A DNA stretch of 64,000 bases from assembly GCA_046290225.1 (NCBI GenBank), contig JBKAGE010000041.1, positions 53,148 through 117,147 of the forward strand, read 5' to 3'. A program made the position numbers and the translations under genes. The notes below the pieces were generated by a model, which was not told the DNA's origin, did no database searches, and saw only the letters and a list, made by a program, of their open reading frames with translations. Shown here piece after piece: positions 1 through 64,000 of this stretch (positions are counted from its first letter, which is position 1; every line of letters starts with the position of its first letter). The stretch comes from Bradymonadia bacterium (lineage in GTDB: Bacteria; Myxococcota_A; Bradymonadia; UBA7976; UBA1532).

Positions 1-78
1 ATGGTGCGTTTGTCGGTGGGTTTGGAGGGGCTCGCCGATCTTCGAGCCGACTTCGAGCAAGCGCTCGCTGCTGTGTGA
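1..78 (+). CDS. C-terminal end of a Cys/Met metabolism PLP-dependent (trans-sulfuration) enzyme; partial at window edge
   Basis: Frame 1 reads MVRLSVGLEGLADLRADFEQALAAV*, matching the RLSVGLE..DL..D..QAL C-terminus of the cystathionine gamma-synthase/lyase family. Confidence 0.75.
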   Translation: MVRLSVGLEGLADLRADFEQALAAV

Positions 79-166
79 TCCCCATCTTGCTGGGACCTCT
101 TGGCGATCTGGGCACCGGGTTTTCGGTATAAGCATTCGTAACGATGGCTCGCTGGAGCAGCACCTG

Positions 167-2308
167 ATGACCGTTCTCTCTCGTCACCTCTTCATCTCCA
201 CCCTCGCGCTGGCGCTCGCGGCCTGTGAGGACGACTCACTGCCGTCGCCCTTCGATGCCGCTGTCCCCGACGCGCGTTTGCCCGACGCCGCCTTCGACGC
301 CGGTGCCGACGACATGATGGTGGAGATCCCTGATGCAGAGCCGCCACGGCCCGATGCTCGGCCTGACCTGCGGTGCGAGGAAGCCTGCGCCACGCTGGCG
401 GCATGTGCAGCCTCTTCGGATCGTTGTCCGGGTGTCGGCGCAGAGGATGAGGCGAGCTACGCCGAAATCTGTGTACCTGCCTGTGAGGTCAACGCCAGCC
501 TGCTCGATCTCGTCGACGGCTCGGCGTGTGACGACACTGTCTCTCGCATTCGCGCCCTGAGCGACGACTTCGACACCCGTTGCCAGTCCACGTACACCCT
601 CACCGTGCTGCACACTGCAGGTGGAGTGAGCGATTTGCTGCCTCAGCAGGCAGAGCTCGCTGGAGGTGGCGATGCGTTGGTGGGCGGTGGTGCGCGGGCT
701 GCGGCGTTGATGCGGCAACTACGGGCCAGCGCAGGGACTGATGGCGTAGTGGCGATCCATACTGGGGATCACCTGATCCCGGGGTGGGCTTACGACGTCA
801 CGCAAGATCTGCCTTTGTCGGCCATGGGCCCGGTGCTTCAAGGGGCCACTGTGGATGTGGCGGCCCTCGGTGAGCAGGACTTCTTCATCGGCCCCGAACA
901 CCTCGCTGCCTGGATCACGGCCTGGGGAGACAGCCCCACCGTGGTGGCCAGCAACCTCGGCGACAGCGAAAGCGAGGCACTGCAGGCTCTCAGGGACACC
1001 GGGGTGATCTCCACTCGGGTCGTGGTCGAAGCTGGCGGCGCGCGCATCGGCATCATCTCGGCCCTGCCAGGCGATCTGCCAGAGATCGCCAGCCCGCTCT
1101 CCAATGTGCTCGATCCGCTGGCGGCGTTGATCCTCGAGGTGCTTGCCCTTCAAGAAGAAGGCGTCGACAAGATCGTGATGGTGAGCCACCTCGATCGTTT
1201 CGAGGAAGATCGCATCCTCTCCCTCCAGGCCATCGGGGTCGACGCGGTGATCGCCGCCGGTGGCGGGGTGTACCTCGGCGATATGGAGGACCAGCGCCTG
1301 GTCGGCGACACCCTTGATCCGGTGCTGACCTATCCAACCATGGTGGTCGATGGTGCTGGTGGGGCGCTGCCCGTGGTGGCCGTTCCGGGTGGCTTCCGCT
1401 ATGTGGGCCGTCTGGGGCTGACGTTCAACGATCAAGGTGATGTGATCGCCATTGACGAGACCAGTGGCCCTGTGGGCGTGTGGGCCGATGAGCGTGTGCC
1501 TGTCGACCAGGGCACGCTCGATGCGCTCCAGACCTCGGTGGAGCAGCCGCTGCAGATGGCCCTCGAGGCCCCAGGCCCGATCCTCGCCACCACCTCGGTG
1601 GAGATCAGCGGGGTCAACTCGACAATGCAGGAGGTCAACGCCGGAGATCTCGTCGCCGACGCGATGCTCTGGCAGGCCCGGGCATCGGCTGCGGCATACG
1701 GCGCTGATCCTGCGGTGCCCATCGTGGCCTTGGTGGACGGCGGTTCGATTCAGCCAGTGGCCTGGCCCGTCGCCGAAGACGCCCTCACCCTCGACCTGGT
1801 CTACGACCTGGTGCCCGAGCAGGCTACGGTGGTCCTGGTGGAGCTGAGCCGCACCCAACTCAAAACAGTGTTGGAGCACAGCTTCTCAGAGCCCATGGGC
1901 ATGGCGGCGGAGTACTTCCCGCAGGTGGCGGGGATGCGGTTGATGCGCGCTCTGGGTGAGGAAGCCCGGGGCACGGACGAGAACGGCGCAGGCATCCCTG
2001 GCAGCCGTGTACGGGATGTACAGATCGAAGGCCCAGTTGATGGCGGCGCCCGGCTGGTGAGCGAGGGCCGCGTGCAATCACCCTCCGATGGGCAGTCCGC
2101 GACGGTCTATCTGGCGACGACGAATCGCCTGGTGGCGGGTCTGTGGGATTACCCCTTCAATCTGTTCCCCGCTGCGGCGCGCATCCCTGTGGGTGAGACG
2201 GTGCAAGGCGCGTTGCGCGCCTACATCGTCGATGCTCTGGAAGGTGAGATCGGCCTCGACGACTACCCCACCAAGGGGCAGGATCGCATCCTCGACGTGA
2301 ATCCCTGA
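167..2308 (+). CDS. Lipoprotein with a Cys-rich domain and a 5'-nucleotidase-like (metallophosphoesterase + 5'-NT C-terminal) region; catalytic motifs degenerate
   Basis: Lipobox LALAAC; YTLTVLHT, GVDKIVMVSHL, YVGRL, EVNAGDLVADAM, FPQVAGM follow the 5'-nucleotidase layout; DxH, GNHE and GHSH motifs are replaced. Confidence 0.75.
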   Translation: MTVLSRHLFISTLALALAACEDDSLPSPFDAAVPDARLPDAAFDAGADDMMVEIPDAEPPRPDARPDLRCEEACATLAACAASSDRCPGVGAEDEASYAEICVPACEVNASLLDLVDGSACDDTVSRIRALSDDFDTRCQSTYTLTVLHTAGGVSDLLPQQAELAGGGDALVGGGARAAALMRQLRASAGTDGVVAIHTGDHLIPGWAYDVTQDLPLSAMGPVLQGATVDVAALGEQDFFIGPEHLAAWITAWGDSPTVVASNLGDSESEALQALRDTGVISTRVVVEAGGARIGIISALPGDLPEIASPLSNVLDPLAALILEVLALQEEGVDKIVMVSHLDRFEEDRILSLQAIGVDAVIAAGGGVYLGDMEDQRLVGDTLDPVLTYPTMVVDGAGGALPVVAVPGGFRYVGRLGLTFNDQGDVIAIDETSGPVGVWADERVPVDQGTLDALQTSVEQPLQMALEAPGPILATTSVEISGVNSTMQEVNAGDLVADAMLWQARASAAAYGADPAVPIVALVDGGSIQPVAWPVAEDALTLDLVYDLVPEQATVVLVELSRTQLKTVLEHSFSEPMGMAAEYFPQVAGMRLMRALGEEARGTDENGAGIPGSRVRDVQIEGPVDGGARLVSEGRVQSPSDGQSATVYLATTNRLVAGLWDYPFNLFPAAARIPVGETVQGALRAYIVDALEGEIGLDDYPTKGQDRILDVNP

Positions 2309-4135
2309 TCACTCCTCGACGGGCTCGCCAGGAGCCACGTCAGCGCGCAAGTGCACATAAGGCGCTTCCGGATCGGCCCAGACTGCGGCGTTGGGAAAGC
2401 TCAAGGGCAGAGGCAGCACGTCGTCACCAAGGCTGAAGGTGGTGTCGGCGAGCAAACCGGGCAGCGCGCTGACGAGGGCGCCCAGCTGATCTTCGAGGCG
2501 GGCTTTGTCCACGGGGCCACGGGGGGTCTCAGCGACGTCGAGCCAGGCCTCTACATCGAGCTCAGGTACGATCTCGATGCCATTCCCTGGGGTGATGCTC
2601 ACGCTCATATGCACGACGAACTGTGCTGCGATCGTGACCAGAATCTCGTCGTTCTCAGTGAGTAGATCGATGAACAAGTCACCAGCCTCGATGACGAGGG
2701 GGCGAGGGCCATCCTCCACGCGGGACACCAGCGGCAGGGGTGGGCGCAAGCGCAGCTTGATGTTGCTCGACGGATCGATGCCCTCTGCTGCCTCACCGAG
2801 GCCCGCTTGAAACAGGCTGAGGCGCAAGGGGATGGGCAAGTTGATGTCACCGCCCTCTTCGAGGGTGAGGTCGAGGATGCCGGCGGCCCAGACGGCGTGC
2901 AGGATGCGCGAGGTCAGATCGGTGGCCACAGCGAGATCGATGTCCCCTGATCGGCTGGGATCCATCATGGTCGGGCTGCCGGCCTCAGCGCGGACGGCGA
3001 GGCCCATGTTCACCACCTGCTCGGCGAGCACACGGCTGTCGAGCTCGAGGAGCAGTCCAGTGGGGTCAACCGTGGCCGCCTGCACACCGAGAGTCAGCTC
3101 GATGGATTGGCCGAGTAGCTCCACCGAGCGCATGAGGGCGGCGCCGTCGAAGAGTGCTGGCAAAACCAACTCGTCGACGGCGTCAGCGATGAGCCCATCT
3201 GCGAGGTTGGGGATGAAGTCCTCGAACCACTCTTCGATGCTGGAGGGCACGTTCTCGATGTCGTACATGAAGTTCTCAAAAGACGCCTCTGCGCTCTCAA
3301 GGGTGAGCTCAAGGCCACCCTCAGGCGTGCGCCCCACGACGACGCGTGCTACCAGCGTGGCGGGGTCGACGGAGGCCTCACCGGTGATGCTCAGCTCGGC
3401 ATCACCGACCGGGGCGATGCCGGTGATCTCCATCTGGAGCCCATAGATTGAGAACCTGAGCTCAAGGTACCCATTGCGCGGCAACAATAGCACCTCGAGG
3501 GCGGAGTACTCGAAGCGGGTCAACTCCAGATCGCCAGGCATGGCCTCTGCGAGCAGGGCGGGGAGGTCTTGTGACTCTACATATGCCGCCACCACCTGAC
3601 CGATGCTCGTGAGCCCCGAGGGCCCCACCATGAGGGTGGCGGCGTCTTTGACAGGCTCGCTGGGATCGACGTCGGCGTCGAAGAGCACGGCAAAGCGCTC
3701 CTCGTCTGCTTGAGCCTCCGGATCGTTGGGGTCACCATCCACGCCTCGGACGGCGACGATGTTCATGCCGGGCCGGGCAGGTACGGAGACCGAGAACCGG
3801 CCGTCTGCTTCTGGCCGCGCCTCGACGCCGTCGACGAGGAGCACAGGCTCACGGCCGCCGGTGATGCGCCCTTCGACCTGAATCACACCGCCGGTGTCCC
3901 GCTGCCCACGAGGCGGGGCGGTGAGCTCGATGGCCACTGGGTCGACCGGGCCGAGATCGGGCACCATGGCGTCAGGCATGGGCACCGACATGTCTGCTGG
4001 AGCAGAGACCATGGCGTCGGAGGCTGGAGGCAGGGCGTCGTTGGCGCCGTCGGGGCTCTTGCTGTCGTCCCCGCATGCGGTGAGGGAGAGCAGAGCCAGA
4101 GCAAGGGTGGCGATACGCAAAGTGGGGGATCTCAT
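2309..4135 (-). CDS. Lipoprotein with an Ig-like domain and a possible BPI/LBP (TULIP)-like C-terminal region
   Basis: Start re-called at MRSPTL (4135); lipobox LSLTAC; GRFSVSVPARPGMNIVAVRGVD is Ig-like; DLAVATDLTSRILHAVWAAGILD is LBP-like. Confidence 0.55.
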   Translation of the reverse strand: MRSPTLRIATLALALLSLTACGDDSKSPDGANDALPPASDAMVSAPADMSVPMPDAMVPDLGPVDPVAIELTAPPRGQRDTGGVIQVEGRITGGREPVLLVDGVEARPEADGRFSVSVPARPGMNIVAVRGVDGDPNDPEAQADEERFAVLFDADVDPSEPVKDAATLMVGPSGLTSIGQVVAAYVESQDLPALLAEAMPGDLELTRFEYSALEVLLLPRNGYLELRFSIYGLQMEITGIAPVGDAELSITGEASVDPATLVARVVVGRTPEGGLELTLESAEASFENFMYDIENVPSSIEEWFEDFIPNLADGLIADAVDELVLPALFDGAALMRSVELLGQSIELTLGVQAATVDPTGLLLELDSRVLAEQVVNMGLAVRAEAGSPTMMDPSRSGDIDLAVATDLTSRILHAVWAAGILDLTLEEGGDINLPIPLRLSLFQAGLGEAAEGIDPSSNIKLRLRPPLPLVSRVEDGPRPLVIEAGDLFIDLLTENDEILVTIAAQFVVHMSVSITPGNGIEIVPELDVEAWLDVAETPRGPVDKARLEDQLGALVSALPGLLADTTFSLGDDVLPLPLSFPNAAVWADPEAPYVHLRADVAPGEPVEE

Positions 4136-4183
4136 CAGCAAGCACTCACACGGATAACGGCGGGGGGTGTTTGAAAGCATCCT

Positions 4184-4237
4184 TAGAGCAGTATGCGAAA
4201 GGAACTGATGCAGCAGGTCATTTCGTATACTGCTCTA
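4184..4237. mobile_element. 54-bp palindromic MITE-like element
   Basis: TAGAGCAGTATGCGAAA (4184-4200) and TTTCGTATACTGCTCTA (4221-4237) are a 17-bp inverted repeat with 1 mismatch; TA at both ends. Confidence 0.5.
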
Positions 4238-4297
4238 GTTATAGCGAGTACATGAGGGCAGATGTAGTCGGAGGGCGCTTCGTGGGTGAGTCTGTTT

Positions 4298-4329
4298 CGG
4301 GCACGGGCACGGGCACGGGCACGGGCACG
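4298..4329. repeat. Hexanucleotide tandem repeat (CGGGCA)5
   Basis: Read directly in intergenic DNA. Confidence 0.9.
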
Positions 4330-4344
4330 AGTTTTACGGGCGTG

Positions 4345-4474
4345 GACAGTGCAGCCTGAGGCTGCATGTCTTGGAGCGAGTGGAGGGGGGCGCAGCCGGC
4401 CGGAGGGAGCGGAAAGACACCCAAAGGGCTGTCCACTGTTTGGCCTGACAGTACAGCCTGAGGCTGCATGTCTT
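4345..4474. repeat. Two direct copies of a 28-bp palindromic REP-like unit
   Basis: GACAGT(G/A)CAGCCTGAGGCTGCATGTCTT at 4345-4372 and 4447-4474; internal hairpin TGCAGCC-TGA-GGCTGCA. Confidence 0.8.
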
Positions 4475-4484
4475 CCAGGCGGGC

Positions 4485-6749
4485 TCAGCGGCAGAATTGC
4501 TGTGCGAGATCGTTGTTGGGCACGCAGCCCGAGACCCCGAAGATGCTGCAGCAGACGTTGTCGCCAGGGCAAACCTGGGCGTCGTTGCAGGACAGCACGC
4601 AAATCTGACCGGCCAGGAACACGTCCTGACACTCTTCGTCCGCCGTGCAGGCGTTCGGATCATCGCCACAGGCAGGCGGGCCGGCGTCGCCCCACTCGCT
4701 CATCATGCGATCCGCGCCGCCCACCTCGATGCACTCGCCGTCGATGCAGAGGTTGCCGTCACCGCAGTCGCCGTCGTCGAAACAGCCGACACATTCGCCG
4801 GTGTCCGGATCACAGACACCCTCGTCGCACTCTACGCCGGCACAGCGGCAGGCGTCGTCGCGACCGCATACCTGAACCCGCTGGCCATTGCGTTGGATCG
4901 GGGTGCAGTTCGAGCCGTCGGGGCAGACATCCTCGCCCTCGTCACAGGCCAGACCACAGGCGCGGACCTCCTGGTTGAAGCCCAGGCGGTAGCGTACGCA
5001 GTACATGTTGTCGGGGCAGTCGGACTCGTCCTCACACGGGGCGCAGATGAGGGCCAGCGGATCGACACAGGCGTTGTCGCTGCACACCGTGCCGTCGGCG
5101 CAGTCGTCATTGCCCAGGCACTGCACGCACTCGCCAGAGGTGGGATCACAGAGTTGACCGTCGGCGCAGTCCACCGCCTCACAGGGGTCTTCGCAGACAC
5201 CCGTCGCAGGATCACAGATACCCGAGGGGCATGCTTCGGGGTTGCACACCCCTGCGTCGCAGGTCTCACAGACACAGCCCGTGTTGCCCTCACAGAGGAG
5301 ATCGCGGTTCTCGCCGATGACCTGCACTTCGCAGGTGGCCGGGTTGAAGCGGAAGGCTTCCCAGAGCTGACGCTCGACTCTGTTCGCCGAGTCGAGGACC
5401 TGAGGGCCGAAGTTCTGAGGCTCGGCATCGCCGCAGTTGAAGGTCAGCTGTGCTGCCCCCTGGGCGCGCTCGTCGCCCTGCGTGAACAGATCGACGCCCA
5501 CCGTGTACCAGCCCGCCTCGGGCTCACCGAGACGGACCTGCTCTTCGAGGGGCAGGCGGCGTGGGCCGGCGTCACGGGTCAGGCCTGGGGTGCACCAGTC
5601 GGGGCTGCGGTTGTTGGCCCAGCAGTCGAAGGGGCTCTCGAAGTAGACGCCTTCGGGGTGGAGCACGTGTAGATCGAAGTCGAGGGTGTCGTCGCCCCAG
5701 GTGAGGGTGATCCAAGCCTGAGGGGTCAACTCGTCACAGGCGTCGCCGCGGCCGTCATCGTCGCTGTCGAGCTGGTCGAAGTTCGGTACGTCGCGGCAGT
5801 TGTCGCAGGCGTCACCGCGGCCGTCGTCGTCGACGTCGGACTGGCGGTTGGGCACCTCGGGACAGTTGTCGGCGGCGTCGGGCACGCCGTCACCGTCGCG
5901 ATCAGACTCCACGCAAGCGTCGCCGATGCCGTCGCCGTCGCTGTCTTCCTGATCGGCGTTCACGTCGAGAGGACAGTTGTCGCAGGCATCGCCCACGCCA
6001 TCTTCGTCGCCGTCGCCCTGGTTGCGGTTGGGCTCGAGGGGGCAGTTGTCGGCCATGTCGGGCACGCCATCGAGATCGATGTCGTTCTCGCCGATGGCGC
6101 AGGCGTCGCCTGTGCCGTCTCCAGCGTCGTCGGCCTGGTCCGGGTTGGCCACGTTGGGGCAGTTGTCGCAGGCGTCGCCCACACCATCGTCGTCGGCGTC
6201 GCGCTGGCTGTTGTTCGCCTGCTCGGGGCAGTTGTCCACCCCGTCGCGGATGCCGTCGTTGTCGGTGTCGGCTTCGGGATCACCACCACCTGCGCCGCCA
6301 ACAGGCCCGCCACCGAAGCCGCCTTCACCGCCAACAGGCTCGCCGCCGAATCCGCCTTCGCCGCCAACAGGCTCGCCACCAAAGCCGCCCTCACCGCCGA
6401 AGCCACCTTCGCCGCCAACAGGCTCGCCGCCGAAGCCACCTTCACCACCGACGGGCTCGCCGCCGAAGCCGCCCTCACCACCGATGGGCTCACCGCCAAA
6501 GCCTCCGACAGGCTCACCACCAGCGCCAGCGACCGGGTCGCCACCCACAGGGGCACCACCGCCACCGGCTTCACCGCCGCGACCACCGGAGCCCATGCCC
6601 CCGCCGTCGACAGCAGCACCACCAGCGGCAGCGTCTTCACCCTCGGACTCGGCGACAGGATCAGACTCTTCGATACAGCCTGAGACCATCAGGGCCAGGG
6701 CCAACAGCACGCCGGCCTTTCGACCAGCGCCTTGCAGCTTCCATCGCAT
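4485..6749 (-). CDS. Thrombospondin type-3 repeat lipoprotein with Gly-rich linker, YfaP-like domain and Cys-rich repeats
   Basis: Start re-called at MRWKL; lipobox [16 protein letters not shown] repeats; multiple [27 protein letters not shown]. Confidence 0.8.
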
Positions 6750-6914
6750 GTACAGCTCTCCGCTTCTTGAACCTGCCTTGCGCAGGTCGACGATTCTCCC
6801 GAGCATCCTCTCTGGCATACCGGCCAATCGAGTCCCGGATCAACTGCAGAGACGTGGTGCTCGCTATGGTGCGTATGCATATGTGGAGATTTAAGCCGAA
6901 CACCGCATGGGCAG

Positions 6915-7601
6915 ATGCAGGTGTTTGGTACCAGAGGTACTCAAATGACGCATACCCCCGGCCCGCGGGCCAAGATGGTGCCCAAAATCATCCTCGAAGG
7001 CACCCGACTCACCCAGAAGACCGACATCGCCTTCGCCCTCAACAGCCACCCGCGGATCGTGGGTCCACGGAAGTACCAGTATCACTCCCCGCTGATCTCT
7101 GCGGAGTGGTGCGGGTTCACGCCTACACCCTGGGGGCGGGGGTTGATCAACTTTGAGGCTGATGAAGCCGAGCGGGCCATGGAGACCTACGCCACCTGGG
7201 CGAGGCTCTTCGAGTTGATGCCCCACTACTCATGGATCATCGACCGGTTCCACCTCTCGACCCAGTTGCATCAGCAGATGCACCATCAGCAGCACTACGA
7301 CTTCGACTGGCTCGAAGCGCGCATGCGCCCCCTGGGCTTCGCCGTGGTGTTCTGTACGCGGCGTCCCGAGAGCTTTGCCGCCGCCCGTGAGGCGCGGCTG
7401 AAGATCTCGGGGAACCCTTCGCAGTACGACGATCTCGACATCTTCGTGCGAGAGCAGGCGCTGATGCGGCCGCTGGTGGCTCAGAGTACGTTGCCAGTGC
7501 TCGAGGTGGACATCTCCGATCGCACCATCGACGAGGTAGCCGACACCATCGCTGATTGGATGGAAGAGACAGGACTGCTGTGGGGCGAGGTTCAGAGCTG
7601 A
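6915..7601 (+). CDS. Thymidylate/nucleoside-monophosphate kinase-fold protein with an atypical P-loop
   Basis: IILEGTRLTQKT at the Walker A position and WIIDRF (dTMP-kinase DR motif); true start may be 6945 or 6975. Confidence 0.55.
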   Translation: MQVFGTRGTQMTHTPGPRAKMVPKIILEGTRLTQKTDIAFALNSHPRIVGPRKYQYHSPLISAEWCGFTPTPWGRGLINFEADEAERAMETYATWARLFELMPHYSWIIDRFHLSTQLHQQMHHQQHYDFDWLEARMRPLGFAVVFCTRRPESFAAAREARLKISGNPSQYDDLDIFVREQALMRPLVAQSTLPVLEVDISDRTIDEVADTIADWMEETGLLWGEVQS

Positions 7602-7734
7602 GTTCAGGTATGTTGAGTCAAGCGTGACGAGGTGGGTGCTCTACGCCCTCTGGCGGTGGCCTGAGCTTGACGCTCTGGGCCGTGGGCTGGGGTGATGTAC
7701 GCGCCGTTGGTGCTCAGATCGAGGGGGGGAGGCT

Positions 7735-8829
7735 ATGAGGTGGGTGGAGGGGCTGATCTTGGGCTGTGCGTTGTTGCCACTGAGGGCAGAGGCGTGCTCG
7801 GCGAATGTGTGGGTTGATGGGCTCATCGAGATACGCCCTCGGCCGTGTGAGACGCTGCCTGCAGGCTCGCCGATCCGTGTGATGGGGCGGAGCCTCGAGG
7901 CAGATCAGTTCGATCTGCAGGTCGACGGCGCGCCCAGGGCGTTTCGCCTGGAAGAGGCTCCGGGGTTCACCGAGTCTTTCACAGGGCTCAGTTACGAGCT
8001 GATGATCAGCTCGGCGATCTATCCAGACCCGCCCACGGAGCCTGGAGATTGGGTCACGCTGCGTTGGACAAACACATCGGGCCGAGCTGGTTTTGAGTCA
8101 CAGCGGCGTCACTGGACAGCCGGCAGAAGGCTGCCCGTGCTCCAAATGGATCGAGGGCCACTGCTGAGCATCGATCGACTCCAAGTGCCCAACCGGCTGA
8201 GCACCTGCGAGCACGATCGGCTGACTGATCTCTATTTCTTCTCGGTGCATGTCGACACAACCCTCGCAGAGGCTGACAGACCTCTGTATGCCGTGCTCCA
8301 TCATCTCGACGAGGATGGTCGATGGGTGCCTTCGATGAGCCGTCCGGTCGCAGGGCTGGAAACCTTGCTTGTGCGCTCGCTTTTTCCTGCAACGCCCTCA
8401 CCAGAAAATGCCAGGCGATACGGATCTGTTACGCCAGGGCCAACGTGCTGGCGGGCCGAGGTGGTTGACCCTGCCCTTGGGCACCGCGTGATGGGCGAGC
8501 CAGTCTGCGCGCTCTGTCGCGATCGGATCGAACCTCGTGATGAGCGCGCGTTGTTTGAGGAGACATGGTTCGAAAGTCAGTGGCTCTACAACAACTCAAG
8601 CGCTTCAGGGGCGCGCCCCCCATGGTCACCAGAAGACATGGTCGAAGGTGGTCACTGCATCGCGCTTGTCGAAGCAGCCGAGAGCGCAGCCAGTACGCCC
8701 CCGGAGGTGACCTGCCGCCCATCAGATGAAGGGTGGTGTCAGATTCGACCTCAGACACCAGCAATGGGGTGGGTGGGGGCGATATTGGTTCTGGTCCTGA
8801 CGAGAGTCAGACGGTGTAGATCGGGGTGA
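7735..8829 (+). CDS. Secreted/surface protein with a MYXO-CTERM-like tail
   Basis: Signal peptide ending AEA-C; C-terminal GWC...TM helix...RVRRCR; GGAGG RBS. Confidence 0.6.
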   Translation: MRWVEGLILGCALLPLRAEACSANVWVDGLIEIRPRPCETLPAGSPIRVMGRSLEADQFDLQVDGAPRAFRLEEAPGFTESFTGLSYELMISSAIYPDPPTEPGDWVTLRWTNTSGRAGFESQRRHWTAGRRLPVLQMDRGPLLSIDRLQVPNRLSTCEHDRLTDLYFFSVHVDTTLAEADRPLYAVLHHLDEDGRWVPSMSRPVAGLETLLVRSLFPATPSPENARRYGSVTPGPTCWRAEVVDPALGHRVMGEPVCALCRDRIEPRDERALFEETWFESQWLYNNSSASGARPPWSPEDMVEGGHCIALVEAAESAASTPPEVTCRPSDEGWCQIRPQTPAMGWVGAILVLVLTRVRRCRSG

Positions 8830-8910
8830 AACGTTGATTCCAGGAGGTTGACGAAGTGGCGTGCTGACACTCACGATGCTCAACACACCATTCAAGGAGA
8901 CCTGTAGACG

Positions 8911-9687
8911 ATGAGCATTTTGAGCCATCGAGGCATGTGGGTGGCCCTTTTCGCCCTCGCTCTGTGTGTGCCTGCTGGAGCATCCGCTCAGGGCAAGGGT
9001 CGAGGGAAAGGCAAAGGCAATCCACACGCTCAGGCAGAAGGCGGCGATCACGGTAAGGGCAAAGGCCACGGGAAGCCTGATGGGAAGGGTCACGGCAAAC
9101 CTGAGGGCAAAGGGCACGGCAAGCCTGGAGGTCATCCAGGGAAAATGGGCGGGCCGCCCATGGGCAAGGGTAAGCCCGACGGGGTAGGCAAGCCGGATGG
9201 AAAGGGCCGTCCAGAAGGCAAGGGCAGGCCTGATGGAATGGGTCGCCCGGATGGCAAGGGTCGTCCGGAGGGCAAGGGGCCTGCTGGTGCTCCAGGGAAA
9301 ATGGGTGGGCCGCCTATGGGCAAGGGCAGGCCTGATGGGATGGGCAAGCCCGGTGGTATGGGCAAGCCTGGTGGGATGGGGCGGCCAGAAGGCAAAGGGC
9401 GCCCGGAAGGTAAGGGCAAGCCAGCCAAGGCTGCGAAGCGCGCCGCCCGCAAAGATCGGATCAAGAAGAACAAAGACAAGATCAAGGCCGCCAAGGGCAA
9501 GCAGAGCGCGTTGGCCAAGGAGCAACGCAAGCACCTGAAGCGCTTGGCCAACATCGACCGGCTTGCGGAGATGGGTGCGGAGAAGGGCAACCAGACCCTC
9601 GTCGAGAAGGCCAAGATGCTCCGTGAGAAAGAGATGAAGCGCCACGGGCGGAAGATGGATCAGCTCAACAAGAAGGCAGAGAAGTGA
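8911..9687 (+). CDS. Secreted, highly basic low-complexity Gly/Lys/Pro repeat protein
   Basis: Signal peptide ASA-Q; GKG(H/R)P(D/E) repeats; helical Lys-rich C-terminus; AAGGAG upstream. Confidence 0.7.
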   Translation: MSILSHRGMWVALFALALCVPAGASAQGKGRGKGKGNPHAQAEGGDHGKGKGHGKPDGKGHGKPEGKGHGKPGGHPGKMGGPPMGKGKPDGVGKPDGKGRPEGKGRPDGMGRPDGKGRPEGKGPAGAPGKMGGPPMGKGRPDGMGKPGGMGKPGGMGRPEGKGRPEGKGKPAKAAKRAARKDRIKKNKDKIKAAKGKQSALAKEQRKHLKRLANIDRLAEMGAEKGNQTLVEKAKMLREKEMKRHGRKMDQLNKKAEK

Positions 9688-9950
9688 AAGGCGTTAAGAT
9701 GATGAAGCCCTGGCTGGCGATCGCGTGTGTCTCTCTGCTCTGGGGCTGTGGCGACAAGCCCAAGGCGGATGAGAAAAAGCCTGCTGCTTCAGGTGGTGAG
9801 GCGGCGGCCAGCGCCGCTGGCTTGACCGATCAGGAGCAGACTGCCCTCAAAGACGAGCTCGCTGACGAGGCCGAAGCGGCCATCACGCCGGAGAACGCCG
9901 AGCAGATGGCCGAGAAGATCGAGGCCGAGCTGAACGCAGAGCTGAAGTGA
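9684..9950 (+). CDS. Small lipoprotein with an acidic C-terminus
   Basis: Lipobox LWGC; GTGA overlap with the upstream gene. Confidence 0.7.
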   Translation: MKGVKMMKPWLAIACVSLLWGCGDKPKADEKKPAASGGEAAASAAGLTDQEQTALKDELADEAEAAITPENAEQMAEKIEAELNAELK

Positions 9951-9995
9951 CGCTCTAAGCACGCTGACGGTCTGCATTTGCTGTAAGACAGTGAT

Positions 9996-11309
9996 CTACT
10001 TGAGGCCGAAGCGCTCCATTTTGCTGATGAGCGTAGCCCGGTTGATGCCCAACGCCCTCGCACATGCGCTTTGGTTGTTGTTCGCGCGAGCGAGGGCTTC
10101 GGTGATGAGACTGCGCTCGTAGATCTCTACCCGCGCTTTGAGCGTGAGCGGCTCGTCGGTTGTCCCAGAGCCGTCGAAGGGGTCCTCGTCGATGTACGTG
10201 CTCGGCGCGAGGGCTACCAATCGCTCGATCGTGTGTTGAAGCTCGCGCACGTTGCCAGGCCAGGGGGCGCCCACAAGCAGCTCAAGGACTCTGGGGCTCA
10301 ATGTGATGGGGCCCAGCCCGAAGCGCTCGCCATAGATGCGGGCGAAGTGTCGGGCCAGGGGGCGGACGTCGGCGCGGCGATCCCGCAGCGGGGGGAGCCG
10401 GATCGCCACGACGTTGAGGCGGTAATAGAGATCGCGGCGGAAGGTGGACACTTGATCGAGAGGGCGCCCGCTCATGGCGATGATGCGCACGTCGATGGGC
10501 TCGGCCTGCTCCGAGCCCACGGGGCGGACCTCGCGCTCTTGCAGGACTCGGAGCACTGAGGCCTGAGCCCGAGGCGCCAGGCTGTCGACTTCGTCGAGCA
10601 CCAGGGTGCCGCCGTGAGCAGCCCGAAACAGGCCCTTTCGACTGCCTGCTGCGCCTGTGAATGCGCCCTTTACGTAACCGAACAACTCCGCTTCGGCGAG
10701 CTCAGCGGGGAGCGCGGCGCAGTTGAAACAGATGTAGGGCCCCTCACGGCGGGCGGAACTCTCGAGGATGGCCCGGGCCACGCACTCCTTGCCCGTGCCT
10801 GTCTCGCCTTCGATCAACACGGTCACGTCGCGGCCGGCGATGCGTTGCACGCGCTCGGCCACATGCATCATCTCCTGCGACTCGAAGATCATCGTCTGGC
10901 CCAGAGACATGCGCGCTTTGAGCGCCTGGTTCTCTCGGGCGAGGCTGCCGGTGTGCAAGACACGGCGGGCGACGCGTTCGACCTCGTCGGCGTCGAAGGG
11001 CTTCTTGAAGTAGTCCATCGCCCCGCGCTTCATCGCCTCTACAGCGGTGCGTTCGGAGCCGTGGGCGGTGATCATCACGAAGGGTGGGCTGCTCGGCTTC
11101 CCTTTGAGCGCCTCGAGCAGCCCGAAGCCGTCGAGCTTGGGCATGCGCAGATCGCTGATGATCAGGTCGACGTGCTCGGTCTCGAGCATCTCGAGGGCTT
11201 CGGCGCCATGTCTGGCTTCGAGCACTGTGGCAGGGAGATCGGACAAGATGGTTTTGAGGGTGAAGCGGACCGCCGCTTCGTCATCGACCACCAGCACACG
11301 AGGTGTCAT
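9996..11309 (-). CDS. Sigma-54-dependent response regulator (NtrC family)
   Basis: REC (VLVVDDE, DLRMP), GETGTGKE, GAFTGA, LDEV, WPGNVREL, Fis-type HTH. Confidence 0.95.
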   Translation of the reverse strand: MTPRVLVVDDEAAVRFTLKTILSDLPATVLEARHGAEALEMLETEHVDLIISDLRMPKLDGFGLLEALKGKPSSPPFVMITAHGSERTAVEAMKRGAMDYFKKPFDADEVERVARRVLHTGSLARENQALKARMSLGQTMIFESQEMMHVAERVQRIAGRDVTVLIEGETGTGKECVARAILESSARREGPYICFNCAALPAELAEAELFGYVKGAFTGAAGSRKGLFRAAHGGTLVLDEVDSLAPRAQASVLRVLQEREVRPVGSEQAEPIDVRIIAMSGRPLDQVSTFRRDLYYRLNVVAIRLPPLRDRRADVRPLARHFARIYGERFGLGPITLSPRVLELLVGAPWPGNVRELQHTIERLVALAPSTYIDEDPFDGSGTTDEPLTLKARVEIYERSLITEALARANNNQSACARALGINRATLISKMERFGLK

Positions 11310-12547
11310 GGCGTGTCTCCTGCCTTGGGAAGCGTGAGGGTGCTCACGGCGCCGCCCTCAGGGCGGTTCGCGAGCTCGAGGTTACCGCCGTGCTGCTGGG
11401 CCAGCGCCAGCGAGATGGAGAGCCCGAGGCCGCTGCCCTCGGGCTTGTCGGTGACGCCCGCCGTGAAAAGGCGCTGGGGGTCGCCCTCGATGCCAGGGCC
11501 GTCGTCTTCCACCCGCATCTGAAGATGTGTGTGGCCATCAATGATGACGATGTCGATCGAGCGTGCGCCGGCTTGAAAGGCGTTGAGCACGAGGTTGCCC
11601 AGGATCTGCTTCACCTTTCGGGGGTCGGCTTGCACGGCCCCAGAGCCGGAATGTGTGAGCACGGCATCTTGGGCGGTGAGCATGGGGGCGTGGAGCAGCA
11701 CGACCTCGCTGGCGAGCTGGGTCATGTCCACCCTGTGCAGGTTGAGATCGCTCAAGGGGCGGGCCACGTCGAGCAGGTGATCCATGATGCCGCCCATACG
11801 ATGGATCTCACCCACCATCACCGTGAGCTGCTCGCTGAGGGCGGTGCCGGGCTCTGCCTTTCGGGCCATGTGAGTGGCGAGGCCTTGGATGGCCGCCAGC
11901 GGGTTCTTCAGCTCGTGGGCCAGGGCGCCGCTGATGGCCGTCAGCTCGCGGTTGCGCACACGGAGCCCCTCGGCGAGCTGGGCTTGAAGCTGGACCCCAT
12001 ACTCCTTGGAGGCCTCCAGAGCTGCTCGGGTGTTGGCAGTGATGGTGGCCATGGCGATGGCGAAGGCGATGAGCACATACGCCCAGATGAAGGGGCCCAG
12101 CTGCTTGCCCAGCTCGGTCGTGGAGTCGAGCATGCGTGGGACGTACCCCGGGAGGCGGGGCAACAGGATGGCCGCGATGATCACGAGGCAGCCGAAGCAC
12201 ACGCGGAGCACCATGGCTCGAGAGGGCCCGGAAACCAGTGCAGAGGCCGCCATGGTCACCACCAGCACCGCGATGAAGGGACTCTCCAGGCCACCGGTGA
12301 GCAACGTCATCATCGATGGACCCACGACGATGGCGTTGAGTGGTAGAGCCGCAGGCAGCTGATGCATCTGCCTGTAGAGGAGCTGTGTCACTAAAAGTAT
12401 CGTGAGCGCGACGAGCAGCGGTACCCATCGCCAGAAGGGTTCGCTCGTGTAGATGAGCAGGCCGGCCATAGGGGCCACGGTGGCCAGCGCCACGAAGCGG
12501 GCGCGGCCGAGGATCATGTCCGGAGAGTTGTCTTGCATGCCCTGCAT
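11306..12547 (-). CDS. Membrane sensor histidine kinase
   Basis: Several TM helices; AHELKNPL H-box; NLVLNA, DDGPGI, GSGLGL; ATGA overlap with the regulator. Confidence 0.93.
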   Translation of the reverse strand: MQGMQDNSPDMILGRARFVALATVAPMAGLLIYTSEPFWRWVPLLVALTILLVTQLLYRQMHQLPAALPLNAIVVGPSMMTLLTGGLESPFIAVLVVTMAASALVSGPSRAMVLRVCFGCLVIIAAILLPRLPGYVPRMLDSTTELGKQLGPFIWAYVLIAFAIAMATITANTRAALEASKEYGVQLQAQLAEGLRVRNRELTAISGALAHELKNPLAAIQGLATHMARKAEPGTALSEQLTVMVGEIHRMGGIMDHLLDVARPLSDLNLHRVDMTQLASEVVLLHAPMLTAQDAVLTHSGSGAVQADPRKVKQILGNLVLNAFQAGARSIDIVIIDGHTHLQMRVEDDGPGIEGDPQRLFTAGVTDKPEGSGLGLSISLALAQQHGGNLELANRPEGGAVSTLTLPKAGDTP

Positions 12548-12593
12548 GGCAGGGACTGTAGAGGCCGACGCCCCGAGATGTCGAATGACATGA

Positions 12594-13346
12594 TCAGGGA
12601 TCCTCGAGGAAGGGGTCCACGGGCGGGCGCACGCTCAGCTCGATGACGTGCTCAGCGTCGCCGCAACGGGGCGCGCCCTCCAAGCCGACCGCTATCGGGG
12701 TCGAGATGACGGGTGCATCTGCCCCCACCGTAGGCAGGGTGGGGGCGGTGATGGTCAGCTGCACTTGATCCTGGTTGGGATCGACCTCCAACAAGCGCGG
12801 CACCGACAACAGTGGGGTGTCACAGTCTCTCGGCCCATCACAGCAAGGCGTAAGCCACACCCGCAGCCCCTCGCTCACCCGGGCTGGTGATCCATCGACC
12901 ACCAGATCGAGGGTGACGTTCGCAGAGTCGAACCCGTCGGCGGTGAGAGGCCTCTCTGGTGCGGTGACGACCACCTCGTCGGGCAATCGAGCGCTGAGCA
13001 TCAACGAATCGTCCAGGGCGGTGTACGGCCCCGCTTTCACCTCCACCAGCACTGGGCCCGGGATACGCCCGAAGCGAATGGGCACTTGGACGAGGCCGTC
13101 TTCTGGTGTTGTCGTCTGATGCTCGGTGTCGTCGCCGATGGTGGCCCCCGTGACCTGAATCTCCACCTCGCGGCGGAAGAGGCGGGCGGCTTCGTCCAGC
13201 TGCACCTCGACGGTGGCGCGGCCCAGACCATCGGCGTATGCCTGAGCTGCGTCAGTGACGATAGAGATCTCGATCGCGCCCTCTTCGGGGGGATCGATGC
13301 ATGCACACAAGGCTAGGCCCAATGTGCAGATCCAGGGTGTCCGCAT
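12594..13346 (-). CDS. Lipoprotein with invasin/Big-like Ig repeats
   Basis: AAGGAG RBS overlaps the secretin stop; lipobox LCAC; YADGLGRATVEV and LTADGFDSANVTL motifs. Confidence 0.6.
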   Translation of the reverse strand: MRTPWICTLGLALCACIDPPEEGAIEISIVTDAAQAYADGLGRATVEVQLDEAARLFRREVEIQVTGATIGDDTEHQTTTPEDGLVQVPIRFGRIPGPVLVEVKAGPYTALDDSLMLSARLPDEVVVTAPERPLTADGFDSANVTLDLVVDGSPARVSEGLRVWLTPCCDGPRDCDTPLLSVPRLLEVDPNQDQVQLTITAPTLPTVGADAPVISTPIAVGLEGAPRCGDAEHVIELSVRPPVDPFLEDP

Positions 13347-13356
13347 CTTCATCTCC

Positions 13357-15114
13357 TTAGAAGTAGAGTGTCTCGAGGACATCGCGCAGGAATCGGCGGC
13401 CGCGGCGCCCGGCGGCGCTGGGCGTGTCGAGATCTTCTTCGGGCAAATCCACCCCGGTGAAGGTGAGATCGCCCCGGCGAAACTCTCGGTGGAGCGCGCT
13501 CCCCCGGGCGTTCGAGAAAGCTGTGAGGTTGTTCCGTGTGGGCTTTAAGAAGTCCGAGAAACGATCTTGAAGCTGCCGCGAGAGCGCCACCCCACCCTCC
13601 GAGAGCTGCCCTTTGTCGTTCAACTGCAGTGGTCGTCGGGGTGTGAGCAGGATGATCAGGGTGGCGTTCTGCTCCGACTCGCTCGTTGTGCTGAACAGGT
13701 ATTGCAAGATGGGGATGTCCCTCAGGATGGGCACCCCGCTTCGGCTGTTGGAGCGGCGCTTGGTGTTGCCTGCCGCGAGGGCGATGGTCTGCCCGAAGGC
13801 CAGCTCCGCGGTGACCGAGGTGCGGTTCTTCACCGTGGCCACTGCCTGCTCGAAGGTCCCTGGGGCTGCGGTGGGTAAAAAGGCGCCAAACTCGGTGCGC
13901 ACGCTGACGCGCAAGCGATCGTCTTCCAAGAAGGTGGGGCGGACGTTCAAGGTGATGCCCACCTCCTTGTTGTACGAGCTGCCCCCGAGCTGGCCTGGGG
14001 CGATGTAGGTCACCTCGCTGCCGATGAAGACCTCCGACTCTTCGTTGTCGTGGGCCACCACTGAGGGTCGGGCGACGATCTCGTTGTGACTGTCGCTGGC
14101 GTTGGCGATGTTCAGCGAATAGGTCACCTCGGGCATGCTGATGCTGACGCTGCTGGAGCCGCTCTCCTCGAAGGAGGTCACCGCACCTGTGGTGACGTCG
14201 CGGTTGGTGCTCCGGGAAGCGTCAAGCAGGGTGGAGCCAAATTGCACCTGCAGAGCCGACAACAGGTTCACGCCTCGCTGGCTGGAAGTAGAGTTCTCCT
14301 GTGACAACACCACGGCGTCGAAGACCACCATCTTTGCCGCTTCCGGTGTTTTGGGGTTCGAGTCCTCAGCGTGTGGTGACTCTTCTGTGTCCACAGGCAC
14401 GGCGTGTGAGGTGGCCTGCATCGCCTCATGTACAGTACGCCAGGTGTGTAGTCGTTGGGCGAGTGCGCCTGGAGCTGCACCGCCAGTATTGCGATAGATC
14501 TTCAGGTGGTGCGCCGCGGCGTCGTGATCACCCATCGCTGCAGAGACCAGCCCATGGGCGCGTTGGATCTGAGGCTCGGTCGATGCCGCGGGCGGCAGGC
14601 GCTCGAGGGCAACCTGAGCGGCTTTGGGATCGCCGGCATTGTAGGCGGCCACCACCAGGCCGTAGAGCGGCTCTGGTCGCTCGGGAGCAGAGCGTGCGGC
14701 CTGAGCGAAGGCCTCACGGGCTTCAGGCCCACGCCGTTGCCTCCACAACAGGCGCCCCAGCCGATATGCCGCAGCCCAGTGGTGTGGGTTGAACCGCAGC
14801 GCCAGCCGATAGCCCACTTCGGCGAGAGATGCCGACTTCTGAGCGCCCGCCTCGGCCCGCAGGTCGTAGACATAGGCGTTGAAGAAGTGCAAGTGAGCGT
14901 CTTGCGGCGCGGCCTGTAACCCAGCGTTGAAGGCCACACTGGCTGCGTCGAGATCCCCATCCCACAGCGCGCCCAGGCCATCGGCGAGGGCAGCGCGTGC
15001 CCCAGGGGCCGTCGGCGGTACGCGCTGCTGCAAATCGGATGGTAAACGCTCGATGCCCTGAGCTGCGCAGCTCATCAGCCAGAGGGCGAGCGAGAACGTG
15101 AGTGTGTATCTCAT
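13357..15114 (-). CDS. TPR-containing lipoprotein secretin (type II/III secretion outer-membrane pore family)
   Basis: Lipobox LMSC; TPR helices; ARPSVVAHDNEESEVFIG, KEVGITLNVRP, SGVPILRDIPILQYLFS, LIILLTPR. Confidence 0.88.
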   Translation of the reverse strand: MRYTLTFSLALWLMSCAAQGIERLPSDLQQRVPPTAPGARAALADGLGALWDGDLDAASVAFNAGLQAAPQDAHLHFFNAYVYDLRAEAGAQKSASLAEVGYRLALRFNPHHWAAAYRLGRLLWRQRRGPEAREAFAQAARSAPERPEPLYGLVVAAYNAGDPKAAQVALERLPPAASTEPQIQRAHGLVSAAMGDHDAAAHHLKIYRNTGGAAPGALAQRLHTWRTVHEAMQATSHAVPVDTEESPHAEDSNPKTPEAAKMVVFDAVVLSQENSTSSQRGVNLLSALQVQFGSTLLDASRSTNRDVTTGAVTSFEESGSSSVSISMPEVTYSLNIANASDSHNEIVARPSVVAHDNEESEVFIGSEVTYIAPGQLGGSSYNKEVGITLNVRPTFLEDDRLRVSVRTEFGAFLPTAAPGTFEQAVATVKNRTSVTAELAFGQTIALAAGNTKRRSNSRSGVPILRDIPILQYLFSTTSESEQNATLIILLTPRRPLQLNDKGQLSEGGVALSRQLQDRFSDFLKPTRNNLTAFSNARGSALHREFRRGDLTFTGVDLPEEDLDTPSAAGRRGRRFLRDVLETLYF

Positions 15115-15155
15115 GTGCACACCTGTTGGATCGTTTTTTGATGTGTTTTTGGGGC

Positions 15156-18100
15156 TCAGTGTGATTCGTCCCAACAGATGTTTGTATTGCATGGCACCCC
15201 TTTGCCGGGTGTGCAACGCATACAGTCACACCTGCCGTCGATATAGTCTCGAGCACTGATGCGCTCTTCTGTGCCAAACACCTGAACACGGCTCAGGTTC
15301 AATGGCACTCTGCCCCTCTGGTAGATCCAGACGTATCGAGTTGAGGAGATTGAACGGAAATACACGTTCTGAGAGAGATGGGCGAAGGGCTTGTCTTGGG
15401 GGCTGATGAGATCGAAGGCAGCCTCAGGCGTGGGTGCGCTGAGTTCTGTTGCATCAGAAGGTACGAAGGTCTGGGTGTCAGGGTTGTCGAAGTCGGCTTC
15501 CCCCTCCTCGGGCTGGCTCACAGTGGCGAGTAGCTGTGCAGTACAGGCCCCTCGGGGTGCGATGACGTGATAGTTCCCGGCGCCGAGTTGATGGCGGCGC
15601 TGATACTTCATGTCATCGCCGAAATAGACATCGTCTTCGCTGAGCGCTGCTTTGAGGTCGTCCTGGGTCGACAGCACGACCAGGGCACCTTCGAGGCCAC
15701 CATGGCGTTGCCCTGTGCCGCTGGCGTTCTGAATGACGACTGCGCTGACCTCATAGGGTTTGCCGAGATCCACGCGCCACCAGGCGCCGTCTCGATCCGG
15801 GCGAAAACCTACCTCTGGGCACTCGGCGAAGCGTTGGGTGGATTGTATACCACCGCTGCTGCGAGTCTTATTGCGGATATAGGGGGTGGCGAGGATGAGA
15901 TCCTGGCGCTCGCGACCGCCCCACTCCACGTGTGAGCCCTTGCAGCTGATGGGTTGGTTGGGGTTGCTCTCAAGGCGAGTGGGCGCGCTGGGTCCAGTTT
16001 TGAGTCGCCGTGCGCTCTTGAACCAGCTCGATACTTCATCGACCACCTTGTGTAAGAGTTTGGCGGGCTTATTGGGATCTGCGTAGAACATGCCCGAGGT
16101 CGTACCTGTCGGGAACTTGTCTTTGATGTCACTGAAAGGCTTGATCGCGTCTTTGGCCACGGCGCCGAAGACCTTGTTGTCGTACACCATGGAGTATCCG
16201 GTGTGCTTGAGCGCGCCGTGTACCTGGCTGCGGACGCCCTCAGGGTTGAGGTTGCCGAGGCTGGTCGAGCCATAGGACTTGAGCAGCTGTTCACGCACCT
16301 TGGGGAAATAACCACCAAGGCCCTTGGCCATATCGTGGGCGAGCTCTGCGCTGCTGGCGGCTACACCGAAGGCCACTTCTGCGCCTTCGGCGAAGGCCTC
16401 GACGATCGGCCCAAGGGGCCCCAGGCAGTCGAGTGTACTATTTGCATTCCACGAAACATTAAGGCCACTGCTCAGGTTGAGCGAGTTGGCCCTAAAGCGG
16501 ACCCCGATCGGGCGGTAGGGGCAGTTGGCGTCGAGCCTGAAGTCGATGTGGCGCTTGCTGAGCTCGATCTCCACGTCCTCTTCGAAACTGATCGGAGGGA
16601 TGCTCACCTCGGCCTTGATCGCCATCTTGCCTTGGGTGCTGTTGCCTTTCTTCACCGTGGACACCAGCAGCACGCCAGCAGCGTCGAGGTAGTCGGACCA
16701 CCCGCTCAGGTCCACGTCGGCGTAGATCCCCCGGGCCTGACGACCCTTCTTCTTCTGCCCTGAGTGCCCCGTCTGCCAGTACTCCACCGTGAGATCGCCC
16801 ACCGTCTTGCCGAGCACCACCCCAGTGCCGCGGGCCATCACACGCTTGCCTTTGACGCACTTGTTTGCGCTCTCTCGCACAGCCTTGGATGCCAGGATTT
16901 GCTGGTTCTTGCCGATGAAGAACCCCATCATCTGGCTCAGATCAGGGCGACCCGCCACGTCGAGGTTGGCCTCCGAGTCATAGCTCAGACCTTTCACAGA
17001 GACCGCATCCAGCGGCACATTGTTGAAGACGCCCGTCATGTCTTCGAATGTCGCGCCCAGCACGGCGCGGCCGATGACCTGAACGAGCCGGCGGTAGTCG
17101 TCGAGGCTGACCTCGGCGGCGTTGAAGGCGAAGGCGTTGTCCACCTTGCACGTCTTCAGGGTGCACTGCGCGTAGAGAAAGTAGTCCTTCGACTCGCCCT
17201 GGTACGTGACGGTGGTCTTCCTGGCCCAGGCCTTTAACACCTTCTTGACGCCCCGTGCCCCACCCTGAGTGCTGCGGATCTCCACCACAGGCTCGGTCAT
17301 GGTCAGGCCGTCGATGGTGAAGATGTTGCTCCACCGCTGACGGCTCAGCCGCACCCACCACGTCTTCCGCGGCCTGGGGTTGCAGTCATCTGCTGCGGCC
17401 TTGCCATGAGCGGCGTGCACGCGCACGCCGCAGTCTCCATTGCAGAATCCGATGCTCGTGAGGGCGCTCCTCAGATCGCCAGCGCCCAGAGACACGCGGC
17501 CGAAGACGTTCTGGCCGCCGACCATGGCGAGGGTTTGGCGCGTGTCCACTTGCTGGATGCGGGTCCGGATGGGAGTGGGGAGCCCGCTCATGGCGACGGC
17601 GCTGTGGGCGTTGTCGAAGGGCACCCACAGGAACACCGTGTGCTGCACCTTCACGTCTCCGAGCTCGTTGAGGTAGGGCACCTCGGTGAGCAGGGTAGAC
17701 AAGTCGAACTTCGCATCCTGAGGCAGCAAGGCGATGTTGGGCTGGTTCTTCTTTTGGCCGTCGAGCGTGGGCCAGTAGAGGACGAGCTGGAAGTTGGCGC
17801 CGAGCAGCCTGAGGTTCTTCTGGTACCACGTCACCCCAGCCTCAGTGCGCTTGTCCAGCGTGGCGTCGGCGAGATTGTCGAGGGCGTTGTGGACCAACCC
17901 TTGATTGTTCGAGCCCACAGCTTGGCGGGCCTGTGACACGATCTGCTTGTCCGGGTTGTTGCCAGTCGCTGGGGGATTGCCGCCCACAGGAGGGCTAGGT
18001 TGGCCCACTGAGGGGCTGCCGCCACCGTCGCCTGTAGGGAAGATGACCCCGGTGAGCGTCAGCCAGGAGGCCACCGTGCCGCCCTCGGCGAAGCTCAGCT

Positions 18101-19931
18101 GCCCATTGCCCTTGAGCTCGAGCCGGGCAGACTTGCTGTCGCTGTGGCTGCTGAAAGTGTGGGCGCTCGCGGGCCCGCTGCCGCGGGGCAAGGTGAGGAA
18201 GGTTGCTCTAGGCGCGTTGGTGATGAGGCCGGTGAGTACGGTGAAGGGCCCAACGTTGGTGGCTCGGGGCGGGCCAAAGCCGTCCGAGCCATAGGGGACA
18301 GCGCCGTTGAGGGCCATGGCGCTGCCTTTCCCCGTGGGGAACGCGATGCCCGCGAGGCTGATCCAGCCGCCGTGGTCGGGGGTGTGGAGGAAGACCTCAC
18401 CGTTGGGCTGGATGTCCACTCGGCCTTGTCCATTTTGGATGGCCACCTGAAACATCAGCCGCTCTGCGGGGCGCAAATGGTTGGGCAGAGTGGTGATACG
18501 GCCGCGACCGCGTCGGCCACGTACCATGCCGGACAGCACCACTAGATTACGGTGTTTGTACGCGCGCAAGTCTCCGTAATTCTGGCCGAAGTGGCTGAAC
18601 CCGGAGGCTGGGGTCAAGCGCTCGGCGTCACGCGTGGAAAAGGTGAGCCCGTCGAAGCTGATCCGGCCTCGGGTAATGGGGTAGTCCTCACGAGCGACGA
18701 TGTGTCCGTTGGGTCGTATCTCGAGCTGCACGATGTCAGCGCCTTGGGGCCGGCTGAAGATCTGTTTCTTGAGCGGACGCATCCCGAGGGGTAGCTGCGC
18801 GATGGCGCTCAGGCGTGTTGTACGGGTCATGCCGTGGAGCACGACGATCGGTGGATCGGCCGTGGCCGAAGGGGTCCCGTAGGGGCGCCCCCATCTTTTG
18901 TCCCCGTACAACAGCTCCAGTGGTTTGGTGCCTTCGACCACTGGGGCCTCACCGCCGGGCAGGAGCACGAGGCCAGAGACGGTGAGCCACGAACCCTCGA
19001 CGCCACCCTCGGAGAACTGCAGGCCACCCTCAGTAAATAGGTCGAGGCGGGCTGTTCGATCGCCGCTGTAGCCGTTGAGAATTCGCATACTGGCGGTGCG
19101 CAGCTCTCTGGGCAGCGTGAAGAGCGTCTCTTCGGAGTTGGCGTTGGTCACCATGCCCGTCAGCACGGCGAAGGGCCCTGCCATGAACACTCGAGGTGGG
19201 CCGAAGCCGACGTTACGGTACGGATTTACACCAGGCCCAAGGGGCAGCAACTTGCCCTGCTTCGTGGGGAACACCACCCCTGACAAGTTGACGCGCCCGC
19301 CGTGATCGGCGGTGTGCAAGTGCACCTCGCCGTTGATCTCCACATGCACCCGGAGCGGGCCATCGACGCCAGCAACCTGGAACATCAGGCGTTCTTTGGG
19401 TCGCAACTGAGCCGGCAGTGTCGTGATTCGGCCGCGGCCAGCAGGCGCGTGGACCAAGCCCATCAGCACCACGAGGTCTCGATGTTTGTAGGCTCTCAGA
19501 TCGCCATAGCCGTTCTCCCAATTGCGAAAGCCAGAGCCCAACGAGAGGCGCTCGGCCTCTCTCGTGGAGAAGGTGATCCCATCGAGGCTGACCCAGTTGC
19601 CCAAGGGGGCGCCGCCATCCTTCACCTTGATGTAGCCGGCGTTGTCCACGGCGATCTGGAGGGTGCCCTCGCCTTTGTTCTGGCTGAAGACAAGCGTGCG
19701 CGAAGGGCGCATGTTTCGAGGCAGGCGGGCGATTTTTCCGCGTTTGGTGGTGTGCACCACCCCATGCAGCACCACGATGGGATCATCGCGGGTCGCTGCA
19801 GGGGTGGCGTAGGGGCTGCCCCAGGCTCGAGCGCCGTTGAGCAGCTCCAGTGGCGTGGTCGTGTGGGCGTGCGCTTTGACGCCCCACAACACCCAAAATA
19901 TAACAACGAGATGACGAAGGCCGGTGTGCAC
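15156..19931 (-). CDS. Giant secreted protein: six phage tail-fibre/RBP-head-like repeats, unknown core, C-terminal F5/8C/fucolectin-like domain
   Basis: Signal peptide AHA; six ~100-aa repeats VVLxG...I/FxxLPxxxRP...(W)xSLxGxxF; WWRVDLGKPYEVSAVVIQN...RYVWI...VQVFG; GGAGGG RBS. Confidence 0.75.
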   Translation of the reverse strand: MHTGLRHLVVIFWVLWGVKAHAHTTTPLELLNGARAWGSPYATPAATRDDPIVVLHGVVHTTKRGKIARLPRNMRPSRTLVFSQNKGEGTLQIAVDNAGYIKVKDGGAPLGNWVSLDGITFSTREAERLSLGSGFRNWENGYGDLRAYKHRDLVVLMGLVHAPAGRGRITTLPAQLRPKERLMFQVAGVDGPLRVHVEINGEVHLHTADHGGRVNLSGVVFPTKQGKLLPLGPGVNPYRNVGFGPPRVFMAGPFAVLTGMVTNANSEETLFTLPRELRTASMRILNGYSGDRTARLDLFTEGGLQFSEGGVEGSWLTVSGLVLLPGGEAPVVEGTKPLELLYGDKRWGRPYGTPSATADPPIVVLHGMTRTTRLSAIAQLPLGMRPLKKQIFSRPQGADIVQLEIRPNGHIVAREDYPITRGRISFDGLTFSTRDAERLTPASGFSHFGQNYGDLRAYKHRNLVVLSGMVRGRRGRGRITTLPNHLRPAERLMFQVAIQNGQGRVDIQPNGEVFLHTPDHGGWISLAGIAFPTGKGSAMALNGAVPYGSDGFGPPRATNVGPFTVLTGLITNAPRATFLTLPRGSGPASAHTFSSHSDSKSARLELKGNGQLSFAEGGTVASWLTLTGVIFPTGDGGGSPSVGQPSPPVGGNPPATGNNPDKQIVSQARQAVGSNNQGLVHNALDNLADATLDKRTEAGVTWYQKNLRLLGANFQLVLYWPTLDGQKKNQPNIALLPQDAKFDLSTLLTEVPYLNELGDVKVQHTVFLWVPFDNAHSAVAMSGLPTPIRTRIQQVDTRQTLAMVGGQNVFGRVSLGAGDLRSALTSIGFCNGDCGVRVHAAHGKAAADDCNPRPRKTWWVRLSRQRWSNIFTIDGLTMTEPVVEIRSTQGGARGVKKVLKAWARKTTVTYQGESKDYFLYAQCTLKTCKVDNAFAFNAAEVSLDDYRRLVQVIGRAVLGATFEDMTGVFNNVPLDAVSVKGLSYDSEANLDVAGRPDLSQMMGFFIGKNQQILASKAVRESANKCVKGKRVMARGTGVVLGKTVGDLTVEYWQTGHSGQKKKGRQARGIYADVDLSGWSDYLDAAGVLLVSTVKKGNSTQGKMAIKAEVSIPPISFEEDVEIELSKRHIDFRLDANCPYRPIGVRFRANSLNLSSGLNVSWNANSTLDCLGPLGPIVEAFAEGAEVAFGVAASSAELAHDMAKGLGGYFPKVREQLLKSYGSTSLGNLNPEGVRSQVHGALKHTGYSMVYDNKVFGAVAKDAIKPFSDIKDKFPTGTTSGMFYADPNKPAKLLHKVVDEVSSWFKSARRLKTGPSAPTRLESNPNQPISCKGSHVEWGGRERQDLILATPYIRNKTRSSGGIQSTQRFAECPEVGFRPDRDGAWWRVDLGKPYEVSAVVIQNASGTGQRHGGLEGALVVLSTQDDLKAALSEDDVYFGDDMKYQRRHQLGAGNYHVIAPRGACTAQLLATVSQPEEGEADFDNPDTQTFVPSDATELSAPTPEAAFDLISPQDKPFAHLSQNVYFRSISSTRYVWIYQRGRVPLNLSRVQVFGTEERISARDYIDGRCDCMRCTPGKGVPCNTNICWDESH

Positions 19932-19966
19932 GTGCTTCCCTCCTGCGATGTGCAGAGGGGCGGTTC

Positions 19967-19983
19967 AGCACAGGCTATACCAG
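19967..19983 (-). promoter_or_regulatory. Putative sigma-54 (-24/-12) promoter
   Basis: Minus strand CTGGTATAGCCTGTGCT: GG-N10-GC with TGG and TGCT, 36 bp upstream of the GTG start. Confidence 0.6.
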
Positions 19984-20033
19984 CTGAGAATCGGCCTTAA
20001 ATCGGGCGCTGTCGGTGAAATGTGTTGGCTTGC

Positions 20034-20061
20034 TCGACAGGGCCTGTCGAAGAATTCGACA
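20034..20061. promoter_or_regulatory. Overlapping palindromes, candidate bEBP upstream activator sites
   Basis: TCGACAGG-G-CCTGTCGA (20034-20050) and TGTCGAA-GAA-TTCGACA (20045-20061). Confidence 0.45.
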
Positions 20062-20089
20062 CCCAAGTGTTGCTCAAGCTCAACGCGTC

Positions 20090-22261
20090 TCAGAAGTCGG
20101 GGGCCTGAGTGATCTGGCGATGCAGCGCCGGGGTCATCTCTGCCCGCTGATGATTCGTCGGTAGGCGGATGGGCAGCTCAAGGCGGAACATCGCCCCGTG
20201 GCCCGGGCCGTCGGAGTGGGCCGTGAGCGTACCTTCCATCGACTGCGCGTCGAGGGCGCTGGCGTGCAAGCCGAAGCCCGTACCATCCGACTTCGTGGTG
20301 AAGCCGTACGCGAAGATGCGGGTGAGGTTCTCTTCGGAGATGCCCACCCCCGAGTCTTTGATCTCGAAGGCGCAGCGGTCGTCTCCGACGCGCTCAAGCG
20401 AGATCGTGAGCAGGTGCTCACCCTCCACCTCTCGCATGGCCTGGATGGCGTTGCGGACGAGGTTGATCAAGATCTGCAGCACCTTGTCCCGTTCGACGAG
20501 AATCTCGGGGATATGGGTCACGTTCAGGTCGAGCTTGACCCCGTGGCGCTCCATGCTCGAGCGGTTGATCTGCAGGGCGTCTTCGAGCAGCTCGGCCAGG
20601 TTGGCCGCCACCATCACCCCGCCCACGCGAGCGTAGGCCCGCTGCATGCCCACCACGTGCTTGATGTGATCCACGTCTTTTGACAGGCGCTGCAGCTCTT
20701 CGATGAGCGTGGCCTGATCCTGGGTCAGACGCTCGCCGATCTTGCTGAGGTATTCGATCAGCTGTGGGCCCTTGCCGCCCACATCGCCGAGCTGGCCGTT
20801 GAGCATCTGCGCGGCCTTGGCGATGCCCTCGACTTTGAGCTTTTGCACCTTCTCGATGGCCACGGTTGCCGAGACATTGACGCTGTTGAGCACATTACCC
20901 ACGTTGTGGAGCACTTGGGCGGCCACTTCGGATTTACCGGCGCTCCGCGAGGCCTCGATGAGGCGAGCCTGGGTCTCTTCCAAAGCCTTGGCGGCATCGC
21001 GCTCGGCCTGGATGTCGGCCACGGAGCCTGCCATGCGCACCGGGTGTCCCTTCTCGGACCAGGTGGCCTGCCCTCGAATTCGGAACCAGCGCCAGCTGTC
21101 GTCGGGCATCTGGAACCGGAACTCATAGGCGCAGGGGGTGCGATGGAACATGTGACTGTTGAAGACCTTCATGAAGGGCTTGCGATCTTCGGGGTGCATG
21201 TGACCCAGGATCCAGTCCACGTCGGGCGTCACCTGCGACGGATCGAGATCGAACATGTCGTAGATGCGGGGGGCCAAGTAGAGCTCGGGCGGCACCATGC
21301 CGAACTCCAGTGACCAGATGCCTTCACCGGAGCCTTCGATGGCCAGCTGGAACCTCGCCTGGCTGCGGCGCAGTTCATAGGTTCGGGCCCGCACGCGCTG
21401 CTCCAGCTCGTCGCGACTGCGGGCCAGGGCCACCTCGGCCTCGCGCTGGTGGGTGCAGTCTTCCACGAGAGAGAGCAAGAAGGTGGTGCCAGGCCCTCGA
21501 TCGGCCATCAGGGTGGAGTTGTGCCATCGGCAATGAATTACCGCACCGTCGCGGGTGTAGTTGCGGTTCTCTACCACTCGGCTCTGCTCAGTGCCCTCCA
21601 TGAGTCCCTGAAGCTCTCCCCACACACGGGCTTCGTCTTCAGGATGCACCAGGCCTAAATCTGCAGGGGTGCGACCGAGGGCTTCGCTCGTCTGCCACCC
21701 GAAGATGGCCTGAGCGCGCCCTGACCAGCGAACCACCCGCAGCTCTCGATCCCACTCGATGACACCGATGGGGCTGTTGTCCATGTGCTGGCGGAGCAGC
21801 GTATAGGTGCTGTGCAGCTCGGTGCCCTGCCGGTGTCGCTCGGTGACGTCGTTGCCATGGGGCACGAGGCAGATCACGTTGCCCGCCTCGTCGAAGTAGG
21901 GGAGCACCGAGAAGTCGACGATGAGTGTGTCGCCTTCGGGGCTGCGGATGTCGACCTCGAAGCCTACACGCTCACCCTGGGCCGCCCGCTGAACGGCATA
22001 GCGAATGCGTTTGCGGATCGCCTTGCTGTGGCTCCACCAGGGCGCATGCCAGAGAGGGGCGCCGGTGATCGTGGCTTTGGGGATGTCGGTGAAGCGCACC
22101 GTGTAGTCATTGCACTCGATGACCCGGCCGTCCGGCGTGAGCAGTCCGGCGAAGCCCGCCAGAGCGTTCATGTAGCGCCGCAAGATCTGCAACGTCGAGG
22201 CGTCGGGGATCTCGCCGGGCTCGAACCCTTTGTCGCTCACCTCTTGGCCCATTTGAGTCAC
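20090..22261 (-). CDS. Cytoplasmic multi-PAS sensor histidine kinase
   Basis: Three PAS/PAC domains (VHPED, MHPED); LHNVGNVLN H-box; NLVRNA, DSGVGI, GTGFGL. Confidence 0.93.
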   Translation of the reverse strand: MTQMGQEVSDKGFEPGEIPDASTLQILRRYMNALAGFAGLLTPDGRVIECNDYTVRFTDIPKATITGAPLWHAPWWSHSKAIRKRIRYAVQRAAQGERVGFEVDIRSPEGDTLIVDFSVLPYFDEAGNVICLVPHGNDVTERHRQGTELHSTYTLLRQHMDNSPIGVIEWDRELRVVRWSGRAQAIFGWQTSEALGRTPADLGLVHPEDEARVWGELQGLMEGTEQSRVVENRNYTRDGAVIHCRWHNSTLMADRGPGTTFLLSLVEDCTHQREAEVALARSRDELEQRVRARTYELRRSQARFQLAIEGSGEGIWSLEFGMVPPELYLAPRIYDMFDLDPSQVTPDVDWILGHMHPEDRKPFMKVFNSHMFHRTPCAYEFRFQMPDDSWRWFRIRGQATWSEKGHPVRMAGSVADIQAERDAAKALEETQARLIEASRSAGKSEVAAQVLHNVGNVLNSVNVSATVAIEKVQKLKVEGIAKAAQMLNGQLGDVGGKGPQLIEYLSKIGERLTQDQATLIEELQRLSKDVDHIKHVVGMQRAYARVGGVMVAANLAELLEDALQINRSSMERHGVKLDLNVTHIPEILVERDKVLQILINLVRNAIQAMREVEGEHLLTISLERVGDDRCAFEIKDSGVGISEENLTRIFAYGFTTKSDGTGFGLHASALDAQSMEGTLTAHSDGPGHGAMFRLELPIRLPTNHQRAEMTPALHRQITQAPDF

Positions 22262-22407
22262 TCCTCGGCTCAGCTCTGCGCGGTCTCTGCGTTGATGTCT
22301 TCACATCGGCACGAGGGCGGGCGAGTCACCAGGGTGGGTGAAGGCGGGTCAGCGCTGACCCACCTCAACCTGATCCGGCCACTCTGCCGAAAGAACTGAG
22401 ACAGACG

Positions 22408-22992
22408 ATGGAGGCTCACATGGCCGAGAACCGGGACGATCGCCCGCACATCTTGATTGTCGACGACGAAGACAGCGTGCGCTCTGCGCTGCGCCGGACC
22501 CTGCGCAAGGAGGGCTACCGCCTCAGCTTCGCCTCATCGGCTCAGGAGGGCCTCGATCTCATGCGTCGAGATCGGCCCGATGTGCTGGTCACTGACCATC
22601 TGATGCCTCAGATGACTGGCCTCGAGCTGGTGAAGAAATGCAGCCTGCTCTACCCGCACATGTCACGCATCGTGCTCACGGGTCAGGCGGAGATCGAGAC
22701 GGTGGTGTCGGCCATCAACGAGGGCCACGTCTACCGATTCCTGTGCAAGCCCTGGGACGACGACGAGCTCAAGCTCACGCTGTTCCTCGCGGTGGATCGC
22801 GTACAGCTCGAGCGGGAGACCGCACGGCTCAAGATCACCGTGGCTCAGCAGACACGACGCATCAAAGAGTTGGAAGCCACCCTCGCTCGCCTGGGTGGAA
22901 CCGCCGGATCCACGGATGGGTCCAAGAATGGTCCAATGAGGGACGATCATGGCGCGATCATCATCAGCGACGAAGACCTCGCGGGGCTCTGA
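22408..22992 (+). CDS. Response regulator (REC + coiled coil)
   Basis: ILIVDDE, TDHLMP, LTG, KPW. Confidence 0.92.
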   Translation: MEAHMAENRDDRPHILIVDDEDSVRSALRRTLRKEGYRLSFASSAQEGLDLMRRDRPDVLVTDHLMPQMTGLELVKKCSLLYPHMSRIVLTGQAEIETVVSAINEGHVYRFLCKPWDDDELKLTLFLAVDRVQLERETARLKITVAQQTRRIKELEATLARLGGTAGSTDGSKNGPMRDDHGAIIISDEDLAGL

Positions 22993-24622
22993 GTCCAAAA
23001 AAGTGCACCCCCTCTGGCCGGTGCCCTCGACCCCGGAGCTTGGCCGCGACTGGCGCCCTCGCATTCTGGTGGTCGACGACGAGCCCCCGATTTGCCGGGC
23101 CCTGCGCCGTTTTCTGCGCATGGACGGCTTCGAGGTGCTCGAAGCGCACTCTGGCCGGGCGGCCCTCAAGCTCCTCGCGGAGCACGAGGAAGAGGTGCAG
23201 GTGATCATCTCTGATCTGAACATGCCCGGGGGCATGGACGGGATCGAGTTCCTGCGCACGGTGCGGGACGAGTACCCCCGCGCCCGACGCATTCTGCTCA
23301 CCGCCTTCGGTGATCTGAATCTGATGGAGCGGGCCATCAACGAGTCCGGGGTGCATCGGTTCATGCCCAAGCCCTGGGACTCAGAGGTCATGCGCACCAC
23401 GATCAAAGAGAGCGTGGAGCAGTGGCAGGCCCTGAACGAGCGTGAGGAGATGGCGGCCCTCGTGAAGCGCCAACGTGACGCCCTGGAGGGTCTCACCGAG
23501 GAGCTCAAGGAGCAGGTCTCCCGACGGACCGAGCTGTTGGAGAACGTCACCCGTCGCTGGCGGCAGACCCTCGACAGCATCAACGATCCGCTCACGCTCA
23601 TCGATCGCGACTACCGCATCCAGCGGGCGAACAAAGCAGCGGCCCGATGGGCCGGCGCCGACATCCGGGCCCTCAACGGTCAGAAGTGCCACCGCGTGCT
23701 CTTCGGTCACGAGAGCCCCTGCTCGGGCTGCCCGATGGGCCGCACCGACGAGGCGCTGCGCGACGCCGAGGAGGCGGTGGAGATCGCCGACGCCCGCACA
23801 GGGCAGCTCTGGGCGGTGAGCAGCTGGCCCCTCGACGCGGAGATGGACTCGGAGATGGGGCAGTACGTCTGCCACTACCGCGACATCACGGCCTCGAAGG
23901 CCCTGGAGCGCCGGGTCATCATGTCCGAGAAGATGGCCGCTGTGGGCGAGCTGTCAGGGTGTGTGGCCCACGAGCTGAACAACCCGCTGACCGGCATCTT
24001 GTCGTTCAGCCAGATTCTCGGTCGCAAGGTCCGTGACGACGACAAGCTCGCCGGCATGACCCGCGACATCGAAGAGCAAGCCCGGCGATGCAAACACATC
24101 GTGCAGAGCCTGCTCGACTTTGCCCGGCCTGGGGCGACCCCGGCCTCGAAGAGCGCCATCGATCTGCACGATCTCATCGAGAACTGTGCCTACATGGCGA
24201 ACCTGAAAGGCGGGGTGGTCTTCAACTTCGAAGGCCCAGAAGACCTCTGGCCGGTCTGGGGCAACAGCGACAGCTTGAAGTCGGTGTTCCTCAACCTGTT
24301 CAACAACGCAGTGCATGCCATGGAAGGCGCCGGAAAAGTCCAGGGACAGATACGGGTGGTGGCCGACAACCACAGCGCCCGCCCTGGAGAAGGCCGCACA
24401 GTACATCTGCGGGTCATGGACGACGGACCCGGGATCCCGACGACGCTTCGGGAGCAGGTGTTTGCGCCGTTCTTCACCACCAAGGCGGAGAACAAGAGTG
24501 GGACGGGCCTCGGCTTGTCCATCGTGAAGAACGTCATAGAAGATCACGGCGGATCGGTGAACCTGATCGACGGGCCCTCCGGGGGGGCCTGCTTCGACAT
24601 CAAGTTGCCCACCCGCACGTAG
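22949..24622 (+). CDS. Hybrid REC-PAS histidine kinase
   Basis: ILVVDDE, SDLNMP, KPW; PAS; AHELNNPL; DDGPGI, FFTTK, GTGLGL; true start possibly slightly downstream. Confidence 0.92.
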   Translation: MARSSSATKTSRGSESKKVHPLWPVPSTPELGRDWRPRILVVDDEPPICRALRRFLRMDGFEVLEAHSGRAALKLLAEHEEEVQVIISDLNMPGGMDGIEFLRTVRDEYPRARRILLTAFGDLNLMERAINESGVHRFMPKPWDSEVMRTTIKESVEQWQALNEREEMAALVKRQRDALEGLTEELKEQVSRRTELLENVTRRWRQTLDSINDPLTLIDRDYRIQRANKAAARWAGADIRALNGQKCHRVLFGHESPCSGCPMGRTDEALRDAEEAVEIADARTGQLWAVSSWPLDAEMDSEMGQYVCHYRDITASKALERRVIMSEKMAAVGELSGCVAHELNNPLTGILSFSQILGRKVRDDDKLAGMTRDIEEQARRCKHIVQSLLDFARPGATPASKSAIDLHDLIENCAYMANLKGGVVFNFEGPEDLWPVWGNSDSLKSVFLNLFNNAVHAMEGAGKVQGQIRVVADNHSARPGEGRTVHLRVMDDGPGIPTTLREQVFAPFFTTKAENKSGTGLGLSIVKNVIEDHGGSVNLIDGPSGGACFDIKLPTRT

Positions 24623-24680
24623 CCGAACCATGCAGCCTGTGGGGGCCACTGGCCCCGAGTCGGGAGAACGAGGAGACGTC

Positions 24681-26138
<1,458 letters not shown>

Positions 26139-26144
26139 GTGGGG

Positions 26145-26287
26145 CTTGGGCGGACGGCCGCCCTTCGGGCCGCCTGTAGCGGACGGTCATCGCCTTGCGG
26201 CGACAGCCTGTAGCGGACGCCTGAACCAGCTGCGCTGGTCCAGAGCTGTAGCGGACGCTCATTTGCCTTCGGCAAATTCCCTGTAGC
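26145..26287. repeat. Array of constant CTGTAGCGGACG units separated by variable-sequence hairpins
   Basis: Full units at 26174, 26208, 26246; partial units at 26150-26156 and 26281-26287; each spacer is self-complementary. Confidence 0.8.
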
Positions 26288-26297
26288 TGTTTGAAGA

Positions 26298-26381
26298 TCA
26301 CTTTTGGGCGCTGGGCGCGCGTGCCTGGGGGCCGAAGTGCTTCAGCAGCACCTCTGTGTGCTCTTCGATTCCCTTTGCCAT
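26298..26381 (-). pseudogene. Orphan C-terminal fragment of the adjacent lipoprotein family
   Basis: IEEHTEVLLKHFGP vs IEEHEELLLKHFGP; 38-bp direct repeat at 26332-26369 and 26492-26529 with 4 mismatches. Confidence 0.6.
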
Positions 26382-26439
26382 ACGTTGACTGTCGCGGGCT
26401 GCGAAACGGCGATTCAGGTCGTATTCGTTGGCGATGGAT

Positions 26440-27282
26440 TCATGGCTGAGTCTCATGGCTGTACCTGAGCACAGGCACAGAGCGCCGTGGTCCGAAGTGC
26501 TTGAGCAGCAACTCTTCGTGCTCTTCGATGAAGACTGCATGTTCGAGGGCTCTTCGAGCTGCCTTCACATGAGGTGAGTCGTCATCGTCGGCGATGTCGG
26601 CGAGTATTTCGTGTGCCGCCGGTTGCCGAGTCCATCCGAGGGCGCGGGTACAGTTGAGGTTGATGCTCCACAGATGACTGCGTGTATGTCGCGTATCGGA
26701 AGAGCGTACGTTGATGCTGGTGGCATCTGCCTGAGACGGATGGCCGCTGCATGCCATGAGGTACTCAGCGATCAGTCGGCTCTCTTGCGGGTGGCTGTCG
26801 GCAAAGCGTCCAGCGAGAACGCCCAATGACCAGATGGCGGTCGTGGTTCTATAACGACGCCAGACTTGGCCACTCGATTGAGCAACACTCAGGTACGCCC
26901 GGATACCACGGGCGTCTTCGATGTGGCCCGAAAAGGCGATGACCTGCATCGAACCGCCGGCACACCCCAGATGATTGTCACGCATCATGGTGAAGGCCGC
27001 GGCAACATCCTCTGGTGGGTACGATGCAAACCGTAAGAGATCAGTCGCTCTCGTGGTGTGCGAGCTGTGCCCACAGCTGGCGTGCCAACATGCATAGTCT
27101 TCTACTGCGATGGGTTTTGCCTTGGCGAGTCGCTTCACAGCCCTTTCGATGATCTCTTCGAAAGACAAGTGCTCGTCAGGTTTGGGGCCAAACCGGAGGC
27201 GTTTCTTTTGAGCACAGCCTGCTGCGAGCACACTCCACACGAGTACCCACGAAGAGACCATCTGCATCCAGGAGCGCTTCAT
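26440..27282 (-). CDS. Cys-rich helical lipoprotein, paralog 3 of a tandem array
   Basis: Lipobox LAAGC; ACx4CG, CAGG, AFSG, LGVLAGRF, FIEEHE. Confidence 0.8.
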   Translation of the reverse strand: MKRSWMQMVSSWVLVWSVLAAGCAQKKRLRFGPKPDEHLSFEEIIERAVKRLAKAKPIAVEDYACWHASCGHSSHTTRATDLLRFASYPPEDVAAAFTMMRDNHLGCAGGSMQVIAFSGHIEDARGIRAYLSVAQSSGQVWRRYRTTTAIWSLGVLAGRFADSHPQESRLIAEYLMACSGHPSQADATSINVRSSDTRHTRSHLWSINLNCTRALGWTRQPAAHEILADIADDDDSPHVKAARRALEHAVFIEEHEELLLKHFGPRRSVPVLRYSHETQP

Positions 27283-28088
27283 GGGGTGCTCTGATGCGAT
27301 GTGTCACCTCTTTCGAGGGTGGGCTGAGGACCCAAGTACGCTCGCAGTAGCTCTTCGTGATCTTCGATGAACTCAAAGGTGTCGAGGCTGGCCTGCGCGG
27401 CGCCGCTGCGATGGGCATTGTCTCCGTCGACGGTGGCTTCCAGCGTTTCGCGGGCGGCCTCACTGCGCGTATAGGCGAGGCCCTGGATGCAGATGATGCC
27501 GAGGGCATGGCGGGCGTTGGCGGCGTCTTTTTCGTTGCGGGCTCGGGAGTCGAGGTGGGGCAAGCGGTCCCAGGCCGTGGGATCACTGCACGTGACGAGA
27601 TACATAGTGACTGCGCGGCTCGCCTGGGGTTCGGTGTCAGCGAAGCGCCCGGCGAGTATCCCCAGCGCTCTGATGGCCGCGATGCGGCCGTGGCTGTACC
27701 AAAGCTCGTCGTCGGGCCTCGGCGCCTCGATGTATGCCCTGACGTGCGCTGCGTCGCTGATGTGGCCTGAGAAGGCTGCGATGCGCATTGCTCCGCCTGC
27801 GCATCCCTTTCGCCGCTCAGTGTCGAGGAGCGGCCAGAGGGTGGCGACCTCTGATGCCGAGAAGGATGCGTCGCCGAGCACGTGGGCCCAATGCTCGGTG
27901 TAAGCCCCGTGGCCACATCCTTCTGCGCAGCACGCCTGGATCTTGATGCTCACTTTCGACCGTCGGGCGTGCATATGAACCGCACCTTCCAACAACTCGT
28001 CGAGCGGCCAATCTTCGTCGTACACCGGCAACGCGCCAGGAGGCCTCTGTCGAGCGCAGCCGGCCGCGAGCATGGCCACGAGCCACAT
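27279..28088 (-). CDS. Cys-rich helical lipoprotein, paralog 2
   Basis: Lipobox LAAGC; same motifs; possible in-frame CTG start at 28118. Confidence 0.8.
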   Translation of the reverse strand: MWLVAMLAAGCARQRPPGALPVYDEDWPLDELLEGAVHMHARRSKVSIKIQACCAEGCGHGAYTEHWAHVLGDASFSASEVATLWPLLDTERRKGCAGGAMRIAAFSGHISDAAHVRAYIEAPRPDDELWYSHGRIAAIRALGILAGRFADTEPQASRAVTMYLVTCSDPTAWDRLPHLDSRARNEKDAANARHALGIICIQGLAYTRSEAARETLEATVDGDNAHRSGAAQASLDTFEFIEDHEELLRAYLGPQPTLERGDTSHQSTP

Positions 28089-28114
28089 ACACGAGATGCT
28101 GATGCTCTGCCGCT

Positions 28115-28915
28115 TCAGGGTTGCCCCCGATCTTCAACGGCGCTTTGTTCACGGGAGCCTAAGTGTTCGAGAACCAAGGCTTCGTTGTCGTCGATGAACT
28201 TCACGAGGCGCAGCGCCCGTTGGGCGGTGAAGCTACGTACATCATCAGCCTCTCGCGAGATCTCGCGCAGTACCTCGTGTGCCCTCGCATTGCGGGTGTA
28301 AGCGAGGGCGCTGATGCAAGGCTCGGTCAGGCTGTTGTTGATGAGCGCCCCAGAGGATCTCGCGGAGGTGTGTTGCGCGAACTCGGGTTGTGCCAGCCAG
28401 TGATCATCCCGAGTGCACGTGATGAGATCATCTGTAATTCGAGCGTTCACGTCGGGTGCAATGTCCACAAATCGCCCAGCGATAACCCCCAACGCCTGCA
28501 CCGCTGGGGTGTGCACGAATCGATATGAACGCTCACCGCGGGCTTTGATGAGGGCCATGAACGCTCTCGTCCGTTCGATGTCACTGAGATCGCCAGAGAA
28601 AGCGATGGCCTGAAGCACGCCGGGGGCGCAGCGCGCCCCGTCGTACGTATGGAGCAGTGCCCAGGCATCATCGAGTTCACGGCGTGTGTGAGAGGCAGCC
28701 CAGAGCAAATCGGCGACGAGCTCATGCGCAATGTGGTTGCCACAGCCCCTCAAGTCACACGCATAGTGTTCGATCGTGTAGTCAGGCTGATGTCGGAGCG
28801 CTGATGTGAAGAGCGCTTCGACAGAGGCGTCGGCGTTTGGGGGCGTGACACGTTCGGGGGTGCATCCACAGGTGAGCATGCCCAGCAGCAAAAGCTTGAT
28901 GTGCATACATCTCAT
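28115..28915 (-). CDS. Cys-rich helical lipoprotein, paralog 1
   Basis: Lipobox LTCGC; ACx4CG, CAPG, AFSG, LGVIAGRF, FIDDNE. Confidence 0.8.
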   Translation of the reverse strand: MRCMHIKLLLLGMLTCGCTPERVTPPNADASVEALFTSALRHQPDYTIEHYACDLRGCGNHIAHELVADLLWAASHTRRELDDAWALLHTYDGARCAPGVLQAIAFSGDLSDIERTRAFMALIKARGERSYRFVHTPAVQALGVIAGRFVDIAPDVNARITDDLITCTRDDHWLAQPEFAQHTSARSSGALINNSLTEPCISALAYTRNARAHEVLREISREADDVRSFTAQRALRLVKFIDDNEALVLEHLGSREQSAVEDRGQP

Positions 28916-28969
28916 GTCTGCCCTCGGGTCATCTCTATGCCCATCATCGCCCCACTTGACGGTGACCGG

Positions 28970-30211
28970 TCACCGCCCCTTGCGACACTCTTCGAGTGTC
29001 TTCGTATCTCGCCTGCTGATGGGCAAAGCGCAGTCGAGTTGCTTGCCCAAGGCCCGCAGCGCGTCATTGAGTCCGGCAGATTGCCCCGTGGCGCGGCCTT
29101 CATGTGCGCGATACAGCTGCGGATATAACGGCGCCCCCTTCACGTTCATTCTCCGAGCCGGGATCAGATACCGCGGGGACTCACCCCACTCGGGCTCGAG
29201 CACCATCTGATAGGCCTCGTCGGAGGCCAGGAACTCGATGAACGCCCGGGCCACTGCGAGCTTGCGCCCCTTCAAACCAGCATCCAATGCCAGACCATCC
29301 ACCCAGCCAATGCCTGTGGCTGCGTCATCGATGGTGGCCTGAGGCAGGGCACGCACTGCGAGCTCTTCAGGGCGAAGGCAAGCATCCGTAGGACCGCAGC
29401 TCTGCTGCACTTCACTCATCGCCGCATGCAGGGTCTCGGAGTAGCCCACATATGCATCCGCTTCACCACGCACGAAGGCTCGGGCGTAGTAACCCACTCG
29501 ATCGTGGAGCGCGTCGTTTCGGCAATGACCTGCAGGGCAGCTCTGGAGAATCTGCGACATCAGCTCGACGACCCGTGAATCGAGAGGGGCGCCGGACATG
29601 ATTTTTGCCTCGGCCGCTTTGGCGCCTTCGAATTGAGAGAGCAGCGTGAGGTACCACTCGCCGAGGGTGGACTTCCCCTTGAAGTCTACGAACATCGCCC
29701 GCTTCCGCCCTGCGAGCACCGCGTTCACTTCAGCCCAGGTCCGGGCCTGGGCCAGCTCGGTGTCATGGGCGCGGTGAAACAGGAAGTTCCCGCACATCCA
29801 GTGGGGCACCGCCCAGGTCTGGCCGTCGCGCTGCACCGCTTGCAGGGCCATCTCGGCGTAAGGCCCCACCGGGGGCTTCGCGTAGGGCTGCAGCTTCTTG
29901 GCGGCGATCATGTCGCTGAGCATCACCGTGTCGATCTCGTAGACGTCGGCCTGCACTTTCGACAGCCCGCCGGAGTAGTAGTGCCACGTGAGAGCTGGGG
30001 TTTCGACCAGCTCGACGTTCACCCCGGGGTGGGCTTTCTCGAAGGCCGCTTCGAGTTCGAAGAACAGTCCGCGTGCATCAGGTACGTAAGGGTAGAGGGC
30101 CACCCTCAGCGTGAGGGGCTCAGCAGCCTTGAGGCGAGTGTGGCCACAGCCAGCGAGCACGAGCAGCGTGAGCACGTGGGTGAGCAGCCTGATATGACCC
30201 GGGGCCGGCAT
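28970..30211 (-). CDS. Thiaminase I (thiamine pyridinylase)-like lipoprotein
   Basis: Lipobox LAGC; LRVALYPYVPD; catalytic Cys candidate in PHWMCGNFLF; general-base Glu candidate in VGYSE. Confidence 0.8.
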   Translation of the reverse strand: MPAPGHIRLLTHVLTLLVLAGCGHTRLKAAEPLTLRVALYPYVPDARGLFFELEAAFEKAHPGVNVELVETPALTWHYYSGGLSKVQADVYEIDTVMLSDMIAAKKLQPYAKPPVGPYAEMALQAVQRDGQTWAVPHWMCGNFLFHRAHDTELAQARTWAEVNAVLAGRKRAMFVDFKGKSTLGEWYLTLLSQFEGAKAAEAKIMSGAPLDSRVVELMSQILQSCPAGHCRNDALHDRVGYYARAFVRGEADAYVGYSETLHAAMSEVQQSCGPTDACLRPEELAVRALPQATIDDAATGIGWVDGLALDAGLKGRKLAVARAFIEFLASDEAYQMVLEPEWGESPRYLIPARRMNVKGAPLYPQLYRAHEGRATGQSAGLNDALRALGKQLDCALPISRRDTKTLEECRKGR

Positions 30212-30222
30212 GGGGGCTCCGA

Positions 30223-31227
30223 TCAGCGATCGCAGATCGACTCGCAGTTCGACGTGCTGTCTTCGTTCGCGGCACATACCGCCCAGCATGCTGTGCGGCC
30301 CTCGGGGGTGTCGAAGTTACATGCTTGCTTGCAGTTGGAGGTGCTTTCACCACGGGCGATGCAGACCTGGGCACAGGCGGCTTGCCCCAGCCCAGTGTCG
30401 ATGTCGCAATCCTGTCTGCAGTTGCGAGGCGTGTCGTTACGGTTGAGACAGAGTTGGACACAGGCGGCTTCACCTGCGGGGGTGTCGATGTCGCAGTCCT
30501 GCCTGCAGTTGCGAGGGGTGTCGTTGCGGTCGATACAGACCTGGACACAGCCTGCCTGCCCCAGTCCAGTGTCGATGTCGCAGTCCTGTCTGCAGTTGCG
30601 GGCGGTGTCCCCACGGAGGAGGCAGATCTGAGCACAGCCTGCTTCCCCACATGCCGTGTCGATGTTGCAGTCTTGCCTGCAGTTGCGAGCTGTTTGGCCG
30701 CTCTCGATACAGGCTTGGGTGCAGCCGAACTGATCTTCTGGTGTGTCGAGCCCACACGTGCTCCGACAGGAAGACAAGGAGTTGCCTTCGTCAATGCAGC
30801 TGATCCAGCAGGGGTCGGCGCCGTCACAAACCTCTGCGGGCATGGGAGCAGGCCCGGGGTCTGGATCCGCGCCCCCAGAGCCTCCGACGGGCCCGGCGCC
30901 ACCGTCAGCCCCCGGGATGCCGCCGCACGAATCGCAAAGCACCCAACACGAAAGTGGATCGTCATCGCCACAGATGTCGGGGTCGCAACACGTCTCCCTG
31001 GTGTCGGTGCAGGTGCAATCACCAGCCGTGCAGTCGTAGCGCGCCTCGCAATTGGGGGCGCCCACCCCAGAGTCTTCGGCGGTCATGCCGCCATCTCCCC
31101 GGTTGACGACCCTGACCTCACCGTCGTCGTCATCTTCCGAGCAGCCCGTGAGCGAACACGTGAGCAGACCCATCAAGAAGATTCGAGTGATGGTGTATCG
31201 GCGTCTATGTGTATGCACATGTGTCAT
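30223..31227 (-). CDS. Lipoprotein with seven 29-aa CxxxC-x9-CxxxC repeats
   Basis: Lipobox LTGC; repeat unit CxQxCIxRxDTxRNCRQDCDIDTxxGxA(G/A). Confidence 0.75.
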   Translation of the reverse strand: MTHVHTHRRRYTITRIFLMGLLTCSLTGCSEDDDDGEVRVVNRGDGGMTAEDSGVGAPNCEARYDCTAGDCTCTDTRETCCDPDICGDDDPLSCWVLCDSCGGIPGADGGAGPVGGSGGADPDPGPAPMPAEVCDGADPCWISCIDEGNSLSSCRSTCGLDTPEDQFGCTQACIESGQTARNCRQDCNIDTACGEAGCAQICLLRGDTARNCRQDCDIDTGLGQAGCVQVCIDRNDTPRNCRQDCDIDTPAGEAACVQLCLNRNDTPRNCRQDCDIDTGLGQAACAQVCIARGESTSNCKQACNFDTPEGRTACWAVCAANEDSTSNCESICDR

Positions 31228-31295
31228 GAACGAGCCTCGGTGATGAATGAACCGGCGCTCTACTAACACACCCAGAATGGGCCAATAAAGATAGA

Positions 31296-32465
31296 TCAGA
31301 GACGCTGACCGCGGATTAACTCTCGGACCTTCGGCACCGCTGCCACCACCTGCTCGATGGCTTGATCCACCTCGGCCTCAGTGGTCTTGCGCCCCAACCC
31401 GAAGCGCAGGCTGGCATGGGCACGCTCGTCGGCCATGCCCACCGCCCGCAAGACATGGCTCGGAGCCAGCGTCGCCGAGGAGCATGCCGAGCCACTGCTG
31501 ATGGCCAGACCCCGCAGGTTGCTCATCATCACGTCGGCGGCGATGTCGTCGATGCTGATGTGCAGGCAGTGGGGCAGACAATGATCTGGATCACCATTGC
31601 GCACCACACCATCGACCCCACCTGAGATGCCGCGCCACAGTCGATCTCGCAGGCCCGCCAGGCGCGTCGCTTCGTCGGCCATCACCTGTTGCCCCAGCTT
31701 CGCCGCTGCGCCGAGGGCCACCAGCAGCGGCACCGCCAGCGTACCCGAGCGAAACCCGCGCTCCTGACTGCCGCCGTGCATCTGGGCGTCGAGCTTCACT
31801 CGGGGGCTGCGGCGCCGCACGTACAGCGCCCCGACACCCTTGGGGGCGTAGAGTTTGTGCCCCGACATCGAGAGCAGATCGATGCCCATGGCTTCGACGT
31901 CGATGGGCAGCTTGCCCGAGGTCTGAGCGGCGTCAGTGTGGAACAGCACGCCGCGGTCTTTGCACAGGGCGCCGATCTCGGCGATGGGGTTCACCGTGCC
32001 CAGCTCGTTGTTGGCGTGCATCACGCTGACGATGACTGTATTGGGTCGAATCGCCGCCGCCACGTCATCGACCGAGACACGCCCACCCTCAGACACAGGC
32101 AGCCAGGTCACCTCGACCCCCTGGGTCTCGAGCCACTTCACCGTGTCGAGCACCGCCTTGTGCTCCGTGGGCTGGGAGATGATGTGGTTGCCCTTGCTCG
32201 CGTAAGCTGACATCGCCCCTTTGATGGCGAGGTTGTTCCCCTCGGAGGCCCCGCTCAGGAACACGATCTCCCTCGGTGTGGCGCCGATGAGAGCCGCCAC
32301 CTGCTCCCGGGCGAGCTTGACCGCTTCTTCTGCAGCCCAGCCATATGCGTGGCTCTTGCTCGAGGCGTTGCCGAAGTGCTCGACGAAGAAGGGGGCCATG
32401 ACGTCGAAGACCCGCTGATCACAGGGGGTGGTGGCCATGTGGTCGAGATAGATGGGGCGTAGCAT
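31296..32465 (-). CDS. iscS: Cysteine desulfurase
   Basis: YLDHMATTP, FGNASS, HTDAAQ, SGHKLYAPKG (PLP Lys), RSGT, SSGSACSS. Confidence 0.93.
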   Translation of the reverse strand: MLRPIYLDHMATTPCDQRVFDVMAPFFVEHFGNASSKSHAYGWAAEEAVKLAREQVAALIGATPREIVFLSGASEGNNLAIKGAMSAYASKGNHIISQPTEHKAVLDTVKWLETQGVEVTWLPVSEGGRVSVDDVAAAIRPNTVIVSVMHANNELGTVNPIAEIGALCKDRGVLFHTDAAQTSGKLPIDVEAMGIDLLSMSGHKLYAPKGVGALYVRRRSPRVKLDAQMHGGSQERGFRSGTLAVPLLVALGAAAKLGQQVMADEATRLAGLRDRLWRGISGGVDGVVRNGDPDHCLPHCLHISIDDIAADVMMSNLRGLAISSGSACSSATLAPSHVLRAVGMADERAHASLRFGLGRKTTEAEVDQAIEQVVAAVPKVRELIRGQRL

Positions 32466-33202
32466 CAGGGTTGCTCGTCGCCCTCTTCGGGCATCACGTC
32501 GACGTAATCGCGGACCTCACGGCCGTCGGGCTTGACCACGGTGAGGCCCACGATGTGTTGCGCGGGCTCTTCGAGGCGCAACACGAGGCGGTTGTAGCCC
32601 TCGCGATCGTCCACCATGGAGTCGCCGATCTCTCGGAGCACGTCGTTGGGGCCGATGTTCAGGTCGTGCATGACGTCTTCGCTGAGCACGTCGGCGGCCT
32701 TGATGGCCCGGGGGAGCTGCCCGCTGGCGGGCAGGTTGTCGCGGTACGATTTGATGTCGGCGAGCAGCGCGGCGCGGCCCACGCGGTTCATGTTGGTCCG
32801 CGTCTGCCCAGGCTTGAGCGGGGGCAGCTTGAAGGTGCGGTAGCCGTCGGCGGGGATGCCCGACTCTCCAGGTTTGAGCATGGGGTTCGAGGGCTGGGCG
32901 AACTCGGCCTTGCGGGCGGCGATCTCTGCGGGCGTGGGCGGCGGAGGCTTGGGGGCGTCGAGGTTGGGCTTGGGTCCGTCGACGGGGGTGGGATCGCCCT
33001 TGCTCTCGGCCTGATTGACGGCTGTACGTGGATCAGCCGGAGTGGGATCAGGCTCGGGGGCCTTCTTGGGCTTCGCCTGGTTGTCCTTGGCGGCTGTGGT
33101 GTCGGCCTTGGGTTTATCTTTCGCGGGGTTCTTGCTCCCAGGCCACAAGGCCCAGGTGACGGCACCGGCGACGACGAGGATCAAAGGCAGAATGAGCTTC
33201 AC
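32465..33202 (-). CDS. Membrane-anchored hypothetical protein with a Pro-rich linker
   Basis: GTG start re-called at VKLILP; N-terminal TM; TGATG overlap with iscS. Confidence 0.6.
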   Translation of the reverse strand: MKLILPLILVVAGAVTWALWPGSKNPAKDKPKADTTAAKDNQAKPKKAPEPDPTPADPRTAVNQAESKGDPTPVDGPKPNLDAPKPPPPTPAEIAARKAEFAQPSNPMLKPGESGIPADGYRTFKLPPLKPGQTRTNMNRVGRAALLADIKSYRDNLPASGQLPRAIKAADVLSEDVMHDLNIGPNDVLREIGDSMVDDREGYNRLVLRLEEPAQHIVGLTVVKPDGREVRDYVDVMPEEGDEQP

Positions 33203-33303
33203 AGCATGCTCCGAGTGATCATGGGTGCAGGATAGCAGAGGGTTTCGCTGCTGTCGCAGCAGCGCTCGCCTCACTTAAACTCGCACCACCACAACACCCC
33301 ATG

Positions 33304-33333
33304 TTGACAACCTGAATCCCTGAACCTCATGCT
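33304..33333 (+). promoter_or_regulatory. Putative sigma-70 promoter of the his operon
   Basis: TTGACA (33304-33309), 18-bp spacer, CATGCT (33328-33333). Confidence 0.55.
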
Positions 33334-33340
33334 GGCCGAC

Positions 33341-33400
33341 ATGAACTGCTGCACCCACCATGCCCACCATCATGCCCATCATCATGGGACAGGTCGGTAG
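33341..33400 (+). CDS. hisL: His operon leader peptide MNCCTHHAHHHAHHHGTGR
   Basis: 19-codon ORF with 8 His codons directly upstream of a terminator and hisG; absent from the ORF track. Confidence 0.88.
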   Translation: MNCCTHHAHHHAHHHGTGR

Positions 33401-33421
33401 GGTGTAAGCACAGACACGAAA

Positions 33422-33460
33422 CACCACGCCGGCCTCTGAGGCCGGCGTTGGTGCTTTCTG
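33422..33460 (+). terminator. Attenuator terminator hairpin
   Basis: CACCA-CGCCGGCCT-ctg-AGGCCGGCG-t-TGGTG followed by CTTTCT; the 5' arm can alternatively pair with GGTCGGTAGGGTGT (33392-33405). Confidence 0.8.
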
Positions 33461-33523
33461 GGCACTTTCTCCGCATCTTCAGGGGTTGGCTCATCAGGCG
33501 AAACAGCCCTGGAGAGCGACACC

Positions 33524-34414
33524 ATGAGCCCCGCCAGAAACTTCTCTGAGAACACCAGCGACACCTTGCGCATCGGCTTGCCCAAAGGCCGAATGCGCGA
33601 AGGCATCTTCGACCTGCTCAAGAGCGCCGGCGTCAGCGTTCAGGTTGGCGCCCGGGGCTATCGCCCCAGCCTTTCCCTCCCCGACACCGAGACCAAGCTG
33701 CTCAAACCCCAGAACGTCATCGAGATGCTGCACGTCGGATCCCGCGATGTAGGCTTCGCGGGCGCAGATTGGGTCGCCGAGTTCGGCGCAGAGCTCGTCG
33801 AGATCATGGACACGGGGCTCGATCCCGTGCGGCTCGTCGCCGCTGCGCCCGTGGCTCTGCTCGTCGACGGCAAGCTGCCTCGTCAGCCCCTCGTCGTCGC
33901 CTCGGAGTACGAGCAGCTCACCCGACGGTGGATCAGAGATCAGGGCCTCGAAGCCCGCTTCGTGCGGAGTTATGGCGCCACCGAGGTGTTCCCCCCCGAA
34001 GACGCTGATTGCATCGTCGACAACACCGCCACCGGGGCCACCCTCGCCGCCAATCAGCTCGAGATCGTCGACGAGCTCATGCGCTCGTCCACCCGGCTGT
34101 ACGCCAACCCACGGGCCCTGGAGAACCCCAGCAAGCGAGCGCGGATCGAAGATCTCGCCCTGCTGCTGCGATCCGTGCTCGACGCTCGCAGCCGGGTCAT
34201 GATCGAGGTGAACGTGAGCGCCGAGCGGCTCTCCGCCCTCGTCGACGTCGTGCCCTGCATGCGAGAGCCCACCCTGGCGCCGCTGCACAATCAGTCCGGG
34301 TTCGCGCTGAAGGCCGCCGTGCCCCGGAAGGCGCTGGCCACCCTCATCCCGCGCATCAAGGCTGTGGGCGGCACCGACATCGTGGTGTCCACCCCCAGCC
34401 AGATCGTGATGTGA
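33524..34414 (+). CDS. hisG: ATP phosphoribosyltransferase (long form)
   Basis: LRIGLPKGR, GATE, IVDNTATGATLAANQL, C-terminal regulatory domain. Confidence 0.93.
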   Translation: MSPARNFSENTSDTLRIGLPKGRMREGIFDLLKSAGVSVQVGARGYRPSLSLPDTETKLLKPQNVIEMLHVGSRDVGFAGADWVAEFGAELVEIMDTGLDPVRLVAAAPVALLVDGKLPRQPLVVASEYEQLTRRWIRDQGLEARFVRSYGATEVFPPEDADCIVDNTATGATLAANQLEIVDELMRSSTRLYANPRALENPSKRARIEDLALLLRSVLDARSRVMIEVNVSAERLSALVDVVPCMREPTLAPLHNQSGFALKAAVPRKALATLIPRIKAVGGTDIVVSTPSQIVM

Positions 34415-34417
34415 GCC

Positions 34418-36184
34418 ATGTGGGATGCACAGGCTGAGCAAAAGCGCGTTGTGCCCGGGCCTGCCCTGGGGCGTATCTCCCGATATCGGGTGCCCGGGCA
34501 CCCAGCCCCTATCGATCTCGATTTGCGGGGGAACGAGGGCCCCGCACCGGAGCCTGAGTTGCTGAGGGCGCTCAACGGCCCTGAGGGCACTGAGCTGCTC
34601 AGGCGCTACCCCAGCGCGGTGTCGTTGGAGCGCCGGCTCGCCGAGGGTTGGGGGCTGAGCCCCGAGCAGGTGGCGGTGACCGCTGGGGCCGATGACGGCC
34701 TCGATCGCATCTGTAGAGCCATGATGGGCCCGGGCCGGCGGATGATCTGCCCCACGCCGGGTTTTGTGATGACCCCCCGGGCTGCCCGGCTGGCAGGTGG
34801 CGAGGTCGTCGAGCTGCCATGGCGTGAAGCTCTGCCTGTGGAGGCCATTCTGCAAGCCGCCGAAGATGAGCAGGTCTGTGTGCTCGTCCTCACCTCACCC
34901 AACAACCCCACAGGGGCGGTGATCACAGAAGCACAGCTGCGTCGCCTGGCGGCAGAGCTGCCTGCGAGGGTGCTCATCGTGCTCGACGTGGCCTATGGGG
35001 AGTTCGCGGATATCGAGCTGCGCCCTGTGGCCCTGAGCCTGCCCCGAGTGCTCGTGGTGGGCACTTTCTCCAAGGCGTGGGGCCTCGCCGGCTTGCGCGT
35101 GGGTCACGTGGCCGGGCCCGCGGAGTATGTGGGGTGGGTGAAGGATGTGGGCCTGCCCTACGCCGTCTCGGGCCCGGCACTGGCCCTCGCCGAGGCTGCC
35201 CTCGATCGCGGTGACGAGCCTGTTCGAGCCCACGCCGCTGCGGTGAAGATCGCCCGAGGGCGCATCGAGGCCGCCTTCGAGTCTGTGGGCGCCGCGGTCA
35301 CCCGAGGCGAGGGCAACTTCGTCTTCGCCCGGACCCCGAAGGCGGCGTGGATCGCTGATGCCATGGCAGGGCTGGGCATCGGTGTGCGGGCGTTCCCTGG
35401 CCGCTCGGGCCTCGAAGATGCCCTGCGGATCGCTTGCCCCACCGAAGCCGGCGACATCGATCGAGTCTGCGACGGGATCCGCACCGCGGTGCGCCCCGAG
35501 GCCATCCTCTTCGATCTCGACGGAGTGCTCGCTGACGTCTCCGCGTCATATCGAGTGGCCATCGTGGAGACCGCGGCGCACTTCGGCGTGCACGTCACCG
35601 CCGCCGACGTCGCCGAGGTGAAGGCTGCTGGTGACGCCAACAATGACTGGAAGGTGACTCAGCGATTGCTCCAGCGAGCCGGAGTACAGGTCGACCTCGA
35701 CGCCATCATCGAGGTCTTCGAAGGGCTCTATCAGGGCACCCCTCAAGCCCCTGGGCTACGGCGACACGAGGCGCTCACTGTGTCGCGTACTGCGCTCGCC
35801 GGGCTCGCGGAGCGCGTCCCACTCGCCGTGGTCACCGGCCGGCCACGGGACGACGCACGCGCGTTCCTCGAAGGCATGGAGATCGCTCAATACTTCCAGG
35901 CCGTCGTCTGTATGGAGGATGGCCCGGCGAAGCCTGACCCGGCCCCCGTCCGGGTGGCCCTCGAGGCTCTCGGTGTGCGTCGCGCCTGGATGCTCGGCGA
36001 CACCCCCGACGATGTAAGGGCCGCCCGAGGGGCTGGTGTGGTGCCCGTGGGGGTCGTGGCCCCTGGTGAGGGCGATCCCGAAGGGGCGCGGCAGGCCCTG
36101 CTCGGCTCAGGGGCCGCTCGGGTCATCGACGAGGCTGCGGCGGTGGTCGACACCCTGAGCCGATGGCTGGAGGAGACGCCATGA
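34418..36184 (+). CDS. hisC: Histidinol-phosphate aminotransferase fused to a HAD-family phosphatase
   Basis: [31 protein letters not shown]; then [28 protein letters not shown]. Confidence 0.9.
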
Positions 36185-36768
36185 GCGTGCGTACGGGTCA
36201 ACTTCGCCGAGCCACCGCAGAGACCACCATCGAGGCCAGCGTGACACTCGACGACCAGGGCGTGAGCGTGGTGCGCACCGGCATCGGGTTCCTCGATCAC
36301 ATGATCACCGCCCTGTCGCGCCACAGCGGGGTGTCCATCGAGCTGACGTGCAGCGGCGACCTGCACATCGACGATCACCACACGGCGGAAGACTGCGCCC
36401 TCACGCTGGGGGGCGCCTTCGACGCTGCCCTCGGCGAGCGCCGGGGCATCGTGCGCTTCGGTCACGCCTACGCCCCCCTCGACGAGGCCCTGGCCCGGGC
36501 CGTGGTCGATCTCTCCGGGCGCCCGTGGCCCTGTGTCGATCTGGGCTTGCGGCGAGAGATGCTCGGGCAGATCGCCTGCGAGAACCTCACCCACTTCATC
36601 AACAGCTTCGCCATCGCCGCTCGAGCCTCGATCCACGTCGACGTGCTCAAGGGCGACAACGATCACCACCGCGCCGAGGCGGCCTTCAAGGCTCTAGCCC
36701 TCGCGCTCCGCGCCGCAGTGGCGCTTCGAGGGGATGACCGCGTCCCCAGCACCAAGGAGGTGTTGTGA
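36181..36768 (+). CDS. hisB: Imidazoleglycerol-phosphate dehydratase (monofunctional)
   Basis: [39 protein letters not shown]. Confidence 0.95.
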
Positions 36769-38171
36769 TGCCTCTCGACACATCTGTCCCGGTCGTGGTC
36801 GTAGGCACTGGCCTCGCCAACACCGCCAGCGTCATGGCGGCATTGCGCCGGGCCGGCGCTGCGCCCTCACTGGTCCGTGCACCACAGGAGATCGCCGACG
36901 CGCCTCGGGTGGTGCTGCCTGGTGTAGGCGCCTTTGCGCCCGCCATGGAGATCCTGCGTCAGAAGGGTTACGTGGAGCCGCTGAGGGCGCGCCTCACCGC
37001 TGGGCGCCCTACCTTGGGCATCTGCCTCGGCTTTCAGCTGATGTGCGCCGCCAGCGAAGAGAGCCCCGGAGTGGAAGGCCTCGGGGTGATCCCAGGTGTA
37101 GTGCGCCGATTCGGTGACGAGGCGCCTCAAGTGCCTCAGCTCGCCTGGAACAGCGTACGGCCTCAGGGAGAATGTCTCTGGCTCGAAGCCGGAGCCGCGT
37201 ACTTCGCCCACAGCTACCGCCTGCCCGGTCTGCCCGAGGGGTGGGCCGGGGTGGTGGCCACTCACGGGGCCTCGTTCGTCGCCGCTGCAGAGCGCGGTGA
37301 CGTGCTGGGTTGCCAGTTCCACCCCGAGCTCAGCGGCCCTTGGGGTCAGGCCCTCGTGGCGCGATGGGTTCAGGGGCGCCCCGTCGGGCAGACAGTCGAA
37401 GGCGCGCCGCGCGCAGGGGCATGTCGGCGCATCATCCCGTGCCTCGACGTTCGAGATGGCCGCGTGGTGAAGGGCGTGAAGTTTCAGGGTCTGCGCGACG
37501 CCGGAGATCCTGTCGAGCGCGCTCGAGCATATGCGGCTCAAGGCGCCGACGAGCTGGTCATGCTCGACGTAAGCGCTACGCCTGAGGGTCGGGCCACCGC
37601 CGTGGAGACCGTGAGGGCGCTGCGGGCTGTCCTCGACATCCCGCTCACCGTGGGCGGTGGGGTGCGCTCTGTTGAAGCCGCGGCGAAGCTGCTTGCTGCC
37701 GGCGCAGACAAAGTGGCGGTGAACACCGCCGCGGTAGAGCGCCCGGCGCTGCTCACCGAGCTGGCCGAGCAGTTTGGCCGTCAGTGCGTGGTCCTCGCCG
37801 CCGACGCCGCACGTCGAGAGGGTGGTGGCTGGGAGGTGGTCACCCGATCGGGCAAGCACCGTACTGGCATCGACGCGGTGTCCTGGGCTGAGCAGGCCGT
37901 AGAGGCCGGGGCAGGGGAGATTCTGCTCACCAGTTGGGATCGAGATGGCACCGGCGCCGGCTATGACCTGTCCTTGCTGCAGACCATCACCGGCAAGGTG
38001 CCTGTGCCCGTCATCGCCAGTGGTGGCGCCAAGACCCCCGAGCACTTGCTTCAGGCCCTCGACGCCGGCGCCCAGGCCGTGCTCGCCGCCACCATCTTTC
38101 ACGACGACCACTTCACCGTAGGTGACATCAAGCAGGCCCTCATCGAGGCCGGCGCGCAGGTGAGACCATGA
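36765..38171 (+). CDS. hisHF: Fused imidazole glycerol phosphate synthase HisH-HisF
   Basis: LPGVGAF, GICLG, QFHPE, then [24 protein letters not shown] in one frame. Confidence 0.93.
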
Positions 38172-39448
38172 TCATCCCCAGCATCGACTTGATGGGCGGC
38201 GAGGCCGTCCAGCTCATCGGCGGCAAGGCCGAGAAGAAGGCCTTGAGCGCTGGAGATCCCCGGCCGCTCGCCGCCCGATTCGCCCCTGTGGGCGAGGTGG
38301 CGGTCATCGATCTCGATGCCGCCCTGGGCCGTGGAGACAACACCGAGGCCATCACCGACATGCTCGCCATGGCCCGCTGTCGCGTAGGCGGTGGGATCCG
38401 ATCCGTCGAAGCCGCGCGCCGATGGCTCGACGCCGGCGCCGTGAAGGTGATCCTGGGCACCGCCGCTGTGCCCGAGGTGTTGTCGCAGCTGCCCCGTGAG
38501 CGGGTCATCGCCGCCCTCGACGCCGTAGACGGTGAGGTGGTGGTCGACGGCTGGCGCACGAAGACCGGGGCGTCGATCATCGAGCGCATGCAGGCCCTGA
38601 GGCCTTATGTGAGCGGGTTCCTGATCACCTTCGTGGAGCGAGAGGGCCGCCTCGGCGGGACGGATCTTGCCCGGGCAGAGGCGCTTCGGGCGGCTGCGGG
38701 CGATACTGAGCTGACCGTCGCCGGCGGCATCACCACCGCCGACGAGATCGCCACCCTCGATCGCATGGGCATCGACGCTCAGGTGGGCATGGCGCTGTAT
38801 ACCGGGCGGATCTCCCTCGCGGAGGCCTTCGCGGCGCCGTTGAAGAGCGATCGGGTCGACGGCCTGTGGCCCACCATCATCTGCGATCCCCATGATCGAG
38901 CGCTGGGGCTGGCGTATTCGAACCTCGAAAGCATCGAGGCCGCCTTGGAGCAGGGCGTGGGGGCGTATCACTCCCGCCGTCGGGGTTTGTGGGTGAAGGG
39001 GGCCACCTCTGGGGCCACCCAGCGATTGCACCGCATCGACGTCGACTGTGATCGAGACACGCTGCGTTTCGTGGTGGAGCAGGCGGAGCCCGGCTTCTGT
39101 CACCTCGACACCTGGACGTGCTTCGGCGAGGATCGCGGCATCCCCGCCCTCGCCCGCAGGCTCATCGAGCGGGCCGCCGAGGCCCCTGAGGGCTCCTACA
39201 CCCGGAGGCTGCTCGACGATCCAGCTTTGCTCCGGGCAAAGCTCTTGGAGGAGGCCGCCGAGCTTGCCGAGGCCGTGGACCCCGGACACGTGGCCCGCGA
39301 AGCCGCCGACGTGATGTACTTTACCCTCACGGCCCTGGCCCGAGCTGGGGTAAAGCTCGACGCCGTGGCCCGTGTGCTCGACGACCGGGCCCTCAAGATC
39401 ACCCGCCGCCCCGGCAACGCCAAGCCTGCTCGGGGAGGTGACCGATGA
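38168..39448 (+). CDS. hisAIE: Fused HisA-HisI-HisE
   Basis: IIPSIDL, IDLDAA, VGGGIRS; then WVKGATSG, DCDRD, FCH..TWTCF; then SYTRRL, EEAAE, EAAD. Confidence 0.9.
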   Translation: MIIPSIDLMGGEAVQLIGGKAEKKALSAGDPRPLAARFAPVGEVAVIDLDAALGRGDNTEAITDMLAMARCRVGGGIRSVEAARRWLDAGAVKVILGTAAVPEVLSQLPRERVIAALDAVDGEVVVDGWRTKTGASIIERMQALRPYVSGFLITFVEREGRLGGTDLARAEALRAAAGDTELTVAGGITTADEIATLDRMGIDAQVGMALYTGRISLAEAFAAPLKSDRVDGLWPTIICDPHDRALGLAYSNLESIEAALEQGVGAYHSRRRGLWVKGATSGATQRLHRIDVDCDRDTLRFVVEQAEPGFCHLDTWTCFGEDRGIPALARRLIERAAEAPEGSYTRRLLDDPALLRAKLLEEAAELAEAVDPGHVAREAADVMYFTLTALARAGVKLDAVARVLDDRALKITRRPGNAKPARGGDR

Positions 39449-40728
39449 GCGGAGTGCAAGACATGCGTCTACGTCGCCTCAGCCCCCGACAGGTGCCCCA
39501 GTTGCGCCGTGACCCCGTCGACGGCCCCACGCTGTCGAAGGCCCGGGAGATCGTCGACACGGTGCGGGCAGAGGGTTTGTCCGCGCTGCAGGACTATGCT
39601 CAACGCTATGGCGACTGGTCCCCAGGTGATCCGCTGTGGTTCGGCCCTGAAGACATGGCCAGTGCCTTCTTCGCGTTGCCCGTTGAGAAGCAACAGGTGC
39701 TCACCCGGACCGCCGACCGGATCAAGGCCTTCGCCGAGGCCCAGCACGCCGGGCTGAAAGCCATCGAGGCGCCGATCCCCGGTGGGGTGGCTGGGGTCCG
39801 CTTCGATCCAGTGGAGCGGGCGGGCTGCTACGCCCCCGGCGGGCGGTTTCCGTTGCCCAGCTCGGTGCTGATGACCGCGATCCCCGCTCGGGTGGCCGGG
39901 GTCGACACGGTGTGGGTGGCCTCTCCGCGGCCTGCACCAGAGACCCTCGCTGCGGCCCACGCTGCGGGTGCGGACGCCTTGCTCGCCGTAGGTGGCGCCC
40001 AGGCCATTGCTGCCCTGGCCTTTGGTGCGGGGCCGGTCCCCGCCTGTGATGCCGTCGTGGGTCCTGGGAACATCTGGGTCACTGCGGCGAAGCAGATCGC
40101 CGCAGGCCGGGTGGCCATCGACATGCTCGCCGGGCCCTCCGAGCTCGTGGTGCTCGCCGACGCCGGCGCCGATCCAGATCGGGTGGCGGCAGATCTGCTC
40201 GCCCAGGCGGAGCACGACCCCGACGCGTTGCCAGTGCTCATCGCCCTCGATCCGATGTTGCTCTCCCAGGTGGATCGAGCGCTGTCGCAGCAACTCGCCG
40301 ATCTGTCCACGGCGGACATCGCCCGTCAGGCCCTCGACAAGGGCTTCGCTGTGGCGGTGGGTGATCTCGCCGAGGGTGTAGCGCTCTGTGATCGCATGGC
40401 GCCAGAGCATCTCGCTCTGCACCTCGACGAGCCGGTGTTGACCGAGGCGGCGAACACATTGAGTCACTATGGTGCGCTCTTCGTCGGTGGAGACGCCGCC
40501 GAGGCCCTCGGCGACTATGGGATTGGCCCCAATCACGTGTTGCCGACCGGTGGTACGGCACGCTCTTACGGGGGCTTGTCGGTCATGACCTTCCTCCGAG
40601 CCCGCACCTGGATGCGGGTGGATGATGTCTCCGCAGCACAAGGGGCCGTCTCTGATGCGGTGGCCCTCGCCCGCATGGAAGGCCTCGAGGCCCACGCCCG
40701 CTCTGCAGCCTTGCGTCTCAAAGGATAG
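39445..40728 (+). CDS. hisD: Histidinol dehydrogenase
   Basis: YAPGG, GGAQAIAALAFG, GPGN, DMLAGPSE, AQAEHD, APEHL, GPNHVLPT, EGLEAH. Confidence 0.95.
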   Translation: MSGVQDMRLRRLSPRQVPQLRRDPVDGPTLSKAREIVDTVRAEGLSALQDYAQRYGDWSPGDPLWFGPEDMASAFFALPVEKQQVLTRTADRIKAFAEAQHAGLKAIEAPIPGGVAGVRFDPVERAGCYAPGGRFPLPSSVLMTAIPARVAGVDTVWVASPRPAPETLAAAHAAGADALLAVGGAQAIAALAFGAGPVPACDAVVGPGNIWVTAAKQIAAGRVAIDMLAGPSELVVLADAGADPDRVAADLLAQAEHDPDALPVLIALDPMLLSQVDRALSQQLADLSTADIARQALDKGFAVAVGDLAEGVALCDRMAPEHLALHLDEPVLTEAANTLSHYGALFVGGDAAEALGDYGIGPNHVLPTGGTARSYGGLSVMTFLRARTWMRVDDVSAAQGAVSDAVALARMEGLEAHARSAALRLKG

Positions 40729-40883
40729 GCGGAGCAGCCATGTCCATCTGTTGCGCGGTTGTCTGTTGACACCATGTAGTGGCCCTATGCCAATGTTTGA
40801 TGTCATACATGTAATTTGGTGTGGTTTGCTCTGGGGGTAACACATATAATCCTGCACATCACTCCATCTGTGCAGGGCTCGCC

Positions 40884-43800
40884 ATGCCATTCTCCACTCG
40901 CAAAACACTCTCCTGGCTCGCTGCGTTGGGCATCCTCGGCACCGCCGGGGCCGCCCATGCCGTACATGCTTTTCACACCTGCGTCCTCTTTGATGATGGG
41001 CGCGTGAAGTGCTGGGGCTACAATGCCAATGGTCAGCTCGGCCAGGGCAATACCACTGAGCGGGGCTCCGGCGCTGGCCAGATGGGTGACAGCATGCCCT
41101 TCGTGGATCTCGGCACCGGCCGCACGGCTGTGCAGCTCTCCACGAGCAAGCGCAACAGCTGCGCCATCCTCAACGATGGCGGGCTTAAGTGCTGGGGTGG
41201 CAACGATTACGGCATCTTCCCTTCGAGCAGCGGGTATCTCGGCAACCAGGCCGGTGAGATGGGCGACAACTTGCCCTACGTCAGCCTCGGCGCCGGTCGC
41301 ACCGTCTCCGATGTCAGCATGGGCGCCGATCATGCCTGCGTGATCCTCGACAATGGCGGAGTGAAATGCTGGGGCCGCAATGACTATGGTCAGCTGGGCC
41401 TCGGCGACACCAACAACCGCGGTGACAGCGCTGCGGAGATGGGCGACAGCCTGCCCTACGTCGATCTGGGCACCGGTCGCACCGCCACCGCCATCGCTGC
41501 GAGCCATCTGCACTCATGCGCAGTCCTCGACAATGGTCGGTTGAAGTGTTGGGGCTACAGTGCCAATGGCCAGCTCGGCCTCGGTGTCAACGAGTACCGC
41601 GGCAACCAGGCCGGTGAGATGGGCGACAACCTGCCCTATGTCGATCTGGGCACCGACGGCAACGGGGATCCCTTGCTGGTCCGCGACGTGAGCATCGGGT
41701 GGGGCCTCACCTGCGCCTTGATGAACAGCGGTGACGTGAAGTGCTGGGGCGCCAACAGCCATGGCAAGCAAGGCCGGGGCGACACCACCGAGCGGGGCAA
41801 CAACCCCGCCGATATGGGCAACAACCTGCCTGTCGTCGACCTGGGCACCGATGCTCAGGGCCAGCCCCACACCGCCACTCAGGTGCACGCCGACGTCAAC
41901 AACGTGTGCGTGATCCTGAACGATGGTCGGGTGAAGTGCTGGGGCTACAATGTCTACGGCAACCTCGGCCTCGGCGACACCAGCGCCCGGGGCGACAACG
42001 CCAACGAGATGGGCGACAGCCTGCCCTACACCGAGCTCGGCACCGGCCGCACCGCCGTGACTCTGGCCCGCGGGATCAACCACAGCTGCGCGCTGCTCGA
42101 CAACGGTGACGTGAAGTGCTGGGGCTACGATGGCAACGGTCGACTCGGCTATGGCACCAACGGATCACACCAGGGCAACGAGCCCAACGAGATGGGCGAC
42201 AACCTCGCCACCGTGAGCCTCGGCACGGGGCTCACCGCTGTGGCGCTGAGCGGCAGGGCTGCGCCGTGTGCTGATCCTGATGGTGACGGCCTGTGTGGCG
42301 ACGCCGACAACTGTCCGGCCACGGCAAACGCTGATCAAGCCGACGGCGACGCCGACGGTGTGGGTGATGCCTGTGATGTCTGCCCTGCTGATGGCACCAA
42401 CGATGCTGATGGTGATGGTGTCTGCCAGGACGTGGACAACTGCCCCACCGTCGCCAATGCCGATCAGGCGGACAACAACGGCGATGGTTACGGCGATGCC
42501 TGTGTGAGCACCAGCGCCGACATCGATCCCACCGCCACCCTCGGCGACAACGTGATCATCGGCGCCGACGCGGTCATCGGCAGCTACGCCGACATCGGCG
42601 ACGGCGCCACCATCAACGGCACCGTGGGCAACAGCGCGGTCATCGGCGCTGGCTCCGTGGTCCCTGCAGGGGTCACCGTGGGCAACGCTGCTCGTCTCGG
42701 TAGCAACGTGGGTCTCAGCGCTGGCTGCTCAGTGGAGGTGCTGGCGCGGCTGGGTGACAACATCACCGCTGGCGTCAATTGTGTCTTTGGCAGCAAGGCC
42801 GAGGTGGGCACCGGCAGCAGCTTTGGCGACAACACCAGCGTCGGCGTGCTGGCCATCGTCGGTGAGGGCGCGAGCTTTGCCGACGGCACCACCCTCGGCA
42901 ACAACAGCCAGGTGGGCGATGATGCCACCCTGCTCGCAGGCTCGAGCGTCGGCAGCAACGCCAGCGTGGGCCACACCCTGAACCTCGGCGCCAGCGCCAT
43001 CATCGAAGGCAACGCGGTGATCGGTGACGGAGCCACCGTCGGAGCGAACGGTGTGGTGCGCAGCTATGTCACCATTGGCAACAACCTGGATATGGGCGCA
43101 GGCGCTGAGTTTGCTTCTGGCGCCACCGCCGGTGATGACGCCATCATCGGTGCCAGCGCTGAGATCCGCGGATCTCTGGGCAACGGCGTCACCCTCAACG
43201 ACAACGTGTTCATCGGGAACCAGAGCGCCGTGGGCGACGATTGCACGCTGCGCACCAACGTCACCCTGGGCATCTTCGTCGATCTCGGAGCGCGCTGTGA
43301 CATCGGCGCCGACTCGGCCATCTACGATGGGGCCACGCTCGGTGCGGATGGCGCTGTGGGTGAGCGGGTCACCATCTTGTTCCGGTCGAGCATCGGTCTG
43401 CAGGCGAGCATCGCCGACGACGCCATCATCGATGAGCAGAACACCATCGGTGACGGCTTCACCCTGGGCGCCAACAGTCGTCTGTGGCCGCGGAGCACCT
43501 ACGGCAGCGACGTCAGCATCGGCGCCAATGTGCTCATCCGAGACGGTGCCGACATCAGCGATGAGGTCACCATCGAAGATGACGTGATCATCTTCCCCAG
43601 CACCACCATCGGGGAGCAGAGCACCATCCGTCAGGGGGTGGAGCTCGGTGTGGACACCTGTGAGACCCGCGTCTGTGGCCAGGTCACCATCGGCGGCTGC
43701 CGCGACGTGGGCGCCAACATCGCCGCCGCCGGCAGCGACGAGGGCGCGTGCGAGACCGGGCTGGTCATCGACGTCGACACTGGAGCGCGTGAGTGGGCGG

Positions 43801-44537
43801 ACAACACCTACGCCGCCAGCTGTGCTGACTACCGCAACCCGCCGGCACCTCCTTACACCTATGTCGACAACGTCGGCGACGGCATCTACACCATCGACCC
43901 CGACGGCCCCGGCGGAAACCCTGACTTCGAGGTGTACTGTGACATGACCACCGACGGCGGTGGCTGGACCTTGATCAGCAACCGTCGGGCGAACAACTCC
44001 AACCGCGAGTCCTGCGGCAGCAACCTGGCGCAATTCTTCACCAACGGGTGTGGATCGGTGGACGCCATCGGCGCTGGCAACAGCTATGCCCTCAACAGCA
44101 CTCAGCGGGGGAGTATCGAACACTACGAGTTGATGAACCTGCAGTATCTCAACGGCAGCCTCGACAGCGACGACGCATACATCATCGAGAAGGCCAATGG
44201 CTTCACCGATCTGTTCCCGAACTCCACAGCCTCGAACAACATCGCCCTGGTGCGGGTCTGTAACCTGGCGCGCTCCGTGTGCGATACGACCAGCGTGTTT
44301 TGGAAGTACATCGGCGACTTCTGGTTCCACAACTCATACTGCATGTCGGGCACTTCAGGGAACGCCACCTACCGAGGTAACTATGCTGTGTGCCATAACG
44401 GCGCAGCCAACAATGGCAACGCTGGCAGTTACCCGTCGAGCAGCTTCACGGGCAACCGCAGCGGTTACGATGAGACCAAGCTCTGGGGCCACGGCAATGG
44501 CTCTGTGCCCTATCAGGAGCGCTTGTTCATTCGCTGA
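40884..44537 (+). CDS. Secreted RCC1-repeat / TSP3 / hexapeptide beta-helix / fibrinogen-like protein
   Basis: Signal peptide AHA; seven (V/L)KCWG repeats; [12 protein letters not shown]; long [IV]Gxx[AV]x hexapeptide run; VYCDMTTDGGGWTLI. Confidence 0.85.
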   Translation: MPFSTRKTLSWLAALGILGTAGAAHAVHAFHTCVLFDDGRVKCWGYNANGQLGQGNTTERGSGAGQMGDSMPFVDLGTGRTAVQLSTSKRNSCAILNDGGLKCWGGNDYGIFPSSSGYLGNQAGEMGDNLPYVSLGAGRTVSDVSMGADHACVILDNGGVKCWGRNDYGQLGLGDTNNRGDSAAEMGDSLPYVDLGTGRTATAIAASHLHSCAVLDNGRLKCWGYSANGQLGLGVNEYRGNQAGEMGDNLPYVDLGTDGNGDPLLVRDVSIGWGLTCALMNSGDVKCWGANSHGKQGRGDTTERGNNPADMGNNLPVVDLGTDAQGQPHTATQVHADVNNVCVILNDGRVKCWGYNVYGNLGLGDTSARGDNANEMGDSLPYTELGTGRTAVTLARGINHSCALLDNGDVKCWGYDGNGRLGYGTNGSHQGNEPNEMGDNLATVSLGTGLTAVALSGRAAPCADPDGDGLCGDADNCPATANADQADGDADGVGDACDVCPADGTNDADGDGVCQDVDNCPTVANADQADNNGDGYGDACVSTSADIDPTATLGDNVIIGADAVIGSYADIGDGATINGTVGNSAVIGAGSVVPAGVTVGNAARLGSNVGLSAGCSVEVLARLGDNITAGVNCVFGSKAEVGTGSSFGDNTSVGVLAIVGEGASFADGTTLGNNSQVGDDATLLAGSSVGSNASVGHTLNLGASAIIEGNAVIGDGATVGANGVVRSYVTIGNNLDMGAGAEFASGATAGDDAIIGASAEIRGSLGNGVTLNDNVFIGNQSAVGDDCTLRTNVTLGIFVDLGARCDIGADSAIYDGATLGADGAVGERVTILFRSSIGLQASIADDAIIDEQNTIGDGFTLGANSRLWPRSTYGSDVSIGANVLIRDGADISDEVTIEDDVIIFPSTTIGEQSTIRQGVELGVDTCETRVCGQVTIGGCRDVGANIAAAGSDEGACETGLVIDVDTGAREWADNTYAASCADYRNPPAPPYTYVDNVGDGIYTIDPDGPGGNPDFEVYCDMTTDGGGWTLISNRRANNSNRESCGSNLAQFFTNGCGSVDAIGAGNSYALNSTQRGSIEHYELMNLQYLNGSLDSDDAYIIEKANGFTDLFPNSTASNNIALVRVCNLARSVCDTTSVFWKYIGDFWFHNSYCMSGTSGNATYRGNYAVCHNGAANNGNAGSYPSSSFTGNRSGYDETKLWGHGNGSVPYQERLFIR

Positions 44538-45209
44538 ATGACTGCCTTTGTTGGCTTCGCTCGAACCCACCACATACTCAACTCTGAACACCCGCGACGA
44601 AAGCCCGCCTCAAAGTCTGCCTTGAGAGCGCGCCTCCAAGCCCTGACCCATGAGCATCATGTCAGGGCAACACACTGCCCTGTCTTCAAATCGGTGTCCG
44701 ATGCTCCTTTGAGTGTGGGGACAGTCGCTGCCCTGGGCGAGGTTCGGGAGTACCTGCTCGGCAGCGTCATCGAGACTGTGTCGTCACATGGCCTTTTGGG
44801 AGAACGGCCGCTCGACAACACGATGGAGAGTAGGCGGAGAGGAAGAGCAGGAAGGCAGGGGAGACATGAAAGTGAGGGCTCGACAGCACCACCCGATGGC
44901 GTGCGAGGTGGCGTGCTGTTTGCCAGATGGAGAAGCAGGCGACTCTGAAGCGAGCGCGGCAGAGGCGCACATGGCCGCTCGACAGCAATTCATCGAGTGG
45001 TTGATGGCGCCGTGCTGGTTGCTCGACGAGACGGTCAGGATGCGACGGCGCAAGACCAGAAGTGTCAGCACCACCATGGTCAGAGAGTACGAAGGCTGTG
45101 GCGAGGTCACACGCGCTGATGTCACCTCCGACCACTGTTTGAAGTGAACCCATACAGTGTGACAGCGTTCTCCTGCGTTGGATGAGGCACCAGCGTGTGG
45201 GGAGTCGAC

Positions 45210-47141
45210 ATGAAGTTGAAGTGGTCGTCTGTGTGCGCGCTCGCTCTGGCGAGTGCGCTCACACCGCATGAGAGCGAGGCATGTGGGGGGGGGTGTTCTG
45301 CAACCCCGGGCCTGCGAGCATCAGCACCATCAACCAGGCCGGAGAGCACATCCTTTTTGCGCAAGACCCTGAGGATCCCTCGCTGATGCACATGCACGTG
45401 CAGATTCAGTATCAAGGCGAGCCAGATGACTTCGGGTGGATCCTGCCCGTGCCGCCAGATGTCGAGGTGCAACTCGGTGTCGATGCATTGTTTGCAGCCC
45501 TGGATGGAGCCAGCGCGCCAGGCTTCGCCCTTCAAGCAGTCAACCGCTGTTCCAGTGGTGACACGGGCAGCTCGGGTTGTGGTGATCAAACTGCAGTGCT
45601 TCAGGGCTCGGGCGCTGATGGATCATGGGGGGCGCCCGAGTATCCCTCTGTCGATGTGTTGTCCCAAGGGCAGATCGGACCCTATGAGCAAGTGGTGCTC
45701 ACTGCCGAGGATGTGGGTGAGATCGTCGAGTGGCTCGAGCTCAATGATTTCAATGTGCCCGATGGCAGCGAGGCGTTGCTGACGCCGTACCTGGAGGAGG
45801 GCTCGGTCTTTCTGGCCCTGCGCCTGCGCTCTGAGCAAGAGGTGGGTGACGTCGAGCCGATACATCTGACCTTTACCAGCGATACGCCGGGGATTCCGTT
45901 GCGGCCCACGGCGGTGGCGGCGGAGCCCGACATGGGCATCATTGTGCACGTGCTCGGTGATCACCGGGCGGTGCCCCTCAACTATCAGCACATCATCGTC
46001 AACGATGCCCTCATCGACTGGGAGAATGGGGGTCGCAACTACGCTGACGCGGTGAGTCACGCAGTGGACGCCGCAGAGGGTGGCCTGGGCTTCGTCACCG
46101 ACTCTGCTCAGGTGCTGCAGCCGAATCAGATATTGGGTCAGATACCCGGCATGAGGATCGCCGAGCCTGCGCAGGCCGTGGCGGATCTGAGAGGCCTGAG
46201 CACCTTCCGAGACTGGCAAGCCCTCTTCCTGCCACCCTCAGGGAGCCTGTTTGACTCGGGTACGCTCATCGTGCTCTGCATTCGGATTGAGTGTGAGTAC
46301 TTGTCTTGAGGTCAGATTTCGAGGTTGAAGATGCTCGACGATACTTTGGCATCGCCTGCGCTCTTCGCCCCCGAACTCTGACCTCAATCCTGCGTCCTCC
46401 CGACTCAATACGAATGCAGAGCACGATCAGTCAGTCCGATCATGCTTTCTGGTGTGAGATGGACAGCCTCTCGATCTATGAGGCCATCCCTGAGCTGAGG
46501 GCGCAGACTCTGATGCTGTTCCAGCCTCCTGCGGCAGTGCCCGCTGAGGTGCGTGCTCAATGGGACGCGTGGTTGTTCTGCCCCTGGAGGTTGTCGGAGG
46601 TGCCCTGGGGCCCGGAGGTGCTCGACGCCCCCATCGACGGCGAGCCTCTCGCCATCGAGATCGAGGATCGGATCGCGCCCAGGTACAGCTGTTCACACGG
46701 TGGCCCTATCTGACGCGCCTCTATACGACGTTGAGTCCTGAGGAGATGGTGCGGGACCCCATCTTCGGCTTCAACGAGAGCTTGCCCGACGTACCCCCCG
46801 TGCGCACCGCGTTTCGGCTCATGTATTGCGACCGGGATGTCATCGAGACGCCCTCGGGGCTTGAGTACAGCCCGCGTAACCGCGCCGACACTTCACAGGT
46901 GGAGCGAGATCGAGGCATCACAGTCAGAGGCGAAGGCGAGATCGGGGCCATGCAGGTGCAGCAACTGTTGCCCCAGGGGCCACCTATGTTGGTGGTCAAC
47001 AACCGGCTCGAACTCGGCATCAGGCACAGGGTGAAGGACGGTGAGCAGGAAGAAGGGGGCTGTCAGACCGGCCAGATGCCCGGCGGCCTGCTGTTGTGGA
47101 TGCTGCCCCTCGTCGCGTTGCCCTTGAGGCGCCGTCGCTGA
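45210..47141 (+). pseudogene. DUF2330-like MYXO-CTERM surface protein split by about three frameshifts
   Basis: Signal..ACGG | VFC..INQAGEHILF, IQYQG, FGWILPVP, IPLRPTAVAAEPDM | ... | PYLTRLYTTLSPEEM..DPIF; tail GGC..TM..RRRR; the pieces lie in different frames. Confidence 0.75.
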
Positions 47142-47186
47142 AGGCCCCTTGCCCCGCTCAGGCTCGGCGCGCACAATACTGCGCCT

Positions 47187-49181
47187 ATGCGCAGGTATAC
47201 CCTCAAAAGCACTCAGCCGGCCCCGGAGCGTCCGGGGTTCCTCGATGATCTCAACGAAGAGCAGCGGCAGGTGGCCGAGGCTCTGAGCGGACCCATGCTG
47301 GTCATCGCTGGTGCGGGCACCGGCAAGACCCGCACCCTGGTCTATCGTACCGCCCACATCATCGAGACCCGGGTCGATCCGGGCCGCATCATGTTGCTCA
47401 CGTTCACCAACCGGGCCGCTCGGGAGATGACCGATCGGGTGCAGCGGCTGGTGCCTGTGGTCACCGAGCGCATGTGGGCCGGTACGTTCCACCATGTGGG
47501 GCATCGCATCTTGCGTCGTTATGCCGAGCGTCTGGGCTATGGCACCAACTTCGGCATCATCAACCCTCAAGAGGGCCGCGATCTCATGACCGCGGTCATC
47601 GGCGAGACCGTCGCCGGCGTCTCCGGCAAACGGTTCCCCAAGGCCGATGTGTTGTTGGGGATCCTGTCGAGCGCTCTCAACACTGATCGGCCCTTGTCGG
47701 TGGTGCTCGACGCCGACTTCCCGCGATTCGCCGACCTCCAGCCTCAGATCGACAAGGTCCTCACCGCCTACCTCACCAGGAAGGTGGAGATGAACCTCAT
47801 GGATTACGACGATCTGCTGGTGAACTGGCGGCTGCTGCTCGAAGATCACGAGGACGTGCGGGCGCAATACACCGAGCACTTCCAACACATCATGGTGGAC
47901 GAGTATCAGGACACGAACGCCCTGCAGGCGAGCGTGATCAAGCTGATGCTCGGGGCCCACCAGAACCTGATGGTGGTGGGGGACGACTGCCAGTCGATCT
48001 ACGGGTGGCGAGGCGCCGATGTGGCCAACATCTTGTCGTTCCCCGAGCAGTTCGAGGGCTGCCAGATCTTCAAACTGCAGACCAACTATCGCTGCACCCC
48101 GCAGATCATTGATCTGGCCAACACGTCGATCGCCCAGAACCGCCGACGCTTCGACAAAACCCTCACCTCGGCCTGTGGTGACGGTGAGCTGCCGGCCTTC
48201 GTGGCCCTCGCCGATGGTGCTCAGCAGGCGGCCTTCGTGGCTCAGCGGGCCCTCGAGCTGCGGGACGAGGGGGTCGATCTCAACAACCAGGCGGTGCTCT
48301 ATCGCGCCCACTATCAGGCCATGGAGCTGCAGCTCGAGCTGCAGCGCCGGGGCATCCCTTTCGTGATCCGCAGCGGCCTGCGGTTCTTCGAACAGGCCCA
48401 CATCCGGGATCTGCTCGCCCACCTGCGCATCTTACACAACCCCCGCGATCAGCTCGCCTGGATGCGGGTGCTCAAGATGCGAGAGGGCATTGGCAACAAC
48501 CTCGCCGTGCGCATCGTCAGCGCCCTCACCGCTCAGGGGGATCCGATGGCGGCGCTGCACAGCGGCATCAACGTGCAGCTGCCGAGCCGGGCCCGAAAAT
48601 CGTTCGAAGGGGTCCGGGGTCTGCTGTTGCGCCTCGACAAGCCCGCCATGATCAGGAACCCCGCGGCGATGTTCGACGAGATCCTGGGCGCGGGCCTCGA
48701 GAGCCGGCTGCAAGACGGCGCCCCCAACGCCGAGCAGCGGGTGGAAGACATCAAACAGCTCGGTCACTTCGCCGCCCAGTACACCGACTACCGCGACTTC
48801 CTCAACGAGCTGTCTCTCGTGGAGAATCTGTCGGCGGAGCAGGTGGTGGCTGGGGGAGACACCGACGAGCGGTTGCTCTTGAGCACGGTGCATCAGGCCA
48901 AAGGCCTCGAGTGGGACGCCGTGTTCATGCTCGACATGGCCGACGGCCGGTTCCCTCTCGCCCGGGCGCTGCAGTCACAAGAGCAGGAAGAAGAGGAGCG
49001 TCGGCTCTTCTATGTGGCGACCACTCGGGCCAGACGTGATTTGTATCTGTGCTACCCACAGTGGGGCATCGATCGGGATCGCACCCGCATCTTCATGCGA
49101 CCCAGCAGGTTCCTCACCGAGATCGACGCCAGCAAGGGGGCGCGCACAGAGGTCTGGCAAATCTCCGAGTCTCCGGTGTAG
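47187..49181 (+). CDS. UvrD/PcrA/Rep family ATP-dependent DNA helicase
   Basis: AGAGTGKT, TFTNRAA, VDEYQDTN, VGDDCQSIY, TVHQAKGLEW, EERRLFYVATTRA. Confidence 0.95.
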   Translation: MRRYTLKSTQPAPERPGFLDDLNEEQRQVAEALSGPMLVIAGAGTGKTRTLVYRTAHIIETRVDPGRIMLLTFTNRAAREMTDRVQRLVPVVTERMWAGTFHHVGHRILRRYAERLGYGTNFGIINPQEGRDLMTAVIGETVAGVSGKRFPKADVLLGILSSALNTDRPLSVVLDADFPRFADLQPQIDKVLTAYLTRKVEMNLMDYDDLLVNWRLLLEDHEDVRAQYTEHFQHIMVDEYQDTNALQASVIKLMLGAHQNLMVVGDDCQSIYGWRGADVANILSFPEQFEGCQIFKLQTNYRCTPQIIDLANTSIAQNRRRFDKTLTSACGDGELPAFVALADGAQQAAFVAQRALELRDEGVDLNNQAVLYRAHYQAMELQLELQRRGIPFVIRSGLRFFEQAHIRDLLAHLRILHNPRDQLAWMRVLKMREGIGNNLAVRIVSALTAQGDPMAALHSGINVQLPSRARKSFEGVRGLLLRLDKPAMIRNPAAMFDEILGAGLESRLQDGAPNAEQRVEDIKQLGHFAAQYTDYRDFLNELSLVENLSAEQVVAGGDTDERLLLSTVHQAKGLEWDAVFMLDMADGRFPLARALQSQEQEEEERRLFYVATTRARRDLYLCYPQWGIDRDRTRIFMRPSRFLTEIDASKGARTEVWQISESPV

Positions 49182-49217
49182 ACACACGCGATCGAACTCG
49201 ACCGGAAGGCACCCCAT

Positions 49218-50075
49218 ATGGACCGGCCACACTCCCTTCGAAGGGCCTCCTGCGTGATGTTGGGGCTGCTCTTTCTCCTCGGCGCCCTGTCGCTCAGTGT
49301 GGGCAGCGCCGTCGCTCAAGAGGGCGCCCCGCCGAGCGTGGCCCCTCACAACGCCATGGCGCCCAACGCCGCCCCACCTGAAGGGGTGTATCATCCGGCG
49401 GTGACCTCCAGCGGAGGCCGTGTCCTGTTCTGGATCGGCGGCTTCGCGGTGATGATCTTCGCGGGGTGGTTCATCTTTCGAGAGCAGGTGGGGGAGCGAC
49501 AGACCATCAGACTGCTCGTCGACAAGGTCGGTCCGTTCTTTCGCGAGTTCGACCCTGCCAATGTGCACCGCTGGATCGAGCTGGCAGGGCCTCATGTCTG
49601 GCAGGGCTGGAAACAGCGAGACATGAGCAGCCTGCAAAACTACGTCACCGAGGGCTTCACGGCCTCCATGGCTGAGCACTTCGAAGAACTCGAGCGTCGA
49701 GGCCTCGCCCACAAAGGTGAGTTCGTCAAAGTGCTCAAGGTGCACCCTTTGAGCCTGCACCCTGTGGGCCCCGGCCCTGCCCCTGCCGACCTCGAGCTGG
49801 TGTGTCGCGTGGAGGTCAAGGGCGACGACTGGCTGGTCGATGGCGACGATAAGGTGGTGGCCGGGCGTCCGGAGCGAGGTCAGGTCATGCATTTCTGGAC
49901 CCTGCGCCACAACGGACACCGCTGGTATTTGCACCACATCGAGCGCGCCGAGCGTGATCGGACCGATCTGGGGAAGATGCCGCCGCTGCCACCGATCATG
50001 GAGTGGCGTCGGCCTGATCAGGCCTCTGAGGCGGGCGCAGAGGGCTCAGGAGACACGTCTCTGACCACGTCATAG
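49218..50075 (+). CDS. Membrane protein with a Tim44-like domain
   Basis: Signal plus TM; FDP..., W...D...L, VVAG....HFWTL...WYL pattern. Confidence 0.6.
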   Translation: MDRPHSLRRASCVMLGLLFLLGALSLSVGSAVAQEGAPPSVAPHNAMAPNAAPPEGVYHPAVTSSGGRVLFWIGGFAVMIFAGWFIFREQVGERQTIRLLVDKVGPFFREFDPANVHRWIELAGPHVWQGWKQRDMSSLQNYVTEGFTASMAEHFEELERRGLAHKGEFVKVLKVHPLSLHPVGPGPAPADLELVCRVEVKGDDWLVDGDDKVVAGRPERGQVMHFWTLRHNGHRWYLHHIERAERDRTDLGKMPPLPPIMEWRRPDQASEAGAEGSGDTSLTTS

Positions 50076-50307
50076 GCAGCCTGAGGCTCTACACCACAGA
50101 GATCACGGTCGATTTCCAGGGCTCGATCTGGTATCGACCCGGATCGATTGACTGAATTTTACCTACATTGAAGACCGCACCGCCGAGGCGTGCACTGGCA
50201 GTGCGAAAACTCTTCACAACCCGGGCGGCCGTTGCCTGCGCAATGCATCTGTAGGGATGAGCGCGGGACACTGGGCGCCCGGCGCAGCAGACTGAGGCTG
50301 TTCGCTT

Positions 50308-52440
50308 ATGTCGTATCATCCTGTTTATACCTGGGCGGGCGTTGCGTTCTTCTTCCTCGTCCTCGCCGTCGGCGGCTTCTTCTTCGTGCAGGCGCTGCGC
50401 ATGCGCTACAAGCAGCTCGTGCAGGGCCGCCGGGCCGAGGTGCGCTGGGACGAGGCCCCCAAGCGGGTCGCCAACGTCTTCAAGTACGTGATCGCCCAGT
50501 GGCGCTTGCCACGGAATGGCTACGCCTACAGCGGCATCCTGCACATCTTCATTTTCGGCGCCTTCATGGTGCTCAGCGTCGATACGATCAACTTCATCAT
50601 CGACGGTCATTTGCGGGCCTTCGACCTGGCCATGGGCAACCCTGCCCCCGAGAAGCCCTTCCACCTGCCCCTGAGCGGCGGGGGCTACCAAGCCATCGCC
50701 GACACCTTCCGGTTCCTGTGCATCGTGGGCCTGTCCATGGCCTTCATCAACCGCATGGTCATCAAGCCTGAGCGTCTGCAGCACGACGGCCACACCGATG
50801 CCATGAAGACCCTGTTCTTCATCCTCGGCCTCATGGTCTTCGAGGTGATCCAGCACGCCAGCTACCTGTCCCGCACCGGTGCCCCCACCCACGGCGCGTG
50901 GTTCAGCAGCATCTTCGCCGGCATGATGAGCGGTTCGAGCAACGAGACGAAGGAGCTCATCTACAACGTGGCGTGGTGGTGCCACCTGGTGAACCTCGTG
51001 GCCTTCACCAACTACGTGCCCTGGTCCAAGCACAGCCACGTCTTCGCCGCCCCGGCGAACATCTTCTTCATGAGCCTTGAGCCCAAGGGCGCTCTGCGCA
51101 AGATGAACCTCGAGTTCGAGAGCGACGAGGACATGCCCGAGCACTTCGGGGTGAAGACCGTGGCCGATCTCAGCTGGAAGCAGCTCTTCGACGGCCTGAG
51201 CTGCACCGAGTGCGGTCGCTGCACTGACAACTGCCCCGCGGCGCTCAGCGGCAAGCCCCTGCGCCCGATGCACATCATCACCGACATCAAGCACCACGCC
51301 GAGGACCTCTACCACGCCGCCAAGAAGGGCGAGACGTTCGACGAGGAGAAGCTCCAGCTCGCCGGTGGGGTCATCCACGAAGACATTTTGTGGTCCTGCA
51401 CCACCTGTGGTGCGTGCATGGAGGTCTGCCCCGTAGGCAACGAGCACGTGCCCGACATCGTCGACATGCGTCGTTACTTGTCCATGACCCTCGGTGAGGT
51501 GGGCCATGGCGCTTCGAAGGCCCTCAAGGCCATGGATCGCAAGGGCAACCCCTGGGGGATGTCGAAGAACGATCGCGAGAAGTGGACCGACGGCGTCGGC
51601 GAGGTGAACGGCGAGGTCGTCGACATCAAGAAGTTCAAGAACGAGGGCGACGCTGAGTACCTGTATTGGGTGGGTTGCGCTGGTGCTTACGACGACCGGG
51701 CCCAGAAGGTGACCCAGTCCATGGCTCGCCTGATGACCAAGGCCGGCGTCGACTTCGCCATCCTCGGCAAGAAGGAGACCTGCACCGGTGACTCGGCCCG
51801 CCGCCTCGGCGACGAGTATCTGTTCCAGCAGATGGCCGAGAAGAACATCAAGAACCTCAACAAGGCCGGGGTGCGCAAGATCGTCACCCATTGCCCTCAC
51901 TGCTTGAACACGCTCAAGAACGAGTACCCTCAGTTCGAGGGCAACTACGAGGTGATCCACCACTCGGAGCTGCTCACCAAGCTCGTGGATGAGAAGAAGC
52001 TCACCCCGAAGCAGGCCGAAGAGACGAAGGCCACGGAAGATGTGCCCGAAAAGGCCGCTGGGTGCGCATCGGCGGTGAAGGCCAAGCCCAAGAAGGTGGT
52101 CTACCACGACTCCTGCTACCTCGGTCGCTACAACGAGATCTACGATCCCCAGCGCCAGATCATCGACGCCCTGCCCGGCGTGAGCCGCGTTGAGTCGGAG
52201 CGTCACAAGCAGCGTGGTCTGTGCTGTGGCGCTGGCGGTGGTCACATGTGGATGGAGCTCGACATCGGCGAGCGCATGAACTTCAAGCGCACCGACGAGC
52301 TGATGGAGACCGGCGCCGACACCATCGCTGTGGCGTGTAATTTCTGCATGACCATGATCGACGATGGCGTGAAGGCGAAGGGCAAGGAAGACGAGGTCCA
52401 GGTGGTGGACATCGCCGAGCTGCTCGACAACCAGACCTGA
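50308..52440 (+). CDS. Membrane-bound Fe-S oxidoreductase (FadF/HdrD-like, CCG domains)
   Basis: TM region; CTECGRCTDNCP and CTTCGACMEVCP; CPHC, YHDSCYLGR, CCGAGGG, CNFC. Confidence 0.92.
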   Translation: MSYHPVYTWAGVAFFFLVLAVGGFFFVQALRMRYKQLVQGRRAEVRWDEAPKRVANVFKYVIAQWRLPRNGYAYSGILHIFIFGAFMVLSVDTINFIIDGHLRAFDLAMGNPAPEKPFHLPLSGGGYQAIADTFRFLCIVGLSMAFINRMVIKPERLQHDGHTDAMKTLFFILGLMVFEVIQHASYLSRTGAPTHGAWFSSIFAGMMSGSSNETKELIYNVAWWCHLVNLVAFTNYVPWSKHSHVFAAPANIFFMSLEPKGALRKMNLEFESDEDMPEHFGVKTVADLSWKQLFDGLSCTECGRCTDNCPAALSGKPLRPMHIITDIKHHAEDLYHAAKKGETFDEEKLQLAGGVIHEDILWSCTTCGACMEVCPVGNEHVPDIVDMRRYLSMTLGEVGHGASKALKAMDRKGNPWGMSKNDREKWTDGVGEVNGEVVDIKKFKNEGDAEYLYWVGCAGAYDDRAQKVTQSMARLMTKAGVDFAILGKKETCTGDSARRLGDEYLFQQMAEKNIKNLNKAGVRKIVTHCPHCLNTLKNEYPQFEGNYEVIHHSELLTKLVDEKKLTPKQAEETKATEDVPEKAAGCASAVKAKPKKVVYHDSCYLGRYNEIYDPQRQIIDALPGVSRVESERHKQRGLCCGAGGGHMWMELDIGERMNFKRTDELMETGADTIAVACNFCMTMIDDGVKAKGKEDEVQVVDIAELLDNQT

Positions 52441-52482
52441 GGCTCCAAATTGGGGGAAGGATGTCACCCCCTTCGAGCGTAG

Positions 52483-52973
52483 ATGGGTGTAAACCGGCAC
52501 GGAGCACCCATCGCCTTTCCATTGCCAGCCATCATCCCCGTGGTGCTCTATCACGGCGCCGCCCGCTGGACTGCACCACAGGCCTTCGCCGAGCTGCTCG
52601 ATCTCAATGATGAGAGCCGTTCATCGCTTGAGCCTTACCTCCTGCAACTGCGGTATCGCCTCGAAGATCTGGGTGCGTACTCCGAAGCGGAGCTGCTGAC
52701 CGAGTCAGCCGCCCTGCCTCACATGTTGGGGATGGCCTTTGTCTTGATGCGCGCGGTCGTACGTCAACAAGATCTGCTGACGATTTTGAGCAGGGACGTG
52801 ATCAAGGTCGCCTGACCGAGGCTCGCGCAATCCTCAAGCGTCAGATGGCACTGAAGTTTGGTGCCATCGATATGACGCTCCTCGAGCGCATTGATTGTGC
52901 TGAGTTGCCAGAGTTACAGCGGTGGACCGAGCAGTTCGTGATGGCGGATACGGCAGAGCAGACGCTTCGCTGA
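52483..52973 (+). pseudogene. Remnant of an Rpn/YhgA-like (PD-(D/E)xK) gene with a DUF4351-like tail
   Basis: LPAIIPVVLYHGAARW; then in another frame ILKRQMALKFG...RIDCAELPELQRW...*; N-terminal nuclease part missing. Confidence 0.7.
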
Positions 52974-52978
52974 ACGCT

Positions 52979-54343
52979 CTAGAAAATCAGGTCGAGCAGG
53001 TCGTCTACCTTGCCGGCAGGCACCACCTCGATCTGAGTCGTCTCTGCCACCCGCTCAGCGTTGCTCTTGGGCACGATCACGCGGGTGAAGCCCATGCGAG
53101 CGGCTTCTGAGGCTCGGGCATCGGGCCCTGCCACGGCTCTGATCTCACCGCCCAAGCCCACCTCACCGAAGAACACTGTATTTGGATCCATCGGCTTGTT
53201 GGTGTGGCTCGAGGCCAGGGCCGCCACGATGGCCAGGTCGACAGCGGGCTCGTCCATGCGCAGACCCCCGGCCACGTTCACGAAGACGTCGCTGCCGCCC
53301 ACTTGCAGCCCTGATTTCTTCTCCAACACCGCCAGCAGCAGCGCCACCCGGCCTGGATCTGCGCCGATGCACGTGCGCCGGGGGTTGCCGTAGGGCGTGG
53401 TGCTCACGAGGGCCTGCACCTCGACGAGCAGGGGGCGAGTGCCTTCGAAGCCAGCCACCACGACGGAGCCTGCCTCCCCCGTGGCCCGCTCTGCGAGGAA
53501 CAAGGCCGAGGGGTTGGTCACTTCGGCGAGGCCATCAGAGCGCATCTCGAAGGTGCCGATCTCGTTGGTGCTGCCGAAGCGATTCTTCACTGCCCGAAGC
53601 ACCCGGAAGGGGTTGCCGGTCTGACCTTCGAAATAGAGCACCGTGTCCACCATGTGCTCAAGCACACGTGGACCAGCGATGGATCCGTCTTTGGTCACGT
53701 GACCCACGAGGAAGGTGGCGACACCCTTGCCCTTGGCGATGCCCAGGAGCTTGCCTGTGACCTCTCGCAGCTGAGTCACGCTCCCTGGGGCGGACTGCAC
53801 CATGTCAGTGTGGAGCGTCTGGATCGAGTCGACGACGAGGATGTCGGGTTTGATTTGATCGACGTGGGCCTGAATCTGCTCGAAGCGTGTCTCTGCCACG
53901 AGCCAGAGCGAGTCGGACTGAGCGCCCACGCGGTTGAAGCGCATGCGGGTCTGCTGGGGCGACTCCTCGCCGGTGACGTAGAGCACTTTGCGACCGCCCG
54001 TGGCGAGCTTCGCCGAGGCTTGCAGCAACAACGTGGATTTGCCGATGCCCGGATCACCACCGACGAGGACGAGCGAGCCGGGTACGAGGCCGCCGCCGAG
54101 CACCCGATCGAGCTCGCCGATGCCGGTGCCGCTCCGGGCCACAGTGTCGTTGTCGATGTCGATGAGCCGCTGGGGCTTGCTCGCAGAGAGAGCGCCAAAG
54201 CCCGCCCTGCTGCTGGCACTCTTGGGGGCCTCGACCTCTTCTTGGAAGCTGCTCCAGGCGCCGCACGAGCGGCACTGGCCCAGCCACTTCGGTGAGCGGG
54301 CACCACATTCCTGGCAAATGTAGACAGTTTTGGTTTTGGGCAT
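52979..54343 (-). CDS. radA: DNA repair protein RadA/Sms
   Basis: CQECG..W.GQC..CGAW, GGDPGIGKST, KNRFG, Lon-like C-terminus. Confidence 0.97.
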   Translation of the reverse strand: MPKTKTVYICQECGARSPKWLGQCRSCGAWSSFQEEVEAPKSASSRAGFGALSASKPQRLIDIDNDTVARSGTGIGELDRVLGGGLVPGSLVLVGGDPGIGKSTLLLQASAKLATGGRKVLYVTGEESPQQTRMRFNRVGAQSDSLWLVAETRFEQIQAHVDQIKPDILVVDSIQTLHTDMVQSAPGSVTQLREVTGKLLGIAKGKGVATFLVGHVTKDGSIAGPRVLEHMVDTVLYFEGQTGNPFRVLRAVKNRFGSTNEIGTFEMRSDGLAEVTNPSALFLAERATGEAGSVVVAGFEGTRPLLVEVQALVSTTPYGNPRRTCIGADPGRVALLLAVLEKKSGLQVGGSDVFVNVAGGLRMDEPAVDLAIVAALASSHTNKPMDPNTVFFGEVGLGGEIRAVAGPDARASEAARMGFTRVIVPKSNAERVAETTQIEVVPAGKVDDLLDLIF

Positions 54344-54489
54344 GGCACTGAACTCGATGGTGAGGGGTTGGGTACTGTATATCAGTTCAGTGGTGCGCTG
54401 GCCACAGTCGATACAACACGATCAGCTTCGATGAGCGCGCTGAAGGCGCGCAGAAACGCGCTCACATCACCATCTGTCGATGCAGGATC

Positions 54490-56316
54490 TCACCGCAGCA
54501 GGAACCACCAGGCGGCGAAGCCACCACCGCCGAGCAGGAGTCCCGTGAAGAGGATGGCGAACCAGACAGGTGTGCCCTTCTTTTGGGGTGGAGCGGATTC
54601 AGGTTGAGATTGGGTCGGACGGGCGAACTCGTCCTCGGGGCTGATGCGGGTGGACCGTGGCGCTGGTGTCCTTGGCGCCGGTGCTGGTGCTGCACTGGCA
54701 GGTGCCCGGGTGCCTCTGGGGCCATTGGGCTGAGCGAGTGCGGCGTGCACCGCCTTCTTGAAGGCCTCTGGCGTGTGGAATCGCTTTTCCGGTGCCTTGG
54801 AGAGAGCGGTGAGCAAAGCGGCATCGAGGGCTTCGGGCACCTCGGGGCACACCACCCGCGGCGGAGGTGGGTGGGCGCTCACGTGCTGGCGCAACACCTC
54901 GGCGGGGCTGGGGTGGCTGAAGGGCACATGGCCGGTGACCATCTCGTAGAGCAAAATCCCCAGAGCGTAGACATCGCTGCGCAGATCGTCGCGGCTGAGC
55001 CCGCAGGCCTGCTCTGGGGCTACGTACTCTGCGGTGCCCACCACCATGCCTGAGAGGGTCATGCTTGTGTCACCCACAGCGCGGGCGATGCCGAAGTCGG
55101 TCACCAGTACCTGACCATCATCTTGGAGGATGACATTCGAAGGCTTGATGTCGCGATGCAGGATCTTGTGGCTGTGCACGTGACTCACGGCGTCGCAGAT
55201 CTGATCGAAGATGGCCATGGCCTCGTCGGCGACCATGCGGCCGCGATCCCGAAGCACGTCTTCGAGGGTGCGCCCCTGCACGAAGCGCATGACGATGAAG
55301 AGCCGATCGCGATGTTCGAAGAAGCCCAGCATGCCCACGAGGTTGGGGTGCTCGAGTTTGGCGAGCACTTTGGCTTCGTTGATGAACCGGTTGCGGTGAG
55401 ACCGATCCTTCTGGCCATGGGGCATGAGCATCTTCAGGGCGGCCACCTGCTCGGTCACCGTGTGCACTGCGCGGTACACCCGCCCCATGCCGCCACGGCC
55501 CACCTCGGCGTCGATGCGCCAGTCGCCCACCACGTCATCGATCTCCGGGGTCCAGCTGTGTTTTTTGGCCACAGCCTGGGGGTCGATGCGCGCCGCTGCG
55601 GCGACCCTGCTCTTGGGGTTGGTGCCCACAGGTCGACGGCTGTGACCCTTAGGAGCGGGGCTCTTGGGCCGGCCGCTGCGTTTGGCGTCGACAAGGGTGG
55701 GGGCCTGGGTGCGCACAGGCTCCGAACGTCGCTTGGGCAAAGGTGTGAGTGGTGGATCAGCCGTATGCCGCGGAGGTGCCATGGGCTGATCAGGTGAGGT
55801 CGAGAGCGGGTCGACTGCAGGGCCCGAAGACTCGGGGATCGTGGGCAGCCGGTTTTGAGAGCGATCGACATCGCCGCTGGTGAAGGGGATCGTACGCAGT
55901 TGTTTGCGCAGCTCCGCAGGCAACTCGGTGTCTTTCAGGGTGCGGGCGTCGGCGAGGCCGCCTCGATCTCGAGTAGGCGCCTCTGCCGAGGCTGGCCTCT
56001 CGTTTCGAGGCGGCAGAATCGGCCGCGGGGTGATGGGGGACTGAGGGGTGGAGCGATCTTTCGCATCGGGGTGGGACGATGCCATGTCACCCGAGGTGTT
56101 CTGACCAGAGGCCCTGTTGCTGGGGACACTGTTGCTGGGGACACCGTTGCCAGAGGCGGTGTCTCTGGGGGCGGGTCCGTTCACCGAGCCGAGCAACTCG
56201 GTGACGCTGCCGCTCGAACCTTGAAACTCTACGTGATCGGCGATGTCTGACAGATCACCGGTGTCGTCGAGCGGGTCGACCGGTCGCGTCGGCTCGAGGC
56301 CGTCTTTACTGCTCAT
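54490..56316 (-). CDS. Hanks-type Ser/Thr protein kinase with a long disordered N-terminus and C-terminal TM
   Basis: GRGGMGRVY, ALK, HRDIKPSN, DFG, APE, DVYALG; start re-called at MSSKDG. Confidence 0.93.
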   Translation of the reverse strand: MSSKDGLEPTRPVDPLDDTGDLSDIADHVEFQGSSGSVTELLGSVNGPAPRDTASGNGVPSNSVPSNRASGQNTSGDMASSHPDAKDRSTPQSPITPRPILPPRNERPASAEAPTRDRGGLADARTLKDTELPAELRKQLRTIPFTSGDVDRSQNRLPTIPESSGPAVDPLSTSPDQPMAPPRHTADPPLTPLPKRRSEPVRTQAPTLVDAKRSGRPKSPAPKGHSRRPVGTNPKSRVAAAARIDPQAVAKKHSWTPEIDDVVGDWRIDAEVGRGGMGRVYRAVHTVTEQVAALKMLMPHGQKDRSHRNRFINEAKVLAKLEHPNLVGMLGFFEHRDRLFIVMRFVQGRTLEDVLRDRGRMVADEAMAIFDQICDAVSHVHSHKILHRDIKPSNVILQDDGQVLVTDFGIARAVGDTSMTLSGMVVGTAEYVAPEQACGLSRDDLRSDVYALGILLYEMVTGHVPFSHPSPAEVLRQHVSAHPPPPRVVCPEVPEALDAALLTALSKAPEKRFHTPEAFKKAVHAALAQPNGPRGTRAPASAAPAPAPRTPAPRSTRISPEDEFARPTQSQPESAPPQKKGTPVWFAILFTGLLLGGGGFAAWWFLLR

Positions 56317-56471
56317 CAGAACCTCGCTCACCCCGAGAGGTGCGATGGATCGACAGTGTGAGCCACTCGAAAGGCATCGCCTGTTTGACCACGAGGGTCC
56401 GAGCTGCTCACATGCCCTCTCAATCTCTAGGGAAACCTCTGGGTAAACCTTTGGAAAGATGCATCGAACGT

Positions 56472-59400
56472 ATGCCAGCACAGAGTGTGATGCAAGGCGC
56501 CCAAACCCGTCGTAAATGGTGGATGTTGTGGGGCGTGCTCGTGGCGATGGCCCTCACCACCCACGCCCACGGTCGCCGGAGAGCGCGGCCTGATCCCATG
56601 GCCCAGGTGGCCCTGAAGTCGGGTTACATCGCCGCTGAAGCCCAGCGGCTCGTCTCGCAGGGGACTGAGCGAGGGGCAACACCTGCAGGGGCTGTGGACC
56701 TCATGCGGCTCGCTGCGCTGGGCCCGTGGCGGCCTCAGGGTGAAATCAGCGGGGCCTTGCATGCTGCGGCGAAGGATGCTCGACGGGGGCCGCTGGTGCG
56801 GGCCGTGGCCTGGTGGCTGTTGCGCGATCACGCGTTGCGCACCCTCGATCTCGACACGGTGGCCGAGGCCCGTGAGGCCCTGGGGCTGATCTCGGCCTTT
56901 CTGGTGCGCTCTGGGGAGGCGCCGGACCCTCTGGCGCCCATCAAAGCCTCCGAATGGCGTGTGTATCCAGAGCAGATGGGCCACGGCATGATCTGGCTCG
57001 ACGCGGTGATCCGCCCGGCGAGCGACAACGAGGCCACTCTGGTGACCGAGATCGAAGCCCCAGGCGGCGGTGCGATCCTGCGCCTGGGGTTCGATGATCA
57101 GGTGAAGGTCTGGCTCAATGGTGACCAGATTTACGAGGCGAAGGAGCCCCATCGGTCCTGGCTCGATCAGGTTGCGGTGCCCCTGGTGCTCAAAGCAGGC
57201 CGCAATCGCTTGATGTTTCAGGTGCGCCAGGATGAAGGGGCCTGGCGCCTTGTCGCTCGACTGACAGATCCGGAAGGTGTGCCCCTGAAAGGGCTGAAGG
57301 CGTCTACAGCCATAGAAGGCCCGGCGCCTGAGCCTCTGGTGGATGCTGAGCCGCCGGAGCAATACGCCCACATCTGGCGTGCACTCTGGGCCATCTCCGA
57401 ACTCGACGCGCCTCCAGCTCAGGGCTTGCGAGATCTGGCGGATTACGCCCGGGTGACCGGCTTGCCCAATCATGACCAGACTGAGCCCCAGGTGGCGGTG
57501 GAGGCCGCCTGGGAGGATGATCCGAGCCCTCGCAGCTTGCGGGCCTGGGTGCGCCTGCTCCCCGAGGCACGGCAGCAGGCGATCCGCACCACTCATTTAC
57601 CGGAGCAGCCGATCCTGCTTGCTGATGTGGTGGCCGATCTCTTCGATCGGCTCGAGGTGGCCGAGGGCCATTACTACGCCCGGCGCCATCGCATGGCGCT
57701 GGAGCAGGTGTCGGGGATTCTGGAGATCGACGAGCGGTTTGCCCCGGCGTGGCGTCTCAAGGCCCTCGTCATGGAAGACATCGGCCTGCCCAACACCGCG
57801 GTGCAGATTCTGGAAGGTGCCCGGTCGCGTTGCGGGGAGTTGCCGGGTTTGCTGAAGGCCTCGGCGTCGTCGCTGAAGGCGGCTGGCCGTCACGCAGAAG
57901 CCCTCGGCGCGCTCCAGAGCCTGATCGAGCGTAAGCTCGCTGGCCCTGATGATCACTATCGTCTCGCCAACACGTTGCACTTGCGCGGGCGCGCCGACGA
58001 AGCTGTGCAGATGCTCGACGGGGTGTCGGCGCTCAGACCGGAGCTGTGGTACCACGCCCTCGAGGCGGCTCAAATCCGCCTCACTCAGGGCCGACGGACC
58101 GAAGCGCTGGAGCGCCTGCTCACCCTTGATCGACAGATCCCCGAGGCGTCGCCGGTGGTGGAGCTGCTCGCCGAGGTCTATGCCCGCCTGGGCAAAGCAG
58201 AGGAGGCCCGGACCCAGCTGGCGCGTGCGCTGAAGCTGAGCCCGAGCGACGAGCTGTTGGAGCGCCGCCTCGACGCCCTCTCGGCTCGCGGCGGTCCCGA
58301 GCGCCTGGGCCCCGAGCTGACGAAGATCCTCGAAACCTCTGATCCGGAGGGGGCTTCGGCCCATGTGCTGTATCACCACGCTCGGACCGAGGTGCAGCCC
58401 ACCGGGCTGGCGAGCCGTCGACTGCGTCGCGTGGTGCGGCTGCTCGACGCCGAGGGCGCCCGGCAGTTCGCAGAGTGGTCTCTGGCCTACGTGCCCGGTC
58501 GGCAGCGCATCGAGATCCACACCGCGCGGCTGTACCGCGAAGGTCAGCCGCCGAGCTCACCTGCACGGGGCGATCGCGATCTCTCCGAGCCGGAGTATCG
58601 GCTCTACTATGATCTGCGGGCCGAGGTGCTCACCTTCGATCAGCCTCGACCGGGTGACGTCATCGAGGTGAGCTGGTCCATCACCGACATCGAAGGTGAT
58701 CCGGCCTTCCCCGGGTACTACGGTGAGCTGGCCTATCTGCAGGAGTACTTCCCTCGAGCGCGCTCGGTGGTGGACGTCGCTGGCCCCGCCGCCGACGCCC
58801 TCGCCATCGAGCTCGCGGATCGAGGGGTGTCCATCGAGCGCTCGGCCCTCGACGGGGGTGGCGCGCGCTTCACAGCAGAGCAAGTGCCGGCGGTGGCCTG
58901 GGAGGCCGGTATGCCCGGCGGATCGAGCCTGAGGGCCTTCGTGCACGTGAGCACGGCGAAGGGCTGGGGCGAGATCGACACCCGATACCGTACGCTGCTC
59001 CAAGATCGAGACAAACCCGATCGGGCCCTCAAGGCTCTGGCCAGAGAGTGGACCAGGGGGGTGGAGGGCGCCGAGGCGCAAATCGGTCGCCTCTATGCCG
59101 AGGTCGCCGCCCGCACCCGTTATGTGGGCCTCGAGCTGGGCATGCACAGCTTCCAGCCCGAGCAGCCGCGCATTACCCTGGCTCGGGGTTATGGCGACTG
59201 TAAGGACAAGGCCACGCTGCTCATCGCCCTGGCTCGGGCCCTGGGTCACGAGGCCCACCTGACGCTGGTGCGTACTCGATCCTCGGGTGCCCTGCCGCCC
59301 AAGCCTGCGAGCCTGGCCATCTTCAACCACGCCATCGTGTATCTGCCCGGGCTCGACCGATTCCTCGATCCCACAGTGGATCGCAACGACCCGTGGACGC

Positions 59401-60107
59401 TGCCGCCTTCGGATCAGGGGGCCGTGGCCTTCATCGTGGGCCGCGACGCCGAGCCGAGGCAAGTGCCCGTGCAGTCGTCAAAGCGCAACGTCACCGAGTG
59501 GGAGATGGTGATCACCCTCGACCGCCGCGGGGTGGGCCGAGGCCAATGGCGTTGGGAGACACGCGGTCATCCGGGCACCGTAGCCCGTCGGGCCCTGGAG
59601 CCCGAAGGCAGTCGGGCGGAGCTGGTGGCTCGAGCCCTTGGCGATCGCTTCCCGGGGGTGAAGATCCTCGACGCCGCGGTCGAAGGCATCAAACCTGCCT
59701 TCGATCCGGTGACAGCTTCGGGGCGTCTGACGCTCCCGCTGAGCCTGAACGACGGCAAGGTGGAGGTGCCCCTCGGTGGCGGTCCGTGGGGCCTGGTGTC
59801 GAGCTACGCTGAGGCCGCTCAGCGGGCGAATCCCCTTGAGCTGACCTTCAAGCACACGTGGCGTCAGCGCCTCGAGCTGCGGCTGCCTCAAGGCTGGTCG
59901 GCGAAGGCCGTGTCTCCGGTGAAGCTGGAGAGCCCGTTTGGCACCTTCGAGGCCACAGCAGAGGTCAGCCCAGGGGGCGTGGTGCTCGACGCCACCCTGC
60001 GCCTCGACGTGCGGCAGATCCCCGCAGATCAATACCCGGCGTTCCGGTCGTGGCTGAGTCGGATCGATCAGGCCCTGGCCCAGGTAGTGGAGGTGGGCGG
60101 TGCATAA
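56472..60107 (+). CDS. TPR + DUF3857 + transglutaminase-like protein (intact triad)
   Basis: Signal peptide; TPRs; PGDVIE, RYVGLE, GDCKDKATLL, FNHAI, LDPT. Confidence 0.85.
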   Translation: MPAQSVMQGAQTRRKWWMLWGVLVAMALTTHAHGRRRARPDPMAQVALKSGYIAAEAQRLVSQGTERGATPAGAVDLMRLAALGPWRPQGEISGALHAAAKDARRGPLVRAVAWWLLRDHALRTLDLDTVAEAREALGLISAFLVRSGEAPDPLAPIKASEWRVYPEQMGHGMIWLDAVIRPASDNEATLVTEIEAPGGGAILRLGFDDQVKVWLNGDQIYEAKEPHRSWLDQVAVPLVLKAGRNRLMFQVRQDEGAWRLVARLTDPEGVPLKGLKASTAIEGPAPEPLVDAEPPEQYAHIWRALWAISELDAPPAQGLRDLADYARVTGLPNHDQTEPQVAVEAAWEDDPSPRSLRAWVRLLPEARQQAIRTTHLPEQPILLADVVADLFDRLEVAEGHYYARRHRMALEQVSGILEIDERFAPAWRLKALVMEDIGLPNTAVQILEGARSRCGELPGLLKASASSLKAAGRHAEALGALQSLIERKLAGPDDHYRLANTLHLRGRADEAVQMLDGVSALRPELWYHALEAAQIRLTQGRRTEALERLLTLDRQIPEASPVVELLAEVYARLGKAEEARTQLARALKLSPSDELLERRLDALSARGGPERLGPELTKILETSDPEGASAHVLYHHARTEVQPTGLASRRLRRVVRLLDAEGARQFAEWSLAYVPGRQRIEIHTARLYREGQPPSSPARGDRDLSEPEYRLYYDLRAEVLTFDQPRPGDVIEVSWSITDIEGDPAFPGYYGELAYLQEYFPRARSVVDVAGPAADALAIELADRGVSIERSALDGGGARFTAEQVPAVAWEAGMPGGSSLRAFVHVSTAKGWGEIDTRYRTLLQDRDKPDRALKALAREWTRGVEGAEAQIGRLYAEVAARTRYVGLELGMHSFQPEQPRITLARGYGDCKDKATLLIALARALGHEAHLTLVRTRSSGALPPKPASLAIFNHAIVYLPGLDRFLDPTVDRNDPWTLPPSDQGAVAFIVGRDAEPRQVPVQSSKRNVTEWEMVITLDRRGVGRGQWRWETRGHPGTVARRALEPEGSRAELVARALGDRFPGVKILDAAVEGIKPAFDPVTASGRLTLPLSLNDGKVEVPLGGGPWGLVSSYAEAAQRANPLELTFKHTWRQRLELRLPQGWSAKAVSPVKLESPFGTFEATAEVSPGGVVLDATLRLDVRQIPADQYPAFRSWLSRIDQALAQVVEVGGA

Positions 60108-63100
60108 GCTCAAGTTCTATGTGATGGCCGGTCTCTCGATGTGGGCGCTGAGCAGCGCCACGGGGTGTGGGGGCGGCCCCAAGATTCAGCCGTTCTCGGA
60201 GCAGTACACTGAGGCGCAGGATGATCGAAAGCTCGATCCAGGCGCCGCGGGCTGGTGGCGCTACCTCTCGGGAGATCTCGAAGAGGCGAAGAAGGCCTTC
60301 GCTGCGGGTGAGGGCCCGCTTCAAATGCTCGGCAGGGCCCGGCTGGCCCTCGATGCCCTCGACTATCCTGGCGCCCTCGCCGCCAGCGAAGCTGTATTGA
60401 AGGGCGAGCGGAGCCAAGGGACCGGCAGTGCCGTACACGCGCTGGCAGGTCTGTGGGCCCGGCGCGCTCTGGCTCAGCTGCCTGCTGGCCATGAGAAGAA
60501 GAGCGTCGGTGGTATCACCTCTGTCCCCATCACTCGGGACACACTGCGCATCTCGTTCCTGCCCTTCCTCGATTTCCGGCGCCTCGCCAAAGACGGCGTA
60601 CTACTCGACGGCGACACTGTGCAGGCTCTGGGCAAGCGCTGGGCTCTCAAGAAGGGTCAAGCCCGGCCTGATCGAGACGGCATCGTGCTCAGTGAGATCG
60701 CCCTGGAGAAAGGCCCGGCCCACCTCGAGATCAGCGTCGACGGGCCCATGATGGCGTGGCGCGACGGCGCCCTCGTCGCCAGCGATCCGGCAGGCCGGTT
60801 CCCGGCGGGCGTGCGTCGATTGACCGCCCCCGGTAATGGTCCGTTGATCGTGGCCTGGGCGGCGCCGCGGGTGCCCGAGATCTGGCGCTGGCCCCACCCT
60901 GCACCACTGCCCACAGGCAGCTCCTGGCTGGATAAGGCCTTTGCCATCCAGCGGGCCCTCGTCGATGAAGATCCTGCAGAGGTGGCCCGCTTGCTCGAAG
61001 GCGCTCCTGACACCCCAGCCTTCGAAGGCTGGCGGGCGGAGGCCAGCGAGCAAGATCCATCGCGCTCGGGCCGGCGCCGCCGTGACGCCGCCCGCGTGCA
61101 CTGGCAGGCAGCGCGATCCCTCATGGGCCCTCGGGCAGACCTGGCCCTCGCCCGCCTCGACATTGAAGGGGGTGACCAGGCGGCGGCCTTGCGACGGGTG
61201 AAGTCGGTCATCAAAGCCGCGCCAGAGGCCCACAGGCCCCGGCGGTTGAAGTTCGAGCTGTTGCTGGCCCTCGGCGATCGGGCCGGCGCCCGGCAGGCTC
61301 TGCCAAAGGCGTTGGGTACCGCGCCCGATCCGTGCGCCCTGGTCGCTGATCGCGTCACCCTCGCCGAGCAGGAGGGCAGCCCCGAAGCCCGGTTGCCCCT
61401 CGTGGAGCAGCTCACACGCTGTGGCAAGCCCATGCAGGCGGTGAAGCAGTTGATGGCCCTCGAGCGCCATCAAGAAGCCCTGGCTCGCCTGGTGGCCCTC
61501 GCCGCGGAGAAACCCAAGGATGCAGGGATTCGTCGAGCCCGGGCCAGATGCCTCGTGGCCCTGGGTCGGCTCGAAGAAGCGGCCCGCCTCTACAAAGCGG
61601 GCAGCAGCGCCGGCGACGCCCTGGCCCTCGCTGATCTCGAAGTGCCCATCGAACTCTCTGGCGGCCCGTACCCCTCGGCGGTGTTCCCCCCGAGCGATTG
61701 GCCCGACACGGCGCTGTCAAATGCCCTCAAGGCGTTGATTCAGGCTCACCCCAAGGCTCGACAGGCCATCGAGATCGTCCGGGCACGCCCGGACTGGTCT
61801 CCCTTCGCCGAGATCGCCCTTGACACTGAGGCGGTCATCGCCGCCTACGAGAAATCGGTGCCACTTCCGGGTCCCGCCGTGCGGTTGCTCGATCACAGCG
61901 CCCTGCTGATCTTCAAGGACGGCAAGTCGTTGCGGTGGGTGCACGAGGTGTTGGCGATTCGTTCACGGGAGGCGGCGGAGTATTACGGTGAGCTGGGCTT
62001 GCCTGAAGGTTCGGAGCTGCTCTCGCTCTATACCCGGAAGGCTGACGGCCAGATTCTGTACGCCGAAGACACCCCCGAGAAGGACACCACCTCGCTGCCT
62101 GATCTCGACGAGGGTGATTATGTGGTGGCGGTGTACCTTGAGCCCGGCGACAACGGCTACATCTACAACCACGGCTTCCTCACCCCCCGCATGTACTTCC
62201 AGGGGGTGGACATGCCCATCTTCCTGCAGCGCTTCGAGGTGTTTCCCCCCACCGGGGGCAAGTTCGATGTGCAGCGCCTCGGCCTCGACGACGATCACCT
62301 CGGCCCCAAGGGCGAGCCCGCTCGTCTGGGCAAGATCAAGGGACTGCGCTTCGAAGCCCTCAACACGTTGCGCCTGCCCCAGGAAGGCAACGAGGTCCCT
62401 GCGGGTCTGTGGTTGCCTTCGATCCGGGTGGGCTGGAATGTGAAGCTCTCGGAAGATCTCGACTACCTGCGCGATCGGCTGCTCGCCCGCCGGCGCCGCA
62501 CCCTGGCCTTCGACAGTTGGGTGAAGGCGGCTCTCGAAGCACAAGAAGACGACGGATTCATGCCCCGCTTCCGCGCGCTGGTGCGCAAGGTCAGGGCCGA
62601 CGTCGCCGAGAGCACGGGCATGACCGATCACGACGTCGATCGCATGCGCATCACCGGGCGGGGCAACCGCGCAGCAGTGCTCTCCGCCGCCCTCGAAACC
62701 CTCGACGTACCTCACCGCGTGTTGCTGGCCCGGCCGCAGATTCACGTGCCCTCCGGGCCATTCCGACAGGTGGCGGACTTCGTGTACCCGCTCATCGAGG
62801 TGTTGCCTCACGCCAGCAGCGCCCTGAGTGAGACGGGCATCAAGTCACCGATCTGGCTCGATCCGGCCCCTGATCGTGCTCCGGTGGGCTTTGTGCCCTT
62901 CATTATGCTCGGCGGTGAGGCGCTCCAGGCCTGGCCGCCGGCTGTGAGCCGCGCACCGGTGTCGCTCCCGAAGACCCGCACCGTTGCCGACAGCCGGCGC
63001 CTGGACGTGAAGATGAAGTGGGCGGCCGACGGCAGCCTCACCGGCGAGGTGGTCGACGTGCTCGAGGGCCAGGAGGCCATCGTCATCGGTGAGTACTTCA

Positions 63101-63618
63101 ACCGCCTCACTCCGGAGGAGCGCCCTCGCCTCGTAGAGCGGCTGCTCGTGGGCGCCGTGGGGGCGGCCACGGTCACCTCACTCGAAGATCCGCTCGCGGG
63201 GCCGTCTGACGGACCGCTGGTGCTCAAGTACACCTTCAAGGCTGAGGCCCCCGGCGACTTGAACCTGGGGCTGTTCCCCAATACCCCCGCTCGCAGCTAC
63301 GCCAGCCTCGCCGAGCGGAAGATCCCCATGGCGGTGGAGCTGCCCACAGACCAGCGCCTGAAGCTGACCCTCACCAGCGAGGTGCCCATGACAGCCAAGG
63401 CCCGAGCGGGCACCTGGAGCGAGAGTGGCCACAGCTACAGGGTGAAGGTGGATGCTGGCGACACGCGCCTCATCGTGGAGAGCCACATGCAGATCGAAGG
63501 GGGGCAGATCAGCCCCGAGGGCTACCCGAAGTTCGCGGAGTGGACCCGCAAAGTAGAGGCCGCGGAGCGGGTGATGGTGAAGCGCAGTCAGCCAGTGGCG
63601 CAGCACTCGGGGCGCTGA
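60100..63618 (+). CDS. TPR + DUF3857-like lipoprotein with a degenerate transglutaminase-like domain
   Basis: Lipobox ATGC; LPDLDEGDYV; GRGNRAAVL lacks the Cys; WLDP; overlaps the upstream partner by 8 bp. Confidence 0.75.
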   Translation: MHKLKFYVMAGLSMWALSSATGCGGGPKIQPFSEQYTEAQDDRKLDPGAAGWWRYLSGDLEEAKKAFAAGEGPLQMLGRARLALDALDYPGALAASEAVLKGERSQGTGSAVHALAGLWARRALAQLPAGHEKKSVGGITSVPITRDTLRISFLPFLDFRRLAKDGVLLDGDTVQALGKRWALKKGQARPDRDGIVLSEIALEKGPAHLEISVDGPMMAWRDGALVASDPAGRFPAGVRRLTAPGNGPLIVAWAAPRVPEIWRWPHPAPLPTGSSWLDKAFAIQRALVDEDPAEVARLLEGAPDTPAFEGWRAEASEQDPSRSGRRRRDAARVHWQAARSLMGPRADLALARLDIEGGDQAAALRRVKSVIKAAPEAHRPRRLKFELLLALGDRAGARQALPKALGTAPDPCALVADRVTLAEQEGSPEARLPLVEQLTRCGKPMQAVKQLMALERHQEALARLVALAAEKPKDAGIRRARARCLVALGRLEEAARLYKAGSSAGDALALADLEVPIELSGGPYPSAVFPPSDWPDTALSNALKALIQAHPKARQAIEIVRARPDWSPFAEIALDTEAVIAAYEKSVPLPGPAVRLLDHSALLIFKDGKSLRWVHEVLAIRSREAAEYYGELGLPEGSELLSLYTRKADGQILYAEDTPEKDTTSLPDLDEGDYVVAVYLEPGDNGYIYNHGFLTPRMYFQGVDMPIFLQRFEVFPPTGGKFDVQRLGLDDDHLGPKGEPARLGKIKGLRFEALNTLRLPQEGNEVPAGLWLPSIRVGWNVKLSEDLDYLRDRLLARRRRTLAFDSWVKAALEAQEDDGFMPRFRALVRKVRADVAESTGMTDHDVDRMRITGRGNRAAVLSAALETLDVPHRVLLARPQIHVPSGPFRQVADFVYPLIEVLPHASSALSETGIKSPIWLDPAPDRAPVGFVPFIMLGGEALQAWPPAVSRAPVSLPKTRTVADSRRLDVKMKWAADGSLTGEVVDVLEGQEAIVIGEYFNRLTPEERPRLVERLLVGAVGAATVTSLEDPLAGPSDGPLVLKYTFKAEAPGDLNLGLFPNTPARSYASLAERKIPMAVELPTDQRLKLTLTSEVPMTAKARAGTWSESGHSYRVKVDAGDTRLIVESHMQIEGGQISPEGYPKFAEWTRKVEAAERVMVKRSQPVAQHSGR

Positions 63619-63638
63619 GGAAGTCCCGCGTCTGAAAG

Positions 63639-64000
63639 TCAGCCCAGTACGGCGTCAGGGGTTTCGGCGATGAGGAGCTGTTCGAGAGCTTGGTCGAGGG
63701 TGTCAATGTCGGCGGTGTCGATGATTGCCTCGTGTGCTTCTGACAGGTCCTGAAACTTGAGCCTCATGTGTTTCTTGAGTGTTTGCCGAGTCTTGTCGAG
63801 CAGCGCACCTTTCGTCATTTCAGAGGCCATCTGAGAAGCCATCTGAGAAGCCATCTGAGAAGCCATCTCGGATGCCATCTCTGATGCCATCTCTGATGCC
63901 ATCTCTGATGCCATCTCTGATGCCATCTCTGATGCCATCTCTGATGCCATCTTGGACGCAGCCTCAGCAGCCTTCTTGTTCACGAGGGCTTTATAGTGAT
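63639..64000 (-). CDS. C-terminal part of an Rpn/DUF4351-like protein; partial at window edge
   Basis: Frame open to the edge; LKKHMRLKF..L....IIDTADIDTLDQALEQLLIAETPDAVL tail. Confidence 0.7.
   Translation of the reverse strand, partial: HYKALVNKKAAEAASKMASEMASEMASEMASEMASEMASEMASEMASQMASQMASQMASEMTKGALLDKTRQTLKKHMRLKFQDLSEAHEAIIDTADIDTLDQALEQLLIAETPDAVLG
63819..63950. repeat. 12-bp tandem repeat x11 encoding MAS(E/Q)
   Basis: CTCTGATGCCAT / CTGAGAAGCCAT units read directly. Confidence 0.95.

Follow-up and report, generated by a model that had tools for sequence, protein, structure and literature searches.

Can a secretin serve as an outer-membrane pore without the machine to which secretins ordinarily belong? 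The literature presents secretins as the outermost channel of a machine driven by a motor, or as the channel through which phage are extruded, and the question is raised here by a cluster of three co-oriented genes that encode a giant protein, a TPR-containing secretin, and an Ig-like lipoprotein, within the 64-kb stretch of DNA that we analyzed (the window). The first-pass annotation had described the three genes as co-oriented, and the arrangement is confirmed, on the minus strand. We lean toward the view that the secretin is a self-piloting, motor-less gated outer-membrane pore for neighboring Sec-exported lectin-repeat proteins. We regard as evenly balanced the wider proposition that it defines a new class of secretion system, in which the product of one gene assembles itself into a pilotin-secretin pore and, needing no ATPase, pseudopilus, needle, or partner in the inner membrane, lets large lectin proteins delivered by Sec out through the outer membrane. 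The features of the locus are as follows.

15156 to 19931, minus strand: giant signal-peptide protein of 1591 aa, candidate cargo (ORF calls, domain searches)
18030 to 19859, minus strand: six repeats of ~100 aa, a duplicated triplet, in the giant protein (self-comparison; PHROG 3639 match)
16452 to 17954, minus strand: core domain of the giant protein, residues ~660 to 1160 (predicted structure, profile search)
13357 to 15114, minus strand: lipoprotein TPR-secretin of 585 aa, without N0 to N3 (Pfam, predicted structure)
14407 to 15006, minus strand: TPR domain of the secretin, residues 37 to 236, predicted built-in pilotin (model, complex prediction)
13633 to 14331, minus strand: secretin barrel, residues 262 to 494, with invariant G365 and family motif 331 to 339 (alignment, model)
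13360 to 13632, minus strand: conserved helical C-terminal tail of the secretin, S-domain-like by position (alignment, model)
12594 to 13346, minus strand: Ig-like (Big_1-type) lipoprotein of 250 aa, translationally coupled, not a conserved part (structure look-alikes)

The giant gene, read from 19931 to 15156, begins with a GTG 7 nt after AGGAGG, and the N-terminus of its product is signal-peptide-like and ends in AHA, which bears out its earlier description as a 1591-aa signal-peptide protein. The ATG of the secretin, at 15114, lies 41 nt past the giant gene's stop. The lipoprotein starts at 13346, with an AGGAG ribosome site that overlaps the secretin TAA, and it has Big_1 domains as structural look-alikes (score 0.94, TM 0.57); both the Ig-like fold and the overlapping ribosome site proposed for it are supported. 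Its suggested role as pilotin or anchor is not supported: no homolog was found in the protein collection, in 30 genomes of the same order, or in the neighbor loci, and it is not a conserved part of the system. Two-component genes surround the cluster in a Pfam scan of the window's ORFs. Neither tblastn with nine queries from the same genome nor a Pfam scan of the 33 other ORFs revealed a T2SS, T4P, or Tad motor or platform gene in the window, the sole T2SSE match being below cut-off and within a sigma-54 regulator; for these three systems, the earlier statement that no ATPase, pilin, or platform gene is recognizable in the window is borne out. Elsewhere in the source genome there are T2SS (contig C34), type IV pilus (C46), and Tad (C57) loci, assignments that are a reading of matches and gene order; each has its own secretin, that of the pilus being a fragment at the end of contig C73. 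The TPR-secretin was not found in the 30 same-order genomes or among the best three candidates scored in each of 400 same-phylum genomes, and the giant protein's core was likewise not found in the former; these absences suggest patchy acquisition of the locus, although its GC content is like that of the genome. No plasmid match was obtained, and no RNA holder is listed.

The 585-aa protein, its length as called in the public collection, is a true secretin: it matches PF00263 above the cut-off (E 1e-26), and Foldseek pairs it with solved secretins down to E 7e-15. The predicted structure (mean pLDDT 81, pTM 0.61) consists of TPR helices from 37 to 236, a disordered linker, a barrel from residue 262, and a helical tail. 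Pfam finds TPRs and no Secretin_N, in agreement with the first reading of a secretin in which TPRs replace the N domains. Across 173 non-redundant members the linker is 23 to 198 aa long, rich in Ala, Pro, Gly, and Ser, and of low complexity, with no match to the N-regions of the source genome's GspD or RcpA; given this length and low complexity, no N domain is hidden there, and N3 is absent ahead of the barrel by Pfam, model, and linker comparison alike. The barrel and gate region keeps G281, L288, G365, G386, P462, P468, and R493 in all or nearly all of the 173 members, and the counterpart of the invariant G365 in V. cholerae GspD is G453, the gate-hinge residue. A lipobox (LMSC) occupies residues 13 to 16, and its cysteine is present in 89 of the 100 rows of the family alignment (100 of the 120 relatives listed), which makes the protein a probable liposecretin with predicted lipidation. 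N3 has been called universal among secretins (PMC12114550), RcpA being a known exception.

Scoring of 8000 candidates yielded 283 relatives of the TPR-secretin. In an unrooted tree of the barrel domain, 42 of 43 family rows fall on one branch (support 100/100, length 2.32) apart from 32 canonical secretins of the same genomes, among which T3SS and phage secretins are not confirmed; the stray row is a partial domain, 39% filled, and without it the family label needs a single change, with support 100. To judge from this tree, the family is a long branch of its own, apart from T2SS, pilus, and Tad secretins; the first-pass annotation had allowed that the protein might group with those of Tad or T2SS, and it does not. 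The family is widespread, and among the carriers that have names are Rhodospirillales, sphingomonads, Betaproteobacteria, Desulfobacterota, a verrucomicrobium, and Myxococcales. Most are marine Alphaproteobacteria, which leaves the idea of a prey-binding or predatory cargo unsupported; the nearest named relatives of both the giant protein and the secretin are Myxococcales records. We found no description of the family in the openly accessible papers searched. Some genomes hold three or four copies of the family secretin, and at loci L016, L019, and L143 two stand in tandem. The lipobox, N79, and an aromatic C-terminal tip are missing together in 15 of 173 rows, often among small signal-peptide proteins; the sphingomonad-type members (L012, L013, L020, L021, L033) lack all three. 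A 969-aa frame at L095:880-3789 joins an ATPase-like N-terminal part to a secretin barrel and is possibly an assembly chimera.

The absence of motor genes extends beyond the window. The nine T2SS, pilus, and Tad queries, which retrieved their paralogs in the source genome as a positive control, found no motor or platform gene at E 1e-5 in any of 159 loci (the window and 158 others, with flanks of up to 10 kb, many shorter), the best match having E 9e-4. On the scale of genomes, 17 of 50 carriers (representing 50 of 78 loci; many are MAGs, and completeness is not given) have no T2SSF match and 33 have a platform gene, and every PF00263 match in the 17 belongs to the TPR-secretin family. One carrier, G447, is the complete chromosome of Thalassospira lucentensis Mv1, whose single secretin is of this family and in which we found no T2SSE, T2SSF, Secretin_N, Zot, or prepilin peptidase and no hrcV above cut-off. 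Among five of the 17 T2SSF-less genomes, T2SSE and prepilin peptidase occur in one of five each, and Secretin_N, Zot, and hrcV above cut-off in none; the sub-cut-off hrcV matches are read as flagellar FlhA. Machinery elsewhere in the genome, which the first-pass annotation had named as a competing account of the secretin, is not needed in these carriers. The TPR-secretin itself scores 72 bits against a cut-off of 351 for TIGR02517 (T2SS GspD) and 48 bits against 238 for TIGR02516 (SctC type), and has no match to DUF560, the T11SS barrel. By the tests of membership applied, it is thus a true secretin that belongs neither to T2SS, pili, or Tad nor to T3SS, phage extrusion, or T11SS.

The giant protein runs from its signal-peptide-like start through six repeats, an unannotated beta core, and a helical stretch to a weak F5/8-type C match. 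Repeat pairs 1/4, 2/5, and 3/6 share 47, 61, and 43 identical residues, a duplicated triplet, and the repeats resemble C-terminal portions of minor tail proteins from phages (PHROG 3639, E 4e-15) rather than the phage-head proteins with which they had been compared; by sequence they have no solved relative. The lectin label given to the protein survives in part, in that an F5/8-type C match and lectin relatives favor it and the match itself lies below cut-off. The core domain is predicted with confidence and is mostly beta. It has no Pfam match and no fold match in the PDB or viral-structure libraries, an absence that does not amount to a new fold, and comparison with bridge-like lipid transfer (beta-groove) proteins gave a best Z of 6.7 with high rmsd and no Foldseek match at E 0.001. 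A word-index search with the core retrieved only itself; a profile search found the domain in 220 representatives, which usually carry signal peptides and often tectonin, ricin-type, or F5/8 domains.

In the closest relatives for which DNA is available (41 to 42% identity; L006/L084, L085, L086, L087), a homolog of the giant protein lies one or two genes upstream of the secretin. The core profile is found in 15 of the 251 genomes of T. lucentensis Mv1's order; 11 of these also carry the secretin, 9 within about 10 kb, and three of the eight linked cases mapped are not co-oriented. In two carrier genomes the core protein is unlinked to the secretin, no family secretin was found in the other four of the 15, whose completeness is not given, and, indirectly, 4 of 24 core clusters looked up could be matched to listed secretin records. 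Tectonin (Pfam) offers a less circular comparison, one in which related genomes are not independent: it occurs in 31 of 62 carriers as against 6 of 189 non-carriers in the same 251 genomes, and within 10 kb of the secretin in 27 of 37. Among 104 non-redundant loci, 61 have 3 kb on both sides; 32 of the 61 have lectin/core neighbors, 3 lectin and pentapeptide, 12 pentapeptide only (often with TAXI neighbors), and 14 neither, a split that is descriptive because the profiles were built from the same loci. Lectin/core neighbors are co-oriented with the secretin in 74 of 74 cases, and none of the 74 has a barrel-type aromatic C-terminal signature. A simple signal-peptide rule, which also fires on membrane anchors, is passed by 69 of the 74 as against 2 of 32 AraC and 14 of 31 two-component proteins. 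No single domain is common to the neighbors at all loci. The survey of gene neighborhoods proposed earlier thus finds homologous secretins beside large cargo-type genes, and the link between secretin and giant protein is conserved through the core domain and related signal-peptide lectin proteins.

The first-pass annotation supposed that the TPR arm captures cargo. That supposition is weakened by the predicted complex, which places the conserved TPR face on the secretin's own barrel and tail. A two-chain prediction of the TPR domain (17 to 240) with the secretin and its tail (258 to 585) scored 0.61 as against 0.00 for the best of three controls, by a mark that 116 of 157 solved pairs and 2 of 215 mismatched pairs reach; the runs share at least 51% of their contacts, with partner pLDDT of at least 83. 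The predicted interface sets N63, L66, L97, G101, Y158, and R221 against the family motif 331 to 339 and residues 543 to 552 of the tail. It is conserved above the rest (0.59 versus 0.45; 0.67 versus 0.48), a test that shares its alignment with the complex model and in which a pass may reflect likeness to the solved RcpA-TadD pair. The TPR fold matches PilF/PilW at a Z of about 16, a value that other TPR proteins equal. Noisy coupling analysis (279 rows, about 160 effective) puts tail-barrel pairs at three of the top seven places and no TPR-tail pairs above noise, and two conserved residues of the TPR domain, N79 and Y83, are not part of the self-interface that is predicted with confidence. 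RcpA of P. aeruginosa, which has no N3, needs the TPR lipoprotein TadD, bound to the C-terminal residues of RcpA (PMC10499894); the TadD ortholog CpaO is reported as dispensable in Caulobacter (PMC13170226). Given the predicted contact of the TPR face with its own barrel and tail, and given RcpA-TadD as a precedent, a fused pilotin fits better than a cargo arm, and we predict from the models that the TPR domain is a pilotin fused to its own secretin.

The mechanism that we favor is motor-less. The lipid-anchored TPR domain would clamp the outside of its own or a neighboring barrel and the tail, as TadD does on N3-less RcpA, and the secretin ring would assemble and be gated. The partner protein would pass through Sec into the periplasm and then cross the pore one domain at a time with no ATPase to drive it, perhaps by diffusion, while folding or the binding of glycans on the outside acts as a ratchet; once outside, it might be released or kept at the surface as an adhesin. 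ATP-free passage with an outside ratchet is something we infer from the likeness to export by CsgG, two-partner systems, and T11SS. Several observations stand against the model. Neither an energy source nor a substrate signal was found; the source genome's T2SS could export the giant protein; of the 61 well-flanked loci noted above, 14 have no lectin/core or pentapeptide neighbors and 12 have pentapeptide neighbors only; and in some genomes the core protein occurs without a family secretin found, unlinked to it, or in another orientation. N3, moreover, is reported to be necessary for pore assembly of bacterial GspD (PMC8134430).

Passage in the opposite direction is the alternative that we take most seriously, and we hold it to be unlikely: the secretin would be a gated inlet for glycans or large solutes, with the lectin, TAXI, and pentapeptide neighbors as periplasmic receptors or a plug. 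Passive influx needs no motor; the TAXI-type binding proteins beside family members are signal-like in 20 of 22 cases and co-oriented in 22 of 22; and many members have MFS transporters, a TonB-type receptor (by eye), or galactosidases at their side. However, the loci have no transporter in common, and the largest neighbor class is that of lectin proteins with several domains and phage-tail-like repeats, which can reach several thousand residues, an architecture that we judge more typical of surface adhesins. Rather improbable, in our estimate, is a dedicated exporter whose TPR arm receives the cargo, in the way suggested for T11SS/Slam, while the Ig lipoprotein serves as pilotin or anchor. 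T11SS proteins do have TPR domains and co-located cargo (PMC8406197), and N79 and Y83 are off the confidently predicted self-interface; yet the model places the most conserved face of the TPR domain on the secretin, the neighbors have no common domain, and the lipoprotein has no homolog.

The two remaining readings are both very unlikely. According to one, there is no conduit at all, and the protein forms a ring or scaffold that anchors its partner or stiffens the envelope; the lack of an N3, a motor, or a shared substrate signal is consistent with this, whereas retention of the barrel and gate residues in all or nearly all of the 173 members counts against it. According to the other, which we rate the least probable of all, the secretin is a spare for a T2SS, pilus, or Tad machine whose genes lie elsewhere, and its neighbor is an ordinary substrate. 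In its favor, gspD can be found away from the other genes of its system (PMC6668835), and the source genome, like 33 of the 50 carriers, holds a platform gene. But N0, which docks GspC (PMC8134430), is absent, the source genome's three systems have secretins of their own, and the reading is already contradicted for motor-less genomes, by the 17 carriers without a platform and by the Mv1 chromosome, which has no ATPase, platform, or prepilin peptidase.

Self-piloting, motor-less export would have partial precedents. HxcQ and TcpC are liposecretins, with their own lipid anchor and no known separate pilotin. Two-partner secretion is a two-step export through a dedicated outer-membrane pore, and like type VIII secretion it is not known to use an inner-membrane motor. 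Export as proposed here would share its two steps and dedicated pore with the CsgG system as well (PMC13721041), but the pore families are unrelated, and the partners are lectin-repeat proteins, not curli or hemagglutinin-domain proteins. In type XI secretion (Slam/DUF560; PMC8406197), likewise, a single outer-membrane protein with TPRs is enough to export cargo that arrives through Sec and is encoded in the vicinity, as we propose here; the present pore, in contrast, is not DUF560, its TPR domain is predicted to bind the pore itself, and no TbpB-type barrel cargo was seen among the scanned neighbors. BfpB also has its own lipid anchor and no separate pilotin, but it works in a pilus machine and has retained both N0 and N3, and no TPR domain is described for it (PMC12114550). 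The closest parallel in structure is the P. aeruginosa Tad pair (PDB 8odn; PMC10499894), likewise a secretin without N3 carrying a lipid-anchored TPR protein on its barrel and C-terminal region; here, however, the two are joined in a single chain that has no VirB9-like N domain, the neighborhood holds no tad genes, and the barrel branches separately from Tad secretins. The mitochondrial GspD of some protists also has no N domains and still oligomerizes and inserts into membranes; it is further truncated and accompanied by separate N-domain proteins and homologs of GspE, GspF, and GspG (PMC8134430), whereas Secretin_N is present in none of the five motor-less carrier genomes examined.

Mv1, with a family member as the sole secretin in a complete motor-less genome, is a culturable strain in which to ask whether a secretin gate opens without a piston, and the same family poses the question of the minimal unit for secretin assembly and targeting. 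If our proposal is correct, a wide pore that needs one gene and admits large proteins from the periplasm would be useful in the engineering of export and display.

A number of other genes deserve mention. In three relatives a FAD-dependent monooxygenase-like gene lies between the giant homolog and the secretin (L006:8698-9822, L085:3433-4587, L087:2597-3715). Core-domain proteins of 2200 to 4400 aa stand upstream of the secretin at L200, L201, L203, and L204 (genomes G567, G551, G591, and G612); they contain several copies of the core's N-terminal part, and relatives have C-terminal ricin-type domains. At L196:7563-16006 a lipoprotein, a core-domain protein of ~1000 aa, and a small lipoprotein are duplicated in tandem, with no secretin in the 20 kb fetched. 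On contig C39 of the source genome (78574 to 81132, minus strand), which has no secretin match, an 852-aa signal-peptide protein with collagen-like and Cys-rich repeats bears three copies of the giant protein's phage-tail-like repeat. The window itself encodes, all on the plus strand, a 258-aa signal-peptide protein with Gly-Lys-Pro low-complexity repeats, a basic helical end, and no Pfam match (8911 to 9687); a 1238-aa protein with RCC1-like, thrombospondin type 3, hexapeptide, and fibrinogen-C matches (40821 to 44537); and two adjoining large TPR proteins (56340 to 63618), the first of which has DUF3857 and transglutaminase-like domains.
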